A stretch of 64,000 nt of DNA from Trypanosoma brucei. Lineage: Eukaryota. The position numbers and the translations under genes were made by a program. The stretch is from the NCBI GenBank assembly GCA_000002445.1, contig CP000071.1, positions 384,001 through 448,000 of the forward strand, read 5' to 3'. Numbering within the stretch: the stretch's first letter is position 1; each line of letters begins with the position of its first letter. Positions 1 through 64,000 of this stretch are shown here, piece by piece. The notes below the pieces were generated by a model, which had not been told where the DNA came from, searched no databases, and saw only the letters and a list, made by a program, of their open reading frames with translations.

Positions 1-958
1 ATTGTTGTTTGTTTGTAGCAATTCGCTCAATTTCGATGATACAAAGTACTATGAAAAGCAGAACGGCGGATATAATTGCAACTCGACCAATAAAAGCGGC
101 CAGCTCATCCAACCGCTCCTGCAAGGGAGTCGCCCTCGGTTCACCGTCGAGACGAGATTCCATTAGCAGCTTTCCACCAAAAGAAGACTCACCGACGGCG
201 CACGCAAGAATGTAAGCATCCTCAGCCGTACTCACAACAGTCCCAGAAAGTAAGATTGGATGTTCGGCGCCTTTCTTTTTCAGATCATTCTCGCCAGTCA
301 CACTCGACTCATCAACAACAACACTCAAACCACGTACGTATAAACCATCTACAGGGATAACAAGACCCGGTGACAAGGACACAAGATCACCCACAACAAT
401 TTCTGTCACATCCACCGTAACCTTGTGACCATCACGAATGACGGAGATTGGCTGAGCAGAGTTCTCCTCCACAAGAGCACGGAATTTCAACTCCTTGCGG
501 TAATCCTGAATAGACGATGCTGAGGTTACTGCAATCACGGCCATAAGAATGGCGGTGCCCTCTATCCAACCTGTCTTATAGTCAACCTTCTCGTGTCCGG
601 GTTCCGGCACAGTTAACCCGAGGATAAGCGACACACATGCGGCAAGGGTCAAAAGTATGATCATGCGGTCACTCCATGCAGCTTTTAAAATCTTCCAGAA
701 TGTCAGCGGAGCCTCCTCAGGAAGCTCATTCCTCCCATACACAGCACGCCGATTCTCTACAGAAAAAGAGTCGATGCCATCTGTTATACTCGTGCCAAGT
801 CGTTCGGCAATACCCTCAACGCCGCCAAGTTCCTCGTATAGGGGCTTTGGATCTTCATTGCAAGTAAATAACTTTTGCAGGACGCTTTTTGTTTCATTGC
901 CATTGTTCTCCGGTGATACTTGTGTCTTATGTTCCTGCGGTGACTCAAGTGGATGCAT
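1..958 (-). CDS. Plasma-membrane-type Ca2+-transporting P-type ATPase (PMCA-like), N-terminal ~319 aa. The CDS continues past the window's 5' edge and is missing from the ORF track because it has no stop inside the window.
   Basis: Hand translation of the reverse strand from the ATG at 958-956 gives MHPLESPQEHKTQVSPENNGNETKSVLQKLFTCNEDPKPLYEELGGVEGIAERLGTSITDGIDSFSVENRRAVYGRNELPEEAPLTFWKILKAAWSDRMIILLTLAACVSLILG... with no stop through to position 2. This is the conserved PMCA N-terminus: the N-terminal actuator region followed by the first transmembrane helices. Confidence 0.85.
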   Translation of the reverse strand, partial: MHPLESPQEHKTQVSPENNGNETKSVLQKLFTCNEDPKPLYEELGGVEGIAERLGTSITDGIDSFSVENRRAVYGRNELPEEAPLTFWKILKAAWSDRMIILLTLAACVSLILGLTVPEPGHEKVDYKTGWIEGTAILMAVIAVTSASSIQDYRKELKFRALVEENSAQPISVIRDGHKVTVDVTEIVVGDLVSLSPGLVIPVDGLYVRGLSVVVDESSVTGENDLKKKGAEHPILLSGTVVSTAEDAYILACAVGESSFGGKLLMESRLDGEPRATPLQERLDELAAFIGRVAIISAVLLFIVLCIIEIERIATNKQQ

Positions 959-1804
959 GTCTTTCCTAGTTTGATAGTATGCGAACTGATCTGTATATCT
1001 TTATGAAAATACTTCAGATATTTCTGAGACCCTTCCTTTTCGTAATGTCTTTGCTGAATTTAATCTCTCTGAAGTGATTTCGTCGATTTTTTTGTAATTT
1101 TTTTTTCGAGAATCGTGTTTGCCGCTTTTGTTTCCTTTTTTCTTTTTTTTTTTTGTGCAAAGTTCTCTGTTGCTTTACAACAAGTGAATGGCACCACGCG
1201 CCCACTGCTCTGAATGTGTATATTTAGATGCTGCTTCGTATGTGCTGTATAGACGGAAGCTACAAATATGCGGTCTAGTGGCCACGTAATACAAAAAATT
1301 TAGATAGAAGCAACTAAATCAACAAAAAGAGACCAGTGGAGTCAAATATTAACTGGAGGATTCGCAAGCGATCCGTTCCTCTCGGCTCCGCCAACCCTCC
1401 TGCTTTTTGTTTTCTTTCTCCCTTCTTTCGTCTCCGGGCTTCCTATCTTTAAGGTTTCTTTGACCTTTTCGGGTGTACTCTTTCCCTCAATCTTGGAGTT
1501 TAACCGAAAAACAGAATGAATAAAAGGAGTGTAAACCAATAAGTGGAAAAGGCGGGCAACGAAAGGTGAACAAGGGGAGACATAAAGGGAGACGATGTAG
1601 CGCGTCAGGCAAGTAGATAGAAGTGCCACCTGAAAAAACTTATGAATGTAAAAGCAAAGTGCGCACAACCAGGATATCCATAGTAACAGGAACGATATTG
1701 TTAATCCAGTAAAGAGCAGGGCTTCAATAAATATATGCAGACGCACAATAAAAACAGGTTAAACACTTTCCCAACGGGGATGACTTCAACACTTCACAAT
1801 CCAC

Positions 1805-3865
1805 TTAGGCAACGCCGCACTTACCCAGCGCTTGAAGTTCCACAACACGGCGCTTCAGTTTTACACATTCACCAGCCACGTTTAAAAGTTCCGACTGCAA
1901 GTTAGCCATAGACGCACGAAAAACTTGTATCACCTTGCAAAATATTTCATCCCTGCGGTTTCCCTCAGCATGCCATCCGTCAAGAGAGGAAACAAGCACC
2001 GTTTCCTGCTTATCAGATTGTGACAACGCTGCACCAACAGCGTCCATCCACTCAACCACTTTAGAAGTAAGAGGCAAAGATGCAGAGTTGCCACACGCCA
2101 CACCCTCAGCAACTTCATCATGGCTTCGCTGAGCCTCAGCCAATTGTGCCTTCAGTTGCTCCACCTCTTGCTGTAAGGCATGCATGGCCTCCTCCCTAGA
2201 CTCCATAACTTCACGACATTTTACCTCACTAGCCACAGCAACTTCATCATGGCTTCGCTGAGCCTCAGCCAATTGTGCCTTCAGTTGCTCCACTTCTTGC
2301 TGTAAGGCATGCATGGCCTCCTCCCTAGACTCCATAACTTCACGACATTTTACCTCACTAGCCACAGCAACTTCATCATGGCTTCGCTGAGCCTCAGCCA
2401 ATTGTGCCTTCAGTTGCTCCACCTCTTGCTGTAAGGCATGCATGGCCTCCTCCCTAGACTCCATAACTTCACGACATTTTACCTCACTAGCCACAGCAAC
2501 TTCATCATGGCTTCGCTGAGCCTCAGCCAATTGTGCCTTCAGTTGCTCCACTTCTTGCTGTAAGGCATGCATGGCCTCCTCCCTAGACTCCATAACTTCA
2601 CGACATTTTACCTCACTAGCCACAGCAACTTCATCATGGCTTCGCTGAGCCTCAGCCAATTGTGCCTTCAGTTGCTCCACCTCTTGCTGTAAGGCATGCA
2701 TGGCCTCCTCCCTAGACTCCATAACTTCACGACATTTTACCTCACTAGCCACAGCAACTTCATCATGGCTTCGCTGAGCCTCAGCCAATTGTGCCTTCAG
2801 TTGCTCCACCTCTTGCTGTAAGGCATGCATGGCCTCCTCCCTAGACTCCATAACTTCACGACATTTTACCTCACTAGCCACAGCAACTTCATCATGGCTT
2901 CGCTGAGCCTCAGCCAATTGTGCCTTCAGTTGCTCCACTTCTTGCTGTAAGGCATGCATGGCCTCCTCCCTAGACTCCATAACTTCACGACATTTTACCT
3001 CACTAGCCACAGCAACTTCATCATGGCTTCGCTGAGCCTCAGCCAATTGTGCCTTCAGTTGCTCCACTTCTTGCTGTAAGGCATGCATGGCCTCCTCCCT
3101 AGACTGGGTCTCCAGGTCCGAGTCTTGATACCGGGAAAGTTCATTCCGCAGATCCTGAATTGTTTTTCTGTCTTGCTCCACCACAGTTCGCACTCGATCC
3201 TGCCACTGCTCGACCTTTTCCTTCACTTCACGATCTATGCTTTCCCTTATGGCTTCGGCACTTGGACCTCCAGAACTTGCAGTGTATTGTTGCGCGGTTA
3301 TTTGCTGACTTTCTCGGAGGCGCTGAAGTTCGTTTTCCAGTTGATTAATACGGTTTTTATGGTTTTCACGCTCGAGTCTGTCATACTCTCTCAACTCCCT
3401 TACTCTCTCCTGAACAGAGGCCTCTAGCACCTTGGCTTGTGCGGCGACGATTCCATCCGACTGTGTGAGCACTGTGCTTCCTGTTTCCCTTAGCGTCTGA
3501 AACTCTCTTGTCTTTTCCTCCAACTGCTCACGTAAAGCCGTTATTAATTCCTCACTTCGACTCATATCCTGAGCAAATGTCACGCGCTCCTGCTCTATCT
3601 CTTGCTGCAATTGCAACAAGGAGTGTTGGAGCTGCGACACCTCAGTCGTTGTTACTTCGCCTGAATCCACGGCGGCTGCTGGGCACACCTTTTCATTAGA
3701 CGATTGATTGGTGATGTCCTTCACAAGCTCCTCCAGGTGGGCAATATACTGGGTTTTCTCACGGTTTGTTATGCTTTGTTTCTTGGCAAGTTCAATGAGT
3801 TCTTCCCTCGTCATCAATTCCAAGTCGACAGTGCGAGTGCGACGCGGTGCAAGAGGCGCAGACAT
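1805..3865 (-). CDS. Coiled-coil protein with ~8 tandem 43-aa repeats (SREEAMHALQQEVEQLKAQLAEAQRSHDEVAVASEVKCREVME); function unknown, possibly cytoskeletal/flagellar
   Basis: 686-aa ORF starting with a genuine ATG. A heptad-like, E/Q/L/A-rich central array sits between unique N- and C-terminal regions. The minus strand is pyrimidine-rich immediately upstream of the ATG (3866-4000). Confidence 0.8.
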   Translation of the reverse strand: MSAPLAPRRTRTVDLELMTREELIELAKKQSITNREKTQYIAHLEELVKDITNQSSNEKVCPAAAVDSGEVTTTEVSQLQHSLLQLQQEIEQERVTFAQDMSRSEELITALREQLEEKTREFQTLRETGSTVLTQSDGIVAAQAKVLEASVQERVRELREYDRLERENHKNRINQLENELQRLRESQQITAQQYTASSGGPSAEAIRESIDREVKEKVEQWQDRVRTVVEQDRKTIQDLRNELSRYQDSDLETQSREEAMHALQQEVEQLKAQLAEAQRSHDEVAVASEVKCREVMESREEAMHALQQEVEQLKAQLAEAQRSHDEVAVASEVKCREVMESREEAMHALQQEVEQLKAQLAEAQRSHDEVAVASEVKCREVMESREEAMHALQQEVEQLKAQLAEAQRSHDEVAVASEVKCREVMESREEAMHALQQEVEQLKAQLAEAQRSHDEVAVASEVKCREVMESREEAMHALQQEVEQLKAQLAEAQRSHDEVAVASEVKCREVMESREEAMHALQQEVEQLKAQLAEAQRSHDEVAVASEVKCREVMESREEAMHALQQEVEQLKAQLAEAQRSHDEVAEGVACGNSASLPLTSKVVEWMDAVGAALSQSDKQETVLVSSLDGWHAEGNRRDEIFCKVIQVFRASMANLQSELLNVAGECVKLKRRVVELQALGKCGVA
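2100..3105. repeat. Tandem array of ~8 copies of a 129-bp unit, internal to the CDS 1805..3865
   Basis: The motif tcatcatggcttcgctgagcctcagccaattgtgccttcagttgctccac(c/t)tcttgctgtaaggcatgcatggcctcctccctagactccataacttcacgacattttacctcactagccacagcaac recurs with a period of 129 nt. Copies differ only at one synonymous C/T position; the variant order across the eight units is C,T,C,T,C,C,T,T. Confidence 0.9.
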
Positions 3866-5675
3866 TCGTGCAAGCAGTTATTTGAGGGGGAAAAAAACAG
3901 CAAAATGAAACGTAAAGATCTCTTTGCTAATGCCTTTGGAATGAAAGAACGCGTGGAACCTTTACCAAGCACCGGTACAACTTTAAACACAATCTTTATT
4001 GCTAAGGGTTTTCGAGCCTTTAACTGTGCTCGCGAGTGCGTAATCCATTTTACATTACGTCGGACCAGCGGCGGGCGAGAAGCGACGATAACAAATGGGA
4101 AAATGCATGCTCTGAGTAGTCCACTTAAAGTGCAGAGGTGTCAACAGGTTCAGTCTCTTCAGGCATTCGGGGGGAAGGAAAGGGAAATTACTCATTAGAA
4201 CTCAGCAGTCTGTGAAGTACGAAAAAAAAGGGGGCCTTCCTCATCTTTTCTGTGCTTTGCCTCAGCGTTTTCTCGGCAATTAATGCCTAGAAAGTAATTA
4301 ATGTGGCGTCACACTGTACCACAACCCTAAGACCGTACCACCACTGCCACTGCGCCCTCTCTTAGAGGACCAAGGGTGAAACCACACCCATCACCGTCGC
4401 CAATACGCTGCGGTTGGCAGCAGCTGAAGTATTATTACCCTTATCCTTGCGTATGTTGTCCCGGGTTGCATGTACATCACCCTTCCCGGCTGGGATTGCG
4501 ACAAGAGAGAAACTAACTCTCTCCATTTGCAGCCGGAGGTCGAGCTTCACGAAGGCAGTAAGTGGTCTGCTACCGGGACGAGGACTCGTCGTAACTTCCC
4601 TCTGCCCATCATCGGGTAGAGCCAACTGCCGACTGTCACTGACGCGTGACCGCTTATTGGAACGGTACTCCGCACCATCCATGGACTGATGCCCCCCCCA
4701 AGGCGACAGCCGCCACAGTGAAGACTCGAGCCTCGGAGTCCAGTTCACCGCCGACGTGCGCCTGTAATAAAACAACAACCCCGTCCCTGGTGTTGCCATC
4801 GATGTTGTCGCTACGAGGACCACCACGAAGACTGAAATGGGCACCAGTTAACTGCAATGTTGTGCTCCCAACAGGGTATGACACCTCCACCTTCTTGGAG
4901 TGGGCGGCACATTCTGTAGGCGGGGAAGAGAGCTTATTCTTATTCGATGTATCCTTCTTAGATTCGGTGTGACCGGATGCGAAAATATTCTGTGGGGAGG
5001 CAATCGTTAACCGTGCCACGACAGTTCGCACCATCCAAACCGTGAAGGAAAACAAAGTGATCAAAGGAAGAACGGAATAGTCACAAGTCTCCGGTACTTC
5101 CTCCTCTTTCCCTAACAGTCTTTCTCTCTTTTGCACTTTCAACTTAATCCCTTTCCTCTTTTCTGTCGTCCGTCTACCCTCTCACACTTCAAGCGCCTTC
5201 CCTACTCTTGACCCACTATTCTCGTGGAAAGGCAGTAGATAATGGCAGCAGAAGCAGTAGCAAAGGTACGAAATTTGTACGGTGTTCGAATCAAAAGGTA
5301 AACACAAGAGGTGAAAATGCAACAGGAGGGCGTCAATGACCTGTACGTACCCCAGCTGGGCCCGGTGCCGGCTAGCTGCACCCTCAGTTATAAAATGTAG
5401 ACTCATCCTTTTACCTCACTTAGCCAAGACAAAAACGCACCTCTTATACTTAAATTTTCACGTCATGAATCCCTCCCCCACGGCACATCATACATAAACA
5501 CATGCCACCCGCGTTAGCCAACGTTCAGAATAACCTAATCCGTCACAGTATGGGCAAAAAAAGAAAAGGAAGCGGGAGCCGTCAATCACAGCACCTCTGG
5601 GAGAAGTGAAAGGGGGAACACGGTGGAGGAGCAGCGCTCCACTATCCGACATACCCACATGACTATTAGCGCGGG

Positions 5676-6227
5676 TTAATTTCCCTTCCCTTTCTTCTCC
5701 GCGTCGATGCGGCTCCTTTTATTGCCTCCATCGTTACCGTTTGCCTTCCCCTTTGAACTCTTGGGTTTCCCACCGTCTCCTTTGGGTTTCTCTCCCCCTC
5801 TTGACCGCCGCGATGCCATCTCCATGCCGTCACTGGAATCCTCTTCCTCCTCATCCCTATCCTCATCGCTGGAGTCTCCCTTGTCGGCGTTATATCGGTC
5901 TTCATCACTCTCGAAATACCCAGTTAGGTGGACCGTAGGACCTTCACCACTACAACCCACAGTTGAAGAGGGAACAAGAGTAAAGGAAACCTTCCGCGAG
6001 AAAATGTGATGCAGGGGAACGTAATATAATTCTCTGTCCGCGGAAAGGGTGCAAAGGGCTAACCGAGTCGGTAAATCATGGCTCTGCGCGTACAGTGTGA
6101 CGGCACCTGGCACAATGCTTGTGAGTGAACAGTGCGTCAACACCAAAGAGCTATCTGGTGGCATCGGTGGGGAAATGGCAACCTGGTCGGGCCGGAGCTC
6201 CAAGCCAAAGAAGCAGTGAAGCGACAT
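5676..6227 (-). CDS. Candidate small ORF (183 aa) with an acidic-then-basic C-terminal tail; it may equally be a purine-rich UTR artefact
   Basis: ATG-initiated ORF inside a 3.5-kb gap. The C-terminus reads ...YFESDEDRYNADKGDSSDEDRDEEEEDSSDGMEMASRRSRGGEKPKGDGGKPKSSKGKANGNDGGNKRSRIDAEKKGKGN. The region is purine-rich on the coding strand, a composition that often produces spurious K/E/G-rich ORFs. Confidence 0.2.
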   Translation of the reverse strand: MSLHCFFGLELRPDQVAISPPMPPDSSLVLTHCSLTSIVPGAVTLYAQSHDLPTRLALCTLSADRELYYVPLHHIFSRKVSFTLVPSSTVGCSGEGPTVHLTGYFESDEDRYNADKGDSSDEDRDEEEEDSSDGMEMASRRSRGGEKPKGDGGKPKSSKGKANGNDGGNKRSRIDAEKKGKGN

Positions 6228-7385
6228 GAACTATCTGTGGATGCCTCTGGATCTAAATTTGTGACAAACAAAAACAAAAGCAAACGTTTTCGTAAATATA
6301 TTTTTTCTTCTTATATTTACTCCACACTATTATCCTCCAGTGCTTTGACGCGCCCTCGTAGACGATGTAATCTGCGTTGCCACCCACAGGCAATATTTTC
6401 AGCGCGTGGTGGTGTTAAACGACAACGGTTGCAAAGAAGCTCTAAGGATTTCGTAGTCACTATCAGCATCATTATTATTTTTAACAATAAAAGGCGGATA
6501 AAAAAGAAAAAGCGAAAAGGGGAAAGGGGGAAGAAAAGAAAAATGACATGGCGTCTGATGGTAGAAGCAGACAAACCAAAAGAAGGTACACCGCAGCTTC
6601 CAACGGCAGGTTTACATGGCAACGATACAAGCAAAAGTAGCGAAAAGTGCGAGGACTGCAAAGATAGATAACAGTTACTGATACAGCCACAAAAAAAAAA
6701 AGCCCTACACTTTCCATCACACACACGAAAACTCCAATTGCATCGATACGCCCTCAAACAGGTGTAAGCAAATGGTAGGCAGTTAACGATAGTAACAATA
6801 ACAACGATGAATGTTATGACGCCACAGGAGCCATTTCACTGAGCACCATGCACAAAAGCCAGTTCTCCCCCAGTTACAACAACTGGCTCAACACAGTTCA
6901 AACGGCACCGGTGAAATGGAACGTGCATACATACATACACATTCCGATAGCGTGAAAGGGAGGTGGAAATGAAGCACACGCGCAAGATGAACAGAAAAAA
7001 GTAAAAAAGCTACTTTGCAGGACGGTAAAAGTAGAAACGAACTGTAAGAAGTAAAAAGTAAGCGGACAGCAAAAGATCGAGCAGACGGGTTATGTCATAT
7101 GTCTGTAGCGTGAATCAAAAAAAAATAATCAAAAAATAAATAGAAATCGCCCCACACATACACACAGTTAAGAACGCTTTCACATTGTTTGGAGTCCACC
7201 TATTTGTTTCTCAGTTCACCTCTTGCTGGACGGTATTGGTTAATAGGGACTCAATAAAACTACCAGGCAGAAATGAATAAAAAAGCAAACATGGAGAAGT
7301 CGAGGGAGGGAAACAGTACAGACGGCACTGTATTACCAGTTGCATAGGCGCGGTCAGGGAGGAATACGCAAGCAAATGAAGATTC

Positions 7386-9080
7386 TCACATTTGTGAGTT
7401 ATAGTTGGGACCACCACCGCCCTCGGGCACCGTCCAGTCGATATTCTGCGTGGGATCCTTGATGTCACACGCTTTGCAGTGTAAACAGTTCTGTGCGTTG
7501 ATTACCAGCTTTCCGTCCACAAATTCATACACTTTGGCGGGGCAGTACTTCCCCTCTGGGCCATCATAAAGAGAAAGGTTGACGTCAATTGGTACAGAGG
7601 CATCATGAAGTTGCAGATGCGCTGGTTGGTCAGCGTTGTGGTCCGTTCCACTCAAGTTGAGATTTGTCAAGAGGTCAAAAGTAATCTCGCCATCAGGCTT
7701 GGGGTACTCAATTTGCACGCACGAAGCCGCGGGTTTCAGGCTTTTGTGGTCAGGCTGGTGATGTCGCAGTGTCCACGGCTCCGCGCCGCGTGTGAGAAGG
7801 GTTGTTACGCCTGTATACAGCACGCCCAACAGGAAGTGACGGGCGAACGTCTGCCGCACGTTGCGCACCTGATACAACTCTTCGTATAACCAACTTTCCC
7901 TAAACCTCTCTTGGTAACTTTTGCAATCGACATGCACTAATTTCTCCCTGCCAGACACAAAAGCGTCGGCGTACACGGCCTCCGCGGCCAACATCCCAGA
8001 CTTCATGGCCGTGTGCGTGCCTTTTATCTTTGGTAAGTTAAGGAAACCTGCACAGTCGCCAACGAGCACACCGCCAGGAAAGTGTAACTGCGGCAGCGAA
8101 ACCAAGCCACCTTCAACAAGTGTTCGAGCACCGTAATGAAGCGGCCGACCGCCACGCAGTTGCGATGTTACCAACTCGTGAGTCTTCCACTTCTGAAACT
8201 CCATGTAGGGACGAATGTGAGGATTTTTGTAGTCCAAGCCTACAACAAACCCAAGGGAGACCAAACCATCGCCGTAGTGGTAGAGAAAGGACCCACCGTA
8301 CGTGTTGTCGTGGCCCTTATCTGTGAGTGGCCAACCTATTGTGTGCGAAACAGAACCAGGGCGATGGTTGCCCTCTGGAACCTCCCACACCTCTTTCACT
8401 CCAAGACCGTACGTTTGGAAATTCTGCTTCCCACGGAGGTTGAATATTTTCTCTAACTGCTTGGTGCAAGAACCACGGCATCCTTCTGCGAACACGGTTT
8501 GCTTGGCCCTAAAAATCATGCCAGGATCGTACCGTTCGGTTTTCTCACCCTTCTTATTGATTCCGACATCGTTAAGCTGTACACCTTCCACTGCCGTCAT
8601 AGTGCTGTTAAGCACAGGCCGGGCGGCGGCAAACCCCGAATACACCTCCACACCTAACTCCGTTGCTCGTTCAGACAGCCACCTGCACAGTGACCCAAGC
8701 GACATGATACGCGCATTGTGGTTTTGCAGTGTGGGTGGTATTATGGGGGACCTAAAGCTGCGTTTCTGGTCACGCAAATAATAAAAGTTGTCGCTCGTTA
8801 CGGTTGTCAGCGTCGGAAGATCAGTAGCGACTTCCCAATCAGGGATGAGCTCATCCAGCGACCGCATGTTTACGCAGGCACCAGAAATCGTATGCGCCCC
8901 AATTTCACTCCCCTTCTCAACAAGAGCGACACGAAAATCATCCCCTGCGACCCCACCGAGTTGCTTTAGTCGAATGGCTGTGGCCAGTCCCGCTGGGCCG
9001 CCTCCAACAACAACAACGTCGAACTCCTCAATCACTCGCTCCGCCACGGCGCAAAAACAACAACTTGTTCGACGAAGCAT
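7386..9080 (-). CDS. Electron-transfer flavoprotein:ubiquinone oxidoreductase (ETF-QO), mitochondrial
   Basis: 564 aa. N-terminal FAD/Rossmann motif DVVVVGGGPAGLATAIRLKQL. C-terminal 4Fe-4S ferredoxin-type motif CLHCKACDIKDPTQNIDWTVPEGGGGPNYN, typical of ETF-QO. Genuine ATG at 9080. Confidence 0.92.
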   Translation of the reverse strand: MLRRTSCCFCAVAERVIEEFDVVVVGGGPAGLATAIRLKQLGGVAGDDFRVALVEKGSEIGAHTISGACVNMRSLDELIPDWEVATDLPTLTTVTSDNFYYLRDQKRSFRSPIIPPTLQNHNARIMSLGSLCRWLSERATELGVEVYSGFAAARPVLNSTMTAVEGVQLNDVGINKKGEKTERYDPGMIFRAKQTVFAEGCRGSCTKQLEKIFNLRGKQNFQTYGLGVKEVWEVPEGNHRPGSVSHTIGWPLTDKGHDNTYGGSFLYHYGDGLVSLGFVVGLDYKNPHIRPYMEFQKWKTHELVTSQLRGGRPLHYGARTLVEGGLVSLPQLHFPGGVLVGDCAGFLNLPKIKGTHTAMKSGMLAAEAVYADAFVSGREKLVHVDCKSYQERFRESWLYEELYQVRNVRQTFARHFLLGVLYTGVTTLLTRGAEPWTLRHHQPDHKSLKPAASCVQIEYPKPDGEITFDLLTNLNLSGTDHNADQPAHLQLHDASVPIDVNLSLYDGPEGKYCPAKVYEFVDGKLVINAQNCLHCKACDIKDPTQNIDWTVPEGGGGPNYNSQM

Positions 9081-9862
9081 CGGAAAAATATGGTAGCGGC
9101 AAAACTACAATGCAAGGAACAGTTAAGGTTACAAAAACAAAGCACCTACACGCAAATATGTTTGCGTGTGTTTGATATTAGCCCAATTAGGGTACCTTCG
9201 TTCCCGCCTCCCTTGCCTGAATCTCAACTACCGTTCGTTCACGTCCCTCCAACCCTATTTCTCTCCTTGTCTGCAGTGAGTGCGTACAGAGGGAGGAGAA
9301 ATAAAGAGGTGGGAAAATTCCAGTTGCACTACGGTCCAATCTTCACCCTTGGCGTTTCCCTGTGGCGAATATGCCGCACAACGCTTACTTGATCTTTTTT
9401 TTTTTCAATTTCCCTCCTCCGCAGTATTCTTTGTATGTATAAACTCCTTTCTTTCAAACCTCAAATCTGCTTGACAGGAAGAAAGAGGCACGTTACAGGC
9501 AGGGACAGGAGCTCCAAACGAGTTACCTCTTCAGCACCACATAGAAAAGCGCATACATACAAGCACACACAGCGTCGAACTAAGCGAACAAATGCTGAGT
9601 CACATGAATGAATAAGTGGAAAAATATTCGACATGTACAGCAAAAACAGTTAGGAAAAGGCGTATATCCAAGCAACAACAAAGAAAAAACAATACACCAG
9701 CAGAATGATGCAAAGAAGACGAGTATCCGCGGAGCATTGCCGTAGCTTCCACGCGGTAACGGTACAACCTACAGTAGGGAGGGCGCCTGATGACATCAAA
9801 AGGTGAATATGTGCAAGGAAATGCCCCGCACAATGTAACACTTAAAAAATGTAAATCCCACG

Positions 9863-9885
9863 CACACACACACACACACACACAC
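9863..9885. repeat. (CA)n microsatellite
   Basis: cacacacacacacacacacacac in the intergenic region between ETF-QO and the SEL1-repeat gene. Confidence 0.9.
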
Positions 9886-10307
9886 TCCTCTAACCATCCA
9901 CTTCGGTAAGACGCCAAGCTACCACTTCAAACAAGAAAGAGAGGAAGAAGATTTCAAAAATACCGCTCGAAATTCTTTGGGAAAAAAACGAATAAACACA
10001 TATATGGATACTTGTACATTCCAACCTCCCCCGCACACGTGGCATCATTTCCGCGTTGGCGCGCACAGTCTCTTACCGCACCACCACACCACCGCTACCG
10101 TCGGCAGCACCAACGATGACACGCCATATTAAACTTACCCGGACACCTTTTACTCTTGATTTCACTTTGGTGTTCGCTTTAACATATTCAGTGTCGTCAT
10201 TTATTTCCATACTCGCATCTTTTGGCTTCCACTTCGTTCACCCGCTGCTAACACCACCCAGTCCTATGAATATGTGTAAACACGGCAGCGAAAACAGCAG
10301 TTGGTCC

Positions 10308-12719
10308 TCATGCACCGTGATGCCTTAGTAGTAGGCACATGAACAACAGCGTCGCACAAAACACAAGAACGCAGTCATCCCACTTCCACCCACCCGCGCT
10401 TTTGAGGGTTATTTCCGCATGTAACTCCCCTCGCAGTGCCAGTCCCTCCGTGGAAGCACCTTCAACATCCGCAACTCGCATAACATCGTCGTTGTACTTC
10501 GCGTTCGGCATCGGTAGCCGCAGCAAGCTGCTCAGTCCGTACGGCTGCCGGCAGAAATATAGCCACCACCACTGGAAGTTCAGTGACAGGCGTGCGAACC
10601 ACACCGCATAAAAGCCCAAGCCACCATCTACATCTCTAACGTGGTCGTAGAAACGTTTCGCCAAGTACAAACGCCTCTCTAGCATAATGAGAGGATCTGT
10701 TGCAAGTCCCTTGAGCTCTTGAGGGTCCACCGAGTCGTCGGGGTCAAGTGCCGTGTTGGTAATTATGCTCACAAACGCATCCCACACCCCCACAGGTTTA
10801 CGAATGTTGCCGCCCACACCAAGGCCCAACTGATACATGAAGCCCGCACTAAAGAGTGCCTCAGAGTGGCCGGAGCCCGCCGCCGCCTCGTAATGAAGCA
10901 GTGCCTTCGCCATATCTACACCAATGAAACGACTTTCACCATTGTAATAAAAATTTCCAAGCTGCAACTCAGAGTCGAAGTTGCCAGAGAGAGCGCTTAG
11001 TTGCAAAAGTCGTAACTTCAGCATATTGTATGCTTCCCTTTGCGAGAGGAGCATTTTTCGCTGGGTGTGGCCACCCCCTCTACCAATTTCTCTCATCGAC
11101 GGTGCGGAACCACGAGCTGTGCCTCGTTGTCGCCTTCCACTTGGATCACGGTACCACTGTAAGTACACCTTTCCTTTCACCTGTTGCTGAACCGCGCGCT
11201 CCGGTGGTCGACCGTCCTTTGCAAAGATGCCGTTGAGCAGCTGCCCTTCTTCCTCCTCTTCAATAATCTCGTCACTCAGCATCCGTACGGCTCGGCGCCT
11301 AGAGTCGGAGTGGCCGGTCTCAGCAAATGCAAGCCGCTCCAGCAACTGTACGAGTGTACTGTCAGTCGTGGGAGTGAAAGGGGTCTCTTCACCGCGTGGG
11401 AAGTACGGTCCATCACTATGCTCGTTAAACATGGAGCCGTGTGCCACCACGCGACTGTAAAGAAGCACAGCCTGCTGGCAGTCACCTTGCATTTGGGCGT
11501 GACGGGCGAGTTGCCAGAGCGAAAGGACACTTCCACGCAGCGCCGCAACCTTAAACAATCTAATCGCTACAGCAGGATCTTGTGGCACGCCGCGGCCGTG
11601 TAATTTCAAAACACCCAAATTGTACATAGCCTCCGTGTTTCCACGATTCGCACCCTTCCTGAAATACTTCGCCGCGGTTTTAAAATCCGGTTGACGTTTG
11701 GCGCCTGCATCCGTTACAGGTTTGTCGTTTTGGTAATAGCCAATCGCGTGCATGTACCCCATACCATTGAGCGAGGTTGGCTCACCCTTCACTGCTCCCT
11801 TTGAAAAATACGAAGCGGCAACGGCAAGATCCCGTGCAACACCCTGCTCCACAGCACGATCCCCAGTGGCATACAATTGACCGAGCGCACCATACGCAGC
11901 GTCGTCTCCCTTCTCCAATGCTCTAAGAAAGCAACTGCGGGCCCGAAGTCTATCGCGACGCTGTCCATTTCGTCCCTTAAGGTACATGTAGCCAAGCGCA
12001 ATAATTTTGTCAGTGGCGCCGCCATCTGCTCCATACATCAGCGCATGGACGGTCTCCTCATCGGTGGAAACGTGCCACTTACCTCCAAAAAGCATACGCA
12101 ACCGTGTTTCACCTATGGAACCAGGCAGCTCACCATACGTCATAGCCACCGCGTCCGCCGCCTCACGGAAATGTGAAACGGCCAGCTGGCAGTTGCGGGG
12201 AGCCCCAACACCGTCACGGTACCGGGAGCCAAGAGCCATGTGAGCCTCTGGAATGCTTTCAAGAGCTGCAAACTTGTAGTGCATAATCGCATGGGCATCC
12301 GACTGCGGCACTCCAACACCGCTTGCATACATGACCCCCAGCAACCAGTGCAAGCGTCCGTGCCCCATCGCCGCGCCTTTCTTGATCCATGTCAGCGCCT
12401 CCGTGAGATTGCTTTCGTCGTAAAGGGCCCGAAGGGCACGGTGGTATATTTTGGAGAGTTCCACACGACTTGCTGGACGTGATGCGTACATGGCGAGGTC
12501 AAAAGTTAAATACGTTCCATTAACGGGTTCAATACCTTCCACAGTTTGCTTTGGGTCCGTATCACCCTCCGCCGTGAGGGGTGGCTCAGAAAATTCAGTT
12601 AATGAGGAAACGTCGGAGGCGCAGGTACAAAATAGCAGCACCAACAACGCTACCAGCGGATCACACCGTATCCAGCGTCTGACGACCCGTGAAGACAAAT
12701 CACGCAATGGGCGTCGCAT
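10308..12719 (-). CDS. SEL1-repeat (HCP-like TPR) protein with a signal peptide and a C-terminal TM helix; architecture resembles SEL1L/Hrd3 (ERAD adaptor)
   Basis: Multiple Sel1-type repeats, e.g. ...LGVMYASGVGVPQSDAHAIMHYKFAA..., ...ALGYMYLKGRNGQRRDRLRARSCFLRALEKGDDAAYGALGQLYATG..., ...MYNLGVLKLHGRGVPQDPAVAIRLFKVAA... Predicted signal peptide MRRPLRDLSSRVVRRWIRCDPLVALLVLLFCTCA and a terminal hydrophobic segment VLVFCATLLFMCLLL. The ORF-track start at 13031 is a TTG; the first ATG is at 12719. Confidence 0.8.
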   Translation of the reverse strand: MRRPLRDLSSRVVRRWIRCDPLVALLVLLFCTCASDVSSLTEFSEPPLTAEGDTDPKQTVEGIEPVNGTYLTFDLAMYASRPASRVELSKIYHRALRALYDESNLTEALTWIKKGAAMGHGRLHWLLGVMYASGVGVPQSDAHAIMHYKFAALESIPEAHMALGSRYRDGVGAPRNCQLAVSHFREAADAVAMTYGELPGSIGETRLRMLFGGKWHVSTDEETVHALMYGADGGATDKIIALGYMYLKGRNGQRRDRLRARSCFLRALEKGDDAAYGALGQLYATGDRAVEQGVARDLAVAASYFSKGAVKGEPTSLNGMGYMHAIGYYQNDKPVTDAGAKRQPDFKTAAKYFRKGANRGNTEAMYNLGVLKLHGRGVPQDPAVAIRLFKVAALRGSVLSLWQLARHAQMQGDCQQAVLLYSRVVAHGSMFNEHSDGPYFPRGEETPFTPTTDSTLVQLLERLAFAETGHSDSRRRAVRMLSDEIIEEEEEGQLLNGIFAKDGRPPERAVQQQVKGKVYLQWYRDPSGRRQRGTARGSAPSMREIGRGGGHTQRKMLLSQREAYNMLKLRLLQLSALSGNFDSELQLGNFYYNGESRFIGVDMAKALLHYEAAAGSGHSEALFSAGFMYQLGLGVGGNIRKPVGVWDAFVSIITNTALDPDDSVDPQELKGLATDPLIMLERRLYLAKRFYDHVRDVDGGLGFYAVWFARLSLNFQWWWLYFCRQPYGLSSLLRLPMPNAKYNDDVMRVADVEGASTEGLALRGELHAEITLKSAGGWKWDDCVLVFCATLLFMCLLLRHHGA

Positions 12720-13387
12720 GGCATAGAGTGATAAAAAAAAAAATTGCAAATCAGGGATAACACAAACAATGCTTTCAAATGCCTGTGGGTCCGTCCTTCT
12801 CCTGGAAATATAACGAGTAACGATGTCTCCCTGTTTTTTTTGGGGGGGGAACAAGAAATCTAGAGAGGTTGAAATAGCGAGATGAAGGCCGTGTTCTCGC
12901 ACTTTTCTTCGTAAAACTTGAAGTTGATAGAGGCAAAGGGAACGGAAGAAAAGATAGACGAAAACCAAAAAAAGAGTTAACGAAAAAGTGTCAAAGGAGC
13001 CTAGACGCTGCAAAAGCCGCGAGTGATTCAAACAAAGTTATGGAGAGGTCGACATCACCACTCCCCCATCCCCTCCTAATCTCCTTGGGAAGGGGAGTAG
13101 AAAGCGAAAACTGTATAGGTGACGAAGCACGTTCCCTGTAGAAATCACGGTACTCACCACCCATTAGCCCATCCATCACCTTCTCATCTACCTCATTCCT
13201 CTGAAGTAGTTAACCGACATTAATCATTACCGCCTGTCGTTACCTAGTCCCCACACATCACATTTCCGGGAATATGCCTGTTTCCACGCAAAACCTGTGC
13301 ACACTATTCTCCACAGTAAGACTCGTCCATTGCTAAGCAGTCCAGTTGCCTAAGCACGCCCTATCAGTTTGCCGTCCAGCAGCACCT

Positions 13388-16300
13388 TCAAAAGAGCGCC
13401 TCCACAGCGGCAGTTTCAGATCGGTCGGCCAGCGTGCACGCCAGTGAAATGCAGACCCTCTTCCCCTCGCCGGATACTGACAGCATTTTATGCACGTCGT
13501 CACGACCAACTGGTAAGCGGATTCTTATTTTTCCCGATGAACGCATGTCCGCCTCGTTACTCTCCACAATACCAAAGCAGGTGATGGGAAATCCATCCGG
13601 CAAATCCACAAGAGAACGGCAATTTGGGTAGTGAAATGCTTGAGCATCGCAGTTAGTCAACGACTCTGTTTTATGGGAAACCGCCACACCCTGAGCAGGT
13701 GAAGAAGAAATAACTCTTATGGAGAAGGCTACGACACTGTGCGCCAACGCAGCACAGACAAAGTCAACCGTTAGATCAGAGGCGTCCGCCACATCCGTAA
13801 ACACCAACGACTCAAAATGACTCAACTCCCCTGTAAACAACGTCGTCGTTCGCCGCCCGCCCACTATGATTGGTTCCTCCCCCTTGTAAAGTTCCGAAAC
13901 TTGTTGCTTCACATGTCTCAACCTAGTGGCTTCGTAATACTCAAAGATAGGCGCCAAGTATCGCCCCCACATACCCCTACGAATTGCGGACGCCTTTGGC
14001 TGCATGCTTTTCCGTAACAATCCTTCGTCCCTAACCACCTGAACGGTGTGAACCGTACCACTCCACTTGGGCAATGAAGAAGACTTTGTTGCCTCAGCCG
14101 AGGTGCTGCTGCGCTTCGGCCGAAAATCATGAGCATGTGGAAGGAGACCAAGGATTCTACTACTCGGCAGGCTGTCCGCGCCGGCAGCACCGCAGGCAAT
14201 GCCGTCTTGCTTGTGCACAAGAAACCTCTTATTCACGACACTGGCATTGAGGCCTTTGATAGGATCCACTAACTCCGTGGCAAATCGTGCCCACTGCTCC
14301 TCCTGCCTCTTTGCAAGGTGAATGATGTGTGTGGGTTGCAGCCGCCGCACCGCCTCAACAGTCATGCGTCTTCCGGTGCTTAAGACCCAACCATGTGTAT
14401 TAACGATGATAGGGTACCGCTTCCGCAACTGTTCGGCGACGCCGCAAATACGCGTCAGCGCTGTAGCGCCAGCGACCGGACAGCGAAGCCGCGTACCACC
14501 AACGTAATACCCCCTCACAAAATCAACACCATCACTTTCGTGGGGTGCTAGAAGGGGTTTGCTAACACAATAGAGCGACAGAACACCAGGTGGTCCAAAC
14601 TCCGGCTGCCCGATGTCGAGCTCAAGCCAATAACAAACACCGTGCTGTGATAGAAGCGCGTTCGCGAGAAAACGACAAAGTGTTGACTTACCGATACCCT
14701 TCGATCCAAGAACGACGACAGCTCCTGAACCGTGCCTCACTACAGCCGGCACCACATCAGGAAGCAGCGCTGCGTCAACGCCCGGAACAGGTTGTCGAGC
14801 GAGAAAGAGTGGGACTTCAACAAATGAATCAGAGTGAAGTTTCCCCCTGTGCCTACCTCCTCCATTTTCCCGCTTGCTAGAACTTGTGTCTCTTGGCACA
14901 AGATAGCGGCGCCGAGTTGGTGCCTTCTCGTGGGATTTGTAGGGCTGAACAACGAGCACAACACAGGAGTTATCGGCAGCATGACGGCCTTCTTGCACTC
15001 TTGCGACGCTCGCCTCGACCCAATCCCAGTCAACTGTGCCGAACATTTCTAAGTCATCTGCTTCACAATCCCTTTCGGAAGCAGTATCACCAGCTGCTGT
15101 CGGCTCTCCGATGCCCATAAACCGACAAAAAGACGCTGACGCTGGTGGGGCAACCACAACGCAGTCATCGGCCGCCGGCAGATGCAGCTGCCGCTTAGGA
15201 ACCGGTAGCGACTCCGATGCAGCACTTTTGCTCTTGAGAGGCCGTACGGGCATCACGACAACCTTTTGTGAATCACTCAGAAGAGTAATATGCTTCCTAC
15301 CCAAGAAGAAGCCCCCCACGGTGATCTCGCCGATCCCAAACCCGATGATACAACATGGTCCTTGAACAGTTATAGAGTTCCTCACGTGCAGAAGTGTGTG
15401 GTGACACGGTGCAGCAGCAGCCCGATTAATATGCATCTCAAACAGCACTCCACCGTAGCGCTGGCAGCGGCCTGTGGATACGGCAGCCCCAGCGGCAGTT
15501 TCATTACCAACGCCAATTTCTGTGCCCTCATCTGCAATGTGCTGGTTCCCTGGAGATCGTGCACCTTCCTGCAGGCGCCGCTGCTGTTGGAAACCAAAGC
15601 CCCGCTTCACCGACATAACTTTTACCGTTCCCCCGTTCGCCTCAGCACAACAGTCGCCGAAATTGACCCCTGAATCGGCAATCTTCCTTTCCTCTTCGGA
15701 TTCTTCGGATTCTTCGTATTCCTCGGATTCTTCAGTCTCTTCATCAAGAAGACCACTCACAGGTGGAAGATCCTCGCTATCGTACCCGGAGAAGTGCCGG
15801 TCGATATTCCGTATCTCTCTCGCGGCAGATGCGCTGCGCCCAACAGCATTACCGGTGAGAGTACGGCAACCTTCATCATCAAACGATGACGTCTCGGAGG
15901 GGTTTGAATCGCTGCTGTCACTTCCCACGGAACCAAAACGAATGACGTCTCCGCCGTCGGCAAACAAACCAAGCGGTCCGCTTGTGCTGGTCATATTCTT
16001 CACATTGCGCTGCGCACGCCGTAACTGCTGTCGTTGCTCCGCTGTGTGACGTGGGAGTCGGCCCACCGAAATCAAAGGTTTTTTGACTCCACTGAAGTCC
16101 CGTTCATCAGCAACCTCTGTGCAATACTTGAGTGCGGAAAACTTTCGCCGCCTGATCACGTCAGTGGCATCGTCCCCCACAGCAGGGTTCTGCTGCTCGG
16201 CAACGTTATCCCTCGCCAGCGCGGCCTGAGCCTCAATGCGGGCAAGCGCCTTGTCCGGTATCTTAAAGCGTTTTAACGGCGGCCCCACATCCGCTTCGTC

Positions 16301-16492
16301 ACCGACGTCACGTCTGTCGCCTTTTCCTTCGTGTTGGTTTCCCAAGTCTGCTGCTATGGCGTCGGCAGAAACACTCCAAGAGCATATATTAACAGCTGGA
16401 AAATCGGTGCCATCGCGGGCCTTTTTTTCTTCCCCCTCCCCAACATCAACCTCCGTGATGCCTGCTGTTAACGGTTGTCGCCTTCGTCGCAT
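13388..16492 (-). CDS. Clp1/Grc3/NOL9-family polynucleotide 5'-kinase-like protein (pre-rRNA processing), with long kinetoplastid-specific extensions
   Basis: 1034 aa. Central P-loop VVVLGSKGIGKSTLCRFLANALL closely matches the Clp1/Grc3 Walker A context (GxxGxGKST-F/L-CR-Y/F-L). Downstream ...IVNTHGW... matches the Grc3/NOL9 'NTxGW' motif. Acidic E/S-rich linker (EETEESEEYEESEESEEE). Genuine ATG at 16492. Confidence 0.7.
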   Translation of the reverse strand: MRRRRQPLTAGITEVDVGEGEEKKARDGTDFPAVNICSWSVSADAIAADLGNQHEGKGDRRDVGDEADVGPPLKRFKIPDKALARIEAQAALARDNVAEQQNPAVGDDATDVIRRRKFSALKYCTEVADERDFSGVKKPLISVGRLPRHTAEQRQQLRRAQRNVKNMTSTSGPLGLFADGGDVIRFGSVGSDSSDSNPSETSSFDDEGCRTLTGNAVGRSASAAREIRNIDRHFSGYDSEDLPPVSGLLDEETEESEEYEESEESEEERKIADSGVNFGDCCAEANGGTVKVMSVKRGFGFQQQRRLQEGARSPGNQHIADEGTEIGVGNETAAGAAVSTGRCQRYGGVLFEMHINRAAAAPCHHTLLHVRNSITVQGPCCIIGFGIGEITVGGFFLGRKHITLLSDSQKVVVMPVRPLKSKSAASESLPVPKRQLHLPAADDCVVVAPPASASFCRFMGIGEPTAAGDTASERDCEADDLEMFGTVDWDWVEASVARVQEGRHAADNSCVVLVVQPYKSHEKAPTRRRYLVPRDTSSSKRENGGGRHRGKLHSDSFVEVPLFLARQPVPGVDAALLPDVVPAVVRHGSGAVVVLGSKGIGKSTLCRFLANALLSQHGVCYWLELDIGQPEFGPPGVLSLYCVSKPLLAPHESDGVDFVRGYYVGGTRLRCPVAGATALTRICGVAEQLRKRYPIIVNTHGWVLSTGRRMTVEAVRRLQPTHIIHLAKRQEEQWARFATELVDPIKGLNASVVNKRFLVHKQDGIACGAAGADSLPSSRILGLLPHAHDFRPKRSSTSAEATKSSSLPKWSGTVHTVQVVRDEGLLRKSMQPKASAIRRGMWGRYLAPIFEYYEATRLRHVKQQVSELYKGEEPIIVGGRRTTTLFTGELSHFESLVFTDVADASDLTVDFVCAALAHSVVAFSIRVISSSPAQGVAVSHKTESLTNCDAQAFHYPNCRSLVDLPDGFPITCFGIVESNEADMRSSGKIRIRLPVGRDDVHKMLSVSGEGKRVCISLACTLADRSETAAVEALF

Positions 16493-17509
16493 ATGACAAA
16501 CTGCGTGGGGGCTGCGGGTCCTTTGAAAAGTAGATTACGAAGGTAAAGCAAAAAATTGAAGAAAGATGAAGAACAAAGTGCCAGCCACCTGTTGCGTAGT
16601 GCATCACGGGCTGATTTGCATCCCTCTCCTGCGTGAAGCGAGCAAATCATATGCATGAAAAGGGTTCACATCGGCATGTTTATTTGCAAATGTATGTGGA
16701 CGTGACTTTCTCACCTCTCCCCCATTGAAGAGGCTATACGATCGCAGGGGTCTGAGGGCGGGGGGAAAGCGAGGGTGAAAAGATCCTAAACGATCTCATT
16801 CAACTCCACCAATATTCCTAGAAAAACCAAACCGAATACGACAAAAGTGCCATGTTCACCTCCGATCGTTCACTATTTTTTTTCATATTCCGTCCCCAAT
16901 AGCCCCCCCCCACTGCCCACAAGCTTCCACTACCTTCACAATTATCTTAGCTTCCCGTGCTTGTTATTCGCGTTAAACTTTTTACCATTTATTATTGTAC
17001 TTCCTCAGTTCGGACTAGCGTCTGCGCCACTCTCAGGGAGGTTTAAGTATATAAAGGGTGAACAAAAAGAGGCAAGCGAAGAGGAGGCCGCTTCCCCGTC
17101 TAATAACCTCGCCGGTGCGGCCTTCACTGGCACAACCCACCTGGTTTTCTCCATCCATACTCGCCGCCCTTAGCAACGCCTTTTCAGTCCTCCTTTTTCC
17201 AATAGGCCGCTCGCCGCCTTCATTTGGAATGTACGCCACCCTACGCTAGTTCGTAAAGGGGTATCTTCACTCTCTGTATGCACTTCAACTACCAGAAGTG
17301 AAGCCCCCATGGAGCTTTCATACGGGTACTTCACACAACATGCCGGCGCTGGCCCACCGTCACCTTTTGATTGAGTTATCACCGTGTCTCTTCCCCTTCA
17401 ACAATGGAAGCGAATCAAATAAGAAAGTAGCAGGGGAAGCACACGGTGGTACCCTTCCCCCTCTACACGCTTCTCGTGTCTTTCGCCTGAAGTTTGACAG
17501 TGCGTAGCG

Positions 17510-18970
17510 CTACTCCTCAGCAGACCCCTTTGATTCAGCGAAGGTTACTCGCTTTCCACCACTTTGCCTTCCCTTTGCACCACACCTTCCATCCGACTTC
17601 CCGCCAGCTGCCACCGCAGTCGCGACAGCAGTTCTCTCAGCTCGTGCAATCAACTGGCGCTTTTGCTCCTCAAGTACGCGGGCAAAAGAGTCCCGTGTCT
17701 TCTTTGATTGTGTTTCCCGTCGGTTTTGGCGGTTTACCATCCGTTGAAGCATCCGCTGTTGTGTTGCTTTGGCTTGCGCAACGCGCTCTCTCAGCGTTGC
17801 TTTGGCGGCCCTTCCCGCTGCTTTTGCCAGCTCGAGAGCCTTCTTCTGCTCCTCTTCAAGAGCACTGTCAGGTCCCTTCCGCTTCTTCTTCACGATGTTA
17901 TTGTTACTGATTTGCTCTTCCCGCTGCGATGGCCGCTGCTGCTGCAACTTACCAGCCTTCTGCAGAGGACTGGTCTCAACTACTTCACGTGCCCTCTTTG
18001 TACACCTCCCCTCCCTATTGCGTGCGCCCTCCGCCTTCCCCTTCTCTCCAGCTGTCTCATCGGCTCCGTCATCTTCCACGTCCTCTGCTTGTTGTCGGAC
18101 TTCTCGCTTTTTTCCACCAGAGACTCGAAGGGCATTATTCTCATCAATCTTTCGTCTCTTGTCATCCCCATCCGCATCCTTTAGCTCACCGTTGCCAAGC
18201 AACGCTCTCCTGCTCCGTACCTTCAGTTCTCCATCTTCACCCATACGAAACCGTAGTGTCTTTTGCTTTTGTATGGACTCCAACATCGCATCCCGCTCCT
18301 GTCGAAGAGATGATGGTATTTCACCAACAATAGGGAGAACGCACCGAAGGACACCACAATCAAACTCATACTCTGCCTGCGCCGGGTCTACGCATATTCC
18401 CTCTGGCATGGGAAGCACAAGACGATACTTCTTGGTGTGCTTACAGGTGTCCACAACAAGGGCCGTAGCGGTCGTCCCACTCACGTCAATATGCTGCGGT
18501 GGCACGTGATGAAGGGCTACACCCACAAGAAACTGCTTTCTTTTGTGATGCACCTCCACGCTATGTGCTGGCTCCTCCACGCGGGATGAAGAAGATAGCA
18601 ACGGCTTCTGCCGACTTACGGCGGCGGCATTAGAAAGTTGGCTAGAGGTGATAGCAGTGTCCCGCTTCGCCCCGCCGTTCTCTGGGGCCGCGGCGCCACT
18701 CTCAATCCGTGTGTCACTGAGCAAACGCTGCCGGACTTCTGCAGCCTCCTCTGGGAGAATAATGGCACCCTGACGTTTCACTGAGTGGCCACCAGTAACC
18801 GGCTTGGATGAAATGTTCTCTCTGTCAGTACCATCCGTCTGTTGCCTCTTCTTCCCCTTCAGCTTCAGCCGCCGCTCCTTTGCAGCAACCTCTTTACGAG
18901 CCGTGCGCGCCTGCTTGGCAATTTTGCGTAGCTCCGCCTCCTCCTTCTTAGCCTTTGATGTGACGGCCAT
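17510..18970 (-). CDS. Hypothetical K/E/R-rich protein with a central β-sandwich region (CS/p23- or PIH1-CS-like: ...KQFLVGVALHHVPPQHIDVSGTTATALVVDTCKHTKKYRLVLPMPEGICVDPAQAEYEFDCGVLRCVLPI...)
   Basis: The charged coding strand is far more protein-like than the S/L/F-rich antisense ORFs. The ORF-track start at 19198 is a real ATG, but the next 76 codons translate a pyrimidine-rich, PPT-like stretch, so MAVTSKAKKEE... at 18970 is the preferred start. The fold assignment is weak. Confidence 0.55.
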   Translation of the reverse strand: MAVTSKAKKEEAELRKIAKQARTARKEVAAKERRLKLKGKKRQQTDGTDRENISSKPVTGGHSVKRQGAIILPEEAAEVRQRLLSDTRIESGAAAPENGGAKRDTAITSSQLSNAAAVSRQKPLLSSSSRVEEPAHSVEVHHKRKQFLVGVALHHVPPQHIDVSGTTATALVVDTCKHTKKYRLVLPMPEGICVDPAQAEYEFDCGVLRCVLPIVGEIPSSLRQERDAMLESIQKQKTLRFRMGEDGELKVRSRRALLGNGELKDADGDDKRRKIDENNALRVSGGKKREVRQQAEDVEDDGADETAGEKGKAEGARNREGRCTKRAREVVETSPLQKAGKLQQQRPSQREEQISNNNIVKKKRKGPDSALEEEQKKALELAKAAGRAAKATLRERVAQAKATQQRMLQRMVNRQNRRETQSKKTRDSFARVLEEQKRQLIARAERTAVATAVAAGGKSDGRCGAKGRQSGGKRVTFAESKGSAEE

Positions 18971-21196
18971 TTCCGGTACACCGCTACGTCTTCCCTTGAG
19001 TTCAACTTCGGAATGAAAAGGGGAAGATATCTCTAACATCAGATATAATAGAACGAACAACAATTTACCGTGCAAACCTTTACAGTCGGTTAGTGAAATG
19101 TTTGAGCAACGTGGTAGTACACTCAAATGGAATACAAGGGCAACGGTGGGTCCAAAAGGGAAGAAAAATGAAAGTTCACTGTCGCATTCTAAAACCATTA
19201 ACTTGAACCACCCAAATCTCTCTCCACTTCAGGAGTCGGACTGCGGCTATGCTGCCGACATTCTCACTTGCGCTCACATGAATGCGTATCGAGTGGTAAG
19301 AAAATGCAGACGCGTTAACGGCCGGAGTAAGCAACAAGAACAACCAACTGCGTCCATGTGTGTATGCAAATGAAAAGAGAGGAGGAAAAAAAAAAAGCAA
19401 AGTGAGAAGCAATTGACGGTAATGATGATCGCACAGCGGCGAAGGAAATATATACTTTCATACATACATATACAAGGTGACTCTGCTCGAAACCGACAGC
19501 CGAGTCAAAGAGGCACCAAAAGGGTCCCCACAACATGCACACGAAGGCAAATACAGTGAGAAGAAAAAAGAAAGAAAGAAAGTATGGAACGCAAAGCAGC
19601 TGCCGTCGGGCCGACAAGGATAGGAAGGGGAAAGATGGAAGCAAAAGAAAGCAAGATGCAAAAAAACAAAGGGAGTATCATATGTTTATTCATTCCCTTA
19701 CACTTTCTCTCTTTTAGATATCTTTCCCAAACGTTCCTACGTTTCCCCCAACCTTCAACGTCGTTGTTTTCGTTTCTGTTGCTTTCATTTCTGTTTTGTG
19801 TGTGTCTGTGTGTTACATGGGTTCCACAATCTCACACGTTGAACCAACAACGCAGTGAAAGTCTAAAAGAAGGCAGTTTTAAACCCATGTACTTTCTCTC
19901 TACACTCTGTCATAAAAGTCAGAATACTCCCTTTATGTGAGCGGAGCAAAAAAAAAAAAGAGAAAAGGGTTAGAGGGGCACATAGAACCACTTAGTTTCT
20001 GAATAAACAATAACCGATCCCAGAAACGAGCAGCAACCAAAACAAAAACAGGAGGGTCCGGTGTGGAAAAGGGAGTGGGCACGGCTTCACATACAAATAT
20101 ACATCAAAACATATACCAACACATCATATACAGCGCATGGTCGACTGTCTGTCCTCGATGTCCAAAGAAACGACAGCCACCAACAATGTTAAAGAAAATT
20201 AACGTTTAGTTCGATCACCACGCCACGTGCACACATACATATCCCTTTCCACTCCCCTCCTCCGTTACTTCCTTTTTTTTTCTCCCTTCCGTTGTCTCCA
20301 CGAGTACTTAACAGGAACACCAACACTAAGCCTCCAGGGGGTGATTCGTCCTCTCCAAACGCACACACAATGAAATTGCCTCTTCCGAGTTAATCAGGAC
20401 AAAAAGAGGTGATCAAGTTAAAGAAGAAGCAATAATTACAAAAAAAAAAAAGAGAAGACAGTAAAATAACTAAAGGAAAAAAGGAATGAACGGAAGTTAG
20501 CAAGTCGCTAATCACAGCACATCCCCATACCTCACCGTTGTCAGGAGTACACTAACGCGCTTCACCGAAGGGTCGATATTTCGTTAGCAAACTCTTCTGC
20601 TAAAGCTTTCTCCTTAACCAAAACACTATTTTGTTCTTTTCGAGTGGCTCAGAGGGAAAATGGCGACGAAGCACCTCAAAATGAAACTACACAAACAAAA
20701 AAGTGCAGCACACAAAAAAAAAAAAGAAAGAAAGAAAGAAAGAAAGGGGAAAAGGCACACCCGTCCAGATAGAGTGAGAATTATCCTCCGTACTCAACGT
20801 TCACCACCCTGTCACTCCTCTTTCTTACACCACATCACCAACAGTACCAACATCCAATATTACAGCTACGGAATTTTACAAATCGCACTTTCTTGTCTAA
20901 AGTTTTCTTGACTTTTCTTTTCCTGCCTTTCCTCTTTCTTTGCTTTCTTTTTTTTTTAAAAAAAATCACTCTGCTTGTCTTCCCAAAACCTCCCAGTCTA
21001 TCACCCCTTCCCCTCTCCACAACCGCAAGAGTCAAAAATACTGCACTTGACAAACGGAGAGCCATAGAATGAGCCAAACGTGAAAAGAAGCAAAGTGCAA
21101 AAAAAAAAAAGAAAAGTGACGGAGAGCGAGTAAAAAAGAAGGAAATAAAGAAAACCACAGACAAAGTGAAGGTGGCGGGCCGTCACCAGGAAAAAA

Positions 21197-24100
21197 CTAG
21201 AGAGTCCACGGCACAATATTTCTTCCTAAGTGAAGGTCTTTCGGCTGAATACTATTGTGGTCGACATGCGGCGACCGCGGCTGCGGGTCGTAACGGTGGA
21301 AACCGCGGCTACTCCGCTGCACACACATCCCGAGAGTTGTGATGGGCGACAGGTGACGGAGATCAAACGCGGCGACTTGCCTGGACCGTCTAATCAACGC
21401 AACGGTGCGCCGCTCGTAGTACTCGCTGTTTCCGGTGACGTACCACTGTGACTCATGCAAGGCCCGTGGGACGCCACTCTCCCCACCGTGGGAAGTCTCC
21501 TGGAAGTGAACTTGAAACTGGACTGTATTCTGAAACGCCCTTCGCATTTGCTCCACAACTTGCGCCTGCCTGGCACCGACGACAGCGGCAAGTGGTGAAA
21601 TCATAAACTGTTTGTCTACACCGTACCGACTTGCCCAATGGCCGCCTGCGCCACTCCTCTCGGGAGACAAGGAGTGTCCAATGTCTGCTACAGGAGAGTG
21701 AAGGTCAACAGACACTGATGATAAACCCAGTGTAGAGGCGCCATTGCCATTTGTCCCCCACGGTGTATCATACGGTTTGGAGGCGCCCGCCTTCAAGCCA
21801 CTCGACTTCCTCTGTTCGTTGCGGCGCATGTGCAAACTAACGAGTTCCCGCCGAACATTACGCACCGTCAGGTCCTGAGGGAGATCAGCAAATCCACCTT
21901 GTCGCCTAGCACGACGCCGAGAAACGCTTGCGCTGGAGAATCCACACTGTGGGCCCTTCCTCCAAAAGTGGTCCCAGTGGTTTGAACGGCTCTCCGTGCG
22001 GGCGGTGTTTGAGAAATAGGGAGCATTACCACCAACTGAAGAGCGAAGACGTGATTCAGACACGTAACCCTCCGATGGATGTGCGGTGTGTAGATCAGAA
22101 CACATTCTAGAAGATGGACGACCGGTCGATGGCGTTTCGAGATGTGTTCGGCGCCGTTCCTGTCGGCGGCGCTCCCTGCTCGGTAGCCGAATCAAAGGGG
22201 TGGAAACACGAGATGTCCCTTGTTCTTTGGCGCACCGCCCTGTCAAAAGCACTGTGCTCTCGCATGGAGTCCGATCGGAAGTCTCGGATTGCGTGCTAAG
22301 CAAGCTTCTTTTCACCTTTTCAGCGGTGGTATTGTCCGATTGACTCGCATTGCTTGACGACGCGGGTGCGGCGCTTCCGCACCGCTTTGGGGCCATCACT
22401 AATGAACTCTCATTTAACGGAAAAGTCACGAGCCCGGGCTTTTCCTGTTGAGGAGGAGCTTCACCACCTGTCTTTGAACACCCTGGAAGGCGAGCATTCA
22501 TCTGTTCCTCAACTTCAGCTTGCATCGCAGCCTGCATTTCCTTCTCTTCCCTCAACATCTTTTGGTACTGTTCCATGAACAATCTGCGGTTGTCCACGCC
22601 GGTGACGAGATAATACAGCTCCCCCCTCACACGGACTATAGTACCAAGCACTACATCCCGCACCTTTTCAATTGTCTTTCCGAGTAAATTTTCGTCATAA
22701 GTCACCTGTGTCATACTCGGAAAGGTCCGTTGAACCAAACCCGAGAGGGCGATCTTCTCCAGTTGTACTTCCGTAAAGCTACCCGCTCCCATCAAAGTAA
22801 CCCAAGATTTACCGGTAGGACCAACCGCCACCCGCTCTGTGGCATACTCGATTGCTGTCTCACACACCACAATAGCAGCCCAGCTAAGAATCATCTCGCG
22901 ATATGTGTGGAGAAAAAACGACCGCATGCCAGCCGGCTCAAAAGATGTGTCAATGATGGACTGGAAAAAATCTTCGTAGCTCTCCACTACATCCATAAGG
23001 AGATCTAGCACAATAGGTAAACTATTGTGTGTTGCATCGTCGATGTAGATATTACGATTCTGCCGCACGCTGGAGTAAATCGTTTGCATAACGGAATAGA
23101 GGGGAAGCAACGAGGGTTCCGGGTGCAAAAAGTCATCCGGAGACAAGAAGGTTGCGAGGTACGCGTCTTGATCCGCCTCAGTCATATTGTTCATGTTCGC
23201 CAGGTGACGCCGATAACCCTGTCCCTCCTCACAGTCCACCTCTTTTTCTACCGTCATTCCAACCCCTGACGAATCGGGGACACTGAATGGTGCCACACCG
23301 TACCCACCATGTGCAAGGATAAGCAACGGTGCAATAGTTTTGGGGCGGCCACCATTTTTCCCTACCACCTCGTCCCTAAGTATTGCACTGCTTTCTGCGT
23401 GCAAGCTACCTTCAAAAAGACGAGCCTCCGCTTCAAGATGGCACGTGGTCTTAGTTAGTTTGGAGGATGTCGCAGTAGTGAGGGCCGTATCGGCAAATGG
23501 GTCTTTCGTAGTGTCGGTGGCGTTAAAAGTTGCACCACCATCACCACCACCACCCAACGGTTCCCTACACGGCGGTCGCTGCCACATGGCAATGTCACGC
23601 GCTGTGCGAAGAGGAAGACCACAAGCATGAAACGGCGGCCTCTGCAGCATGCGCTCCGTAGAGGAGAGCCAATAACCATGGCGTAACGCAACGCTTTGCA
23701 ACACCTGCTGGCACGTCGAGGTGTCCCGATGTAGGAAATAACGGTCATCTCGCTGCTCTCCATCATCCGATGATCCTACAGAATTTGCAGTTGAGAGTAG
23801 ACTACAACTTTTCCCGGACTTCTTCGATGATGATGAAAACCGCAAACGCGTCAGTCTAGGCGATGCCTTGCGGGGCGGAAGGGGCACCTTCTCACTCGAC
23901 GACATTCTTGAGTCAATTTTGGGGCCCGGTGAGGATCGGTTCTTCACAGCATTGTGAACGCGTCGTCGCAGCACACAATAATCCTCTGGGTCGCCCGTAA
24001 AAAGTTCCTCAGGTAGCGACCGCATAAGCACATACGTAACAAATCGGGCCGCCGCCTCCGAGCATTTCTGCAGCCCAGGATGACAAGAAAGAATTCCTGC

Positions 24101-25378
24101 CAGTTTAATCAAATCCCCATGAGGTGCCGAGTCTATTCGCTTGTCGAGCGTTATATCCCACAACCCGCCGAAAACGGAATGACAGCTGGGGGAAAAACTG
24201 GATTGAAGACCCGCCGGGCCGTCGTGAGAATGAGGACCGGGAGAAGACTTTCTACAATGCCCAGGATTACTCAACCGCTTCAAGGTCAGCTTGACAAGCC
24301 GTTTCACAGACTCCGTTCGCTGCTCCCGCTCCGCCGCTAGTCGCTTCTCTGATGCCCCGTCCTCTTTCGGTGATGCCCTATCAGGTGAAGAGAACCCGGT
24401 GGCCGTAGAATCACCCATGGTGCCTCTGGTTAAAGAGGCTTCGGGATTGGTAAACGCCGCTGAAAAAAATGGAGCGGAAGCATTAACGCCCTCATTCGCC
24501 TTTGTTTTCGTCTCTTGTAGAAACGGGAATTTAAATACACCAGATAAAGCATTTGCATTCCCAATGAGACTTCCCATAGTCGTTGTGAGCTGTTCCCTAT
24601 TCTTTTCCCCCTCATCCTTCATGTTAAAATCATGGACTGTTGAAGAACCCGTTGAAAACGAAGGGGACTCCACCTTCTCAGTGCTAACACGAGGTTGCCT
24701 ACCGTAGCGCTGCTCGTAGTCAGTCACAAACGTGTGTAGCGCATCATACACACACTTCTCAAGGTTATCACCCACCGCCAGAGAAGCTTTTCCCCATGGA
24801 TCCCCATCCGTGAGCGTCGTGCTTGTGCCCCCTTCTATACATGGCAAGTTGTTGCTTCCTGTTGTAGAGGTCGTGAATGACGTCCGCAGCACTGATGTTC
24901 CCCGTGATGAATCACACAGGGGTGCGGCCCGCCGGGCATCCTCTTCTTGCTTTTGCTGCAGCATCTTCTTCGCCATGTGGTACGCAAAGAGACGTTCACG
25001 CCTGCATCTCAATGTCGGCCGTATGTAACGCACAAGCGCACCGGAAGGTGGTCTCCGCCCCCCCACAACCGCGGTAGTGGTATTCGTGTCATTAGGAGCT
25101 GGTGAAGATGGAATATTCCGCCTCTCTCTTGGGGAGTGCGACCGGCTACGCTCCATTTCTTGAATTCTTTTCTGCTCCAACCGCTCCGTTTCCTCAGCCA
25201 TCACCTCTGCCAACATCGCGGCAATCGTCCCAACATCTTCTAGTGCACCTGATACAGGGGTTGGCTCGCCATAACATAAAAAATTTTTACCACATCCCTT
25301 CTTTTTCTTGCTCCTCTCTGTTATTCGCATCTCCCGCTCTGCGCTGTGTTCCATACATAGTATCTTTTCATATGACAT
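21197..25378 (-). CDS. Large hypothetical protein (1393 aa), no family recognised by eye
   Basis: Long uninterrupted ATG-initiated ORF with mixed composition. An alternative start MEHSAEREM lies at 25354. A conserved-looking globular block (...IYIDDATHNSLPIVLDLLMDVVESYEDFFQSIIDTSFEPAGMRSFFLHTYREMILSWAAIVV...) is flanked by S/T/P-rich low-complexity regions. Confidence 0.7.
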   Translation of the reverse strand: MSYEKILCMEHSAEREMRITERSKKKKGCGKNFLCYGEPTPVSGALEDVGTIAAMLAEVMAEETERLEQKRIQEMERSRSHSPRERRNIPSSPAPNDTNTTTAVVGGRRPPSGALVRYIRPTLRCRRERLFAYHMAKKMLQQKQEEDARRAAPLCDSSRGTSVLRTSFTTSTTGSNNLPCIEGGTSTTLTDGDPWGKASLAVGDNLEKCVYDALHTFVTDYEQRYGRQPRVSTEKVESPSFSTGSSTVHDFNMKDEGEKNREQLTTTMGSLIGNANALSGVFKFPFLQETKTKANEGVNASAPFFSAAFTNPEASLTRGTMGDSTATGFSSPDRASPKEDGASEKRLAAEREQRTESVKRLVKLTLKRLSNPGHCRKSSPGPHSHDGPAGLQSSFSPSCHSVFGGLWDITLDKRIDSAPHGDLIKLAGILSCHPGLQKCSEAAARFVTYVLMRSLPEELFTGDPEDYCVLRRRVHNAVKNRSSPGPKIDSRMSSSEKVPLPPRKASPRLTRLRFSSSSKKSGKSCSLLSTANSVGSSDDGEQRDDRYFLHRDTSTCQQVLQSVALRHGYWLSSTERMLQRPPFHACGLPLRTARDIAMWQRPPCREPLGGGGDGGATFNATDTTKDPFADTALTTATSSKLTKTTCHLEAEARLFEGSLHAESSAILRDEVVGKNGGRPKTIAPLLILAHGGYGVAPFSVPDSSGVGMTVEKEVDCEEGQGYRRHLANMNNMTEADQDAYLATFLSPDDFLHPEPSLLPLYSVMQTIYSSVRQNRNIYIDDATHNSLPIVLDLLMDVVESYEDFFQSIIDTSFEPAGMRSFFLHTYREMILSWAAIVVCETAIEYATERVAVGPTGKSWVTLMGAGSFTEVQLEKIALSGLVQRTFPSMTQVTYDENLLGKTIEKVRDVVLGTIVRVRGELYYLVTGVDNRRLFMEQYQKMLREEKEMQAAMQAEVEEQMNARLPGCSKTGGEAPPQQEKPGLVTFPLNESSLVMAPKRCGSAAPASSSNASQSDNTTAEKVKRSLLSTQSETSDRTPCESTVLLTGRCAKEQGTSRVSTPLIRLPSRERRRQERRRTHLETPSTGRPSSRMCSDLHTAHPSEGYVSESRLRSSVGGNAPYFSNTARTESRSNHWDHFWRKGPQCGFSSASVSRRRARRQGGFADLPQDLTVRNVRRELVSLHMRRNEQRKSSGLKAGASKPYDTPWGTNGNGASTLGLSSVSVDLHSPVADIGHSLSPERSGAGGHWASRYGVDKQFMISPLAAVVGARQAQVVEQMRRAFQNTVQFQVHFQETSHGGESGVPRALHESQWYVTGNSEYYERRTVALIRRSRQVAAFDLRHLSPITTLGMCVQRSSRGFHRYDPQPRSPHVDHNSIQPKDLHLGRNIVPWTL

Positions 25379-25608
25379 TGTCCCTCACTCTCTTGGGGCT
25401 TTACTTTTCCCGCCGTCTCCCTCTCTGAGACGGCAAAAGCGATGTGAATTTATCAACTAAGTCCTTCCCGAATATATCCAATCAAGCTCATACAAGACGC
25501 ACGGTTCTGCCACCCGCTGGAGGAGAGAAACTCGCTCCCTTATTTCTTCACCAAATCGCCCCACGCGTGTAAAATCACCACCTTGCCTTGTTTTTATCTC
25601 TCGCCTAT

Positions 25609-25633
25609 TTTATATATATATATATATATATAT
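25609..25633. repeat. (TA)n microsatellite
   Basis: tatatatatatatatatatatat. Confidence 0.9.
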
Positions 25634-28600
25634 GTAAGGGAGGGCTGACAGAACCCACCTTTATTTATGTATTTTTCTGTATTTTTATTTTATTTTATTT
25701 TTTTGGTTTTTGTTCCCTTCTCCTCCTGTGCTTCCTCTTGACTATAAGGGGCCTACTACCGTTACTGTGATGCAACTAAAATGAACTTAAGTAATATGTC
25801 TCGTGTATTTGTGTATGCTTTTTGTGTATTTATGTGCGTTTTCCTGAAAGAGGGAAAGCAGTTCCAAGTCCTTAGTTCCAACTATTTTACCCTCTATCAC
25901 CCCCCTACCCTTGTTAGCGATTGGAAAAATGGATAAAGTACAAAAAGAAAAAAGAAACAAAATAATAATCGTTTATTTCAGTTTGACACTATTCATATGT
26001 TTTTTCACCAGCCCTCGCCCACATAGGAAGAGCACTAGCAGTAGCAAAGTATGGTGAAAAGAGGGCCGGGGATATTAAAAGATTGGATGGGAAATAGCAA
26101 CAGGAGAATTTTAAAAAAAAAAAGAAACAAAAAAACAAAGAAAAAGGGGGAAAAAAACAACAAAATGACCCACAAAATCGCACACTGCGATTAGAGACCT
26201 GGATAGGGAAGAGGTAGAGAAGGAACGACAACAAAAAGAGCAGCGAAAAACAAAACAAAACGCAAACAACAGAAAGAGGGGGGATCTTGACAGACAAGCG
26301 TGTTTCCTTCACATCCGCGTTGCACTATACAATCATTATGATGATGATGATAATAATAATAATAATAATTGAAATGACAAATTTTAAAAGAATTTAACAG
26401 AAAAGAAAAAAAAGAAGAAGAGAGGAGAGAAAGCGGTAAAGCGCCGCCCAGACACACGCGCATGCGTTAGCCAAACACTGAAGTTAATTATATCAACAAG
26501 AATAGTCGCGGGATTGACAGAAACGCATGTACGCAAAAAAAAAAAAAAGGAAGCCGCCGTTTTTGTTCCTTTTTCTTTGGTCTTTTTTTTTTGTTGTTGT
26601 TTGTTTATTTGTTGGTTTGGTTTGGTTTGGTTGCTTCTCTATCCTTTATTCTTTTCTTTTTTAAAAAAAAAATCCTCTTTCGTATTTATCCCTCTTCTGT
26701 TTGGGTTCGCGGGGGGGAAGGGGGTTGGAGACGCCATGTGTTTCTTCATCCTCCACGCACCAAAAATATTTAAAAAAGAAAAAGAAAAATATGTAGATAC
26801 CAAAAATGAAAACGAAGTACATCCTCGCCAAAATAAAAAAAAAAGTGAAAACAAAAAGATAATAATAATAATAATAACGAATGAATGAATGATGCGCTGC
26901 AGCTGCAGAGGGGTAAACAGGGCCGCGTAACGGATGTCCGGTTTGGAAAAAAGAGAAAAGAGGAGATTTGATATTGATTATTTTTGCATTTTGTTTTGAT
27001 ACTACTTCAAATAAAATGGTGGTGGATAGTAAGAATCAGGAAGTAAAACAGAAAAAAGAGAACGGTACGAAAATAAATGAAGAAAGAAAAAAAAAAGTAA
27101 AACGAGGGAAAAACGCTCCCGTCAAACATCACCGACGTCATTAATAACAACAGCAACTTCAAATTTAAAATCCTTTAGTTTTCTCACGTTTACTTCCTCC
27201 TATTTAATTAATTTGACTTCCTTTAGTTTTCTGTTATTGTTGTTATTATTGTTTTTCCTATCTTCTCTCTCCCTTCTCGTGTTGTGATGACTAAATGGGC
27301 CCACCAGTACCAACAACAGCGGGGGGGAAATGAAAAAATCAACAACCATAAATAAAAAGGAGCAACAAACACAAATGCGACGCACAAAGCAACAACAACA
27401 ACAACAACAGAAAAAAATTAAAGTAAACAAAACACACACACACACACAAGAGGTACGGTTTTAAATTCATTTAATTTACATTCAAGCCTCCCCGGTTGTC
27501 CGGGGTCTGATTTCATGTGGTATTTCAGCGCTACTTCCATTCCCCTTTTTTTAAAAAAAAAAGATTTGTTCTCCTTTAACTTTATGCACCCGCCTCCTCT
27601 ATTTCACGCACAATGTCATACTTGCCAACTTCACATTCCGTTGTGGCACTACCATTGTTTCATTGTTGTTACCTTTTTTTTTCATTTTTTTCCTTTTTTT
27701 CGTTTTTGTAAGCCCGGCTTTACTTTCTCCGTCATTCAGATCTAAGTAATAATAATAATAATAAGTTGATTCGGCTCCCGTTTGTTCAATTTGGTTTTTC
27801 CCTCATTAATTCGCCCTTTTATCCCCTCCTTTCTTTTTGTTTTATTTTTTTTTTAAAGTCCCTTCTCCTCCGTTCGGCACCCCTTCCACAACAACAAAAA
27901 GGAAACACGAAAAAAAAAACTAAAAACAAAAACACGCCCTGCTTCAGAAGTGAAAAAAAAAAAGGTACGGGTCTATGAGTAAATACTCAATCAAATAGTT
28001 CATAGAAAACACACACACACACAACAAAACAAATATATAATCGTATACTTATTCGTATTTATATAACAAAAACAACCGACCAAAAAAAAAGAGAGCTACA
28101 ACGATCCGAAGGACATTCAACTACGGCAAATTGCACTCTTTTTCCGTTTTCGCTCTTCGAGTCATTACGTAACACATGTGGAAGTAAATCAAAAGAAAAA
28201 AAAACTAAACTAAACTAAAAATGGCGCAAATCAGGAAATGCGGCAGAGAAAAGGAAGAAGAAAAGAAAATCACTAAAAAGAGTTCATACAACAATGCCAT
28301 CATTTTCACCCCACCCGCCTGTCACTACAAACACATATTGGCAGAAGCGAAAAGATAATGGGGCGGCAAAAACGAATATGAAAATGAACTTAAGTCCAAT
28401 GGATGCATCAACACGGAAGCAGGCACAACGTAGAAACTTCAAAACAAGAAAGAAAACGAAAAAGGAAGAAGAGAACTTGTAAATCACTCCGGAACTTTTT
28501 TGTCATATCCCTTTTTTCTTTTTGTTTTCGTTTGCCCGCAAGGGGATGATGGGGAATAACATAAAAATAAAAGAAGAAAGTGTTTCCCACATATGTATAT

Positions 28601-30143
28601 GTATATATATATATATATCTACCCGCATCTCAAATGGCTCGGAAGCAACCCACTCACTGAAAGTAAGTACAAGGGATGAAAAGAACCACAAGGTAGATAA
28701 AAGAAAACAAACCGGATTTGGACGTATGAGGCACCGGTACCAGCAGCAAGACACAAATATCCGTTATTTTTTTTTTCAAAAAAAAAGGTAAAAGAAAGAA
28801 AGGTATATTGGGAAGGAAAAAAAAAAGACGAATTAAGACGAATGAAAATCTGGCGGAGGGGTTTCAGGGGAAACTGCAGGGTTAAACCCATTTTTCATTT
28901 CAGAAAAGAAAAGCAACCAGTCAATTGAGTGGGTCACCCTTCAGCTAGAAGAAGAATAGAGAAATCGACTAAAATCGAAAAGTAGGGAAGGAACATAAAC
29001 ACAACGAGATGCCCATCACCTTGCATCTCCGCACATCATAGGGAAGAAAAATGACGAGATCGCAACTAACAACGACAAGAAAACAAAACGCACACAGATA
29101 CAGGCGAATGAAAATGTATAAAAATGACATGAAAAGTTGCAAAAAAAAATGGGTAGAGCCCAGCAGAAATCAAATCCCCTTCGCCCGCGCCTCTTCCTTC
29201 GCCCTTCCTTCGCCTTAAACACCGTATAAATATGCACACAGACACATCCATCCATCCATCTATTCATACATACATACATACATGCACCTATACTATTATA
29301 TATTATATAATCGTGTGTATTTATCTTCCTCTTCCTCTTTTAGTGGTGGTTTTCGCTAACTTTATCTCATATCCAAATTATTCCTATCACCCTTTTCCCA
29401 TTCCACAGTCCCTTCACCCCTCCCCCTTGGACCCAATTAGCACATCAGCTTTCCTTCTCTACAAACATGCAACATTCGTGGGCCCTGCAGCAAATACTTG
29501 GCCATATCGCCCAGCTAAATTAGATTTTACTACTCTCCATTTATTGGTTTTAGCTCGTTCCTTCTTTCCCTCATTCCTCATCGCGCCTCCTCTTTTGTAT
29601 CCTTTCCTCTCCCCTCTATTTTATTATTTAGCCTTCGAGGGGATTCATCCATTTCGTTTCCGCCCACCCCTTCCTTCACACTTACTCCATCTATGTCGCA
29701 TCCTTCCCACTGATGCAAAGAGGTACAGGCGTTTATTCAAATGTTTTACTCACCTCCGAAACATAGCCGAGCAGGTAAACATATTCGTCCTATTGCACGC
29801 ACAAGCATATATATATATATATATATACATACACATGTACATATGTAGATGACTGCGTTTGGATGCGCACAAAACGTGAATACGGCCCACAGATTGCACG
29901 GTCATCTCGCTTTCCATCATGCGACATCCGTACATTGTTGGGGTCCTCAGAACCTCTATAACCTTGTGTTTTTTTTTCGCCTCTTTTTGTTCTTATTACA
30001 AGTGGTAGTTCCCTCCTCATCTATATTTGACCTCTTTCTCTCCTGTGCGAGCCTATCCTCAATCCGCCATCCTAACCTGTCCTCTGTGTCTCTTGCTCCA
30101 ACCGGATACTGGCGGAGCCGAGTCTCCTTATAATGCTACTCAC

Positions 30144-33100
30144 TCAGCCGTAGAGAAATACGACAACGAGGTAAGCAACAGCAACCGACGCCAACAATGC
30201 CAAAAGGTAAGCGTTACGACGTAGGCGGTCCACCTGCGAAAAACGAGCGAGCCGCCATAGAAATCTACGGTAGCGACTGCCACGCCGCTGCGTCGTGACT
30301 ACAGGTGCCGGGGTGACCGTCATCAGGGACCATGGTTGTGCGACAACTGCTGGGGCCTTTCGCTTCCTCTTCGGCGAGGTCGATCTATGTAAATCACGGG
30401 TTGTTTCAGTCACAGGTGGAGCCACGCGATCGGCCTTCATTGGACGCTCGGTCTTAGCCGGCCTTTCAGCTTTAACCGGCCGCTCAACCTTTGCTGGGCG
30501 CTCGGAACTTGCCTCAAGTCCTTTCCCCTCACTTCTGGTGGTGGCATCATGAGTTTTCAAAGGCTCGGCTTGCCCTTCGTGAGCTCTGCCGTTGCTACCG
30601 CCGTTCAAAAGTGGTTTGCCATTGGATAGCCGTAAGGGTTTCTCCGTAGAAGCTGCGCCTCGTGGTCCCTTATGAGACAAATGCTCGTCCTCATGCCTTT
30701 CCACGCCGTTGGACTCTTGGCTCTCTGCGCTTCTCTGGCTTTCAAGCACGATTGCGATAGACACTGCCCAGTCTACTATCAGCTTTGAGCGCTTTCGCTC
30801 CTCGTCCCTCTTCGTGGCCACTCGCGCATCCAAACATGGCACCAGAATGTCCTTATACAGTTTCACAACAAGCTGCATCTGCTCAAGTTGCGCGGCGCAC
30901 CACACCTCCGCTTTACGTAATTTATCGCTCACCGTCATTACGCTTTGCTCGGCCACCTCATAGTCTCCCTTCTTGAAACGAAGCAACGTCAGAATGTCCC
31001 CGCTCCTAGAGAGTCCGGAGGGAGCGCCAATACCAAATAACTCAGTCCGATGGCTTTGCTCTGGGTTTAGTGCTTTAATTGCAGGGTAGAATAAATTAGG
31101 AGTTTCAACCTTCGCCTTTCGCTCCCCTTTTGGTGTCAAGATGCCGCTAAGTGTCTTGCGTATATCCTTTTGTGTGCGTTGCACCTCCAGCGCAGTGGCG
31201 CGTAGATCTTGGTCTAGTTTCTGTATCATATCAAAAGCTTCCTTGGCGCATTCGTCAACACTGCCATAATCTTCTTCACACTGTTTCGCGCCGCCCAAAA
31301 GACGCGCAGCAAACCGAAGCACTTCCTCAGAGATACTCCCATGAGGCCGCATAGATGCTCCAATGAGTCCCTCCACCAAATGTACAGCGTCCGAATCTTC
31401 CTCAGGGGCCCCCGCATCAACCGCCTTTTGGCCATTTCTACCGCCGCGACCCTTCTTCCGCTTGTCGGCTCCGTCAGTTGTCACGCAGTGCTGGAGCGAT
31501 ATACTAGCAAATTGTTCGCCCAAACGCTCCAATTGTTGGGCCAGATTGGCTGTTCTCCGCCTACTCAAACCGATGCTGTCAGCCCACTCCAGTATCATCT
31601 GCCTACTGTCAGACAAATCCATCACCTCATTATCATCCTGTGGCGATGCACTAACAGCCGATGTCTCCTCCGCCTGTGGTGGCACTTTGACTGATACATC
31701 ATCTGGAGTCTCCGCTGCCCATGGCGCCCACGGCGCCTCCGACGCACCGCTCCTCAATGATCCTGATTTACCTCCCCTCCGTGATCCCGAACTTTCTCCC
31801 CTCCACGAACATGACAACCCGGGTGTGACATTTTTCCACGAAGAGACCCCCGTCCACGACGATCTCACCACATCCCGTACCTCTGAAGTCTCTGCGGCCC
31901 CTGCAGATGCCGTTCTCCCTTTCCGCAGTGCGAAGCTGGGAGTCCACGGAAAACACTGGAATGTCCCGCACAGAGCCGGATTAAATGTGAATGGTCTGCC
32001 AGGTCCCCCGCCATTAAAACACATGCCTCGTCCCCAACCAAAACAAGGTTGCGGAGCGGTTTTTCTTCCATGTGGATCCACATCTGCGGGACTAACTCGC
32101 ATTCTGTCATAGGGATTATGCTGCATCTTAGACCCATTACCCCTTGGAGACGCCTGTCCGGAGGCCTCAGAGTCCTGCCGCCCATGGAATGAAAAGTACT
32201 CTTCAGCCGACAGCGCCAACACATCTCCTCCAATGGTGGTATCGTTAAACGGCACCCACATGCAAGAGAGGTCCTCAACATTTACCTCCGCCACTGCCAC
32301 ATCCGACACCCCGTGGACAGCGAAACGCTCCGGGAAAAGGTTCACGAGGGCATCCAGGGCAATACGCCGGGGTCTCAGGCGTGGTGACGCGCCTGAGCGT
32401 GGGCGGACGGCACGCACTACCGTGTGCACAAACAACACTACATCGCGCTCCCTTTGGTCATCGCCCTCGGTGGGCACTTCACCATCCTCACCATGATGTG
32501 TCAGGCATATGTTCAAGGCAACGGGTACTGGCGGCGGCGGAATCGAGTGGAAGACACGCGGTAATACCTGTTGTGGCCCCTTGGGTTCCTTTCCCGCGCT
32601 GACTCCACCCCCACTTTGTTGATTGGTGCTGGCGCTACTCACTGCTTCCTCCTCTTTGACGCTTTCACCAGGGGAGGCAGTGTCTGTCCCCCTTCCTGAC
32701 GACGGTGCTTCGTCAAAACCACAAAACGACGTGGGATTGCTTGAAATGCAACTGAAGGCGGCATCATGAATGAGTGCACGCAGCTGATGGGCGTACATGC
32801 GCTTCGTACTAGCAAACTCCTCGAGCATTTCAGACACAGACCCCCTATCATCATTTTTTCTCTCCTTTGTCCCCTCGGGAGTTGGAGAGAGCACTAAACG
32901 GATGGGAATACAAGCTCGAACCTCGTAGTAACTCGGCTCGCTGCCGTTTATCATCCCTGATACGATTTCGCACGGAAACCCACTCGGAAAGAAACTTACT
33001 TCCATCCTTGGCCAGGTTGTAAGCCTAACAATGTGTGACGTCACCGCACTCCATGTTTGAACAAGAAAATCCAAGCGATTGGTCCTCAGTACATGCAGCT

Positions 33101-33464
33101 CCACACCGCTATTACCCTCAGCGTCATCACTGACACATGGCAAAGCAAGCACCCAATCCAGAGTCAGTTGGATGACACGGGGCCCAGCCTCTCCATCACC
33201 GGCAGCCGCGCCAGCAGAATCAGCTGAGAGCAGGTGGAGGCCCAACCCATCCTCCCCAACAGCTAAGCTTCCATTATGTTTGGCGCTGTCAACGGGCACG
33301 GTTGCCTTTACTGCAGTGAGGAACTCAGAAGGTGTCGTCCACGTAATGACAGGCACGGAGGGTGTGTCAAGTAGGGACACCCTATCCGCAACTGTGGCCT
33401 CGTCGCAGCTTGTGCAGGAATGACATGGCAGAACATAGCGCAATGTCAAACTGGAAGGGCTCAT
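30144..33464 (-). CDS. Large hypothetical protein (1106 aa), with a C-terminal TM helix (tail-anchored topology)
   Basis: Genuine ATG. C-terminus ...RNAYLLALLASVAVAYLVVVFLYG-stop is a single terminal hydrophobic helix. An upstream basic, repetitive ERPAKVERPVKAERPAKTERPMK stretch precedes it. Confidence 0.7.
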   Translation of the reverse strand: MSPSSLTLRYVLPCHSCTSCDEATVADRVSLLDTPSVPVITWTTPSEFLTAVKATVPVDSAKHNGSLAVGEDGLGLHLLSADSAGAAAGDGEAGPRVIQLTLDWVLALPCVSDDAEGNSGVELHVLRTNRLDFLVQTWSAVTSHIVRLTTWPRMEVSFFPSGFPCEIVSGMINGSEPSYYEVRACIPIRLVLSPTPEGTKERKNDDRGSVSEMLEEFASTKRMYAHQLRALIHDAAFSCISSNPTSFCGFDEAPSSGRGTDTASPGESVKEEEAVSSASTNQQSGGGVSAGKEPKGPQQVLPRVFHSIPPPPVPVALNICLTHHGEDGEVPTEGDDQRERDVVLFVHTVVRAVRPRSGASPRLRPRRIALDALVNLFPERFAVHGVSDVAVAEVNVEDLSCMWVPFNDTTIGGDVLALSAEEYFSFHGRQDSEASGQASPRGNGSKMQHNPYDRMRVSPADVDPHGRKTAPQPCFGWGRGMCFNGGGPGRPFTFNPALCGTFQCFPWTPSFALRKGRTASAGAAETSEVRDVVRSSWTGVSSWKNVTPGLSCSWRGESSGSRRGGKSGSLRSGASEAPWAPWAAETPDDVSVKVPPQAEETSAVSASPQDDNEVMDLSDSRQMILEWADSIGLSRRRTANLAQQLERLGEQFASISLQHCVTTDGADKRKKGRGGRNGQKAVDAGAPEEDSDAVHLVEGLIGASMRPHGSISEEVLRFAARLLGGAKQCEEDYGSVDECAKEAFDMIQKLDQDLRATALEVQRTQKDIRKTLSGILTPKGERKAKVETPNLFYPAIKALNPEQSHRTELFGIGAPSGLSRSGDILTLLRFKKGDYEVAEQSVMTVSDKLRKAEVWCAAQLEQMQLVVKLYKDILVPCLDARVATKRDEERKRSKLIVDWAVSIAIVLESQRSAESQESNGVERHEDEHLSHKGPRGAASTEKPLRLSNGKPLLNGGSNGRAHEGQAEPLKTHDATTRSEGKGLEASSERPAKVERPVKAERPAKTERPMKADRVAPPVTETTRDLHRSTSPKRKRKAPAVVAQPWSLMTVTPAPVVTTQRRGSRYRRFLWRLARFSQVDRLRRNAYLLALLASVAVAYLVVVFLYG

Positions 33465-35068
33465 CCGTCGGGCTCCCAGTTTCTCCTGCCCGCAGAGGCA
33501 ACAAATGAAGTTAACTGAACCCTGAAAGGGAACAAAGTGGGTTAAAACTTACCCAGAAAAGGGGAAACGCGAAGACGGCCGATACGCGGTCAACGATGAA
33601 AAAGAAAGAGAGCGTGCTTGGTGCCTTTTCTCTGCTTACTACACTAAGGTTGGTTTTCTATGACTGTAAATGGAGACGTGCACGTGAAAGACACAGCGAA
33701 CCCAACTACACACTTTGATCGATGCACAGCTTTTTCTCTCCCTTTCCAGCCCTCTATTTTCTCCTTGGTTTTCTTCAGCGCCACGGAAGAGAGAGTTCTG
33801 CAGTGTGCTTCTCGGTAAGCCAAAAGTACGCCCACTCTGGTGACAGGATATCAATATATATATATATATGTACGCGTATATATGGGTGTTTGTTCACACC
33901 CCTTCCTTCTTTCACACTCCTTAGCCTTAGTTAGTATCCTTCCTTCTTCTCTCCCTCGCTCTTCAGCTCTTCGGCTCCTCAGTCTCCTAATTAATGGTGC
34001 CTGTCGTTAGTTCCTCCTTCCCACCTTTTTTTATCGAAAACTCTCACACCTCTCTTCCTCTACCACCAACGCCCCCAAACCGCACCTCGTCGTCCAGGAA
34101 CTGCGGCGGTAGAACCAAAATATGGCGTGGAAGGAAGCCAATATAAAGTGGAAAAGATAGATGCAGAGAAAACGAATGAGAGGCTCTTCTCAAGCTTTCT
34201 TAACCCTATCTCCCCTGTGTGCCTTCCTTCCCCCTTTGCACCTCTGTTTTTAATACTGCACTTTGTCCCTTCTTTGTTGAGCAACAATCGCTGTTTACCT
34301 CCCCTCTCTTCCTTTTCTTCAGTGCGGATTACTTGTCTCACTGCCTTACTTCCTTCACACCTCGATCTTGATTTCTTTACTTATCTTTCTTTTTCCTTGA
34401 TTCGTTGCTGTCTTCCGCCTTGTATGGTTTGAATTCCCCGTTCTTCCTTTTCTTCCTACCCCACGCGCTTGACCAAGTCACTATCACTCTTTTCTTTGTG
34501 AGTGAATATATATATATATATATCTACTAAAGGCTACCACACCGGAGGAACCAAAGAAATGACGAGAGAAAAAGAAAAAAGCAAACACAGAAATAGTGAA
34601 GACTGTCGAGTAACACAAGGAAGCGAATAAGTGCGGACGGAACTAAAATACCGACACTGACAATCGTGGGGGAGAAGTACACATGCGCGTACGTATAAAT
34701 GTGTGCAGTAGTGCTTCAAAGAGCTGTACGCAATCCACATGAAGAGAGGGAATCGTAGCCAAAATCGAGTATGAAGTATAAATGCAGGTTGGGTCTCATA
34801 TATATATATATATATATACGCACATGCCTGTCAGTTCTTACCTCATCCCCTCACACCTTCACCCACGCCCGCACGACTGGTAAAAAAAAACGCACCATTT
34901 GATGCATGCGGTGGCTTCGAAGTTCTGGAGTTTATTGTTATGACTCCTTAGAGGGCTTCCAGCGCGGTTGCAGTCAACTACTTGTTCATCTGTTCTACTT
35001 TATTTTCTGCTCTTAACCCATAGCTGACCCTCCCCCACAGGGGCATACACGCGCCCCCCAAACATACC

Positions 35069-35094
35069 AACACACACACACACACACACACACA
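35069..35094. repeat. (CA)n microsatellite
   Basis: cacacacacacacacacacacacaca within the 2.4-kb gap between the PH-domain gene and the 1106-aa gene. Confidence 0.9.
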
Positions 35095-35850
35095 AACCGA
35101 TGGATTTCAACGAACTGCAGGAAGCGAGCAGGAAGAGGGGAGCTGTGCTCTATTATATCACAAGTGCGTGTACAGATGTAGAAAAAAAAAATGATAACAA
35201 ATGAGGGAAAGTGAAACCAAAGGATTGTAGAGAGAGAGAGAGGTAAAGAGAATGAGATTGATTGAAGCCACTTACATTGACAACTGTGGGAACGCCACGT
35301 TACTTTTTCGTTTCTGGTGTCATTTTGAAACTTAGCTCGTGACTCATCCTCCCTCCAACCCCTCTAACTCGGGGTTGAGGCGAGGAGGCAACAACAACCA
35401 CAACGCCAATGACGAAACATTATAAATGCCGAGTCGTATTTCTGGCTACCACTTTTTTATTTAAAAAAAAAAGAAACTCTCGTATCCTGCGACTTTCTCA
35501 CCCCTCTTCGGTCCTCCTTCCACACACCTGCTCAAATATCCCTCTATTACTGGCAAGTTCACGGCCCACCTCTCTATCCGGATCTATTTATTTCTCATGA
35601 AAGCGTGCCGCACAAAAATTATGCCCAACAGAGTTCACAGTCGCAAATTCCCTGTCCAACAAAAAAAGTCACAAAGGTAAATGGGTTGGAAGCAAAAAAA
35701 AAAAAACGACGGCAAACCATTAACTAATATCGGCACTCACTTAGCCCGCCACCTCCGATTCCAATAAAACTTCCACCCAGAGGGTGGCCACACACACTAA
35801 CAAAATTCATCAGTGCATGGTGGTCACGGTCGCTGCTTTAGCATTTTGTA

Positions 35851-38019
35851 TTACGATGAAGGCCCTGTGGGCTGCAGCTTGTTCCGCTCCACAATGAACG
35901 ACATGGCGCGCATCCATAGATCCCTGTCCTCTTCGGTAAGGAATGTAAGCGCCAAGTCACGCTCATTGAACCTCAAAACCGCACACATCTCGTTTGGAAC
36001 CGCACTTCCGTTGTGGTCTTGAACGACACCCCGCTTGTCTCGCTTGAAGAAACGCGAAAACTGTTCGAGAGTGCCCTCACACAGAGGAGACGCACAAAAA
36101 AGTGTGTGTAGACTAAGTGCATTCTTGCAACCCTTAAGTGAAGCGCTAGTAAGGGAGGTGGGGGACGGGCCCCAGATGAGATGTGGGGTTGGTGACGCAC
36201 CGCCGCGTTTAGCGGGCAACATCTCCACACGGAAGTAACGCAGATGCGGCCGGCCACCCGTCACGTGCTTGCAGATGTTATTGCCGCGGCGCAGCATTGG
36301 GACGAGACCATGCAGCGGACATCCCACAGCCCTACCGGACACACCGCCACGCTGCCGATTAACGGCTTCAGGAGTGGTTTCCATGGACGTATTTGCGCAA
36401 GCCGCAGCAGACCGACATGACAACGCACGCTGCCTTGAGGCAGCGGATCGGGAAGCGCTACGTCCTGCACGTAACCCGGCGGCACTAAGATCTCGCTGGC
36501 CAAGGGCGCGTGAGTGGGCTCTGAGGCGCTGCCGTGACAGCGCACAGGGTTGTTGCGATTGGGGCAGAGGACCCCCAAACTGGCTTGAATTTACGGGAAC
36601 TGCCCGCCATGCTCTCGCCCCCTCCAAGCCCCTCTCCCCGGAACGATGGTGAGGTGATACATCGCATGCGTCACCTCCGTGTACATCCCTTCTGTCTACA
36701 CTGTGACGAGGGGTTCCCTTCGTTAGGATCGGGAAGTCTTCCGGCTCCACAACACAGGCAACAACAGGGTCCTCATCCTTGAAACCCGCACGACCAATAC
36801 CAACAGAGTCTCTATAGTCACGAACGGTACGGTACATGTCCACATAGAAGCACTGCACGAGGCCAAGCACATCCTCCGGCGTCATCGTTTCGAGCCCCTT
36901 TCGCGATTCTTGTGCATCCAACGCGTAATGGTTCTTCAGATAGTAAATGATCGTGTGGAGGTTTTCCGCGTGTACATCGGAGGGAAAAGTTGTCGGGTTT
37001 GAGCGGTTTTTCCCACCTTCCCTGCGGCCGAGGCTACTGCTGCTGACGTTAGCGGCATTATCAGCGGCCATGCGATCACTGAGCCTGGCGGTAGGTGACA
37101 AGCTACTGTTCACCGGAAAGCTAGAGAAGCCGTTGCCGCTGACACCGGTCGCGAGACCATCCCTCCTGCCACCCGTGGAGTTACTGCTCACCGCAACACG
37201 TTCCGGCCTACTTCCTTGTCGGCTCATATCGGCGCTACCTCGTCGCGAGACTGGCTTGGAGAGCGCGCGATCACAACCGTTACCGCCGTCAGGTCCCGAG
37301 TTTTTGAAACATTCATCGATGGAGGAGTGGTTGTGAACCGCCACAATGAGGCCCTCCTCACCGCCACGCCTCTCCCGCAGTCGCCCTACCTCGCCACGAC
37401 CCTTCGTGCCGTACAAAGCTGTAAGAGAATCGTCGCGCCTCATCAGTGTCTCGTCTGCATCTTGCCGCCTGCCGGAAGGATCCAGCGACGTCACATCCTG
37501 GTAGCATTGCTTCGAGGATGTGCGAAGGAAGGGCTGTGACATTGAAGCCTGCTTAGGATCAGCTTTCGACCCACGTCGTGATGCTGCCGTCTTCCGTACG
37601 CCACCATCAAGCGACGTATTTCCAGGTTGCGAAGGTTGATTGATCATGTGTTTTTTGTCATATCTCAGGGGCTCTGCCTCCACAAACTCCCCGTTAGTTG
37701 CAAGCGATGGCACTCTAGTGGTTGCGCCGGACGCATAATTGGGCCCCTGGTTGTGACTAAAGGTATCTGGACCGACATGCATGCCACTCACCGCACTGCC
37801 CCTTCTGCTGCACCCACCCGGTCGTTCACCAATCGACCTGCGCTCACCAACACTTTGGTGAGGCCTACTGCTGGCACGCATAGGTGCCACCTGGTGGTCT
37901 ATCGAATGGTCGTACGCCGGCGTCACAGATCCTGTCATGTCCTGGTAATGATGTTGCTGTTGGGGGTAAATCTCCTGCTCTAACGGAAAACAACGGGAAG
38001 CCGAATTTCTTCGACTCAT
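35851..38019 (-). CDS. Hypothetical protein (722 aa) with a C-terminal PH-like domain
   Basis: The C-terminal ~110 aa (...HLRYFRVEMLPAKRGG...GTLEQFSRFFKRDKRGVVQDHNGSAVPNEMCAVLRFNERDLALTFLTEEDRDLWMRAMSFIVERN) fits a PH/PTB-like β-sandwich ending in an amphipathic helix with a conserved Trp. Genuine ATG at 38019. Confidence 0.6.
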   Translation of the reverse strand: MSRRNSASRCFPLEQEIYPQQQHHYQDMTGSVTPAYDHSIDHQVAPMRASSRPHQSVGERRSIGERPGGCSRRGSAVSGMHVGPDTFSHNQGPNYASGATTRVPSLATNGEFVEAEPLRYDKKHMINQPSQPGNTSLDGGVRKTAASRRGSKADPKQASMSQPFLRTSSKQCYQDVTSLDPSGRRQDADETLMRRDDSLTALYGTKGRGEVGRLRERRGGEEGLIVAVHNHSSIDECFKNSGPDGGNGCDRALSKPVSRRGSADMSRQGSRPERVAVSSNSTGGRRDGLATGVSGNGFSSFPVNSSLSPTARLSDRMAADNAANVSSSSLGRREGGKNRSNPTTFPSDVHAENLHTIIYYLKNHYALDAQESRKGLETMTPEDVLGLVQCFYVDMYRTVRDYRDSVGIGRAGFKDEDPVVACVVEPEDFPILTKGTPRHSVDRRDVHGGDACDVSPHHRSGERGLEGARAWRAVPVNSSQFGGPLPQSQQPCALSRQRLRAHSRALGQRDLSAAGLRAGRSASRSAASRQRALSCRSAAACANTSMETTPEAVNRQRGGVSGRAVGCPLHGLVPMLRRGNNICKHVTGGRPHLRYFRVEMLPAKRGGASPTPHLIWGPSPTSLTSASLKGCKNALSLHTLFCASPLCEGTLEQFSRFFKRDKRGVVQDHNGSAVPNEMCAVLRFNERDLALTFLTEEDRDLWMRAMSFIVERNKLQPTGPSS

Positions 38020-38644
38020 TTTATAAGGGTATCAAAGGGACTTACTACCCCGCCACCTTTCGTCACTGCTCGTTTCTAACACCTGTCAGTCGTTGTCGCT
38101 TGACGCTCCCCTCGACTTGTCGACTTTCTCTACTTCCCCTCCCCTTTCGTCCCTCTTCTTTATTATATATATATATATATATGTTGCTAATTCACAAACG
38201 CTGCCTGCAGCCGTGACTCCTTTGATACCAAATAGAATAGTAAACCACGGAAGTCACTCGCACAGAACCACTCGTAACACTCGGAACCGCCACACTCGGG
38301 ATGTACGGCCACAGCAACCGCCACCTCTCAACGCACACGCACACCTCTTCCTTACCACAGGACACACGTTGCACCTTCCCCCCTCGCTTCAAGTGCTTCG
38401 TGTATGGCCGCGTATGAGTGAACCTAAGGTGTATTTGTTTTCACTCTTGTGGACGTACTTCGTAACTGCCCCCACGTCTGTATATCAACCTGTATATCTA
38501 TAAATATATGTTATGTACACCTTTGCAAAGTGACTAGGAACCTAATGCGTCACAAGAGACAAGGGGTCCCGCTACTTACGAGTACGGCCCACTTTCCCTG
38601 CCCTGAAACTGATGGGAACCTCCTCTTGTTGAAATGAAAGAGTG

Positions 38645-38671
38645 ATATATATATATATATATATATATATT
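38645..38671. repeat. (AT)n microsatellite
   Basis: atatatatatatatatatatatatata. Confidence 0.9.
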
Positions 38672-40653
38672 GCACAAAATAAAATATAATTTAAAGGGAC
38701 CAAATAAGCGAAACACTAGCAACAGAAGTGGGGAAGAAACGCCCCACTTCAACAGTTCCCACCCTTTCTAACTCAGTACTAACGGCAGCGCTACAAGCGG
38801 ATGTTCCTTTCGCCGCTACCATGAGTGCGGGTGGTTTTTAGCAAGCACACACACAAAAAAAAAAGAAAACAAAGGCGAGGCAATAAGAGGAGAATGGGGG
38901 AGAATCGTACCGTCAGTGAGCCTGGCTAAAGGTGCAACAGCTGAATCAGGGAAAAGGGATTTCTAAACAAGAAGGAGATAGTGTGAACAAATTAAGAAGT
39001 TTATAGAGGAAAAGAAAGCAGAACGGATGCACAATAGAACACAATTAACGCGCTACACAAAAAGAATATAATGAAAAGCAGGTGCCTCCCCGTTACGCTA
39101 TTAAATTTCGTTTTTTCACCCCCTCCCCCTCACCACCTAACACAACTCACGAGAGAAGATGGTACCTCTCAAGCTGTAAAAAAGGGGGGATGAAACACTT
39201 GAGAGCAAAGCCACTCACCTCTCCCACCTTACCTTCCACACACCCCCATAACTACCAGCGGCCCTTCCACAGAGATGTGACCTCTACAGACATGCATTCC
39301 TCCTCCTCCTTCCTCCCTCTGCCCACCACGCAAAAATATCACCAGCAAAAGAGGAAGCAACCAGTGCAAAAGACGCCATGACCGCACCTACCAACCACAA
39401 CAAGGGGAAATATCAGGTCATGTCATTGCCCACGCTACACAGATATATCCATGCCTTGTACAACCAATTGCAGCGGCACTGGCGCCGTATGCATGTAAAG
39501 GCAATGACTGAGGGTACATTAATCGAGCAGAGTTAGTACAGAAAGAAAATGAAGAGGATTTTTTTGCAAACCTGGCAGAGTGATACGTAGAACAATATCG
39601 AAGGTGAGCCTCCACAGGAAGAAGGGACTACTAGACTACAACGGCGGGCACAGTAGTAGAAATTATAACAACAAAACCGGTGTTCAGGAGCGAACTGCAA
39701 CGTCCCTGGGTTCTTTTGGCTTGCCACAACATGTGCTGGCTAATCGACTGCAAAGGACAAAAAATTATAATGGTAAAAGAAGGTATGCACTAACAGAGAA
39801 AAGAAGCGGAGACAAGGCGACGAAGAACAGAACAGGCACAGACCTCATGTACAAAAATAGAAAGAGAATCGCTGAGTAGAATTGAATGGTTGACTGTTGT
39901 TACCATCCATAGAAGATAGAGAAAGGGACGCCGTAAGGCCGATAGTGTTTAATACGCGTAACCGCCACAAGGAGTGTAATAATCCTAACCGTACTTGTCC
40001 CCCACTATCATCTTCCCACTTGTGGTCCCATCACAGACACCACACTCAACCAACACAAGGCGATGAAAGGAACTGTAAGGGAAAGGGAACGCATTATTCC
40101 TCTCACCCGCTTGTACTCAACTAGCTGATGCGCTTGCAATTCCCACTTCCTCCTCATCTTATACTCGCTTCACAGCTGCATAACTCCCTTTGAATTGGGC
40201 CTCAGCACAGGACCCATCACACACAAGCAGACACATGCATACACCACTTTGCTGTTTCCGCCAACTCTCCAAGCTGGTAGCCGGGTTTTGTGGGTTGGAC
40301 ATCAACTGAACCGATATATTCTCGGCGGACCACCAACGTAAGGAAACTGGGTGTTGACACAGTAGCTGCACAAAGAGAAATAAAGTAACAGACGTATAAA
40401 TATCAGTCGTATGCACTTCCTGTCATAAACTTCTCAAATGCAAACAGCAACGCGCACGACAAAGATGGATCTGCTCCATACCTTTCAACTTAACTCAACT
40501 CTCACAGTCAAATAAGCTAACTCCATTGGAAACCGTGTGCAGACACAAACACAAACAACTAAAGGGGCACACCAACTACACATTAACTGGCAACCGGCAT
40601 CGTCACTACATCCGCAGTAAGCGCTGAAAAGCAGGCAGCATGGTCCAAAGATT

Positions 40654-41658
40654 TCAGGCAGCCGGTAAAAACCACATATAGAGTGACGATATATAAACCA
40701 TGCGCACCATCGTGAACGCAGCCCCACGATAAAATCCGGCGATCCCCTCCGTCGAAAGTATGTGATGGAAGCAGTGCCGTGCCGAAGCATAGCGAAGCCC
40801 GTCCATCGTAACCGCGATCATCATACGGCGCCTCATCGTGTCGAGGGGATGCAAACCTAACGTCGATACTGCCGAGACACCGACACCTGCGCCCACTTGC
40901 ACCACAGTCGCCGTGTAACCCCCGGGCTCGGATGGTAGTCGCGAGAGAACCTGCTGCGTCAAGCCCGTGTACATGACGCCGTATATTATACTTCCGGTTA
41001 CATAGAGGCCAAAACCCGCGTAAAGGAGATGTGGAGCCTCACTAAACACAGATTGGGCAAAGAAGGCCAAACTGTGACGATAATCATAAAGATCACACGG
41101 ACTACGCCTCAAATCCACCGCAAGGCGGAAACGTGCAAACTCCAGCGGGTATGACACCGCAGAAACAGCCAACGCGCCGCATAGAATTGATGCATATGTG
41201 GCGGCCGAATGCCCGAATGGGAAACCCCGTGGGAAGTTGTTGTATACCCACATCTGCATCGGGCCCCCAAGAAGCATGTGCGCAGCGGTAACGGGAAGCA
41301 ACGACCCTACTTGAACAAGATTACCACGCCAGAAACTACGAATCCCCTCGATAGAATGAATGCAACGGAAGCAGTGCCATGAACTGCGGAAAGTACGATC
41401 AAGAACACCCGTGCGCTGCAGTTCCTTCTGGCACTGCATAACAAACTTAATACGATCAAGTGGAGCGACTATAGTACATAAGCAACACTTCTGAACACAC
41501 GCCACCTGGAGGGACTGCACCGATATGTTGTCAGAGGGATCGTTACTAAAGTCGTTGGGTGCCTCAGACTCCATCTCATTATCCAGAGGAAGTGGATCCC
41601 CCAATGCACGTTTCGCCTGCCGCTGGAGCCCGGGCTCCTCACCATCGCCACCAACCAT
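40654..41658 (-). CDS. Mitochondrial carrier family protein, ADP/ATP-carrier-like (divergent)
   Basis: 334 aa. Three Px[DE]xx[KR] carrier signatures (PLDRIK, PLEFAR, PLDTMRR), plus the AAC-type RRRMM motif in repeat 3 (PLDTMRRRMMIA) and an RGN motif (FWRGNLVQV). N-terminal acidic extension. Genuine ATG. Confidence 0.85.
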   Translation of the reverse strand: MVGGDGEEPGLQRQAKRALGDPLPLDNEMESEAPNDFSNDPSDNISVQSLQVACVQKCCLCTIVAPLDRIKFVMQCQKELQRTGVLDRTFRSSWHCFRCIHSIEGIRSFWRGNLVQVGSLLPVTAAHMLLGGPMQMWVYNNFPRGFPFGHSAATYASILCGALAVSAVSYPLEFARFRLAVDLRRSPCDLYDYRHSLAFFAQSVFSEAPHLLYAGFGLYVTGSIIYGVMYTGLTQQVLSRLPSEPGGYTATVVQVGAGVGVSAVSTLGLHPLDTMRRRMMIAVTMDGLRYASARHCFHHILSTEGIAGFYRGAAFTMVRMVYISSLYMWFLPAA

Positions 41659-42875
41659 GGAGGACTAAGAGGCCTTCGACTAAACCAGTGGAAGACGAAT
41701 GAAAAGTGAAGTAGTGACAGAGCCTCAAAGGGAAGACATTGAACTAAAAAGCAACGACGAAGTCGAGGCGAGAACCCATTTCTTCCGGTCGCGCTAGGAA
41801 ACGGCTTCCCTTTCTTCACCCTCTCCAGAAACATCAGGGGAATATCGTGGGGATCTACACTGCCAATTGAATACATGCACATCACCCCCTGCTGTTCTAC
41901 CACTCACAACCTGACGCTCGACGAAACACGAGATCCCACTCTGGAGACAGAAAATGGGGATGAAAATGAGTGGGAGATGAAGGAATCCGAGGTTCCACCA
42001 TTTGTTCCGTTGCTCCGTCTCCGCGAGCGCGTGTCTGTGCACCTCACACACTCTGTCCCTCTGCTCATAGCCCCGCATTCGTCTCGCCGACAAGCTTCAC
42101 CATGTGATGTTGCAGCGCCCCTCCACTTTCAACACCAGTAAGCTCCAACCACTTCCACTATTCACACCTTTTGTACCAAGCACTACCAAATGGAAGATGC
42201 GGCGCCAGCAGGTGCGAAGAAGATGATATGAAGAGCAGACAAAACAAAATAACGTACGGACAAGGCAGTGGAGTAGTTTGGAGAGCCCGAGGGGGGGAGA
42301 CTGCAGGGCGAGTGTCAATGCACATCATCACATAGGGAAACAGCGAGGGGAAATTAAGACAGCACCAACTACAATCTCCACGGAGGGGAAGGAAGCTTTC
42401 ACCCGAGTAACGGGTACTCGAAAAAACCAAACAAAGCACAAGTGCACAACACCTTTTCCTCACCAGTATATGCGACCCCCACTCATTTGTTCCCGTCAAT
42501 ACGTGTGAAAAGGCCCCTGCAGCAAACCAATATGACACCTTAAGATAATAGCAAAAGCTGAAAAACGCCGATATGAAGGTAACTGTAAAATAATTTGAAG
42601 GGGCGAACAAAGGGCAACCCGGCAGCAAGAACGGAAGAACAGAAAAACATAACAGTAAACGAGACCCACAGCAGCGTACACCAAACACAAAGAATGTGCT
42701 TCATTAAGGGACTTTCGGCGCACCACAGTCCGTCGTGAAGGAACAAAAAAGCAAAAGAAAAGACCGCATAAGGCATGGAGATCAAGGGTAAGCGAAAAGT
42801 TTTTGGCGTGGCCACGCACAAAACCCATCACCGGCCATTTTCCCCTCCCCCCTCGCCGTACCTGTCCTTCTCTAA

Positions 42876-43598
42876 TCATTTTTCAGCGTTTTTTTTCGCC
42901 TGCCGTTTTTTGTATATCATGACGCCCATCAAAACTGCCATAGCTACCACCAGAATGCCGAAAAGGGACAAAAAGCATTTATCACCGGCCAACTGCCTGA
43001 AAAACCATCGTACATCCCGCCCTGCTCTATCCAACTGTCCCTGCAGCTCCTCCAAACCCTCATCGACCTGATACATCTGCTCGGTCTGCCGCTGCAGAGC
43101 CTGAAGGGTTTCCTGCCCCGTTTCTTCCGTCATAATCATCACCTTCTCCGTCCGCTGCAGGGAGACAAGCATGTCCTTCTGAACGTTCACTGCAGCCTCA
43201 AGTACCTGCTGCGAGTCCTGAAATCCCGACCCATCCGCCCCACCAGGGCCTAAGAGCTCCTCCTCCCGCCTTTCGGCATGTGTCTTCTCTAGTGCTACTT
43301 TGGTATGCTTGGCGTAGACATGCTTCTTTATTTCAGCGTCAAGCACACGAATCTTCTCCTCAGCAGCCCTGCAAACCTTCTCGTAGTGTGACCGCACAGC
43401 GGCATCCTCCGTCCGCCGTAGCTCGTCATTTAGCATTTCCACTTTGCTGCGTGCCTCCCGCATGACAGGTTTCGCCGATAACTCTGCCTGTTTCTTGTCT
43501 AGGGTTGTTGAAGCATTGAAGATGGAGTCAGAAGCGTTCACAAGCTTCTCCAGGGCTTCCTCCACCTCACCCACTAGCTCCTCAACTTTGGACGTCAT
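42876..43598 (-). CDS. Q-SNARE-like protein (coiled-coil protein with a SNARE heptad region and a C-terminal TM anchor)
   Basis: 240 aa. ...QETLQALQRQTEQMYQVDEGLEELQGQLDRAGRDVRWFFRQLAGDKC followed by the TM segment FLSLFGILVVAMAVLMGVMIY and a short basic tail. Tail-anchored SNARE topology. Confidence 0.65.
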   Translation of the reverse strand: MTSKVEELVGEVEEALEKLVNASDSIFNASTTLDKKQAELSAKPVMREARSKVEMLNDELRRTEDAAVRSHYEKVCRAAEEKIRVLDAEIKKHVYAKHTKVALEKTHAERREEELLGPGGADGSGFQDSQQVLEAAVNVQKDMLVSLQRTEKVMIMTEETGQETLQALQRQTEQMYQVDEGLEELQGQLDRAGRDVRWFFRQLAGDKCFLSLFGILVVAMAVLMGVMIYKKRQAKKNAEK

Positions 43599-44241
43599 CT
43601 GCTTCCTTACCTCTTACCTCAACTATTCTTAATAGTCTCCTGGCGCCTCACACACAAACCCCGTACACGAGTTAAGTGCCTGTAGTTGGCACACTGCGCC
43701 TCCGGTACGGGAAAACGGCGAAGGCTAAGCGCACTCTCCACCCCCACCAAACCTCAAATCACTTCTTCCCCAGCAAGCCCCTTGTTTCGCTATTGTCTTC
43801 TGATTATTGATATCTGTTTTCGCCACCCTCTGTGCTTCTCCTCAATTAGAAGACGACGAAACGTGTCAGTCTACGTTTTTAGAAAATGGAGAGGATCAGT
43901 CAAATTTTATTTTATTTTTTTTGAGTGCTCTACACGCCCTTCAAGTCCTACGCGCCCGCCAAGCTTTTGCAGAGGGCCAACCCGACTGAGGAGAACTACT
44001 CACTATACTGAATTCAATGTCCGAAGGTGTGCCAACGTGAAAGAAATAAAGGGGGAGAACGATATTTCAAATGCGTGTGAAGTTGATCGGAAGGAAGGTA
44101 AGAGAAACACTAAACGACCAAAATGCAGTTACCGAAGAACGGACTTCGCTCAGCCGTGCACGGCTGATAGAATCACAAAATTTTTAACGAAAAATAGAAA
44201 AAAAATGAGTAGGATTGTAAGTCCCAACTGAAGGCAGATTA

Positions 44242-45072
44242 CTAAGCGGCTTTAGCGGCGGCATCATTTCCAGCAGTGCGAGCACGCTTCTTGCGCAGTT
44301 CAGCGCGAGACCGGAGCGACAGCTGCAGACCTCCCCATTGGCGACGGATAACGTCACTGCGAGCAAGGAAGCGGGCATTCACAGAGCGAGTAAGGTTCTT
44401 CAGCGCAGCCTGGTCCTCCGCGTTGACGTCGGTAAAGGCAACACACGTGGCGGTTTTGCGACCAATCGCATCACCCAGGCGTGCCTTGTCCTTCACGATG
44501 GCGTACGGAATCTTGTTGGCGCGGCACAGAGTCGGCATCCATAACACCAACTCAATAGGATCCACGTTGTTGGCGATGAGCACAAGGCGCGCCGTCTTCT
44601 TTTCAATTGTGCGCGTCACCTCCTGCAGACCACTCACAACGCAGAGAGGGGCTTTCGTTGACACGGTCCCCTTGGGGTTCTTCTTCTTTTCCTCTGCAAC
44701 TTTTGTCAAACGATCCCTACGCGCCTTTCGGGTTTCCGGGGCGTACTTCTTAACCAACTTCAGCAGCTCGTTGCGACTGGAGCGGTCAAGCACCTTTGTG
44801 AATTGGTTCAGCGCCGGGGGTACCTTCAAGCGTCGCTGTAGCACGCGCTTCTTACGCTGCATCGTCACGAACGTGGGCCACCGCATGAATCGTGAAAGGT
44901 CACGAGCATAAGGGACATCACGCCCGATACCAAAATCCTTCGGGCGCGCCACGAAGGGTGATGGTGCTGCAGCAGAAGCCTTTGCCTTTTTCTGGGTAAC
45001 CTCAGGTTTCTTGTACGGGACCCCAGCCTTTTTGGTGGGCTTTACAGCCTTCTTCACCTCCTTGCCGGCCAT
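44242..45072 (-). CDS. RPL7A: 60S ribosomal protein L7a (eL8), copy 1 of a tandem pair
   Basis: 276 aa, MAGKEVKKAVKPTKKAG...VLIANNVDPIELVLWMPTLCRANKIPYAIVKDKARLG... (L7Ae/L30e fold). The ORF-track start at 45081 is an in-frame GTG; the first ATG is at 45072. Confidence 0.95.
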   Translation of the reverse strand: MAGKEVKKAVKPTKKAGVPYKKPEVTQKKAKASAAAPSPFVARPKDFGIGRDVPYARDLSRFMRWPTFVTMQRKKRVLQRRLKVPPALNQFTKVLDRSSRNELLKLVKKYAPETRKARRDRLTKVAEEKKKNPKGTVSTKAPLCVVSGLQEVTRTIEKKTARLVLIANNVDPIELVLWMPTLCRANKIPYAIVKDKARLGDAIGRKTATCVAFTDVNAEDQAALKNLTRSVNARFLARSDVIRRQWGGLQLSLRSRAELRKKRARTAGNDAAAKAA

Positions 45073-45327
45073 TTTCTTCACTCACAATCCACTATGTTAA
45101 TTCAATGAAAGGAGAGGCGAAATGGATATTTTTGTCAATGGTCAAGCGAGTGGCACCGCACACTACCTCCTCAGCCAAATTTACACTGCAACAGAAAGTG
45201 GCAGCATCGGATAGATCAGCCCAGCATCACATGTTCAAAGGAAAAAAATAGAAAGTAGCACGTACACACACACAACGTAGTAAATGCCAGAATACAGGAC
45301 AGATGAAAAGCGGCGGGGCACCAACTA

Positions 45328-46158
45328 CTAAGCGGCTTTAGCGGCGGCATCATTTCCAGCAGTGCGAGCACGCTTCTTGCGCAGTTCAGCGCGAGACCGG
45401 AGCGACAGCTGCAGACCTCCCCATTGGCGACGGATAACGTCACTGCGAGCAAGGAAGCGGGCATTCACAGAGCGAGTAAGGTTCTTCAGCGCAGCCTGGT
45501 CCTCCGCGTTGACGTCGGTAAAGGCAACACACGTGGCGGTTTTGCGACCAATCGCATCACCCAGGCGTGCCTTGTCCTTCACGATGGCGTACGGAATCTT
45601 GTTGGCGCGGCACAGAGTCGGCATCCATAACACCAACTCAATAGGATCCACGTTGTTGGCGATGAGCACAAGGCGCGCCGTCTTCTTTTCAATTGTGCGC
45701 GTCACCTCCTGCAGACCACTCACAACGCAGAGAGGGGCTTTCGTTGACACGGTCCCCTTGGGGTTCTTCTTCTTTTCCTCTGCAACTTTTGTCAAACGAT
45801 CCCTACGCGCCTTTCGGGTTTCCGGGGCGTACTTCTTAACCAACTTCAGCAGCTCGTTGCGACTGGAGCGGTCAAGCACCTTTGTGAATTGGTTCAGCGC
45901 CGGGGGTACCTTCAAGCGTCGCTGTAGCACGCGCTTCTTACGCTGCATCGTCACGAACGTGGGCCACCGCATGAATCGTGAAAGGTCACGAGCATAAGGG
46001 ACATCACGCCCGATACCAAAATCCTTCGGGCGCGCCACGAAGGGTGATGGTGCTGCAGCAGAAGCCTTTGCCTTTTTCTGGGTAACCTCAGGTTTCTTGT
46101 ACGGGACCCCAGCCTTTTTGGTGGGCTTTACAGCCTTCTTCACCTCCTTGCCGGCCAT
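45328..46158 (-). CDS. RPL7A: 60S ribosomal protein L7a (eL8), copy 2 of a tandem pair
   Basis: Protein identical to copy 1. Nucleotide identity appears to run only from the start codon to about 3 nt past the stop; the flanks differ. Confidence 0.95.
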   Translation of the reverse strand: MAGKEVKKAVKPTKKAGVPYKKPEVTQKKAKASAAAPSPFVARPKDFGIGRDVPYARDLSRFMRWPTFVTMQRKKRVLQRRLKVPPALNQFTKVLDRSSRNELLKLVKKYAPETRKARRDRLTKVAEEKKKNPKGTVSTKAPLCVVSGLQEVTRTIEKKTARLVLIANNVDPIELVLWMPTLCRANKIPYAIVKDKARLGDAIGRKTATCVAFTDVNAEDQAALKNLTRSVNARFLARSDVIRRQWGGLQLSLRSRAELRKKRARTAGNDAAAKAA

Positions 46159-46514
46159 TGTGGAGTACTATCGTTTCCCGAAAAAGGAGTAACGGAAGTG
46201 AGGGGTTAGTGAACAAACCTCTAACAGAAAGCGGCTCAGTGGTGGGCAAACACACGGAGCAATGTGAACAGAGAGCGTGAAAATGATGTGTATATACCGA
46301 CAACGAACTATTTGTACAGAAAAGCAAAAACCGCTGTGATTTTGAGTTAGAAACCCTAACACGTTGAACTAGCGAAAAAAACATTTTTTTAACACCTTCG
46401 CTTCATTGGTACTTAGGATCACACTCCCTAAACATGTAACCCCTACGACCTTTGATTCCATGCACACGGCTGTGCCTCTTCCCTTGACACATGTCCCCAT
46501 CTGTGTTTACCTTC

Positions 46515-47603
46515 TTAATCACGACCGTTGGGTCTACTAACGATATCCCGCATATTTTGCCCGGGAGATCCGTTGGAAACTAACAACCGTAGGCCACAGT
46601 TTTCTACCTTAGCACTCGCGACATTGTCATCCTTACCCGTGCCATCACCGTTTGTATCACAGCTCCAGAACTGCATCTCCACATCTCTCTCTATCCTCCT
46701 CTTCTCTCGTTCGAGGAAGTATCGGAACACGCGCCGAAAGGCAGATTGCTCACCCTCACCGTAGAGGTCAGCCTCATCGCTGCTAAAACTTAGCGTGTCC
46801 TCGTCAGAAACGAAGTGGGCGTCGTCTCGTGTGCTCCTGTCTGTGCCCCTGCTATGGTTCCTTTGTAGTGAAGAATCTGTTTCAGAGGTTTTGCCGAGGC
46901 TATCGTTAATGGGGAATTTCCCGGTGTGACCGCCACCCCCTCCCCAGGACTCGTTAAACACCTCGTCATTATTATACGATAAACTAAACCCACTCTCGAT
47001 TTCAAGCTTATTGCGCCGTCGCAACTCCTTACGTATGTAGTGCCCCCTCCCCTGCCGCCCAGGCGGGAAAAGACAGAGCTCCTGCGTACTGAGGTTCATG
47101 AATCGTACCACCCCGGAAGTGGTACGACACAATACCCATCCATCAGGTACGTCATCGACCAAAAGCATCTCCTCGATCATGATCAGGAGGTCGTCATCAC
47201 GCGGGGAGCGCAGCCCAACGCTACAGCGAAACTCTGCTATGTCCTCCACCGATAACATGGTGGCGGCACCTCCATCGCCGCATCTGCCTCCCTCCGCGTC
47301 GCTACCGCCGTCACCGTCCTCGTCTCCGTCAACTTCATCCTCGATGCGCGTGATCACCACGCATGGTGGTGGAACATCACACCCTTTCCACCGCCTAAAG
47401 CCAGAAAACTTACGCTCCGCTCGCTTGCGGGCCGCTCGCCGCCATCTTGCTAAGAAGAGCCTCGTGCGTAAAACCGCCGCATACGCTATGAGACATACGC
47501 CACCACCCAGCCAAGGAACCCACTGCGGAACAGTTGACAGCACTGCGCGCCTTGCATCTGAGAGCGTCTCCGCCTCGTAGAGGTCGTGCCACAGTTTCTG
47601 CAT
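46515..47603 (-). CDS. Hypothetical membrane protein (362 aa) with a WW-like motif
   Basis: The ORF-track start at 47717 is a GTG; the first ATG (MQKLWHDLY...) is at 47603. N-terminal hydrophobic segment VPWLGGGVCLIAYAAVL. WW-like block VPDGWVLCRTTSGVVRFMNLSTQELCLFPP (PxGW...R.T..G...F.N..T.E.....PP). Acidic D/G/E-rich linker. Confidence 0.55.
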   Translation of the reverse strand: MQKLWHDLYEAETLSDARRAVLSTVPQWVPWLGGGVCLIAYAAVLRTRLFLARWRRAARKRAERKFSGFRRWKGCDVPPPCVVITRIEDEVDGDEDGDGGSDAEGGRCGDGGAATMLSVEDIAEFRCSVGLRSPRDDDLLIMIEEMLLVDDVPDGWVLCRTTSGVVRFMNLSTQELCLFPPGRQGRGHYIRKELRRRNKLEIESGFSLSYNNDEVFNESWGGGGGHTGKFPINDSLGKTSETDSSLQRNHSRGTDRSTRDDAHFVSDEDTLSFSSDEADLYGEGEQSAFRRVFRYFLEREKRRIERDVEMQFWSCDTNGDGTGKDDNVASAKVENCGLRLLVSNGSPGQNMRDIVSRPNGRD

Positions 47604-48136
47604 TACGACAGTGCAGCCGCACCACCCACGGCCCAGTGGAAAGTAGCAGTGACAATATGGGTGCGCAGCTAATAGAAGCGAAAATCGGTGGGAGCTATAA
47701 AGAGGAAAGCAGAACAATGCTCACACAAATCCTCCCCTGTTGTAAATCTAAGAGGTAGCAGGGGAAAAAATCATACAGTTATTGAAGCGATGCGGAAACG
47801 GTTCGAAGAAAAAACAATTAACGAAGACATCTACCAACTTTTATATGCAGATACATGACCACAGCCATGAAAACATCGGCTCCCACACCGAGTCGCCGAT
47901 CATTGACAATAACAGATACGAAAGAAAGATTTGCTATACATATCCGACGGGAAATAATGGAATACCCTCCTTGAGGGAGCCAACCTGAGACAACGATGAA
48001 AGAAAAAAAGAGACAGCAAACGAACGCACGCCCTCATTGTCAAGTTTCACGGCGCCACGACTACGCTCACGAAGCAACGCGTCACAGGCATTCACCACAA
48101 CTATTCAAAAAAAAAAATGAGTCAACCTACCCTCGG

Positions 48137-51100
48137 TCACGATACGGCTATAAAGAACCCCAAGCTGTCACCAAGGGTGTCCACCACAGGACCACTGGAC
48201 GCCAATGCTTTACGCCCACCTCCTCTGCCGCCCAGTGGTCTTTGCCCCACAGATCGCGGGGGTGTCGCGTTTAACTCCGACCGTTCACAAGCCGGTACTG
48301 TGACGTACAGTGGTAGTTCGAATAGGGGCTGCCAAACGCGGCTGGTTGCCTCGTCGGGCTTATCGTCGGGATTCAGGGGGTGACTCACAGCCCACTGTAG
48401 ATCTAGTCCAACCACCGGCACAGTGGCGACGGACCGTTTTACCACGTCGCAAACCTGAGGGGGTTCAGGTTCTGTCAAGAAAAGAACGCTATTACACATC
48501 GCACTGCCCTCCTGGCGTGGCTCAGAGCCCTTCTTCCCTGAACGCAGGTCCCACAGTACGCCACTCGGCTGTCGCGAAGGACAGTCTGTAAAATCGCTCT
48601 GATACCGAACGGCGATAACGATATCCATATCATGCTTGCTGGCACCTACCTCCTTGTTCCATCTCATTTCACATGGCTTCCAACCGGCCTGTATCGATAC
48701 CTCCCGCTCCAATTGCCGCGAGGGCGCAGCACCAGTGAGGAGGACGTCGTCGTGAAGGAGCATGTAGCGCCGTGTCACTACCAAAACCGCCTCAATGTGG
48801 CTCAGCAAATCACCCTTCCGCTCCAACGCATCTGCCAAGAGTATATTGAGCAGGAGCTTTGGATACTGCAACGCAGGCAGCCATACACTGAGAACGGACC
48901 CGGGCTGCCATCCCCTGAACTGCGCTGTCGCAACTCGCAGCCGTGAGGATAACTCTTTGTGCTGGGCGCGTTCCAATGCCCTGACAGTTTTCTCTCCATA
49001 GACCCCCTCCCACACAAGCAGTAACGATACAGCCGAATTTGACTCAAAGTCTTCATGGGGCTCCGTTTGAGAAGCACCATCTACCCCACCCTGTGAGCAT
49101 AATGGTCCATCTGAGGTGCTAAACAGCGGATCAGCCCTCGTAGAGAAAGGAACACCACAAAGGCTTCTCCGCAAGGCACTACTTGCCATGCTTCGGTATG
49201 TCACAATCGTGTGGTCGTCTCCACAAAGATGGAGGAAACTTTTGTCGGAACGACGCAGAGTCGCCATGAAGACCTCATCAGTTGGCTTCTCCCTGAGAAG
49301 CTCGTCCAGTGCAGTGCTGTAGCACAAACGCCCGTCATCCCTCAGCATCAACAGGGGACCACGCTCGTACAGCATGTTTTCAATTAGCAAACAACCTTGA
49401 TGTCTTTCGCTTCGAGATGTGTACACGAGGTAGGCCACTTTATTAAAGAGACGGTACAGCCGCTCACTAATTGACCTCCTCTGCAAGGTTGCGCTCTTCA
49501 GCTCCGTACTTGACACAGTGTGGGTTGCGGCGTGTAAAGTAGTGGATGGGTGCCTCTTGGATGACGGCTCCTCCTCCTGTGGGTCATCTAGCTGTTTGAG
49601 CGAAACGAGACGCAGGATGAGAAGAAGATCATCAGTGTTGATGTCCGTCCGATACAAATCAGTGAATACGTTGTCAAGTCCCCTATCCTCCACAAGAGCA
49701 CGCTGGACAGCACCCCCAGCACTGATTCCGGCGTGTAGCTCGAGGACATAGCCCAACGGCGTAACCATGGTGTTGCCCCGGTCGCCTCTCTTGCACGAGT
49801 CCAAATGACTGCAACTGACCCCCGATTTGGTACATTCCCTCTCAAGAAGAAGTGTCACACCCTCTCTTTTCCACGGTGGAGCAAACACCTTCCCCCCAAT
49901 GACGGAAAGCAACTGGTGCCGCGGTGACACCGAATCCACTACTACGGGAAAGCACCACTCCTGCATGGCGCGAACCACGTTATTCCGTACCATATTAGGG
50001 GCGCCCCTAACAGTGCAACACAGTACAACAGGTGTGCGTGTCGAGTGGCCACCACCCCGGAGTAGACCCCATATCCCGTACCGCCATAAGGCAGAGAACC
50101 TGCTTGAAATTGCTTGCAGGAATGACGCCTCCTCAGACACGCCAGCTGGCGGCACAAACACGGCCATAACGCAGTGGCCACGCACAACGTGGGTAGGAGG
50201 TTGTTGAAATGAATGACTGACATAACCCACAAGCTGATCCAAGTCCCTTACATTGGTTACGGTGAGGTACCGAAAGAAGAAACTAGCCGAGTTCGCACGC
50301 TGCCTAACATAACCGACCAATTCATGTGTGTTGGCTCCCTTCAGAAGCAATGGAATCGATGTGTTCCCGGAAAACTGCCACCATTCTTCACTATACCGCA
50401 GATTAGTGCACTGACTGTCAAGGGAGTCGTATATGGACAAACCCCCCTCTTCCGTGACTTTCTTCTTCACCGATGTGAAAAACGCGGCATAGAGGTCAGA
50501 AGCAGCCGCATCGCATGCCCTGTGGTTCAGCAACATCCACTGTTGAAAAAGGAAACGGATTAATTCTTCACCAGCTTTCAACACCCATGAAGTATTTGTA
50601 TCCTTAACGAAGAGCGTGCTCTCCAAACTCAGACCGCTCTCGGTGTCATCAAGCGTGGAGTTATCACGGGCAATACTATTTAGCAACGGGTCCATTGATG
50701 ATTCGTACAGGTTCCTTACTGTCTGCTTATCAGCAGCAATATTTTGCCGAGTGAGCAGCCGGTTCAGTACATCGTATTGTTGGGAAGTGAGAAAGGTGAT
50801 GTGGGAAGAATACAGCACACCCGAGTGAGCCAACATAAAGCCGCAGCTGTGCACCACGGTGGACAGAATATACCATGCGAAGATGCCACGCAGTTCCATG
50901 GGCCAGCCGGAAGCCATCACATCCACAAGGCTCTCAACGAAGTTTACCGTTGCATAAAAGTCTCTCTGTGGTGGTGGTAGCTTGTCAAAAGTTCCAGGTG
51001 ATATGCGACGCACGTAGGCACTCGACAAGTTTGTTGCACCCACAATGAACGGTTCCAGCATGCGCCATTCCCACAACCTTCCTAATATCTCTTTCTCTAT

Positions 51101-54100
51101 GACACGTACAGCCCGCTCCGCCGCTTGAATCCCCCGTTTAAGTCCCTCCCACAAAGAGGCCAGTGGTTTTTGCACGCTTTTGTTGTGCGCCTCGATGCGT
51201 AGCACAGTCATGTGGAGGGTGTGCAACTCGCGAAGAAGGAAATCAAGTCGTTCGAGCTCGCCGTTGTTGTTCCCAGCCAGCTCGTCAAGGTCACCGCTTA
51301 ACATCTCTCTGACCTCTGGTAGCGTTACACGAAAGGCACAGAGTGCGTCATTGTCTTGCTTGTCGCGCACACTAAAGACATTCTCCACCAATGGTCTTGC
51401 GTACGCCGTCGGGCACCCTAAGAGTATCGTGTGAACTCCCTCCTCTATCCGACGCGGACTGGGAATGTTGACGACCGTAGTGTAGCAACGCGTGGCAGCC
51501 TTAGCTTCTTCGTGTAGCATAACCGCAGGAGAAACACAAACCATGAGAAAACTGGGCTTTACAGGCACTTCCTGCCCAAATAGTGTGCACCTCAAGTTAC
51601 GCTTTTGCAGCGCCGCCTGCGGTAACGCCTTCAGCAACAACAGTAGAGGTCGCAAACGCTCCAGCACAGAAGGGGCATGCACGTCACATATGAGTAGACC
51701 GATCCCCGAACTAGCTGCCCTAACCACCTCGTCGCAGAAGTCCTTCTGCATTACGGAAACAACGACGCAGTCACCGCAGATGAACGCCAGACAGCGGCCC
51801 AAAACCTCTTCAAAAACGTTTGTTACACCGCAAAAGATCGGGCAGTTGGAAAAGATCTTCTGGAGCAATCCTGCGATGCATTGTCGTTCATAGGTAGAAC
51901 ATGCCGATAGAAGCAAACTTTCGACCGTCTCGTCGACGCTAGGAAACAGCAGTGAAGCTGCGGGGTCCTCCAAATCCGCCGGGGCCTGGATACCCCAATC
52001 ACAAAGAAGTGAGTACAGAGCTTTGTGGCAGGACCGTTGCACCTCAAGTGGTAAAGAGGCAAAAAACGCAAAATGAGCAGCAACCATAATAACGGCACCC
52101 TCACCCTTTGCCATCTCGTTGCACTGCGCCGCAGTTTTGCCTGGTGTATGGAACAAGGAAAACCTATCCAGAGCGTCCGTTATAAATTCAAGGGATTTTT
52201 GGCGCTTCGTCATATCCACTACCGTCGTTTCTAGGCCCTGGCTCTTCTCATCTACGTTGTTAACTTCCTGTTCAACACATTCAATTTTCCTTCTGGACTC
52301 GGAGACGCCACACCCCGCTTCGTTCTTTCTATCTTCAATAGTTGTGTACTCAAGACGCAAGCTGTCTAATTCCATCTGTTCAATCTGCAGCTCCTTCTTC
52401 ACCCGCACAGCCTCCATGACGGACAAAAGGTAATCCGACAAAGCATCAGCAAAGGGTGAAACATCGGTAAACCGTACACCGCGCAACGAGGAATGGACAC
52501 TCGCAAGGGACTCGTACGACAAACTCTCATGATCCAAATCTCGGAGCCGGGCGATAAATTTGGATGCTGTCATGATGCTTCTACCGCGGTCCCACACATC
52601 TCTTGTCGACGTTGCACGAAGATCCTCCCCCAACACCCTACAGACAGCCTTTACAAGCAACACGCCCTTGGGCGAAGGCAAGCTGCTTGCATATTGCCTG
52701 ATCTGCGCCGTCTTCATTGAACACAAACGAGCTTTTGTAGAGGAAAGACCATCGCTGATACTTTCCCTCTTTAGGCGAAGCGCGTTTTCCGCCGCGGTCA
52801 CCAGCGGCAACAAGTCACATGACTTCCTCTGCAAAAATTCCCACTCACTCTGATGCCGTGTGGCGCACTCCTTGGACCTCTCCAACCTAGCCACCAGCTC
52901 CCCACGGTGCTGGACAACGGTCACCTTCGTCTCCTCCGCCTCTTTACTTTTGTTGGCGTACTCCTGCATTTTTGTGGGAATGGCGTTGAACAGATCGTCA
53001 ACTCTAAGGGACTGAGAGACACAATGGCATATCCTAAACAAAGTCCCTCTAAGACGGTTAGCTAGTGTGGCGAACTCCTGCAACTGCTCAACAGAAATCT
53101 CGGTGTTTGTTCGTAGACAAAAAAATATGTCACATAGAAGCTGAGAGTAGGGACGTCCCAGTAGCGTCTCCGTATCCATAGGAACTCCCAAAAAGCAGGG
53201 TATGGACTCCACAGGTGCATCCTTTCCACAACCTTCTCCCCCTGGCGGTACATCCGCACTTTCGGCCCTCCCCGTTTCTGGTACGACAAATGTCGCCTTC
53301 TCGCTGCGGATCACCACATCGACATGTTCTCTCAGCATATCCGGGGCGTGCAGCACCACGGGAAGCATTTGCAGTACGAAAGGAATCACAGTGCCCAGAC
53401 GCCTCATTTCCTCAAAGCTAACAAAATGTGCTACAATACTCAAACGGGAGGAAATGCGTTCCCGCAACTGCACCTCTTCCGCAGGAGTGAGTTTCCCACT
53501 TTGGCGTTGTATGCCCCGCCGTCCGTGTAATAGGTACAGCTGCTCTTCAACAGAAAACAGTTGCCTAACATTACCACCGCGCAGTGTGTAATAAAGAAGA
53601 CTCAGTGGCCAAACCAGTGTTAGCACCTCATTAGGAACAAACACCACCATGCGACTCCCGCTACGGCAGGTGCCTTGCAGGATTTCAATGAGTTCTCGAG
53701 TAAACGAATTCTTCGCATCCGGAGCAGCAAAATCAGACAGCAATGACCTCAAGTTCACGCCCCTTCCGGCGGCCCACACGTGCAGTGCTCGACGGATGCC
53801 GATGCCGTAGGCCCCAACAAGAGCAACATGAGAGCCTTCCTGTCTCAAACAATGGTGCACATCTGATATCAACGAAACCGTCCAATGTGGGGTACAATTC
53901 ACATGCGGCGCCCCCCCAACGGCTGCCTGTTGCTGTGCCTCCTTTGTGGACGGCGATTCCATACGCGACTTGCCCGTCGATATATAAGGGGATTCACTAC
54001 GGATCTCATCGACAAGGGCAGGCGGCATCATCACGTCGTGCTTCTCCAGCCATTTCCTGATGACGTCGTGTCCCACAGATGGATACTCAAGGCTGTTCAA

Positions 54101-57100
54101 CACCTCAGTTACGTAGGTTTCGTCAGCACCCTCGCGCTGGCGTGCGCCAGGGGAGTACCGCATGGTCTCCTTCGCCATCTTAAGAAGCTCAGCCATTAAC
54201 TCTTCTCGGCGGCCTTCGCCAGCAATAAGAGGCATGAAAAACGTGTAAACCGAATGGTATATACCCTTTACGATACTCGCCTCATCTAACTGAGTGGAAA
54301 GAATACGCAACACCTTGTCCACAACCCTGAGAAGAACGTAAGGATAGGGTAACTGTGATTGATTGTCGGCCCTGTCATCAGAAAAACTCAGGAGAGACGT
54401 GTCTTCGAATGCACAAATCCCCTCGATGCTCGCCAGTGTACTCTTCAGCCGATCTAAACCCGAGTGGTTGTCCCCGAGCAGCGAATTTATGAAGTGGAAA
54501 GCCATACTCTGCGAGGCAATGAGAAAGTCGCCCACGCCCTTCAAAAACCCCTCTCCGCGCCGTACGCCCCTTGTTTTGCCAATAAGTTTCTCCACTTCAT
54601 GCAGTATTTCATCCTCAATAAAATCTGGTATCATTATCCGAAGGACGCTGTTTTCCACCTCAGGTTCGTGAGGCGGTGTCGGTAACGAGGTTCCTACACA
54701 TATAACATCCTTTATGGGCACGTAGCCCTTTGACGGTGTGCACAGAGCAGAGTAGTGGTCAATGAAAGCGAAGACACACATGGCTTGGGGATATCCCATT
54801 TCTCCAACGAGGTGGACATCATCAACACATAGCACTAACCTCTGCCCAGATGAAGGTACATATGTGTTGTGTTGGGAGCGAGAAAGACCCTGAAGCAATG
54901 CATCCTGTACATCTCCAGCGGTGCACGCTACCGTGTTGTGAACCAACTCATATGCCCACCGGCTGCTACACCGCATGTGATTTAAGAGAGTCGACTTCCC
55001 CTGACCCCGCTCCCCCACAAGCAGAACTGGCTGGCCCACCGCGGCCATATATTCTAAGTGCATTAGCGTCCGCTGTCGTGAACGCAAGGGGAAAAAGTAC
55101 GTCCACGCGTGTTGTTTAAAGTTTACACCCGGATCCCTGGACGCCCACGGGGTAGGAAACCCAACATCACTAGCCTCCTTGCCCAATTTCTTCCACCCAA
55201 ATGGTGTCGCAATATAGTTCAAAAGGTCGTCGTCTGGTGGAAATATAACATTCTCATCCACACCTATATGCTGTGCCACAGCTGTTAGGCCACTTTGCGA
55301 CTTCTTAAACGCAACAATACCCGTAGAGATTTCGCTTACTTGCATGCATAACATAACCGACCAGCAGGTCGCAAAAACAGCGCACTGAGATGCGAAAACA
55401 TCATCGCTTGAATGTTCGCCCTCCGCCTTGCCACACGATCGCGCAAACGCATACCATCGCTTGTAAAACCTGGAGCAGCGGCACACAACGCCGAACACAT
55501 CTTCGTCTAAACTAGAAATCCTTGGCACTGCGCTCACGTCGAGCACAGCCTCGATAAGTGCCGATATTACAGGGAATGCCGCGCCTGGGCTACAGTTCGG
55601 ATCGCTGTAGAGTTCATTTTTTAGCAAATCCTTCCATCCAGACGGCTCCGGCAGGGCATATATAGCCACCTCACTCACTATACGTGGATTGGCAGATTCT
55701 AAGGTAGTAACCACAGTGATAATGCGTGTTGACGAACCTTGTATAAAATCCGGTCCAGAGTACGACCGGACTCTTACATGCGCTGCGCTCTCCAAAAAAG
55801 TGGGTACATCCACCACGTTCGTGTGTTCCATCACAATCGTATGAGTCGATATCGGGTCCCACTTCCTAGCAATGGAAACAAGTAAACCAGGTCGGGATTC
55901 GTCGCCATACACTTCCGCCGAGCATAGAAGCCGGTGGGAAAGGACAATATAGTGCGTGTCCCCGACCCAACTCTTCCACAACGGGGTCTTCCCGGAATAT
56001 GCAGACCCCACGAGCATGGCGTTTTTGTTGAATTTCATGAAGTAGGTAAAACGTTCCAAACAACTATCGAACCCCAACTTTGACTTGAACTTCTCCAATA
56101 CCTCCTCCAAGACGTGTCGCGGGATCCCAAGTGTGTGAACAACGTTCCACTCGAAGAGTTTCAGCAGTCGCTCGTCCGACTCAATAACGTGCCAAAACTG
56201 CCGCAAAAATGCCGAGCACAGACTTTCAGCCATTGTCCCCGTTTTGCAGTCAGCAGCGTCTCGAATTACCGACAAGAAACTCCTGCACGTGAAGACAGCA
56301 GGCAACATCGCAACAAACTGGGAAAACATTGTGGCCAGTCTTTGCCCAATACTTGCGAAATGAGGCACCCCAAGTGCCTGGAGCGTACCCTGGGCGAGCA
56401 ACCCTAGGTCCACAGAAGGTACATAAATCGGTCGAAAGGCAAGACTGAGAGCGGTGGGTATTTCATCGAGCTCACGTGTTGTGAGAACAACATGAAAGCA
56501 CGCATCCCTGATGGCACATATAGAATTATCGCCTGCCTGAAACTCTACCGTTGACATACCACCGTCATTGTGTCTCTTTTCATTGCGACATGCTGACTCA
56601 ACACCTTTGAGAAGCGCTGAGACTGAATCGGCTAACTCCCTGCCCAGAAGTTCAATGTCCTTTAGGCACAATATCACTCCCGCGCCCAAGCAACCACGTA
56701 AGGCACGCACAATGCCCTCGAATGGCAGAGTCGGATGGCATTGGAGGAACCAACAGAAGCGGCCCAAGTACTGTGCATAATATTCTAGCTCCGAGTTTTC
56801 GTTGTTCTTCCCGATAAGAATAGGGAAGGAAGATGCTCTTATCGACATAAGCATGCTGCACAATCCCTTCTCAACATACTCAGGAGTCAAAATGGGAATG
56901 TTATAGTCTCCAAAAAACTCCATACCGTAGGGTAACTGAAGGCCCATCATCTGTACAACAATTTTTCCGCCTTCCAGCAACGTTTGCACCATCGCTGTGG
57001 CTTTAAGATCCTCCAGCGTTTCAACACCGGATTTGCTGACCAGTCGCAGTTCATCCCGGTACCGTAAGAGAGAGGTAATGGCAGTACTAAGGATTCTCTG

Positions 57101-60100
57101 AACTCTGGCACCTAAGGTATCATCAGCAAGTCGTACATATTCTTCCAAAACATCTTTTGAACGGCGGGTATATGCGTTCATGCCTGCCGTGCCAGCAACA
57201 GAAACAGCCTCCCGCAGGTCATGGTGACAGATTGTGCGAAGAGCTACATCGATCACCTGTACACATGAATCACCCAACCAAACCAAGGTATCCATGCGGT
57301 AATGATTTTCCACCGACATTTTTATTTCGTTGAGAAGTGAGGAACGTAACGTTCTGTCAAACGTTTTCATCCATTGTTCAACAGGTAGAGGTGATAACTC
57401 AATGGGGGTGTCCGTTCTAAGCACAGAACCATCAGTAGTAATAAACGACGTCACAACATTTCCCTCCAGATTAACGTCACAAACCCTGCTGTACAATGTT
57501 GTAAGGTGGCGCTTCAGTTTTGTTGCGTTGTGAACGGACAAGAACGACAACAACGACTCATCATCCATGAGATAAAAACGTGGGAACACCTCCCGCTTCG
57601 CGTCAAGTGAAGATGCAAGAATTTTTCGAACATCACCTAAAATTGTACGAGCCAAAGTGACCTGGTCTTGTATATTCTCCTGCATCATGGCCGTAAAAAG
57701 AGTGTACTGAGCTTTCCGCAAAGTCGCTGCCAGTGACTTGAAAGTATCACTAGTAGATGACACCTTCTCACGCAATAATTTTAGGTCTCGAGGAGTGAGT
57801 CCTATAAAATCCTCGTCCGTTGTGGTTTCAAGGGTTATTCCAAACGGTAGCACCTCCTTCCACTCTTTCTCGACGTCCTCCCACGTTAGTAATGTCTCCT
57901 TCATTCGTTGCACAACAGAATCGAACTCCATTACGGAACTTATGGTATACTGACTAAGATGTTCAACTTGACGTAAAGCACTTAACTCGTGTGAGAATGC
58001 TTCCAGCTGTGAAGATATCGAGGTCCTGCATCTCGGCGAAAGAATGAGGGCATCATTGGATCCCTCGGCAACTTCAAAGACAAAGCGTGTTTTCTTCGCG
58101 TCACTCTTCATGCGCTCCAAAGTAGCTTCCGCCTCAAAATCTAAAAAAGCGGGGTCTACAATTAGTTTTATCTCGTCAAGGTGATCAATGATACCATTCT
58201 CAAGTAATTGCTTTAGTGTGACGTTAGAATCAATCTGAGTCGACTGCTTTCTGCCAAGCTGGAGAATCCTCCCTATCTCCTTCCAGTGATTTTTCCGCAA
58301 GCCAGGTGTTGATAAGTATGCCAAAAGAGTCTGCAGAGACTCGAAGTCTGCCAACACCTGTTCTTGTTGCCTCCCTAGACACACTAAACCCGGATATCCC
58401 CGTAGATTCCGAACTGAGGAATGAAGGAGCCTTCTGCATCGCTGGACTTCATCGATAGTTTTCTCACTGTTCAGGGCACTGAGAGGAATTATATAGTAAT
58501 CCTTGACCCGAGTCGAATCAAAAACGCTGCACCAAAACTGTTCCAGAACGTCAAAAACACGCAACACGGGATGTACGTCATCAAATGTCTCGACAGTTTC
58601 GAGACCAAGTGACTTTTCGCAATAAAAGACGTGGTCAATTCCCTTGACGACGTCGTCAACAATAACTCGCAGCTCCTCACATGTTTGCGCACATATGTCA
58701 CAAACATCAACACTGAGAAGTCCCAATAACTCAATCACACCATTACGGACCACAGTTATTTTACCATGCAAGTCATTGCGGTACTCAACTAACTGAACAA
58801 CCAAAGCAGGCTTCCTCTCAGCGCAAGCCTTCTTCGCATTATTTGTTAACACGAGAAGCTCGTTGGGACATCGCATGAGCTCTGCTGCTACTTCATACAG
58901 TTGAGAATCTGCTGGTATGAGAAGCTTTTCTAAGTAACTAAAGAACTCGATAGCCCTTCTGCAATCGCCTGCCTCTATCTGCTTTGATAAATGTTCTGCA
59001 TATGTAATATCAGATTGCAATTTCTCCAGCTCCTCAACACTGTTTGGAATTACCGATAACTGATCGTTGTAACTACGGCATTTCTCCAATGATGAGCGTA
59101 TGAAAGACAAAATGTCTTTCTGAACCATGTTCAAAAAGCTTTTCAAGTAAGAAGACCATTGTTTTACGTACCATTTCTTCACATCAGTGCAGTTAATAGC
59201 AATGCAGCCGCAAAACACCACATCAGGTGATATTTTCCCCACTTCTAATATGGTATCGCGAAGCAAATTCACATTGCTTACAACTTCTTCCTCCGAGCAT
59301 TTGGTGAAGCACACTCCGTTTAGTGTCGGCATACGAGCAAACATCGAGTACTTCTCCGTTAAGTCCTCAACTACGGTACATGCTGCTCCTAGGTACCTTA
59401 TTAGGGTTGCTTTTCCTGGAAAGCTGTCGTCGTCAAACAAATTTAGGGAGTGTCTCTCAAACTGAATCGTTCGCATAATAACAGTTTCCGGAGTAGGAAG
59501 GTTGTTTGCGCTGTCGAGTAATTCGTCCAGCAGATCAGCGATACCAAAATGAAGTTGAGCGAACGATGGAGAACTTGGTAAACCACAACCACCAACGACA
59601 AAATACACCTCAATAAGGGACATTTTCCGTGCCTTCAACGGTGTCACTATACGATCCCCACCAGTAGCGAAGAATGATACTAAATCATCAATTGCATCGG
59701 ATATAAGAATCCTGATACGGTTGGTTAAAAATATACGTACCATCAAAAATACACGCCACAGTTCACTCTCTTTTAAATCATTCAAATCCATCGACAAAAG
59801 CGTACCTGCCTCGGGGATCGTGGTAAATAAAAGTTGTTCCACCTCCGTATAGAACTCAATCCTTATTCTGGTGAACGCCGCCCTCATAGAACATCCCAGC
59901 TGAGAAAGGAAATCATCCGCGTCTGTTCGCCAGTTGAAGGTAGTTGTGTTGAAAACAGCAAGCCTCTCAAAACGATCCGACCACAAGTGGTGTAACCTCA
60001 CAAAAAAATCATTTTTCCCCTCAGACCATATAAGCGAGTGTTTTAGACAATAAAGGGACTCGTTAAATGCTAAAAATCCCCCGTGGTCAGAGCCGTCATC

Positions 60101-60811
60101 CCGTCCATTGTCTTCTTCGAATCTTTTGATATCTTCATTGCGACAAACGAGGCGCAAGGGTGCCATTATCCTGCGGAAAAGGGAATTGAGATTCATATAA
60201 TCATAAATAGCTTCGACACAAACCCTAATATACACCTGTTCAATCTCTTTCATTGTCCTCTCAACAACATCCCGATGGTCAGCAGTTGTTCCTTGAGTTG
60301 CTAATATGACTATTCGTCTCAAACAACCCGTTTCATGAGTTATACATCCTTTGGCTACATTCTCATATAAATCAATGAGCAATGATGTCCTAAAATCACG
60401 GCCACTTTTACCGGAGGTGCACAAAGCCTCCTCGCTAATCCCAACAGGAACTCGAACCGAACGTCTCTGCGATTGTAACTGTGACACTTGAATGTACTGC
60501 CTCTTTCCATCATAACAAAATGTTCCCACATATGGTGAGTAATGACAACCTATTCTCGAGCTAGGAGATGATGATGCCTTCTTCCATGAGCAAATCGCGT
60601 CGAAAAGATCGCTCTCCTTGAACTCAGGGAAGTGAAGAACTTCGGTTCGTCCCGTGTAGTCGGGTGCTATGCCAAAGGAACCGAAGCCAAAAGTCTCACC
60701 AAACCCTGCATCCGTGGCAACAGTGATAAATGGTCGCGGAATACCATCTAGAAAATAGGCAAGGACCTTTTCAAAACGAATCTGTCCACCACAATCCCGC
60801 CTGTAATTCAT
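48137..60811 (-). CDS. Dynein heavy chain family protein (4224 aa), with non-canonical AAA1 nucleotide-binding motifs
   Basis: The ORF-track start at 60820 is a TTG; the first ATG is at 60811 (MNYRRDCGG...). The AAA1 block aligns by eye to canonical DHC: ...LGRFCWFLQC... vs LGRFVLVFNC, and ELDEIPTALSLAFRPIYVPSVDLGLLAQ vs [26 protein letters not shown]. P-loops follow in dynein order and spacing: the AAA2-like AMLVGSAYSGKT about 270 aa after the AAA1 site, the AAA3-like VLLVGERGQGKST about 340 aa further on, then the AAA4-like HVALVGAYGIGIRR, which is degenerate. Coiled-coil stalk-like segments and a C-terminal domain follow. Confidence 0.9.
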   Translation of the reverse strand: MNYRRDCGGQIRFEKVLAYFLDGIPRPFITVATDAGFGETFGFGSFGIAPDYTGRTEVLHFPEFKESDLFDAICSWKKASSSPSSRIGCHYSPYVGTFCYDGKRQYIQVSQLQSQRRSVRVPVGISEEALCTSGKSGRDFRTSLLIDLYENVAKGCITHETGCLRRIVILATQGTTADHRDVVERTMKEIEQVYIRVCVEAIYDYMNLNSLFRRIMAPLRLVCRNEDIKRFEEDNGRDDGSDHGGFLAFNESLYCLKHSLIWSEGKNDFFVRLHHLWSDRFERLAVFNTTTFNWRTDADDFLSQLGCSMRAAFTRIRIEFYTEVEQLLFTTIPEAGTLLSMDLNDLKESELWRVFLMVRIFLTNRIRILISDAIDDLVSFFATGGDRIVTPLKARKMSLIEVYFVVGGCGLPSSPSFAQLHFGIADLLDELLDSANNLPTPETVIMRTIQFERHSLNLFDDDSFPGKATLIRYLGAACTVVEDLTEKYSMFARMPTLNGVCFTKCSEEEVVSNVNLLRDTILEVGKISPDVVFCGCIAINCTDVKKWYVKQWSSYLKSFLNMVQKDILSFIRSSLEKCRSYNDQLSVIPNSVEELEKLQSDITYAEHLSKQIEAGDCRRAIEFFSYLEKLLIPADSQLYEVAAELMRCPNELLVLTNNAKKACAERKPALVVQLVEYRNDLHGKITVVRNGVIELLGLLSVDVCDICAQTCEELRVIVDDVVKGIDHVFYCEKSLGLETVETFDDVHPVLRVFDVLEQFWCSVFDSTRVKDYYIIPLSALNSEKTIDEVQRCRRLLHSSVRNLRGYPGLVCLGRQQEQVLADFESLQTLLAYLSTPGLRKNHWKEIGRILQLGRKQSTQIDSNVTLKQLLENGIIDHLDEIKLIVDPAFLDFEAEATLERMKSDAKKTRFVFEVAEGSNDALILSPRCRTSISSQLEAFSHELSALRQVEHLSQYTISSVMEFDSVVQRMKETLLTWEDVEKEWKEVLPFGITLETTTDEDFIGLTPRDLKLLREKVSSTSDTFKSLAATLRKAQYTLFTAMMQENIQDQVTLARTILGDVRKILASSLDAKREVFPRFYLMDDESLLSFLSVHNATKLKRHLTTLYSRVCDVNLEGNVVTSFITTDGSVLRTDTPIELSPLPVEQWMKTFDRTLRSSLLNEIKMSVENHYRMDTLVWLGDSCVQVIDVALRTICHHDLREAVSVAGTAGMNAYTRRSKDVLEEYVRLADDTLGARVQRILSTAITSLLRYRDELRLVSKSGVETLEDLKATAMVQTLLEGGKIVVQMMGLQLPYGMEFFGDYNIPILTPEYVEKGLCSMLMSIRASSFPILIGKNNENSELEYYAQYLGRFCWFLQCHPTLPFEGIVRALRGCLGAGVILCLKDIELLGRELADSVSALLKGVESACRNEKRHNDGGMSTVEFQAGDNSICAIRDACFHVVLTTRELDEIPTALSLAFRPIYVPSVDLGLLAQGTLQALGVPHFASIGQRLATMFSQFVAMLPAVFTCRSFLSVIRDAADCKTGTMAESLCSAFLRQFWHVIESDERLLKLFEWNVVHTLGIPRHVLEEVLEKFKSKLGFDSCLERFTYFMKFNKNAMLVGSAYSGKTPLWKSWVGDTHYIVLSHRLLCSAEVYGDESRPGLLVSIARKWDPISTHTIVMEHTNVVDVPTFLESAAHVRVRSYSGPDFIQGSSTRIITVVTTLESANPRIVSEVAIYALPEPSGWKDLLKNELYSDPNCSPGAAFPVISALIEAVLDVSAVPRISSLDEDVFGVVCRCSRFYKRWYAFARSCGKAEGEHSSDDVFASQCAVFATCWSVMLCMQVSEISTGIVAFKKSQSGLTAVAQHIGVDENVIFPPDDDLLNYIATPFGWKKLGKEASDVGFPTPWASRDPGVNFKQHAWTYFFPLRSRQRTLMHLEYMAAVGQPVLLVGERGQGKSTLLNHMRCSSRWAYELVHNTVACTAGDVQDALLQGLSRSQHNTYVPSSGQRLVLCVDDVHLVGEMGYPQAMCVFAFIDHYSALCTPSKGYVPIKDVICVGTSLPTPPHEPEVENSVLRIMIPDFIEDEILHEVEKLIGKTRGVRRGEGFLKGVGDFLIASQSMAFHFINSLLGDNHSGLDRLKSTLASIEGICAFEDTSLLSFSDDRADNQSQLPYPYVLLRVVDKVLRILSTQLDEASIVKGIYHSVYTFFMPLIAGEGRREELMAELLKMAKETMRYSPGARQREGADETYVTEVLNSLEYPSVGHDVIRKWLEKHDVMMPPALVDEIRSESPYISTGKSRMESPSTKEAQQQAAVGGAPHVNCTPHWTVSLISDVHHCLRQEGSHVALVGAYGIGIRRALHVWAAGRGVNLRSLLSDFAAPDAKNSFTRELIEILQGTCRSGSRMVVFVPNEVLTLVWPLSLLYYTLRGGNVRQLFSVEEQLYLLHGRRGIQRQSGKLTPAEEVQLRERISSRLSIVAHFVSFEEMRRLGTVIPFVLQMLPVVLHAPDMLREHVDVVIRSEKATFVVPETGRAESADVPPGGEGCGKDAPVESIPCFLGVPMDTETLLGRPYSQLLCDIFFCLRTNTEISVEQLQEFATLANRLRGTLFRICHCVSQSLRVDDLFNAIPTKMQEYANKSKEAEETKVTVVQHRGELVARLERSKECATRHQSEWEFLQRKSCDLLPLVTAAENALRLKRESISDGLSSTKARLCSMKTAQIRQYASSLPSPKGVLLVKAVCRVLGEDLRATSTRDVWDRGRSIMTASKFIARLRDLDHESLSYESLASVHSSLRGVRFTDVSPFADALSDYLLSVMEAVRVKKELQIEQMELDSLRLEYTTIEDRKNEAGCGVSESRRKIECVEQEVNNVDEKSQGLETTVVDMTKRQKSLEFITDALDRFSLFHTPGKTAAQCNEMAKGEGAVIMVAAHFAFFASLPLEVQRSCHKALYSLLCDWGIQAPADLEDPAASLLFPSVDETVESLLLSACSTYERQCIAGLLQKIFSNCPIFCGVTNVFEEVLGRCLAFICGDCVVVSVMQKDFCDEVVRAASSGIGLLICDVHAPSVLERLRPLLLLLKALPQAALQKRNLRCTLFGQEVPVKPSFLMVCVSPAVMLHEEAKAATRCYTTVVNIPSPRRIEEGVHTILLGCPTAYARPLVENVFSVRDKQDNDALCAFRVTLPEVREMLSGDLDELAGNNNGELERLDFLLRELHTLHMTVLRIEAHNKSVQKPLASLWEGLKRGIQAAERAVRVIEKEILGRLWEWRMLEPFIVGATNLSSAYVRRISPGTFDKLPPPQRDFYATVNFVESLVDVMASGWPMELRGIFAWYILSTVVHSCGFMLAHSGVLYSSHITFLTSQQYDVLNRLLTRQNIAADKQTVRNLYESSMDPLLNSIARDNSTLDDTESGLSLESTLFVKDTNTSWVLKAGEELIRFLFQQWMLLNHRACDAAASDLYAAFFTSVKKKVTEEGGLSIYDSLDSQCTNLRYSEEWWQFSGNTSIPLLLKGANTHELVGYVRQRANSASFFFRYLTVTNVRDLDQLVGYVSHSFQQPPTHVVRGHCVMAVFVPPAGVSEEASFLQAISSRFSALWRYGIWGLLRGGGHSTRTPVVLCCTVRGAPNMVRNNVVRAMQEWCFPVVVDSVSPRHQLLSVIGGKVFAPPWKREGVTLLLERECTKSGVSCSHLDSCKRGDRGNTMVTPLGYVLELHAGISAGGAVQRALVEDRGLDNVFTDLYRTDINTDDLLLILRLVSLKQLDDPQEEEPSSKRHPSTTLHAATHTVSSTELKSATLQRRSISERLYRLFNKVAYLVYTSRSERHQGCLLIENMLYERGPLLMLRDDGRLCYSTALDELLREKPTDEVFMATLRRSDKSFLHLCGDDHTIVTYRSMASSALRRSLCGVPFSTRADPLFSTSDGPLCSQGGVDGASQTEPHEDFESNSAVSLLLVWEGVYGEKTVRALERAQHKELSSRLRVATAQFRGWQPGSVLSVWLPALQYPKLLLNILLADALERKGDLLSHIEAVLVVTRRYMLLHDDVLLTGAAPSRQLEREVSIQAGWKPCEMRWNKEVGASKHDMDIVIAVRYQSDFTDCPSRQPSGVLWDLRSGKKGSEPRQEGSAMCNSVLFLTEPEPPQVCDVVKRSVATVPVVGLDLQWAVSHPLNPDDKPDEATSRVWQPLFELPLYVTVPACERSELNATPPRSVGQRPLGGRGGGRKALASSGPVVDTLGDSLGFFIAVS

Positions 60812-61050
60812 ACTATACAATCCCCTTATAACTTATGAATACTAGAACCCTCCACAAAAATAATAATTAATTCAAAAAAAAATACGGGTGCCCGCCGCGA
60901 TGGGGTTACAAACCGAAGTACTCCAAGGAAGACCGTTCGTTCAAGGAAACACGTGGAACGTTAATACGTTATGAACGAACATACAAGTCTAAACCAACGG
61001 TCAGAACGCAGTTGAGATTTGTCGTATAACAAAAGAGAGTAAAAGAAACA

Positions 61051-61512
61051 TTAGCTCCGTAGCTTGTTGAAGTCGAATCTGTGCTCAGCGCCTTGTTTCA
61101 ACTGCTCAGTTACGAACTGTAACCACGCAAGCTGGTTAACTCCCTCCTCGCAGTGGTGCGCGCTGATTCGCTTTAGTTCGTACTCATAGTCCTCCATCAT
61201 CGTGCAAATACGACTGCGCATGAGCATCCCGCGACATGTGTACAGTATTCCATAGAGCACAACACCCATACTAATAGCAGGGGGGAGGGGCCGTGTGTAG
61301 TAGACACTGTTCTTAAATATGTGACGTGGACCCCAGAGTCTGAACACCAGCATAACACTGGACGTTGTGAAGGTTACGCACCCCACAAGATAATACCACG
61401 CCCTGCTCTGATGACGGGCCAACTGTTCCACCCGGTCGGCAACGTGGTGCCTCTGGCTTTGGGAAATCTCCGTAACATACTGTGAAAACTCCTGACCAAC
61501 CTTGGACGACAT
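61051..61512 (-). CDS. Small hypothetical membrane protein (153 aa, ~2 predicted TM helices); first gene of the minus-strand polycistron
   Basis: The ORF-track ORF (61051..61572, GTG start) translates straight through a polypyrimidine tract. On the coding strand the sequence is ttttcttctttctttctttctacctttctttctttcAGtaATGTCGTCC, so MSSKVGQEF... at 61512 is the start that makes sense of the splice signal. Hydrophobic segments YYLVGCVTFTTSSVMLVF and AISMGVVLYGILYT. Confidence 0.5.
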   Translation of the reverse strand: MSSKVGQEFSQYVTEISQSQRHHVADRVEQLARHQSRAWYYLVGCVTFTTSSVMLVFRLWGPRHIFKNSVYYTRPLPPAISMGVVLYGILYTCRGMLMRSRICTMMEDYEYELKRISAHHCEEGVNQLAWLQFVTEQLKQGAEHRFDFNKLRS

Positions 61513-61514
61513 TA

Positions 61515-61553
61515 CTGAAAGAAAGAAAGGTAGAAAGAAAGAAAGAAGAAAAT
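61515..61553 (-). promoter_or_regulatory. Polypyrimidine tract + AG: predicted spliced-leader trans-splice acceptor for the 61051..61512 gene
   Basis: 36-nt pure C/T run on the minus strand (plus-strand aaagaaagaaaggtagaaagaaagaaagaagaaaa), ending in cAG 2 nt upstream of the ATG. Confidence 0.5.
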
Positions 61554-61946
61554 GCATCAAACCGGGCGACACACACAGTAGCGGAGATCAATCCCACGCG
61601 GGGAACCTCCTCGTTTTCAGGAGTCATACCATCACGCGAGGGGGTGCCCCGTATCGAGCCGGACCCCAAAGGGAAACTCGGAAATGCTGCGGAGGAAGCC
61701 AGGGACTCCGGGGTCCGCGGAGTCTGGACACCGTCGCCGACAGCCGAGTCTTCCACTACGGGCAAGACGACGGCGACCCCTACCACCGGCAGCCGCACCG
61801 CGCCGGCGATACAGTTGCGCGCTCACAGCACCACTGTAGGGGTGCCTCGCCCGTGTAGCCACAACCAGAGAGAAAGGGCAGCGGGGAGCCGACACAACTG
61901 CAGAAGGCTCTCGTCGTCAGAAAGTTCAACAGTGAAATGTAGAAGT
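61554..61946. promoter_or_regulatory. Divergent strand-switch region: GC-rich spacer between the minus-strand and plus-strand polycistrons; putative RNA Pol II transcription start region
   Basis: Gene orientation flips here: minus-strand genes lie below 61512 and a plus-strand gene begins at 62031. The ~400-bp spacer is conspicuously GC-rich (gcggggaacctcc..., ggggtgccccg..., ccggggtccgcggagtctggacaccgtcgccgacagccgag..., cgcaccgcgccggcg...), unlike the AT/homopolymer-rich intergenic DNA elsewhere in the window. Overlapping ORFs in several frames on both strands are typical of GC-rich non-coding DNA. Confidence 0.55.
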
Positions 61947-61969
61947 GCCTTCTCTCTTCTCTTCTTGTA
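61947..61969 (+). promoter_or_regulatory. Polypyrimidine tract + AG: predicted trans-splice acceptor for the F-box-like gene
   Basis: ccttctctcttctcttcttgtAG about 60 nt upstream of the ATG at 62031. Confidence 0.45.
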
Positions 61970-62030
61970 GCCGTTCAATCCAAGGAATAGTAAGGGCACA
62001 AGGCACATTTTAGTTGGAGCGCGAAATAGC

Positions 62031-63095
62031 ATGGAAATGGCGGCGCCACCGCCGCCTGCCCGTAGGAGGCGACAGCCTTTCATTACGTCTTTCCTTGAAA
62101 ACGTATTACCGTTCCTACCGGCACGTGAGTTGCTTGTTTGTGCGACCGTATCCCGCACCTGGAGGGAGGAGTCTAGGGCACTTTCCATCTGGAGAGCGCT
62201 TCTAATCAGTAATCCACGGACAGTACAGTACGGGTATCAAGGGCTTACGCTAGGAGAGATGCAAAAAATAGCCCTCCGAGCCGCTAATTTGTCGGACAAC
62301 CGTGGTGACGCCGGTGGAGTCACTGACCAAGAAACCAGTGGAATGGAAAGAAGTGACTTGAGAGACAGTGAGAGAAGAGCTGAGCCGTCCCTGGAGAACG
62401 CGAGAGGTAAGCAACGCAGACAATTCTCATCATGCGGAGGGGTCTCGACATTAGAAAGAGGTGCAATAATGATCCAGCGGACTGGTGGGGCCATCTGTGT
62501 CGAAACGAAAAGTTGTACCAACGATATACAGAAAACCTTCGAAACCGTTCAAACGTATATCGTACATGTGAGAGAAAACGTTAAGTCAATTGCGTGTGTA
62601 ATCGATGCACTCCGTCAGAAGGTACCAAGCAGTGAGTCTATTAAGTTTCATCAACAGTGTGTTGGGTTGTGGAAGAGGCTCAATGTGTTCGAGGAGATTG
62701 TTATCGATTCGCTTGATGAAGGTGAAACCGCATCACTAAGAGGACTTCGCAACTTTAAGCAGGTGGAGGTGGTGATGTCAGGACAAGTAGAATCGCAAGC
62801 TTACATCCAGTGGTGTTTTTTCAAGCAAGCACTTCCACTTGATGAAACCTATTATGATTACGTAGACCTGCTGTATTCATTAGGTCCAGCCAGATGTGGT
62901 CCCGCGATCGCGACTCTTTCAGAAATAGAGCTGGCCGTAGAGAGGATTCGAATGAACAATCAGCTTCAAACTGTCATCGATGGTGTGATAATGATGAAAA
63001 GTGTGGATATTGGAAGATTATGTTGGGAATCTTTGATGGCTTATGTAAACACAGAGAGGCGTGCAGCAGATCTTGGTGGACGTAGACCTGAATAA
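62031..63095 (+). CDS. F-box-like protein (354 aa); first gene of the plus-strand polycistron
   Basis: N-terminal F-box-type motif ...FITSFLENVLPFLPARELLVCATVSRTWREESRALSIWRALL (LPxxxLxxCxxVSRxWR pattern). Genuine ATG with a PPT/AG upstream. TAA stop at 63095. Confidence 0.65.
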   Translation: MEMAAPPPPARRRRQPFITSFLENVLPFLPARELLVCATVSRTWREESRALSIWRALLISNPRTVQYGYQGLTLGEMQKIALRAANLSDNRGDAGGVTDQETSGMERSDLRDSERRAEPSLENARGKQRRQFSSCGGVSTLERGAIMIQRTGGAICVETKSCTNDIQKTFETVQTYIVHVRENVKSIACVIDALRQKVPSSESIKFHQQCVGLWKRLNVFEEIVIDSLDEGETASLRGLRNFKQVEVVMSGQVESQAYIQWCFFKQALPLDETYYDYVDLLYSLGPARCGPAIATLSEIELAVERIRMNNQLQTVIDGVIMMKSVDIGRLCWESLMAYVNTERRAADLGGRRPE

Positions 63096-64000
63096 AATAT
63101 TGGTTCAATTTTGTTTCTTTTTTGACTTCACTAACTAACCCCTTTTCCACTTGATGAGGTGGGTTCAGGAGCTCAAACCAAGAAAGCCATCAACTGGAAA
63201 CACGATTGGCGCATATCATGAAGGTAATGTGTTTGAAAAAGATGGTAAATCGAAAAGCCATACACCTATCAAGTTCGAGACGGACTGTCACCAGCTGGAG
63301 TTATAAATAACTCAATAGGCGCCAAAGTAGAAAAAAAGGATGGACGCGTGGAATTGAGGAAGTGACCCGAACGTAATTGCTTCGGTGTCCGTGTAAACAT
63401 CCTGTCTACAGAATTATTAACAGAGCTTCGACACTTATCTGGATCCCCTTGCTTGATACACGTAACAACTGCTGTTATTCGATAACGGGTACTCACGTTA
63501 ATTTGTTTTGTTTCTGCTCGATAAAGTGTGCTCTTTTTTCATGTCCTACAAATCTAAATAAAGACCAATGTGCTTTACCTGTTTACGTTAGCCATCTTAC
63601 AAATGAAATGCAAAAGAAACTTTGCATGTTATCATCAGTCACCATTACCGACAGAACAGTTGAAACTACGTGATATGACGATACAGCGCATGAGTCATAC
63701 TTTTTCTATTGTAAAGCAAGCAGCGAAACGTACAATATCATAGTCTAAAAATTTACTTCAAAGGAATTTGAAGATGTATTTCGAATCTGAACAACGATGG
63801 GGGATCAAAAAGACTTCTTGATTAGTTAAATATTAAGACTGTTCAACAGCTACGTAAGAAGCAGGAGCTTTTGTGGATGCCCATTCTCTCCCCCGATTCG
63901 TAGGGTTAACAAGAAGAGGGTCGATCCGCATGGTGTAGTAAATCCCTTTATCAGCAGTTGTTGACTTGAGATGGACCGCATTTACTCACAAGTACATAAA

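What the first reader, a model, noticed from the sequence alone, without database searches (positions are those of the whole stretch)
2100..3105. Near-perfect 8 × 129-bp (43-aa) tandem repeat inside a coiled-coil protein; copy number may be under-assembled
Eight head-to-tail copies of a 129-bp unit encode SREEAMHALQQEVEQLKAQLAEAQRSHDEVAVASEVKCREVME. They are identical except for one synonymous C/T site, whose variants are arranged C,T,C,T,C,C,T,T along the array. Such homogeneity implies recent expansion or ongoing concerted evolution. Arrays of identical units in the 100 to 150-bp range are routinely collapsed in short-read assemblies, so the true protein could be considerably longer. The repeat is heptad-compatible and charged, which points to a long α-helical coiled-coil rod. 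By inference, comparable repetitive proteins in kinetoplastids are usually cytoskeletal or flagellar and are often strongly immunogenic.
Basis: seen in the sequence. Interest (0 to 1): 0.5.

Follow-up and report, generated by a model that had tools for sequence, protein, structure and literature searches.

The report
Variable repeat in trypanosome helical protein
The repeat is real: an in-frame 129-base array that lengthens a helical rod in an uncharacterised Trypanosoma brucei protein. It is kept uniform within each species and varies in copy number between species and strains, which is a familiar pattern in trypanosomes and not a new kind of feature.

Summary
The array spans 2107-3105 on the minus strand, inside a 686-aa ORF (1805-3865). 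It holds 7 full 129-bp (43-aa) units plus a 94-nt partial eighth unit.

The protein is identical to T. b. brucei TREU927 XP_846958/Q57VN3, annotated 'hypothetical protein, conserved'. From its position I infer it is Tb927.8.1210. This reference chromosome came from Sanger clone walking, not short reads.

The array is not a brucei-only novelty. Orthologues in T. cruzi, T. c. marinkellei, T. rangeli, T. theileri and T. melophagium carry a 43-aa array in the same register with the same end points. T. grayi has a 42-aa version. T. congolense has one copy.

Units are at least 99% identical within a genome but only 33-70% identical between species, which indicates concerted evolution. Copy number of the unit's core motif varies: 8 in TREU927, 5 in T. 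b. gambiense, 2 or 3 in T. cruzi strains and 7 in T. melophagium.

Four draft assemblies break or have gaps exactly at this array. Under-assembly in TREU927 therefore cannot be excluded, but nothing here demonstrates it.

AlphaFold predicts continuous helix through the array. Heptad phase slips by one residue per unit. The protein's function and location remain unknown. This is a new member of a known kind, comparable to the NUP-1, BRCA2 BRC and ClpGM6 repeats.

The parts
1805..3865 (-). Complete CDS of 686 aa plus stop. Identical to T. b. brucei TREU927 XP_846958.1 / Q57VN3, 'hypothetical protein, conserved'. Inferred gene id Tb927.8.1210.
   Evidence: ORF list and translation. Exact-sequence look-up. 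The gene id is inferred from position: a Tb927.8.1230 primer matches at 5880-5900, the frameshifted pseudogene Tb927.8.1220 lies at 4365-5034, and a Ca-ATPase lies at 2-958.
2107..3105 (-). In-frame 129-bp tandem array of 7.7 copies, covering aa 255-586. It is predicted to be continuous alpha-helix with no Pro or Gly.
2201..3103 (-). Seven complete 129-nt / 43-aa units with identical protein sequence.
2107..2200 (-). Eighth, truncated unit (94 nt, 31 aa). The array ends at the equivalent point in the T. cruzi, T. c. marinkellei, T. theileri, T. melophagium and T. grayi orthologues.
2165..3068 (-). The single variable site (unit nt 36, GAA/GAG, synonymous), at 2165, 2294, 2423, 2552, 2681, 2810, 2939 and 3068. 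+ strand order is C,T,C,T,C,C,T,T.
3701..3844 (-). Family-defining N-terminal motif (aa 8-55): RTRxVDLxxMxREELIEIAKKQxxxIREKxxRIxxLEELVxxxTG. It holds most of the invariant columns of the kinetoplastid family and is a confident helix at 20-52.
   Evidence: Alignments A2 and A3. AlphaFold pLDDT 88-93.
3128..3256 (-). Conserved 'W motif' (aa 204-246; invariant W221, R224, I236, L239), immediately upstream of the array and in the same predicted helix.
1811..1957 (-). Conserved C-terminal helix (aa 637-685; invariant L656, E666).

Best explanation
The feature is an in-frame 129-bp coding minisatellite inside a single-copy, syntenic gene. That gene encodes an acidic (pI 4.9), almost entirely alpha-helical protein conserved across Kinetoplastea.

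DNA level. The array is an old feature of the Trypanosoma orthologues. Repeated unequal exchange, gene conversion or replication slippage between the head-to-tail units keeps them nearly identical within a genome, while the unit sequence drifts between species. This is concerted evolution. The same processes add and remove whole units, so copy number differs between species, subspecies and strains. Because 129 is a multiple of 3, every gain or loss keeps the reading frame.

Protein level. Each unit adds 43 residues, about 6.4 nm of helix, to the C-terminal end of the fourth long helix. The array therefore forms a rod of variable length, about 49 nm in TREU927. It sits between the conserved N-terminal part (N-terminal motif plus W motifs) and the conserved C-terminal helix.

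I infer that the protein is a coiled-coil spacer or tether whose conserved ends bind partners and whose reach is set by the unit number.

Shown: the array anatomy, the protein identity, the orthology, the shared register, the within- versus between-species identities, the copy-number differences and the helix prediction.

Inferred: the recombination mechanism, the oligomeric coiled-coil state and the spacer function.
For: Anatomy and identity.

Orthologues. An exhaustive profile search finds only kinetoplastid relatives, 22 hits in all. These include a prokinetoplastid transcript, P0018.

Conserved synteny. The order NPL-like gene, small ORF, this gene is seen in DAL972, T. congolense, T. c. 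marinkellei and T. grayi.

Shared repeat architecture:
- Same 43-aa period, register and array ends in T. brucei, T. c. marinkellei, T. rangeli and T. theileri, and in T. cruzi and T. melophagium.
- T. grayi has a 126-bp period.

Identity within versus between species:
- Within-genome DNA identity is 99% in T. brucei, T. c. marinkellei and T. grayi.
- Between-species unit identity is 14/43 to 30/43 and tracks phylogeny.

Copy number, counted as core motifs: 8 in TREU927, 5 in DAL972, 1 in T. congolense, 3 and 2 in two T. cruzi strains on contigs over 600 kb, and 7 in T. melophagium.

DAL972 is an independent witness. Its array carries its own synonymous variants at unit nt 3, 81 and 114, so it is not a copy of the TREU927 array.

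Selection. All 4 variable sites in the two arrays are synonymous; P is about 0.014 for random transitions. The flanks of the same gene show 4 non-synonymous and 1 synonymous difference.

Structure:
- There is no Pro or Gly in 332 aa, and a/d occupancy reaches 0.88 in the first half of each unit.
- AlphaFold gives helices 203-367 and 378-579 through the array.
- In the single-copy T. congolense protein, AlphaFold gives five long helices with the repeat segment at the end of helix 4, mean pLDDT 80.6.
- PDB profile hits are all canonical coiled coils: BICD2, SMC, dynein stalk, GCN4/M protein and myosin.

Published parallels for the same evolutionary pattern: NUP-1 (PMC3313915) and the BRCA2 BRC array (PMC3553974).
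Against: - No experimental or database information on location, partners or phenotype was found, so the spacer/tether role is inference only.
- The heptad signal is weak in the last 18 residues or so of the unit. The 3.58-residue harmonic is only modestly above shuffles (858 of 20,000), and it is not the strongest harmonic.
- The array has net charge of about -5 per unit, which does not favour a simple parallel homodimer.
- AlphaFold was run on a monomer only, with low pTM (0.21 and 0.28), so the oligomeric state is untested.
- T. congolense, the closest outgroup examined, has one copy. The ancestral-array reading therefore requires a secondary loss or a collapsed draft assembly there.
- The TREU927 copy number rests on one Sanger-era haplotype.
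Confidence: 0.7

Rival explanations
1. The reference under-counts the array. The true TREU927 allele, or the other allele, has more than 7.7 units, and the protein is longer than 686 aa.
For: - The array (999 bp) is longer than a single capillary read.
- The variant string AAGGAGAG has a repeated 3-mer, GAG. Extra (A,G) unit pairs at the 3' end could therefore collapse without leaving a trace.
- The same reference collapsed the ClpGM6 repeats (PMC4121973), and T. cruzi H49 repeats defeated a Sanger assembly (PMC3214072).
- Four other Trypanosoma assemblies break or have gaps here.
- Chromosome 8 was sequenced by clone walking, so only one haplotype is represented.
Against: - The sequence is contiguous and finished.
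- All 4-unit variant words are unique, so reads of about 520 nt or more order the units unambiguously.
- Comparable lengths are assembled intact elsewhere. T. melophagium has 7 motifs on a 498-kb contig. DAL972 has 4.7 units, 612 bp, which would fit in one read.
- No read-level data were available to me.
Confidence: 0.18
2. The arrays arose independently, and recently, in each lineage from a single-copy segment like that of T. congolense. Under this reading there was no ancestral array and no long-term concerted evolution.
For: - T. congolense has one copy.
- Leishmaniinae have two copies with different periods (36-79 aa) or none.
- T. grayi has a period of 42 aa rather than 43.
- The BRCA2 BRC array is regarded as a recent brucei expansion.
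Against: Six Trypanosoma taxa share the same 43-aa period. Their units align in one register without gaps, and the arrays share the same start point and the same truncation point of the last unit. Identical breakpoints arising repeatedly is much less parsimonious.
Confidence: 0.12
3. The repeat region is not a structural rod. It acts mainly as a repetitive B-cell antigen or immune decoy, or is functionally neutral 'tolerated' repeat DNA.
For: - Tandem-repeat proteins of trypanosomatids are often immunodominant, for example GM6 and H49 (PMC3808341, PMC3214072).
Against: - Only synonymous variation occurs within the arrays of two subspecies, while the flanks accumulate non-synonymous changes. 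This argues for constraint on the unit's protein sequence.
- The array is retained in non-pathogenic and insect-transmitted relatives.
- No signal peptide or surface feature was noted, and no serology data exist.
Confidence: 0.08

Closest known systems
NUP-1, the lamin-like coiled-coil nucleoskeletal protein of trypanosomes (DuBois et al. 2012, PMC3313915)
   Same: - One syntenic orthologue per trypanosomatid genome.
- A central block of near-perfect helical repeats flanked by non-repeat helical ends.
- Repeats nearly identical within a species but diverged between species.
- Repeat number varies between species.
   Different: - NUP-1 has 144-aa units, 17 copies and is over 400 kDa. This protein has 43-aa units, 7.7 copies and is 78 kDa.
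- There is no sign of homology. All relatives found are 77-738 aa.
- NUP-1 has a demonstrated nuclear-periphery location and function. This protein has none known.
T. brucei BRCA2 BRC-repeat array (Hartley & McCulloch 2008; Trenaman et al. 2013, PMC3553974)
   Same: - Tandem array of mostly identical units in a T. brucei protein.
- Far more copies than in relatives: up to 15 in T. brucei, against 3 in T. congolense, 1 in T. vivax and 2 in T. cruzi and L. major.
- Copy number has functional consequences there.
   Different: - BRC units are RAD51-binding motifs, not rod segments.
- That expansion is described as recent and brucei-specific. The array here is shared in register across the genus.
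ClpGM6 / T. cruzi H49 FAZ calpain-like proteins with 68-aa repeats (PMC4121973, PMC3214072)
   Same: - Near-perfect in-frame repeats in a kinetoplastid structural protein.
- The repeats defeat genome assembly: collapsed in TREU927, and flanked by N regions in CL Brener.
- The repeats are antigenic.
   Different: - Those arrays are much larger (at least 55 units).
- They sit between calpain-like domains and have a known FAZ location.
- This gene is contiguous in the reference and has no calpain domain.
Coding minisatellites in coiled-coil rods generally, for example streptococcal M proteins (from general knowledge)
   Same: In-frame units encode an alpha-helical rod. Unit number changes by recombination or slippage and alters rod length. 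PDB profile hits include a GCN4/M-protein chimera.
   Different: This is a different kingdom. There is no surface exposure or selection by host immunity shown here, and the similarity is compositional only.

Membership tests
Concertedly evolving intragenic repeat arrays of trypanosomatid structural proteins (NUP-1-type pattern) | Head-to-tail, in-frame, near-identical units within one gene | tested here: met
   Period 129 = 3 x 43, 7.7 copies, one synonymous difference
Concertedly evolving intragenic repeat arrays of trypanosomatid structural proteins (NUP-1-type pattern) | Units nearly identical within a species but diverged between species | tested here: met
   99% DNA identity within T. brucei, T. 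c. marinkellei and T. grayi. 33-70% aa identity between species; 68/129 nt between T. brucei and T. c. marinkellei.
Concertedly evolving intragenic repeat arrays of trypanosomatid structural proteins (NUP-1-type pattern) | Copy number differs between species and strains | tested here: met
   Core motifs number 8, 5, 1, 3, 2 and 7. DAL972 is exactly 3 units shorter and carries its own variants.
Concertedly evolving intragenic repeat arrays of trypanosomatid structural proteins (NUP-1-type pattern) | Single syntenic orthologue per genome | tested here: met
   Same neighbours in DAL972, T. congolense, T. c. marinkellei and T. grayi. One hit per species in the exhaustive search, apart from split gene models.
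NUP-1 protein family (homology) | Detectable sequence similarity to NUP-1 orthologues (over 3000 aa, 144-aa repeats) | tested here: not met
   The profile search of 1.84 billion representatives returned only proteins of 77-738 aa. The unit length is 43 aa, not 144.
Two-stranded alpha-helical coiled coil | Uninterrupted alpha-helix without helix breakers | tested here: met
   No Pro or Gly in aa 255-586. AlphaFold gives helix 203-367 and 378-579.
Two-stranded alpha-helical coiled coil | Continuous heptad (a/d) hydrophobic periodicity | tested here: inconclusive
   a/d occupancy is 0.88 in the first 25 aa or so of each unit and about 0.5 in the rest. Register shifts +1 per unit because 43 = 42+1. 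The 3.58-residue harmonic was reached by 4% of shuffles. No dedicated coiled-coil predictor was available.
Two-stranded alpha-helical coiled coil | Oligomerisation of the helices | not testable with these tools
   Only monomer AlphaFold was possible (pTM 0.21 and 0.28).
Kinetoplast-associated protein (KAP)-like (a UniRef name on some Leishmania orthologues) | Small, strongly basic Lys/Ala-rich DNA-binding protein (from general knowledge of KAPs) | tested here: not met
   The protein has pI 4.87, with 138 D+E against 85 K+R. The name appears only as an automatic label.
Pfam HU-CCDC81_bac_2 / Pox_A_type_inc / Flg_hook (hits above cut-off) | A genuine domain-length match to the profile | tested here: not met
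   - Scores reach the cut-off only by summing 7-8 short partial matches to the identical units, for example profile positions 13-38 of 70.
- Non-repeat parts and orthologues give nothing above cut-off.
- PF28337 NNF2_middle is marked 'faint'.
Tandem-repeat B-cell antigens of trypanosomatids | Recognition of the repeat by infection sera | not testable with these tools
   No serological data were found for this protein.

The most novel reading that the evidence does not exclude
The array works as a genetically tunable molecular ruler. The number of 6.4-nm units sets the reach of a kinetoplastid-specific tether between two cellular structures. On this reading, the 3-unit difference (about 19 nm) between T. 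b. brucei TREU927 and T. b. gambiense DAL972, and the range of 1 to 8 core motifs across trypanosomes, has a structural consequence. As a by-product, the locus would be a useful VNTR marker for strain or subspecies typing and a possible repeat antigen for serodiagnosis.
Probability: 0.12. Interest if true: 0.5.

Novelty: new member of a known kind. Interest (0 to 1): 0.25.

Why it matters
The finding has three practical uses.

1. It flags an uncharacterised, kinetoplastid-wide helical protein (Q57VN3, probably Tb927.8.1210) whose length differs between the reference T. b. brucei and human-infective T. b. gambiense.
2. It gives a clean, small example of concerted evolution of a coding array across a whole genus.
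3. It marks a locus where draft assemblies routinely break. Gene models there (T. theileri, T. rangeli, T. grayi, T. equiperdum) are truncated or split and should not be trusted.

It does not reveal a new mechanism or a new class of element.

Tried and rejected
**Searches that gave nothing useful**
- Pfam on the full protein gave above-threshold hits (HU-CCDC81_bac_2, Pox_A_type_inc, Flg_hook, ASPP2 RA, UDG). I rejected these as summed partial matches to eight identical helical units. The non-repeat parts and the orthologues give nothing.
- The precomputed PF28337 turned out to be NNF2_middle, marked 'faint'.
- The PDB sequence and profile searches found only generic coiled coils and no T. brucei cryo-EM chain.
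- Foldseek of the T. congolense model against the PDB found nothing with E below 0.3.
- Rfam found no hits in the window.

**Literature**
- Full-text searches found no paper for Q57VN3, XP_846958, the peptide, Tb927.8.1210 or the orthologue ids.
- The supplements held as text for TrypTag (journal and bioRxiv versions) and for hyperLOPIT do not contain the gene. They also lack its neighbours, so this absence is uninformative.

**Other attempts**
- An exact-protein look-up for other assemblies carrying the 686-aa product found none.
- The first whole-protein homology search was swamped by repeat words and gave 2 hits. One of them, P0002, is an unrelated metagenomic coiled coil.
- I considered a single-alpha-helix (SAH) domain and rejected it. 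Only 12% of residues are K+R, and the net charge is -5 per unit.
- I considered an LC8-type TQT motif at the N-terminus (TQTVD in one distant homologue) but did not test it.
Full report
**1. The observation**

Tandem Repeats Finder reports a single array at 2107-3105: period 129, 7.7 copies, 99% matches, no indels, score 1970. No other tandem repeat with score 80 or more exists in the 64-kb window.

The array lies on the minus strand inside an ATG-to-stop ORF, 1805-3865, of 686 aa. In coding orientation there are seven complete 129-nt units at 3103-2201. An eighth unit at 2200-2107 is identical for 94 nt (31 aa) before diverging into unique C-terminal sequence.

The protein units are identical: SREEAMHALQQEVEQLKAQLAEAQRSHDEVAVASEVKCREVME. 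The only DNA difference is GAA/GAG at unit nt 36. On the + strand this reads C,T,C,T,C,C,T,T at 2165, 2294, 2423, 2552, 2681, 2810, 2939 and 3068.

**2. What the gene is**

The 686-aa product is an exact match to T. brucei brucei TREU927 XP_846958.1 / AAZ12892.1 / Q57VN3. It is annotated 'hypothetical protein, conserved' and sits on a 2,481,190-bp record, which I take from the Tb927.8 gene ids nearby to be chromosome 8.

All large ORFs except the last one in the window are on the minus strand, as expected for a polycistronic unit. The neighbours are:
- a P-type Ca-ATPase N-terminus at 2-958;
- an ETF-QO gene at 7386-9080;
- Sel1-repeat, CLP1-like, PH-like and mitochondrial carrier genes further on.

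A published qPCR primer for Tb927.8.1230 matches at 5880-5900, inside the 183-aa ORF 5676-6227. Between that gene and ours lies an ORF broken by a 1-nt indel at a poly-C run, relative to the intact 223-aa gene of T. b. gambiense. This fits the annotation 'Tb927.8.1220, hypothetical protein, conserved (pseudogene)'. By position our gene is therefore most likely Tb927.8.1210. This is an inference, not a look-up.

No paper in the searchable library mentions that id, the accessions, the peptide or the orthologue ids.

**3. Relatives**

The first whole-protein search was saturated by repeat words. It did return the T. b. gambiense DAL972 orthologue, P0001, of 557 aa. That is exactly 129 aa, or 3 units, shorter.

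Using the non-repeat N-terminus I found T. congolense TcIL3000_8_830, of 374 aa and 34-39% identity. It has only one copy of the repeated segment.

A profile of these sequences, searched exhaustively against 1.84 billion representatives, gave 22 hits with E at or below 0.001. Those whose cluster names were looked up are T. cruzi marinkellei, T. theileri, T. rangeli, T. grayi, Novymonas, Leptomonas, Leishmania, Porcisia and the prokinetoplastid Apiculatamorpha. Every source name is 'hypothetical'. A further search added T. cruzi strains and T. melophagium.

The family shares three features:
- an N-terminal motif, RTRxVDLxxMxREELIEIAKKQxxxIREK...;
- two to four 'W(K/Q)E(K/R)V...D..I..L' motifs;
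- a C-terminal helix.

Synteny (NPL-like gene, small ORF, this gene) holds in DAL972, T. congolense, T. c. marinkellei and T. grayi.

**4. The array is ancestral and evolves in concert**

T. brucei, T. c. marinkellei, T. cruzi, T. rangeli, T. theileri and T. melophagium all have a 43-aa period. The units align without gaps in one register. The arrays start at the same place and end with a unit truncated at the same point. T. grayi has a 126-bp (42-aa) period.

Within a genome the units are 99% identical at the DNA level in T. brucei, T. c. marinkellei and T. grayi. Between species the unit identity is 14/43 to 30/43 and follows phylogeny:
- cruzi-rangeli 30/43;
- theileri-grayi 26/42;
- brucei against the others, 14/43 to 20/43.

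At the nucleotide level T. brucei against T. c. marinkellei is 68/129. This is the signature of concerted evolution, not of one recent expansion.

Leishmaniinae have two copies with other periods, or none.

**5. Copy number varies**

Core-motif counts are:

| Genome | Core motifs |
|---|---|
| TREU927 | 8 |
| DAL972 | 5 |
| T. congolense | 1 |
| T. cruzi ECC02 | 3 |
| T. cruzi Brazil A4 | 2 |
| T. c. marinkellei | 3 |
| T. melophagium | 7 |

The two T. cruzi proteins and the T. melophagium protein sit on contigs of 498-616 kb.

The DAL972 locus (L002) has no N. It carries its own synonymous variants: unit nt 3 T/C, nt 81 T/C, nt 114 T/C, and G at nt 36 in every unit. It is therefore an independent read of a different array and not a copy of the TREU927 template.

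All four variable sites seen in the two arrays are synonymous. If transitions fell at random, P would be about 0.014. The non-repeat flanks of the same gene differ by 4 non-synonymous and 1 synonymous codon changes. This suggests the unit's protein sequence is constrained.

**6. Is the TREU927 array under-assembled?**

TREU927 chromosomes other than 1 and 9-11 were produced by clone walking with capillary reads. DAL972 was sequenced by 8x capillary shotgun (PMC2854126).

The worry is nevertheless reasonable, for four reasons:
- The T. equiperdum OVI contig CZPT02001285 (1347 bp) begins at window position 2164, inside the last unit, leaving an 80-aa gene fragment.
- The T. theileri gene is split into two 'partial' models, the T. 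rangeli gene lies on two contigs, and T. grayi has an N gap inside the array.
- TREU927 itself collapsed the much larger ClpGM6 array (PMC4121973).
- H49 repeats defeated the Sanger assembly of T. cruzi (PMC3214072).

Internal logic points the other way but is not conclusive. The variant string AAGGAGAG has unique 4-unit words, so reads of about 520 nt or more order the units unambiguously. However, its repeated 3-mer GAG means extra (A,G) unit pairs could collapse without leaving a trace.

No reads were available to me. I put under-assembly at roughly 0.18. The unsequenced second allele may also differ in length.

**7. Structure**

- The array has no Pro or Gly in 332 residues. It is acidic, with 10 D/E against 5 K/R per unit, and the whole protein has pI 4.87.
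- A simple a/d scan gives 0.88 hydrophobic occupancy over the first 25 residues or so of each unit and about 0.5 over the rest.
- The best register advances by one per unit, because 43 = 6x7+1.
- The 3.58-residue harmonic is strong but is reached by 4% of shuffles.
- AlphaFold2 with the orthologue alignment gives an almost all-helical model: helices 20-52, 73-128, 137-193, 203-367, 378-579, 600-629 and 637-685, mean pLDDT 68.5, pTM 0.21. The break at 367-378 falls within one unit of a run of identical units.
- The single-copy T. congolense protein gives five long helices, mean pLDDT 80.6. The repeat segment lies at the C-terminal end of helix 4, just before a Gly-Pro break.
- Profile hits in the PDB are all classical coiled coils. 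Foldseek finds nothing significant.

'Long helical rod' is therefore supported. 'Regular heptad coiled coil' is only partly supported. Oligomerisation is untested. At about 0.1485 nm per residue, one unit is about 6.4 nm and the array about 49 nm.

**8. Mechanism proposed**

At the DNA level, unequal exchange, gene conversion or slippage between identical 129-bp units homogenises them and changes their number. The in-frame period makes every change viable.

At the protein level, the array is a length-variable rod between conserved end modules. I infer a spacer or tether role. Only the anatomy, the evolution and the helix prediction are shown. The function is inference.

**9. Comparison with known cases**

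[quoted passage not shown] It also matches the T. brucei BRCA2 BRC array (PMC3553974) and ClpGM6/H49.

The protein is not homologous to NUP-1, because all relatives found are 77-738 aa. It is not KAP-like, because it is acidic. The Pfam hits are artefacts of summing weak matches over identical units.

**10. Verdict**

This is a real, correctly described feature in an uncharacterised but conserved protein, and a new member of a well-known kind. Interest is modest at 0.25. What this analysis adds is the demonstration that the array is genus-wide and concertedly evolving, the copy-number difference between subspecies, and a list of assemblies that fail at this locus.

Noticed in passing
window 4365-5034 (-), indel near the poly-C run at 4693-4700: This ORF is broken by a 1-nt indel relative to the intact 223-aa gene of T. 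b. gambiense DAL972 (L002 2835-3506). It fits 'Tb927.8.1220 ... (pseudogene)', which a published table lists as highly expressed and polysome-enriched in stumpy forms (PMC3694164). It could be a homopolymer sequencing error or a real strain-specific frameshift.
   Followed up: partly
window 5676-6227 (-): This 183-aa ORF is Tb927.8.1230, anchored by a published qPCR primer at 5880-5900. It is reported as a nucleolar nucleoplasmin-like protein that co-purifies with TbCul-D (PMC12816148). An NPL-like gene is syntenic in DAL972, T. congolense, T. c. marinkellei and T. grayi.
   Followed up: partly
window 3824-3844 (-), aa 8-14; P0022 residues 5-11: The invariant N-terminal motif R-T-[RH]-[TVI]-V-D-L reads V-T-Q-T-V-D-L in one distant homologue. 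It resembles a dynein light chain LC8 'TQT' binding motif. This is speculative and was not tested.
   Followed up: no
window 25400-30100: This is a stretch of about 4.7 kb with no long ORF and low G+C (0.36-0.39, against about 0.5 elsewhere). It lies between two large minus-strand genes. Its nature (long UTRs, a degenerate retroelement or something else) was not examined.
   Followed up: no
window 61000-64000: The only large + strand ORF (62031-63095) lies here, and GC skew reverses sign. This is probably a divergent strand-switch region at the start of the minus-strand polycistron.
   Followed up: no
window 48137-60820 (-): A very large ORF of 4227 aa (TTG-delimited in the mechanical list). 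It was not analysed.
   Followed up: no
L005 2779-2822 (T. grayi JMRU01000632.1); the T. theileri gene pair TM35_000271580/590; T. rangeli TraAM80_07340 and TraAM80_09430: Public gene models of the orthologue are split or truncated at the repeat. T. grayi has an N gap inside the array. T. theileri has two adjacent 'partial' genes. T. rangeli has the two halves on different contigs. The annotated lengths in those genomes are therefore unreliable.
   Followed up: yes
P0035 vs P0036 (T. cruzi strains); P0037 (T. melophagium): Two T. cruzi strains on contigs over 600 kb differ by one unit (559 vs 515 aa). T. melophagium has 7 core motifs, and its units differ by K/Q and D/N substitutions. Homogenisation is therefore not always perfect at the protein level.
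   Followed up: partly

What the first reader, a model, noticed from the sequence alone, without database searches (positions are those of the whole stretch)
48137..60811. Giant dynein heavy chain whose primary ATPase site (AAA1) has lost the canonical Walker A and Walker B motifs
The 4,224-aa ORF has unmistakable dynein motor architecture, with an AAA1 block followed at dynein-like spacing by AAA2, AAA3 and AAA4. The sequence shows this directly: GPAGTGKT does not occur anywhere in the protein. Where the AAA1 P-loop should be, immediately before the conserved LGRF(V/C)xxxxC block, the protein reads SSFPILIGKNNENSE; the lysine is kept but the GxxxxGK[TS] frame is gone. The Walker-B position (canonical GAWGCFDEFNRL) reads GAGVILCLKDIELL, with no D-E pair. 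By contrast AAA2 (GSAYSGKT) and AAA3 (GERGQGKST) keep intact P-loops, and AAA4 (GAYGIGIRR) is degenerate. From established knowledge, AAA1 is the principal catalytic site of every motile dynein, so inactivating it is expected to abolish motor activity. By inference, this is a structural or regulatory 'pseudo-dynein' of the DNHD1-like class, or a very divergent lineage-specific heavy chain, rather than a conventional axonemal or cytoplasmic motor. That would be functionally unusual and is probably not captured by a generic 'dynein heavy chain, putative' annotation.
Basis: partly seen in the sequence, partly recalled or inferred. Interest (0 to 1): 0.65.

Follow-up and report, generated by a model that had tools for sequence, protein, structure and literature searches.

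The report
Kinetoplastid dynein with a dead motor site
This Trypanosoma brucei gene encodes a giant, well-conserved dynein heavy chain whose main ATP-burning site has been destroyed, so it probably acts as a non-motile microtubule-binding part rather than a motor; animals have evolved similar "dead" dyneins independently.

Summary
The 4,224-aa ORF (window 48137-60811, minus strand) is T. brucei TREU927 chromosome 8 protein XP_846972/Q57VL9, probably Tb927.8.1360. Three independent alignments place AAA1 at residues ~1301-1590. There the Walker A loop (GPAGTGKT) is replaced by LIGKNNENS, Walker B DE by KD, and the sensor-I loop is deleted.

The loss is shared by all trypanosomatid orthologues found: Trypanosoma, Leishmania, Leptomonas and five unnamed lineages. 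It is not an assembly error. The gene is not a pseudogene, since dN/dS is 0.17 and the 12.7-kb ORF is intact in every lineage.

The rest of the dynein plan survives. This includes an inner-arm-type tail, the linker, the AAA2 P-loop, invariant AAA3 Walker A/B, and a collinear stalk and microtubule-binding domain. AAA4 is dead and AAA6 is very divergent.

Deeper kinetoplastid orthologues, one sharing the DHC/L7a gene order, still keep an AAA1 P-loop but have Walker B "ED". The decay was therefore stepwise.

The family sits nearest single-headed inner-arm dyneins. It is not an orthologue of DNHD1 or DNAHX, and it is absent from the solved T. brucei and Leishmania 96-nm repeat structures.

My best reading is a non-motile, microtubule-binding structural or regulatory dynein. 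Its function is untested.

The parts
48137..60811 (-). Complete CDS (4,224 aa plus stop) of the divergent dynein heavy chain. It is XP_846972.1 / Q57VL9, probably Tb927.8.1360.
   Evidence: Gene ID is inferred from L7a = Tb927.8.1330, F-box = Tb927.8.1380 and the T. equiperdum gene order.
58580..60811 (-). Tail, residues 1-744. There is no DHC_N1 domain. Residues ~260-744 are helical bundles of the single-headed inner-arm-dynein type. Residues 1-138 are a family-conserved N-terminal region of unknown fold.
   Evidence: phmmer aligns residues 379-1531 to DNAH1. The AF2 model has pLDDT 80-90 over 560-740. The 14 Foldseek hits with E<=1e-3 are all single-headed IAD heavy chains.
56912..58579 (-). 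Linker, residues 745-1300. The Pfam DHC_N2 match covers 752-1165. This is the best-conserved part of the family.
   Evidence: Pfam E 4.4e-48, hhalign confidence 6-9, 56% identity within Trypanosoma.
56042..56911 (-). AAA1 module, residues 1301-1590. The fold-level homology is retained but the catalytic motifs are gone.
56789..56833 (-). Remnant of the AAA1 Walker A (SSFPILIGKNNENSE, residues 1327-1341). It aligns with canonical GGAPxGPAGTGKTET and is about 3 residues shorter. The Lys is not conserved in other species.
56645..56686 (-). Remnant of the AAA1 Walker B (GAGVILCLKDIELL, residues 1376-1389). Canonical C-F-D-E-F-N becomes C-L-K-D-I-E.
56456..56500 (-). AAA1 sensor-I region (CFHVVLTTRELDEIP, residues 1438-1452). 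The canonical ITMNPGYAGR loop is deleted. The downstream FRP motif is kept.
55112..56041 (-). AAA2 module, residues 1591-1900. The Walker A GSAYSGKT (1602-1609; window 55985-56008) is conserved in most orthologues.
53942..55111 (-). AAA3 module, residues 1901-2290. Walker A is GERGQGKS (1933-1940; window 54989-55015). Walker B is the axonemal-type LVLCVDDVHL (1992-2001; window 54809-54838). G1938, K1939, D1997 and D1998 are invariant in all 11 aligned orthologues.
   Evidence: Pfam AAA_7 E 3.4e-11
52952..53941 (-). AAA4 module, residues 2291-2620. Walker A is degenerate (GAYGIGIRR) and Walker B is FVPNE. The site is dead across the family.
51932..52951 (-). Coiled-coil stalk and microtubule-binding domain, residues 2621-2960. 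MTBD helix 1 is SPKGVLLVKAVCRVLGEDL (2713-2731). The region is collinear with canonical stalks, with about 76 gap-free residues before the MTBD and about 55 after it.
   Evidence: hhalign confidence 6-9
50612..51931 (-). AAA5 region including the strut, residues 2961-3400. Profile alignment confidence is moderate.
49202..50611 (-). AAA6-position region, residues 3401-3870. It is very divergent. An alpha/beta Rossmann-like domain is predicted at ~3340-3630.
   Evidence: Weak collinear match to the AAA6 'PLIFVLSPG' strand. AF2 pLDDT is 75-90 for that sub-region only. Foldseek gives only generic P-loop/AAA+ hits, none at E<=1e-3.
48140..49201 (-). C-terminal 354 residues, 3871-4224. They have no detectable similarity to canonical dynein C-terminal domains and were not modelled confidently.

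Best explanation
The gene encodes a kinetoplastid-specific 'orphan' dynein heavy chain. It descends from a single-headed inner-arm-type axonemal dynein and has become a non-motile pseudo-motor.

**Shown**
- The protein keeps the full dynein order: IAD-type tail, linker, AAA1-AAA5, stalk and MTBD, and a divergent AAA6 region.
- In all trypanosomatids, AAA1 has lost the P-loop, the Walker B D-E pair and the sensor-I loop.
- AAA4 is also dead.
- AAA3 (Walker A GK and Walker B DD) is invariant, and the AAA2 P-loop is largely conserved.
- The gene is under purifying selection.
- Deeper kinetoplastid orthologues keep an AAA1 P-loop but already have Walker B 'ED' and no sensor-I Asn. Catalysis was probably lost first and nucleotide binding later.

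**Inferred**
- Without a P-loop, AAA1 cannot bind ATP, so the AAA1-driven cycle (ring closure, linker bending, ATP-induced microtubule release) cannot run.
- The head is then expected to stay in an apo-like state, which in canonical dyneins means a straight linker and strong microtubule binding.
- Because the stalk and MTBD are retained and conserved, the protein most likely works as a static or nucleotide-modulated microtubule tether or regulator. It would be anchored through its IAD-type tail, probably in the flagellum. Nucleotide at AAA2/AAA3 would serve a structural or regulatory role.
- It is not one of the eight major dyneins of the 96-nm axonemal repeat.
For: - **Identity and orthologues:**
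- **AAA1 motif loss in homologous columns across the family:**, plus the Pfam AAA_6 match that starts only at profile position 53.
- **Whole-motor collinearity:** E 4e-91, with confident stalk and MTBD.
- **AAA3 invariance:** G1938, K1939, D1997 and D1998 are invariant.
- **Purifying selection:** dN/dS is 0.17, from 38 synonymous and 22 nonsynonymous differences. The ORF of about 4,200-5,000 codons is intact in 15 or more lineages.
- **Stepwise decay and orthology of the P-loop-retaining members:** HMM scores of 393-620 bits against 248 or less for other dyneins; the motifs themselves; NJ bootstraps of 100/100/99; shared DHC, ~350-aa ORF and tandem L7a synteny; reciprocal best hit.
- **Inner-arm affinity:** the top 18 PDB profile hits are all single-headed IADs; the tail-model Foldseek hits are exclusively single-headed IAD heavy chains; AAA3 has the axonemal-type 'DD' Walker B; there is no DHC_N1 domain.
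- **Not a major repeat dynein:** no chain of the T. brucei (9e5c) or L. tarentolae (9y6s) 96-nm repeat structures matches above 190 bits. PMC12637542 assigns all eight dyneins to other heavy chains.
- **Precedent for non-motile dynein heavy chains:** DNAHX and DNHD1 (bioRxiv 10.1101/2025.01.18.633724).
Against: - No localisation, expression, ATPase, microtubule-binding or knock-down data could be retrieved for this gene or its orthologues.
- The apo-locked, strong-binding state is extrapolated from cytoplasmic dynein biochemistry.
- AAA6 and the C-terminal 350 residues could not be confirmed as dynein-like, so closure of the ring is assumed.
- Whether the MTBD still binds microtubules is unknown. 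It carries a 6-residue insertion and a 5-residue deletion relative to canonical sequences.
- The inner-arm origin rests on score rankings, a distance tree with long branches and a low-confidence tail model (pLDDT 56).
- The strict conservation of AAA3 hints that the protein may be more than a passive scaffold.
Confidence: 0.6

Rival explanations
1. It works like DNAHX. It would be a conformationally locked, non-motile heavy chain that pairs head-to-head with single-headed inner-arm dyneins, keeping them inhibited and carrying them on IFT trains during flagellum assembly. It would not be a stable microtubule tether.
For: There is a published model for an AAA1-degenerate heavy chain. Absence from the mature 96-nm repeat structures fits a transient assembly factor. 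The IAD-type tail could share light chains with its clients.
Against: DNAHX keeps ATP bound in AAA1, is locked pre-powerstroke, and has a disrupted stalk/MTBD. Here the P-loop is gone, so an apo-like state is expected, and the stalk/MTBD is collinear and conserved. The phi conformation requires the pre-powerstroke state. DNAHX derives from the outer-arm alpha chain and is reported absent from protists.
Confidence: 0.15
2. It is a non-axonemal microtubule cross-linker. It might act in the subpellicular corset, flagellar pocket, basal-body region or spindle, using a rigor-like dynein head.
For: It is absent from both solved kinetoplastid axonemal repeat structures. The MTBD is retained. The family is restricted to kinetoplastids, which have elaborate cortical microtubule arrays.
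Against: The tail fold and best sequence matches are to axonemal single-headed inner-arm dyneins. Kollmar 2016 argues that orphan dyneins with axonemal-type tails are axonemal. There is no localisation evidence either way.
Confidence: 0.12
3. It is still a force-producing motor whose cycle is driven from another site, chiefly AAA3, the only site with invariant Walker A and B motifs.
For: AAA3 GK and DD are invariant in all 11 aligned orthologues. The linker is the best-conserved region. The stalk/MTBD is retained.
Against: No dynein is known to be driven from AAA3. AAA3 carries the 'DD' of axonemal dyneins rather than the catalytic 'DE', and the region after the sensor-I position does not align with the canonical GGR motif. 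AAA1-AAA2 closure is what moves the linker in all studied dyneins (established knowledge).
Confidence: 0.07
4. It is a decaying relic ('ghost gene' or pseudogene) with no function.
For: It is extremely divergent, at 41-48% identity within Trypanosoma and 28% to Leishmania. It has lost motifs in AAA1 and AAA4, and has sporadic loss of the AAA2 P-loop in T. vivax.
Against: dN/dS is 0.17. The uninterrupted ORF of 4,200-5,000 codons is kept in every lineage sampled. Hundreds of columns are invariant. Synteny is conserved to a free-living kinetoplastid.
Confidence: 0.02
5. The apparent motif loss is an artefact: a mis-alignment, a true AAA1 located elsewhere, or an assembly error.
For: None found.
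Against: Three alignment methods agree. No other GxxxxGK[ST] exists upstream. The motif region is unchanged in the T. b. equiperdum copy, with gambiense and T. equiperdum copies in the same >=90%-identity cluster. The loss is shared by all trypanosomatid orthologues.
Confidence: 0.01

Closest known systems
Single-headed inner-arm axonemal dyneins (IAD-3/IAD-4 groups: DNAH1, DNAH3, DNAH7, DNAH12; Chlamydomonas DHC2/IDA-d; Leishmania IDAa)
   Same: These are the best sequence matches for tail, linker, AAA1 and AAA2. The tail is short, lacks DHC_N1, and its predicted fold matches only these heavy chains. AAA3 has the axonemal-type Walker B 'DD'. The module order and stalk/MTBD are the same.
   Different: AAA1 Walker A, Walker B and sensor-I are destroyed. 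AAA4 is dead. AAA6 and the C-terminus are unrecognisable. It is not one of the heavy chains modelled in the T. brucei or L. tarentolae 96-nm repeat. Sequence identity is only about 19-20%.
[quoted passage not shown]
   Same: It is a dynein heavy chain with poorly conserved AAA1 catalytic motifs that vary within the subfamily. It is interpreted as non-motile, is maintained in evolution, and is restricted to one lineage.
   Different: DNAHX arose from the outer-arm alpha chain in animals and is reported absent from protists. It keeps a Walker A that binds ATP and a Walker B, is locked pre-powerstroke by an AAA4 insertion, has insertions that disrupt its MTBD, and forms a phi-like heterodimer. 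The kinetoplastid protein has no P-loop at all, keeps a collinear MTBD and has an inner-arm-type tail. This is independent, convergent loss.
DNHD1 (Kollmar class 11 'HD1' orphan dynein of metazoans)
   Same: It is a highly divergent heavy chain whose AAA1 lacks the catalytic Walker B residues. It was once regarded as a 'ghost gene' but is functional in sperm flagella and nodal cilia.
   Different: Class 11 is metazoan-specific. The phyletic distribution (Kinetoplastea only), the synteny and the nearest relatives of this family argue for a separate origin.
Kollmar's unclassified 'orphan' dyneins, including one from the kinetoplastid Bodo saltans (PMC5100056)
   Same: These are taxon-restricted, bona fide but aberrant heavy chains whose tails align to one of the nine canonical classes. 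The P-loop-retaining orthologue P0084, from a free-living-type kinetoplastid contig, may correspond to that Bodo orphan.
   Different: That paper does not describe the AAA1 state or the trypanosomatid members in its main text. The identity with the Bodo orphan is my inference and was not tested.

Membership tests
Dynein heavy chain superfamily | Linker domain (DHC_N2) N-terminal to the AAA ring | tested here: met
   Pfam PF08393 E 4.4e-48, residues 752-1165; hhalign confidence 6-9
Dynein heavy chain superfamily | Six concatenated AAA+ modules in one polypeptide | tested here: inconclusive
   AAA1-AAA5 are collinear with canonical dyneins in a single alignment, E 4e-91. For AAA6 there is only a weak collinear match plus an AF2 alpha/beta domain with generic P-loop/AAA+ Foldseek hits.
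Dynein heavy chain superfamily | Antiparallel coiled-coil stalk with an MTBD inserted between AAA4 and AAA5 | tested here: met
   Residues 2621-2960 align in register with canonical stalk/MTBD at confidence 6-9. Microtubule binding itself was not tested.
Dynein heavy chain superfamily | Catalytically competent AAA1 (Walker A GPAGTGKT, Walker B DE, sensor-I Asn) | tested here: not met
   Walker A becomes LIGKNNENS, Walker B DE becomes KD, and the sensor-I loop is deleted. The loss is family-wide in trypanosomatids.
Single-headed inner-arm dynein (IAD-3/IAD-4 type) | Short tail without the DHC_N1 dimerisation region, with the IAD-type helical-bundle fold | tested here: met
   No PF08385 hit. DNAH1 aligns from residue 379. 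All 14 Foldseek hits with E<=1e-3 are single-headed IAD heavy chains, while two-headed, outer-arm and cytoplasmic chains score E>=0.03. The model confidence is only moderate (pLDDT 56).
Single-headed inner-arm dynein (IAD-3/IAD-4 type) | Groups phylogenetically with IAD-3/IAD-4 motor domains | tested here: inconclusive
   The top 18 PDB profile hits are IADs. The NJ tree places the clade beside DNAH1/DNAH3-type sequences, but the branches are long, this node has no measured support, and no ML analysis with a full repertoire was run.
Single-headed inner-arm dynein (IAD-3/IAD-4 type) | Occupies a defined site in the 96-nm axonemal repeat | tested here: not met
   No chain in 9e5c (T. brucei) or 9y6s (L. 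tarentolae) matches it (<=190 bits). All eight dyneins are assigned to other heavy chains (PMC12637542). A minor, doublet-specific or regional site is not excluded.
Single-headed inner-arm dynein (IAD-3/IAD-4 type) | Tail binds actin plus p28/DNALI1 or centrin light chains | not testable with these tools
   This needs pull-down, proteomics or a complex structure.
DNHD1 (dynein class 11) | Orthology to metazoan DNHD1 | not tested
The literature states that class 11 is metazoan-specific. This family is confined to Kinetoplastea.
DNHD1 (dynein class 11) | [quoted passage not shown] | tested here: met
   Walker B is KD in T. brucei, WE in T. vivax and MN in Leishmania. This is a functional resemblance only.
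DNAHX non-motile dynein subfamily | [quoted passage not shown] | tested here: not met
   The closest relatives are single-headed IADs, and outer-arm chains score lower. The organism is a kinetoplastid.
DNAHX non-motile dynein subfamily | AAA1 still binds ATP (Walker A present) and is locked pre-powerstroke; the MTBD is disrupted by insertions | tested here: not met
   The P-loop is absent in trypanosomatids. The stalk/MTBD is collinear with only small indels. The conformational state is not testable here.

The most novel reading that the evidence does not exclude
Kinetoplastids may preserve, in living lineages, successive stages of turning a dynein motor into something else. Free-living and early-branching kinetoplastids have an ATP-binding but probably non-hydrolysing AAA1 (P-loop kept, Walker B 'ED', no sensor-I Asn). 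Trypanosomatids have an AAA1 that cannot bind nucleotide at all. In all of them AAA3 stays invariant. The most novel reading not excluded is that control has shifted to AAA3, so the protein would be an AAA3-gated, nucleotide-switchable microtubule tether, or even a slow AAA3-driven motor. No dynein is known to work that way.
Probability: 0.15. Interest if true: 0.8.

Novelty: new variant of a known kind. Interest (0 to 1): 0.5.

Why it matters
Dynein motility is thought to depend universally on AAA1. Heavy chains that have given up AAA1 yet are kept by selection (DNHD1, and the 2025 DNAHX preprint) are only now being recognised, and so far only in animals.

This kinetoplastid family would be an independent, protist example, and a more extreme one. 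The P-loop has been erased completely while the microtubule-binding stalk and the AAA3 site are kept.

Two features make it useful:
- Natural intermediates exist in related lineages.
- It sits in organisms (T. brucei, Leishmania) where tagging, knock-out and axoneme cryo-EM are routine.

It therefore offers a direct way to ask what a dynein ring does when AAA1 is silent, and what AAA3 does on its own. It also flags a conserved parasite cytoskeletal protein with no characterised function.

Tried and rejected
**Searching for a hidden AAA1 P-loop**
- A regex over the whole protein and all orthologues found none.

**C-terminal third**
- Pfam gave no hit.
- hhalign of residues 3300-4224 alone was not significant, E 0.44.
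- The AF2 model was poor, pLDDT 47.
- Foldseek against PDB gave no hit at E<=1e-3, only generic P-loop/AAA+ folds.
- AAA6 and the C-terminal domain therefore remain unresolved.

**Literature on function**
- No main text in the library mentions Q57VL9/XP_846972 or Tb927.8.1350/1360/1370.
- The held TrypTag supplements do not contain these IDs, or even the neighbouring genes, so the genome-wide table is probably not held.
- The Leishmania 07.05xx ID search gave only unrelated papers.
- Wickstead & Gull 2007 excluded extremely divergent heavy chains.

**Direct comparison with DNHD1 or DNAHX**
- Not possible, because neither sequence could be obtained.

**More named orthologues**
- The word-indexed search with the family alignment returned no additional named orthologues.
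- The exhaustive HMMER search was needed to find them.
- Most are from unnamed Logan or metagenome assemblies, so their taxa are inferred from tree position only.

**Organism behind P0084**
- A search with P0084 found no named Bodo sequence.

**Rejected explanations**
- Pseudogene, on dN/dS and intact ORFs.
- Assembly error, because the motif region is unchanged in the T. b. equiperdum copy, two further assemblies fall in the same >=90% cluster, and the loss is shared across the clade.
- DNHD1 or DNAHX orthology.
Full report
**What is there**

The window is Trypanosoma brucei brucei TREU927 chromosome 8. The ORF at 48137-60811 (minus strand; 4,224 aa from the first ATG) is exactly XP_846972.1 / UniProt Q57VL9. 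GenBank names it 'hypothetical protein, conserved'. The flanking genes fix the locus:
- Two tandem L7a genes lie downstream; Tb927.8.1330 is L7a.
- An F-box gene lies upstream on the other strand; it is Tb927.8.1380.
- A small annotated ORF lies between the dynein gene and the F-box gene.

The dynein gene is therefore probably Tb927.8.1360. That ID is an inference.

**Checking the observation**

GPAGTGKT is absent. Only two GxxxxGK[ST] motifs exist, at residue 1602 (AAA2) and residue 1933 (AAA3).

Three methods put the AAA1 module at about residues 1301-1590:
- Pfam AAA_6 matches residues 1346-1609, but only from profile position 53. The stretch holding the P-loop does not match.
- A MAFFT alignment with seven canonical dyneins was made.
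- A profile-profile alignment of 11 orthologues against 34 canonical heavy chains is one collinear alignment over residues 4-3867, E 4e-91.

In those alignments:
- Canonical GPAGTGKTE pairs with LIGKNNENS, which is about three residues shorter.
- Walker B C-F-D-E-F-N pairs with C-L-K-D-I-E.
- The sensor-I loop ITMNPGYAGR is deleted.
- The flanking LGRF...C block and the FRP motif are kept.

The T. b. equiperdum copy differs at only 20 residues, none in the motif region, and gambiense and T. equiperdum copies fall in the same >=90%-identity cluster.

**It is a conserved family, not a relic**

Full-length orthologues exist in seven Trypanosoma species (41-48% identity) and in Leishmania (28-29%). 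An exhaustive HMMER scan of 1.84 billion representatives added Leptomonas pyrrhocoris and several unnamed trypanosomatid-like sequences. All of them lack the AAA1 Walker A. The residues in its place differ from species to species, and the T. brucei lysine is not conserved. That pattern is what an unconstrained loop would show.

Comparing T. b. brucei with T. b. equiperdum gives 38 synonymous and 22 nonsynonymous differences, so dN/dS is 0.17. The frame of 4,200-5,000 codons is uninterrupted in every lineage. The 'ghost gene' explanation is rejected.

**Anatomy of the rest of the protein**

| Region | State |
|---|---|
| Linker | Best-conserved region: 56% identity within Trypanosoma; DHC_N2 E 4e-48 |
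| AAA2 | Keeps G[PS]xxSGKT in most species; lost in T. vivax, altered in T. theileri and T. melophagium |
| AAA3 | Cleanest site: G1938, K1939, D1997 and D1998 invariant in all 11 aligned orthologues; Walker B is the axonemal 'DD' type |
| AAA4 | Dead family-wide: GAYGIGIRR and FVPNE |
| Stalk and MTBD (2621-2960) | Align in register at high confidence; about 76 gap-free residues before the MTBD and about 55 after; only small indels inside |
| AAA5 | Aligns moderately |
| AAA6 position | Very divergent; weak collinear match; AF2 gives a confident alpha/beta domain at ~3340-3630 only; Foldseek finds only generic P-loop/AAA+ folds |
| Last ~350 residues | Match nothing |

**Origin**

phmmer aligns residues 379-1531 to DNAH1, reaching into the tail. 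With the family profile, the 18 best PDB matches are all single-headed inner-arm dyneins. Examples are DNAH3 at 193 bits, L. tarentolae IDAa at 186, DNAH1 at 186, and DNAH7 and DNAH12. Outer-arm, cytoplasmic-1, two-headed inner-arm and dynein-2 chains score 145-113 bits.

The tail has no DHC_N1 domain. An AF2 model of residues 1-745 has moderate confidence: pLDDT 56 overall and 80-90 for residues 560-740. All 14 of its Foldseek hits at E<=1e-3 are single-headed inner-arm heavy chains from Chlamydomonas, human, bovine, T. brucei and L. tarentolae axonemes.

A distance tree places the family beside DNAH1/DNAH3-type sequences. Long branches make that placement provisional.

**Stepwise decay of AAA1**

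Three more distant sequences score 620, 501 and 393 bits against the family profile. Every other dynein scores 248 bits or less. These three are P0084, P0086 and P0088, from metagenome contigs with intronless, same-strand gene arrays.
- They form a 100%-bootstrap clade with the trypanosomatid sequences. A prokinetoplastid sequence (Apiculatamorpha spiralis) joins at 99%.
- P0084 is a positional orthologue. Its contig carries the same order as the T. brucei window: dynein gene, a homologous ~350-aa ORF (E 4e-21), then two tandem L7a genes.
- Its best hits outside itself are the Trypanosoma family, followed by a DNAH1.

These deeper members still have an AAA1 Walker A (GSWGVGKT, GRHGSGKS, GRAGSGKT; Apiculatamorpha has GPINTGKS). 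Their Walker B reads 'ED', or 'HN' in Apiculatamorpha, and the sensor-I Asn is missing.

The simplest reading is that the family ancestor had already lost efficient hydrolysis while still binding nucleotide. The trypanosomatid stem then lost the P-loop.

**How it probably works**

*Shown:* AAA1 has no P-loop, no D-E pair and no sensor-I loop. AAA3 is strictly conserved, and AAA2 largely so. The stalk and MTBD are retained. The gene is under purifying selection.

*From established dynein mechanism:* ATP binding at AAA1 closes the AAA1/AAA2 gap, bends the linker and releases the microtubule. The apo state has a straight linker and binds microtubules tightly.

*Inferred:*
- This head cannot run that cycle and should sit in an apo-like, strongly binding state.
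- It would then act as a non-motile microtubule tether or regulator, anchored by an inner-arm-type tail.
- AAA2/AAA3 nucleotide would be structural or regulatory.

It is not one of the eight major axonemal dyneins. No chain in the T. brucei (9e5c) or L. tarentolae (9y6s) 96-nm repeat structures corresponds to it, and the Leishmania study assigns all positions to other heavy chains. A minor, regional or doublet-specific axonemal site, an assembly role or a cytoplasmic location all remain possible.

I found no localisation, proteomic or phenotype data.

**Comparison with what is known**

Non-motile heavy chains are a recognised but recent idea.
- *DNAHX* (sea urchin; 2025 preprint) has a degenerate AAA1 that still holds ATP. 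It also has a pre-powerstroke lock, a disrupted MTBD, a phi-particle partner and an outer-arm-alpha origin. It is reported absent from protists.
- *DNHD1* lacks the catalytic Walker B residues. It is Kollmar's metazoan-specific class 11.
- *Kollmar's orphans* number 75 and include one from Bodo saltans. Their tails resemble canonical classes.

The kinetoplastid family is an independent, convergent case with a different profile: the P-loop is erased, the MTBD is kept, and the tail is inner-arm type. 'Lineage-specific divergent heavy chain with a dead AAA1' is right. 'DNHD1-like class' holds only as an analogy.

**Verdict**

This is a real feature, correctly observed, in an annotated but uncharacterised gene. 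I rate it a new variant of a known kind (non-motile dynein heavy chains), of moderate interest. The points of interest are the complete loss of the AAA1 nucleotide site, the natural intermediates in related lineages, the invariant AAA3, and the experimental tractability of the organism.

My confidence by claim:
- About 0.9 that it is an AAA1-dead, selected, kinetoplastid-specific heavy chain.
- About 0.6 for the full statement, including the non-motile microtubule-binding role.
- Lower for any particular cellular site.

Noticed in passing
window 44242-45081 (-) and 45328-46158 (-); L001 17866-19716: There are two tandem 60S ribosomal protein L7a genes with identical Pfam scores. The same tandem pair sits downstream of the orthologous dynein gene in a free-living-type kinetoplastid metagenome contig. 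Each T. brucei copy is 82.1% identical to each copy there. Either the tandem duplication is ancient, or the copies are homogenised by concerted evolution in both lineages.
   Followed up: partly
window ~60812-62030: This is a divergent strand-switch region. Every ORF of at least 250 aa from 1.8 to 60.8 kb lies on the minus strand, and the F-box gene (62031-63095, Tb927.8.1380) is on the plus strand. The dynein gene is therefore the first large gene of its polycistronic unit. A small ORF (61051-61572, minus strand) is annotated as a 168-aa hypothetical protein in T. b. equiperdum.
   Followed up: partly
window ~25400-30100: A 4.7-kb AT-rich stretch (GC 0.36-0.39, against about 0.5 elsewhere) has no ORF of at least 250 aa, only short poly-A/T-rich tandem repeats. 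It may be a long UTR or intergenic region, or it may hold an unannotated non-coding element.
   Followed up: partly
window 46515-47717 (-); L001 16660-17688: The 400-aa ORF directly downstream of the dynein gene has no Pfam domain. It is nevertheless conserved in sequence (E 4e-21) and in position next to the dynein orthologue in the distant kinetoplastid contig. This linkage may or may not be functional.
   Followed up: partly
orthologues P0002 (T. vivax), P0004/P0005 (T. theileri, T. melophagium): The AAA2 P-loop is not universally kept. T. vivax reads GSAFSKAT, with no GK. T. theileri and T. melophagium read GPAYSGKM. AAA2 nucleotide binding may therefore be dispensable in some species, whereas AAA3 is invariant.
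   Followed up: partly
P0089 (Apiculatamorpha spiralis), P0090, P0095: Other highly divergent heavy chains have an intact AAA1 Walker A but a degenerate Walker B ('HN', 'DG'). P0089 groups with the kinetoplastid family at 99% bootstrap. P0090 and P0095 are of unknown origin and sit just outside it. Degenerate-AAA1 dyneins may be more widespread among protists than is described.
   Followed up: partly
window 13388-16492 (-), 35851-38019 (-), 40654-41658 (-): The neighbouring genes are a 1,034-aa protein with a CLP1_P (Grc3/Nol9-like polynucleotide kinase) domain, a 722-aa protein with a C-terminal PH_31 domain, and a mitochondrial carrier protein. All look ordinary, and none is obviously linked to the dynein gene.
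   Followed up: no
residues 1-138 of the protein (window ~60398-60811): The extreme N-terminus carries motifs that recur in the family consensus across Trypanosoma and Leishmania (RFEKV..FLDGIP.PF, PDYTG, HYSPYVG.FRFDGK). It has no Pfam hit and was not modelled by AF2 (pLDDT below 35). It may be a family-specific docking element.
   Followed up: partly

What the first reader, a model, noticed from the sequence alone, without database searches (positions are those of the whole stretch)
61513..62030. GC-rich divergent strand-switch region: likely Pol II transcription start region for two polycistrons
Coding-strand polarity flips between 61512, the start of the last minus-strand gene, and 62031, the start of the first plus-strand gene. 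Both flanking genes carry their own polypyrimidine/AG acceptor within tens of nucleotides of the ATG. The ~400-bp core between them is strikingly GC-rich and nearly free of the homopolymer and microsatellite tracts that fill every other intergenic stretch in this 64-kb window. From established knowledge, divergent strand-switch regions in trypanosomatids are the main Pol II initiation zones; they are marked by H2A.Z/H2B.V, H4K10ac and BDF3, and promoter activity there has been tied to GT/G-rich elements. This short, compositionally distinct spacer is therefore a good candidate for a compact bidirectional promoter whose sequence determinants could be dissected.
Basis: partly seen in the sequence, partly recalled or inferred. 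Interest (0 to 1): 0.5.

Follow-up and report, generated by a model that had tools for sequence, protein, structure and literature searches.

The report
Known trypanosome divergent transcription start region
This is the short head-to-head gap between genes Tb927.8.1370 and Tb927.8.1380 on Trypanosoma brucei chromosome 8, already listed in a 2010 study as a place where RNA polymerase II starts in both directions; what is less ordinary is its unusually GC-rich core, a compositional feature also present at the same gap in most related parasites examined.

Summary
Coding polarity flips between 61512 and 62031. The 393-bp core (61554..61946) has 62% GC and no simple repeats, 4.2 SD above all other non-coding DNA in the window. 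The whole-window minimum of cumulative G-C lies inside it, at 61866.

The window is T. brucei TREU927 chromosome 8, 384,001-448,000. The flanks are Tb927.8.1370 (TMEM188-like) and Tb927.8.1380 (F-box protein). Kolev et al. 2010, Table S14, already list both as first genes of 'Divergent' putative Pol II units.

One correction: the plus-strand unit is a single gene, not a polycistron.

The spliced-leader site of Tb927.8.1370 is published at window position 61514, two bases before the ATG.

No protein gene, RNA family, excess RNA structure or conserved motif was found in the core.

New here: the head-to-head arrangement is conserved in every related genome whose contig reached the gap. A GC island ranks at or near the top of the locus in T. 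vivax, T. cruzi, T. melophagium and L. mexicana. It is weaker in T. conorhini and absent in Phytomonas. No sequence similarity accompanies it.

Whether the island is itself a compact bidirectional promoter remains untested.

The parts
61051..61512 (-). CDS of Tb927.8.1370 (TMEM188/CNEP1R1-like, 153 aa). It is the first gene of the minus-strand polycistron Tb927.8.1370 -> Tb927.8.480.
   Evidence: ORF. 28 kinetoplastid homologues of 152-160 aa, and UniProt Q57VL8 is named 'Transmembrane protein 188'. Kolev Tables S1 and S14.
60963..60975 (-). Published polyadenylation sites of Tb927.8.1370 (chr8 444963-444975).
   Evidence: Kolev Tables S1 and S13, converted with the offset window = chr8 - 384000. 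The offset was checked on the L7a genes.
61514..61516 (-). AG splice acceptor (61516/61515) and the first exon base (61514) of Tb927.8.1370. The 5'UTR is only 2 nt.
   Evidence: [quoted passage not shown] Sequence read.
61517..61552 (-). Polypyrimidine tract of the Tb927.8.1370 acceptor; it reads as (GAAA)n on the plus strand. The TREU927 annotated start at 61557 lies just beyond it and is wrong.
   Evidence: Kolev Table S1 lists the gene as having a misannotated start.
61554..61946 (.). GC-rich, repeat-free core between the two polypyrimidine tracts. Each pre-mRNA must start upstream of its own tract, so each start lies either in this core or further back inside the opposite gene.
   Evidence: GC 0.623, z = 4.2 against non-coding windows. 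No Pfam hit, no homologue and low coding score. No Rfam hit, tRNA or excess RNA structure.
61635..61891 (.). GC island proper: the maximal-scoring segment, 257 nt at 68.5% GC.
   Evidence: The richest 200-nt window, 61633..61832, has GC 0.69, a value reached by only 0.01% of windows.
61704..61724 (.). Imperfect palindrome GACTCCGGGG-T-CCGCGGAGTC inside the GC island. Its significance is unknown.
   Evidence: inverted repeat I6, 9 of 10 bases complementary.
61866..61866 (.). Global minimum of cumulative (G-C) over the whole 64-kb window. This is the compositional strand-switch point.
   Evidence: consistent.
61948..61970 (+). Polypyrimidine tract (61948..61966) and first downstream AG (61969/61970). 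This is the predicted splice acceptor of Tb927.8.1380.
   Evidence: Sequence. Indirect support: the gene is absent from Kolev's 'start misannotated' and 'no transcript' tables. The splice site itself was not found in the files held.
61971..62030 (+). Predicted 60-nt 5'UTR of Tb927.8.1380.
   Evidence: Inferred from the acceptor above.
62031..63095 (+). CDS of Tb927.8.1380 (F-box protein, 354 aa). It is the only gene of the plus-strand unit.
   Evidence: Pfam F-box-like. 99% identical to the T. equiperdum protein and 42% to the T. congolense protein. Named as an F-box adaptor of TbCul-A, with orthologues in T. cruzi but not Leishmania (PMC12816148). Kolev Table S14.

Best explanation
The interval is the divergent strand-switch region between Tb927.8.1370 and Tb927.8.1380 on T. 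brucei chromosome 8 (Tb927_08_v4 445,513-446,030). It is a catalogued RNA polymerase II transcription start region.

Pol II starts in both directions from this neighbourhood. Leftward, it transcribes a long polycistron that runs from Tb927.8.1370 to Tb927.8.480. Rightward, it transcribes a unit of one gene, the F-box gene. Each pre-mRNA is then trans-spliced at a polypyrimidine/AG signal at the edge of the gap.

Both acceptor signals face a 393-bp core. Each primary transcript must therefore begin either inside that core or further back inside the opposite gene. The GC island is the likeliest site of the narrow Pol II/SPARC-type peak of a single-peak ('bidirectional') start region. Following published models, the H2A.Z/H4K10ac domain would spread several kb into the genes on each side.

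Shown here: the strand switch, the real flanking genes, the mapped splice site of Tb927.8.1370, the published listing as 'Divergent' units, the composition, and the conservation of the arrangement.

Inferred: the exact start sites, the chromatin state, and any promoter role of the GC island itself.
For: - Kolev 2010 Table S14 lists both genes as first ORFs of 'Divergent' putative Pol II units. [quoted passage not shown]
- The window-to-chromosome mapping was verified at three genes.
- All genes from 1 to 61512 are on the minus strand, and the F-box gene is the first on the plus strand.
- The SL site is at 61514.
- The cumulative G-C minimum of the window is at 61866. This matches the known excess of G on the coding strand at start regions.
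- The divergent arrangement with the TMEM188 gene as first gene is conserved in T. vivax, T. cruzi, T. melophagium, T. conorhini, L. mexicana and Phytomonas.
- Staneva 2022 reports that divergent start regions show one or two narrow SPARC peaks, the single-peak ones being bidirectional promoters.
- In T. cruzi, short gaps under 750 bp show one defined H3K4me3 peak and robust nascent transcription.
- The richest 200-nt GC window of the gap is matched by at most 0.06% of the locus's 200-nt windows in T. vivax, T. cruzi, T. melophagium and L. mexicana.
Against: - No per-nucleotide start-site or ChIP data for this locus could be read here. Table S14 is labelled 'putative' and is partly annotation-driven.
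- Wedel 2017 found initiation dispersed: all twelve 1.8-kb fragments of two start regions were active. Starts may therefore lie mostly outside the core.
- The core lacks long G or T tracts. Its GT excess fits only the minus-strand unit.
- The GC island is weak in T. conorhini and absent in Phytomonas.
- No shared motif was found among five Trypanosoma orthologous gaps.
Confidence: 0.8

Rival explanations
1. The gap is a start region, but the GC island has no promoter role. Initiation is dispersed over several kb and is set by chromatin. The primary transcripts overlap, each starting inside the opposite gene. The GC richness is a by-product, for example of GC-biased repair or recombination, R-loops or replication-origin activity at unit boundaries. 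It could also reflect the absence of the AT-rich and polypyrimidine UTR signals that shape all other intergenic DNA.
For: - Dispersed initiation and activity of every tested fragment are reported in Wedel 2017.
- Staneva 2022 could not find common motifs under CRD1/RPB1 peaks.
- Here there is no sequence similarity or shared k-mer among orthologous gaps.
- The island varies greatly in size (38-257 nt) and in position within the gap.
- It is absent in Phytomonas.
Against: - A by-product would not be expected to make the gap the top GC window of the locus in five of the seven species with readable sequence across the gap, T. brucei included, despite complete sequence turnover.
- Narrow Pol II/SPARC peaks do exist at start regions.
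- With only 393 bp between opposed acceptors, non-overlapping divergent starts must lie in the core.
Confidence: 0.4
2. The GC-rich core hides an unannotated gene: a small protein, a degenerate pseudogene or retroelement relic, or a non-coding RNA. Its coding-like composition would come from that.
For: - GC of 0.62 with no simple repeats is coding-like. Long open frames exist: 162 codons on the plus strand in frame with the F-box ATG, and 161 codons on the minus strand.
- The best-of-six periodicity score, 0.45, is slightly above 95% of shuffles.
- T. congolense accession numbering suggests two ORFs were called between the orthologues.
Against: - The long frames lack ATG starts, and the longest ATG-led ORF lying wholly within the gap is 51 aa.
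- With only 12.7% T, stop codons are rare by chance.
- There are no Pfam hits and no homologues among 5.8 billion proteins. The representative library gave one marginal low-complexity hit.
- Six-frame comparison with orthologous gaps gave nothing.
- The periodicity score is below the 5th percentile of real coding chunks.
- There is no tRNA or Rfam match even at E <= 1, and RNA folding z-scores are -1.4 and -0.5.
- Kolev's list of novel transcripts has none at chr8 445.5-446.0 kb.
Confidence: 0.04
3. The GC-rich strand-switch domain is a centromere-type or other chromosome-structural element, like the GC-rich strand-switch centromeres of T. cruzi, rather than a promoter.
For: GC-rich strand-switch domains serve as centromeres in T. 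cruzi (abstracts).
Against: - The chromosome 8 centromeric repeat array of T. brucei lies between Tb927.8.7740 and Tb927.8.7750, about 1.8 Mb away (PMC1868937).
- T. brucei centromeres are AT-rich repeat arrays of kilobase size.
- This core is 393 bp, unique and repeat-free.
Confidence: 0.02

Closest known systems
T. brucei divergent transcription start regions (Siegel 2009; Kolev 2010; Wedel 2017)
   Same: Head-to-head units, a published listing as 'Divergent' Pol II units, a GC-skew switch, and first genes with their own trans-splice signals.
   Different: The ATG-to-ATG gap is very short at 518 bp. The plus unit is a single gene. The core is GC-rich without the long G or T tracts reported as enriched at start regions. 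The chromatin marks could not be checked.
Single-peak 'bidirectional' SPARC/RPB1 promoters of T. brucei (Staneva et al. 2022, PMC9566855)
   Same: A divergent start region too short to hold two separated promoters. A narrow Pol II/SPARC peak is what this geometry predicts.
   Different: SPARC or RPB1 occupancy at this locus was not available, and no motif is known for such peaks.
Short (<750 bp) divergent strand-switch regions of T. cruzi with a single defined H3K4me3 peak (bioRxiv 10.64898/2026.06.26.734760)
   Same: The orthologous T. cruzi gap is 442-453 bp in the two gap-free assemblies. It carries a 178-nt island of 73% GC. That class shows robust nascent transcription.
   Different: Different species, and that study does not report GC islands.
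Sequence-specific 75-bp-scale Pol II promoters in a T. brucei strand-switch region (Cordon-Obras et al. 2022, Cell Rep 38:110221)
   Same: The idea of two oppositely oriented focused core promoters inside a divergent gap, as summarised.
   Different: The paper is not held, so its motifs could not be compared. Staneva 2022 did not find similar motifs genome-wide.
Mammalian CpG-island bidirectional promoters (from general knowledge, not tested here)
   Same: A GC-rich, repeat-poor, TATA-less island of a few hundred bp between head-to-head genes. Composition is conserved rather than sequence.
   Different: CpG observed/expected is 1.0 in the core, about the same as in the genes and other intergenic DNA of the window. 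This is GC enrichment, not relief from CpG depletion. Trypanosome genes are processed by trans-splicing.

Membership tests
Trypanosomatid divergent strand-switch region / Pol II transcription start region | Two gene arrays leave the interval head-to-head on opposite strands. | tested here: met
   All genes from 1805 to 61512 are on the minus strand, and the first plus-strand gene starts at 62031. Pfam and homology support the genes.
Trypanosomatid divergent strand-switch region / Pol II transcription start region | Primary-transcript (5'-triphosphate) signal marks the interval as an initiation region. | tested here: met
   Met by look-up only. Kolev 2010 Table S14 lists Tb927.8.1370 and Tb927.8.1380 as first ORFs of 'Divergent' putative Pol II units.
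Trypanosomatid divergent strand-switch region / Pol II transcription start region | H2A.Z/H2B.V, H4K10ac, BDF3 and SPARC enrichment over the flanks. | not testable with these tools
   No ChIP-seq tracks are available. These marks are general properties reported.
Trypanosomatid divergent strand-switch region / Pol II transcription start region | The first gene on each side has a functional trans-splice acceptor, so transcription must start upstream of it. | tested here: met
   The Tb927.8.1370 SL site is mapped at 61514. The Tb927.8.1380 acceptor is predicted at 61969/61970 and the gene is not in the 'no transcript' table.
Trypanosomatid divergent strand-switch region / Pol II transcription start region | Strand-compositional switch, with G exceeding C on each coding strand. 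| tested here: met
   The cumulative G-C minimum of the whole window is at 61866. Skew signs are shown.
GT-rich dispersed promoter elements (Wedel 2017) | Long G or T stretches enriched on the coding strand at the 5' end of the start region. | tested here: inconclusive
   The longest G run is 5 nt. G+T in the core is 0.565 on the minus strand and 0.435 on the plus strand, which fits only the minus unit. The published 10-mer set was not available.
Focused sequence-specific Pol II promoter (Cordon-Obras 2022) | A short element with orientation-dependent reporter activity and defined motifs. | not testable with these tools
   The paper is not held, and a reporter assay is needed.
Hidden protein-coding or RNA gene | Homologues, a domain, codon periodicity, an RNA family match or a stable structure. 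| tested here: not met
Centromeric strand-switch domain | A kilobase-scale repeat or retroelement domain at the mapped topoisomerase-II cleavage site. | tested here: not met
   The chromosome 8 array lies between Tb927.8.7740 and Tb927.8.7750. The core is 393 bp and repeat-free.

The most novel reading that the evidence does not exclude
The 257-393-bp GC island is itself the cis-acting determinant of a compact bidirectional Pol II promoter. It would be specified by base composition or DNA physical properties rather than by a motif. It would have been maintained by selection at this orthologous gap through complete sequence turnover across Trypanosoma and Leishmania, making it a trypanosomatid analogue of CpG-island promoters. 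If general to short divergent gaps, it would give the field a minimal, dissectable promoter class.
Probability: 0.3. Interest if true: 0.6.

Novelty: already known. Interest (0 to 1): 0.3.

Why it matters
How RNA polymerase II chooses its roughly 150 start regions in trypanosomes is still poorly understood. Published work offers broad chromatin domains, GT-rich tracts and one report of sequence-specific elements, with no common motif.

This locus adds nothing new as a start region. It is, however, an unusually compact case: both splice acceptors bracket 393 bp. That forces either a truly bidirectional core promoter or overlapping divergent transcription.

Its GC island recurs at the same gap in most distant relatives examined without any sequence similarity. 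This makes it a convenient natural test bed for asking whether composition alone can define a trypanosome promoter. The question can be answered with existing TSS-seq and ChIP-seq data and a simple reporter or deletion experiment.

Tried and rejected
- tRNA scan and Rfam searches found nothing. This covered the whole window at gathering score, 61300..62300 at E <= 1, and the T. equiperdum locus.
- Four ORFs lying in or overlapping the core had no Pfam domain.
- Homology search with the 162-codon plus-strand frame found nothing at E <= 10.
- An exhaustive search with the minus-strand frame 61513..61798 gave one marginal low-complexity hit at E = 1e-4, which I judged meaningless.
- blastn and six-frame tblastn of the gap against the orthologous gaps of T. 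vivax, T. cruzi and T. melophagium (tblastn also against L. mexicana) gave only low-complexity or chance matches.
- A search for shared k-mers in five Trypanosoma gaps did not exceed block-shuffled controls.
- RNA folding of both strands showed no excess stability.
- The comparison with T. equiperdum gave 11 differences in 12 kb and none in the gap. That is too few to say anything about constraint.
- Exact-protein look-ups for the TREU927 and T. congolense loci failed, so the closest informative outgroup, T. congolense, could not be aligned.
- Cordon-Obras 2022 and Siegel 2009 are not held. Supplements of Nilsson 2010 and Siegel 2010 gave no splice site for Tb927.8.1380.
- The centromere idea was rejected from the published map.
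- No canonical G-quadruplex arrangement of G runs was seen.

Full report
**What the window is.** The 354-aa plus-strand protein is 99% identical to a T. equiperdum F-box protein. The 153-aa minus-strand protein is 100% identical to a TREU927 protein on a 2,481,190-bp record.

Published coordinates fix the position. Kolev et al. 2010 give Tb927.8.1370 an annotated ORF at chr8 445557..445051. This equals window 61557..61051 with an offset of 384,000. The poly(A) sites and 3'UTR lengths of the two L7a genes, Tb927.8.1330 and Tb927.8.1340, place their stop codons at window 44242 and 45328, exactly where the two L7Ae-domain ORFs end. The window is therefore Tb927_08_v4 384,001-448,000.

The F-box gene is Tb927.8.1380. 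An independent paper names that ID as an F-box adaptor of TbCul-A with orthologues in T. cruzi but not Leishmania. That matches what I saw.

**Checking the observation.** All credible genes from 1805 to 61512 are on the minus strand, including a 4,227-aa dynein heavy chain at 48137..60820. The first plus-strand gene starts at 62031.

- The core 61554..61946 has GC 0.623 (A98 C124 G121 T50) and no simple repeats.
- Other intergenic stretches have GC 0.38-0.52.
- Against 15,294 non-coding 393-nt windows the core lies 4.2 SD above the mean, and their maximum is 0.542.
- Only 0.26% of all windows match it, and all the others are coding.

The only overstatement is that 'every other' intergenic stretch is full of simple tracts; two others have none.

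**What is already published for this spot.** Kolev et al. 2010 sequenced a 5'-triphosphate-enriched library. [quoted passage not shown] Their Table S14 lists three relevant units on chromosome 8:

- 'Tb927.8.1370 -> Tb927.8.480, minus, Divergent'
- 'Tb927.8.1380 -> Tb927.8.1380, plus, Divergent'
- 'Tb927.8.1410 -> Tb927.8.1650, plus, next to rRNA'

The correction is that the plus-strand unit is a single gene. Tb927.8.1390 and Tb927.8.1400 are pseudogenes in the 'no detectable transcript' table. In T. equiperdum, the 6.7 kb beyond the F-box gene holds no ORF over 199 aa and no Rfam match.

Table S1 of the same paper puts the 5'-most spliced-leader site of Tb927.8.1370 at 445514, which is window 61514. 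The AG at 61516/61515 is therefore used, the 5'UTR is 2 nt, and the ATG at 61512 is the true start. This agrees with orthologues of 152-160 aa. The annotated 168-aa start at 61557 lies just beyond the gene's own polypyrimidine tract, so the extra codons run through it.

**Is something else hidden in the core?** I found no evidence for it.

- The long open frames start with GTG or TTG, and the longest ATG-led ORF wholly within the gap is 51 aa.
- With only 12.7% T on the plus strand, stop codons are scarce by chance.
- There is no Pfam domain and no homologue. The representative search gave one marginal low-complexity hit.
- Translated comparison with orthologous gaps gave nothing.
- A three-periodic Markov score trained on the window's genes gives 0.45 for the best of six frames. 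This is below the 5th percentile of real coding chunks (0.6) and inside the intergenic range.
- There is no tRNA and no Rfam family even at E <= 1. Folding z-scores are -1.4 and -0.5.
- Kolev's novel-transcript table has nothing on chromosome 8 at 445.5-446.0 kb.
- The chromosome 8 centromere lies elsewhere, between Tb927.8.7740 and Tb927.8.7750.

**Comparative evidence.** The TMEM188-like gene is the first gene of a unit, head-to-head with another unit, in T. vivax, T. cruzi, T. melophagium, T. conorhini, L. mexicana and Phytomonas. In the Trypanosoma species the divergent partner is the F-box gene. The T. grayi contig ends 111 bp upstream of the gene, so it is uninformative.

The gaps share no alignable sequence. 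No k-mer is shared beyond block-shuffled expectation. Yet the richest 200-nt GC window of the gap is at or near the top of the whole 10-64-kb locus in several species:

| Species | Richest 200-nt GC in the gap | Fraction of locus windows at or above it |
|---|---|---|
| T. brucei | 0.69 | 0.0001 |
| T. vivax | 0.595 | 0.0006 |
| T. cruzi (two assemblies) | 0.69 and 0.695 | 0 |
| T. melophagium | 0.65 | 0 |
| L. mexicana | 0.78 | 0.0002 |

The pattern is weaker in T. conorhini (0.635, with 5.6% of windows at or above it). It is absent in Phytomonas (0.48), whose gap contains assembly gaps.

By maximal-scoring segment the islands measure 257 nt in T. brucei (61635..61891), 178 nt in T. cruzi, 159 nt in T. 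melophagium, 65 nt in T. vivax and 38 nt in T. conorhini. This is composition kept without sequence, and I did not find it described in the papers searched. I could not test whether it is general to divergent gaps, because only this one was available.

**How it most likely works.**

- *Shown:* two opposed trans-splice acceptors bracket 393 bp, and the interval is catalogued as a divergent Pol II start.
- *Follows by logic:* each primary transcript must include its own polypyrimidine tract. The leftward start therefore lies to the right of about 61552 and the rightward start to the left of about 61948. Either both starts are inside the core (a compact bidirectional promoter) or the two primary transcripts overlap, each starting within the opposite gene.
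- *From the literature:* Pol II and SPARC form narrow peaks at the 5' edge of 5-10-kb H2A.Z/H4K10ac domains. Divergent regions show one or two such peaks, the single-peak ones being bidirectional promoters. Short T. cruzi gaps show one sharp H3K4me3 peak and strong nascent transcription.
- *Inferred:* this gap is a single-peak case and the peak sits on the GC island.

The global minimum of cumulative G-C falls at 61866. The core has T exceeding A on the minus strand. Compositionally, most of the core therefore looks like the leader of the long minus-strand unit, and the rightward leader may be short. This last point is speculation.

**Caveats.** I could not read start-site or ChIP tracks. Wedel 2017 found that every 1.8-kb fragment of two start regions could drive a reporter, so a 400-bp 'promoter' may be too narrow a picture. 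The core is not GT- or G-tract-rich in the published sense. The key promoter paper, Cordon-Obras 2022, is not held, so its motifs were not compared.

**Verdict.** As a Pol II divergent start region it is already known, and 'two polycistrons' should read 'one long polycistron and one single-gene unit'. The remaining interest is modest. This is an unusually compact gap with a GC island that recurs at the same gap in most related parasites examined, which makes it a practical test case for composition-defined promoters.

Noticed in passing
window 61512..61557: The TREU927 annotation of Tb927.8.1370 (168 aa, start at 61557) begins just beyond the gene's own polypyrimidine tract, so its extra 15 codons run through the tract. 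The mapped spliced-leader site at 61514 leaves a 5'UTR of only 2 nt before the ATG at 61512, and orthologues are 152-160 aa.
   Followed up: yes
window 62031..64000 and L001 11066..17746: The plus-strand 'unit' is the F-box gene alone. The next annotated ORFs, Tb927.8.1390 and Tb927.8.1400, lie 13.7 kb downstream and are transcript-less pseudogenes. The following unit is labelled 'next to rRNA'. No 5S rRNA or sizeable ORF lies in the 6.7 kb after the F-box gene in T. equiperdum, whose contig ends there.
   Followed up: partly
T. congolense (no DNA held): The T. congolense orthologues carry accessions CCD14293 (TMEM188-like, annotated as 189 aa) and CCD14296 (F-box). Two ORFs were probably called between them, possibly spurious calls in a GC-rich gap.
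   Followed up: no
window 61704..61724: An imperfect palindrome, GACTCCGGGG-T-CCGCGGAGTC, sits inside the GC island. No counterpart was found in the other species.
   Followed up: partly
window 25379..30143: A 4.8-kb AT-rich stretch (38% GC, 13% simple repeats) with no gene called lies inside the minus-strand polycistron. It contains a 206-aa plus-strand ATG ORF (29232..29852) with no Pfam match, probably spurious.
   Followed up: partly
window 44242..46158: A tandem pair of 60S ribosomal protein L7a genes (Tb927.8.1330 and Tb927.8.1340). Their published poly(A) sites were used to verify the window-to-chromosome offset.
   Followed up: yes
L006 4307..10000 (L. mexicana): The orthologous Leishmania gap is 5.7 kb with no F-box gene called. 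This is consistent with the reported absence of a Tb927.8.1380 orthologue in Leishmania. Its GC peak (0.78) contains runs of G and C of up to 9 nt.
   Followed up: partly
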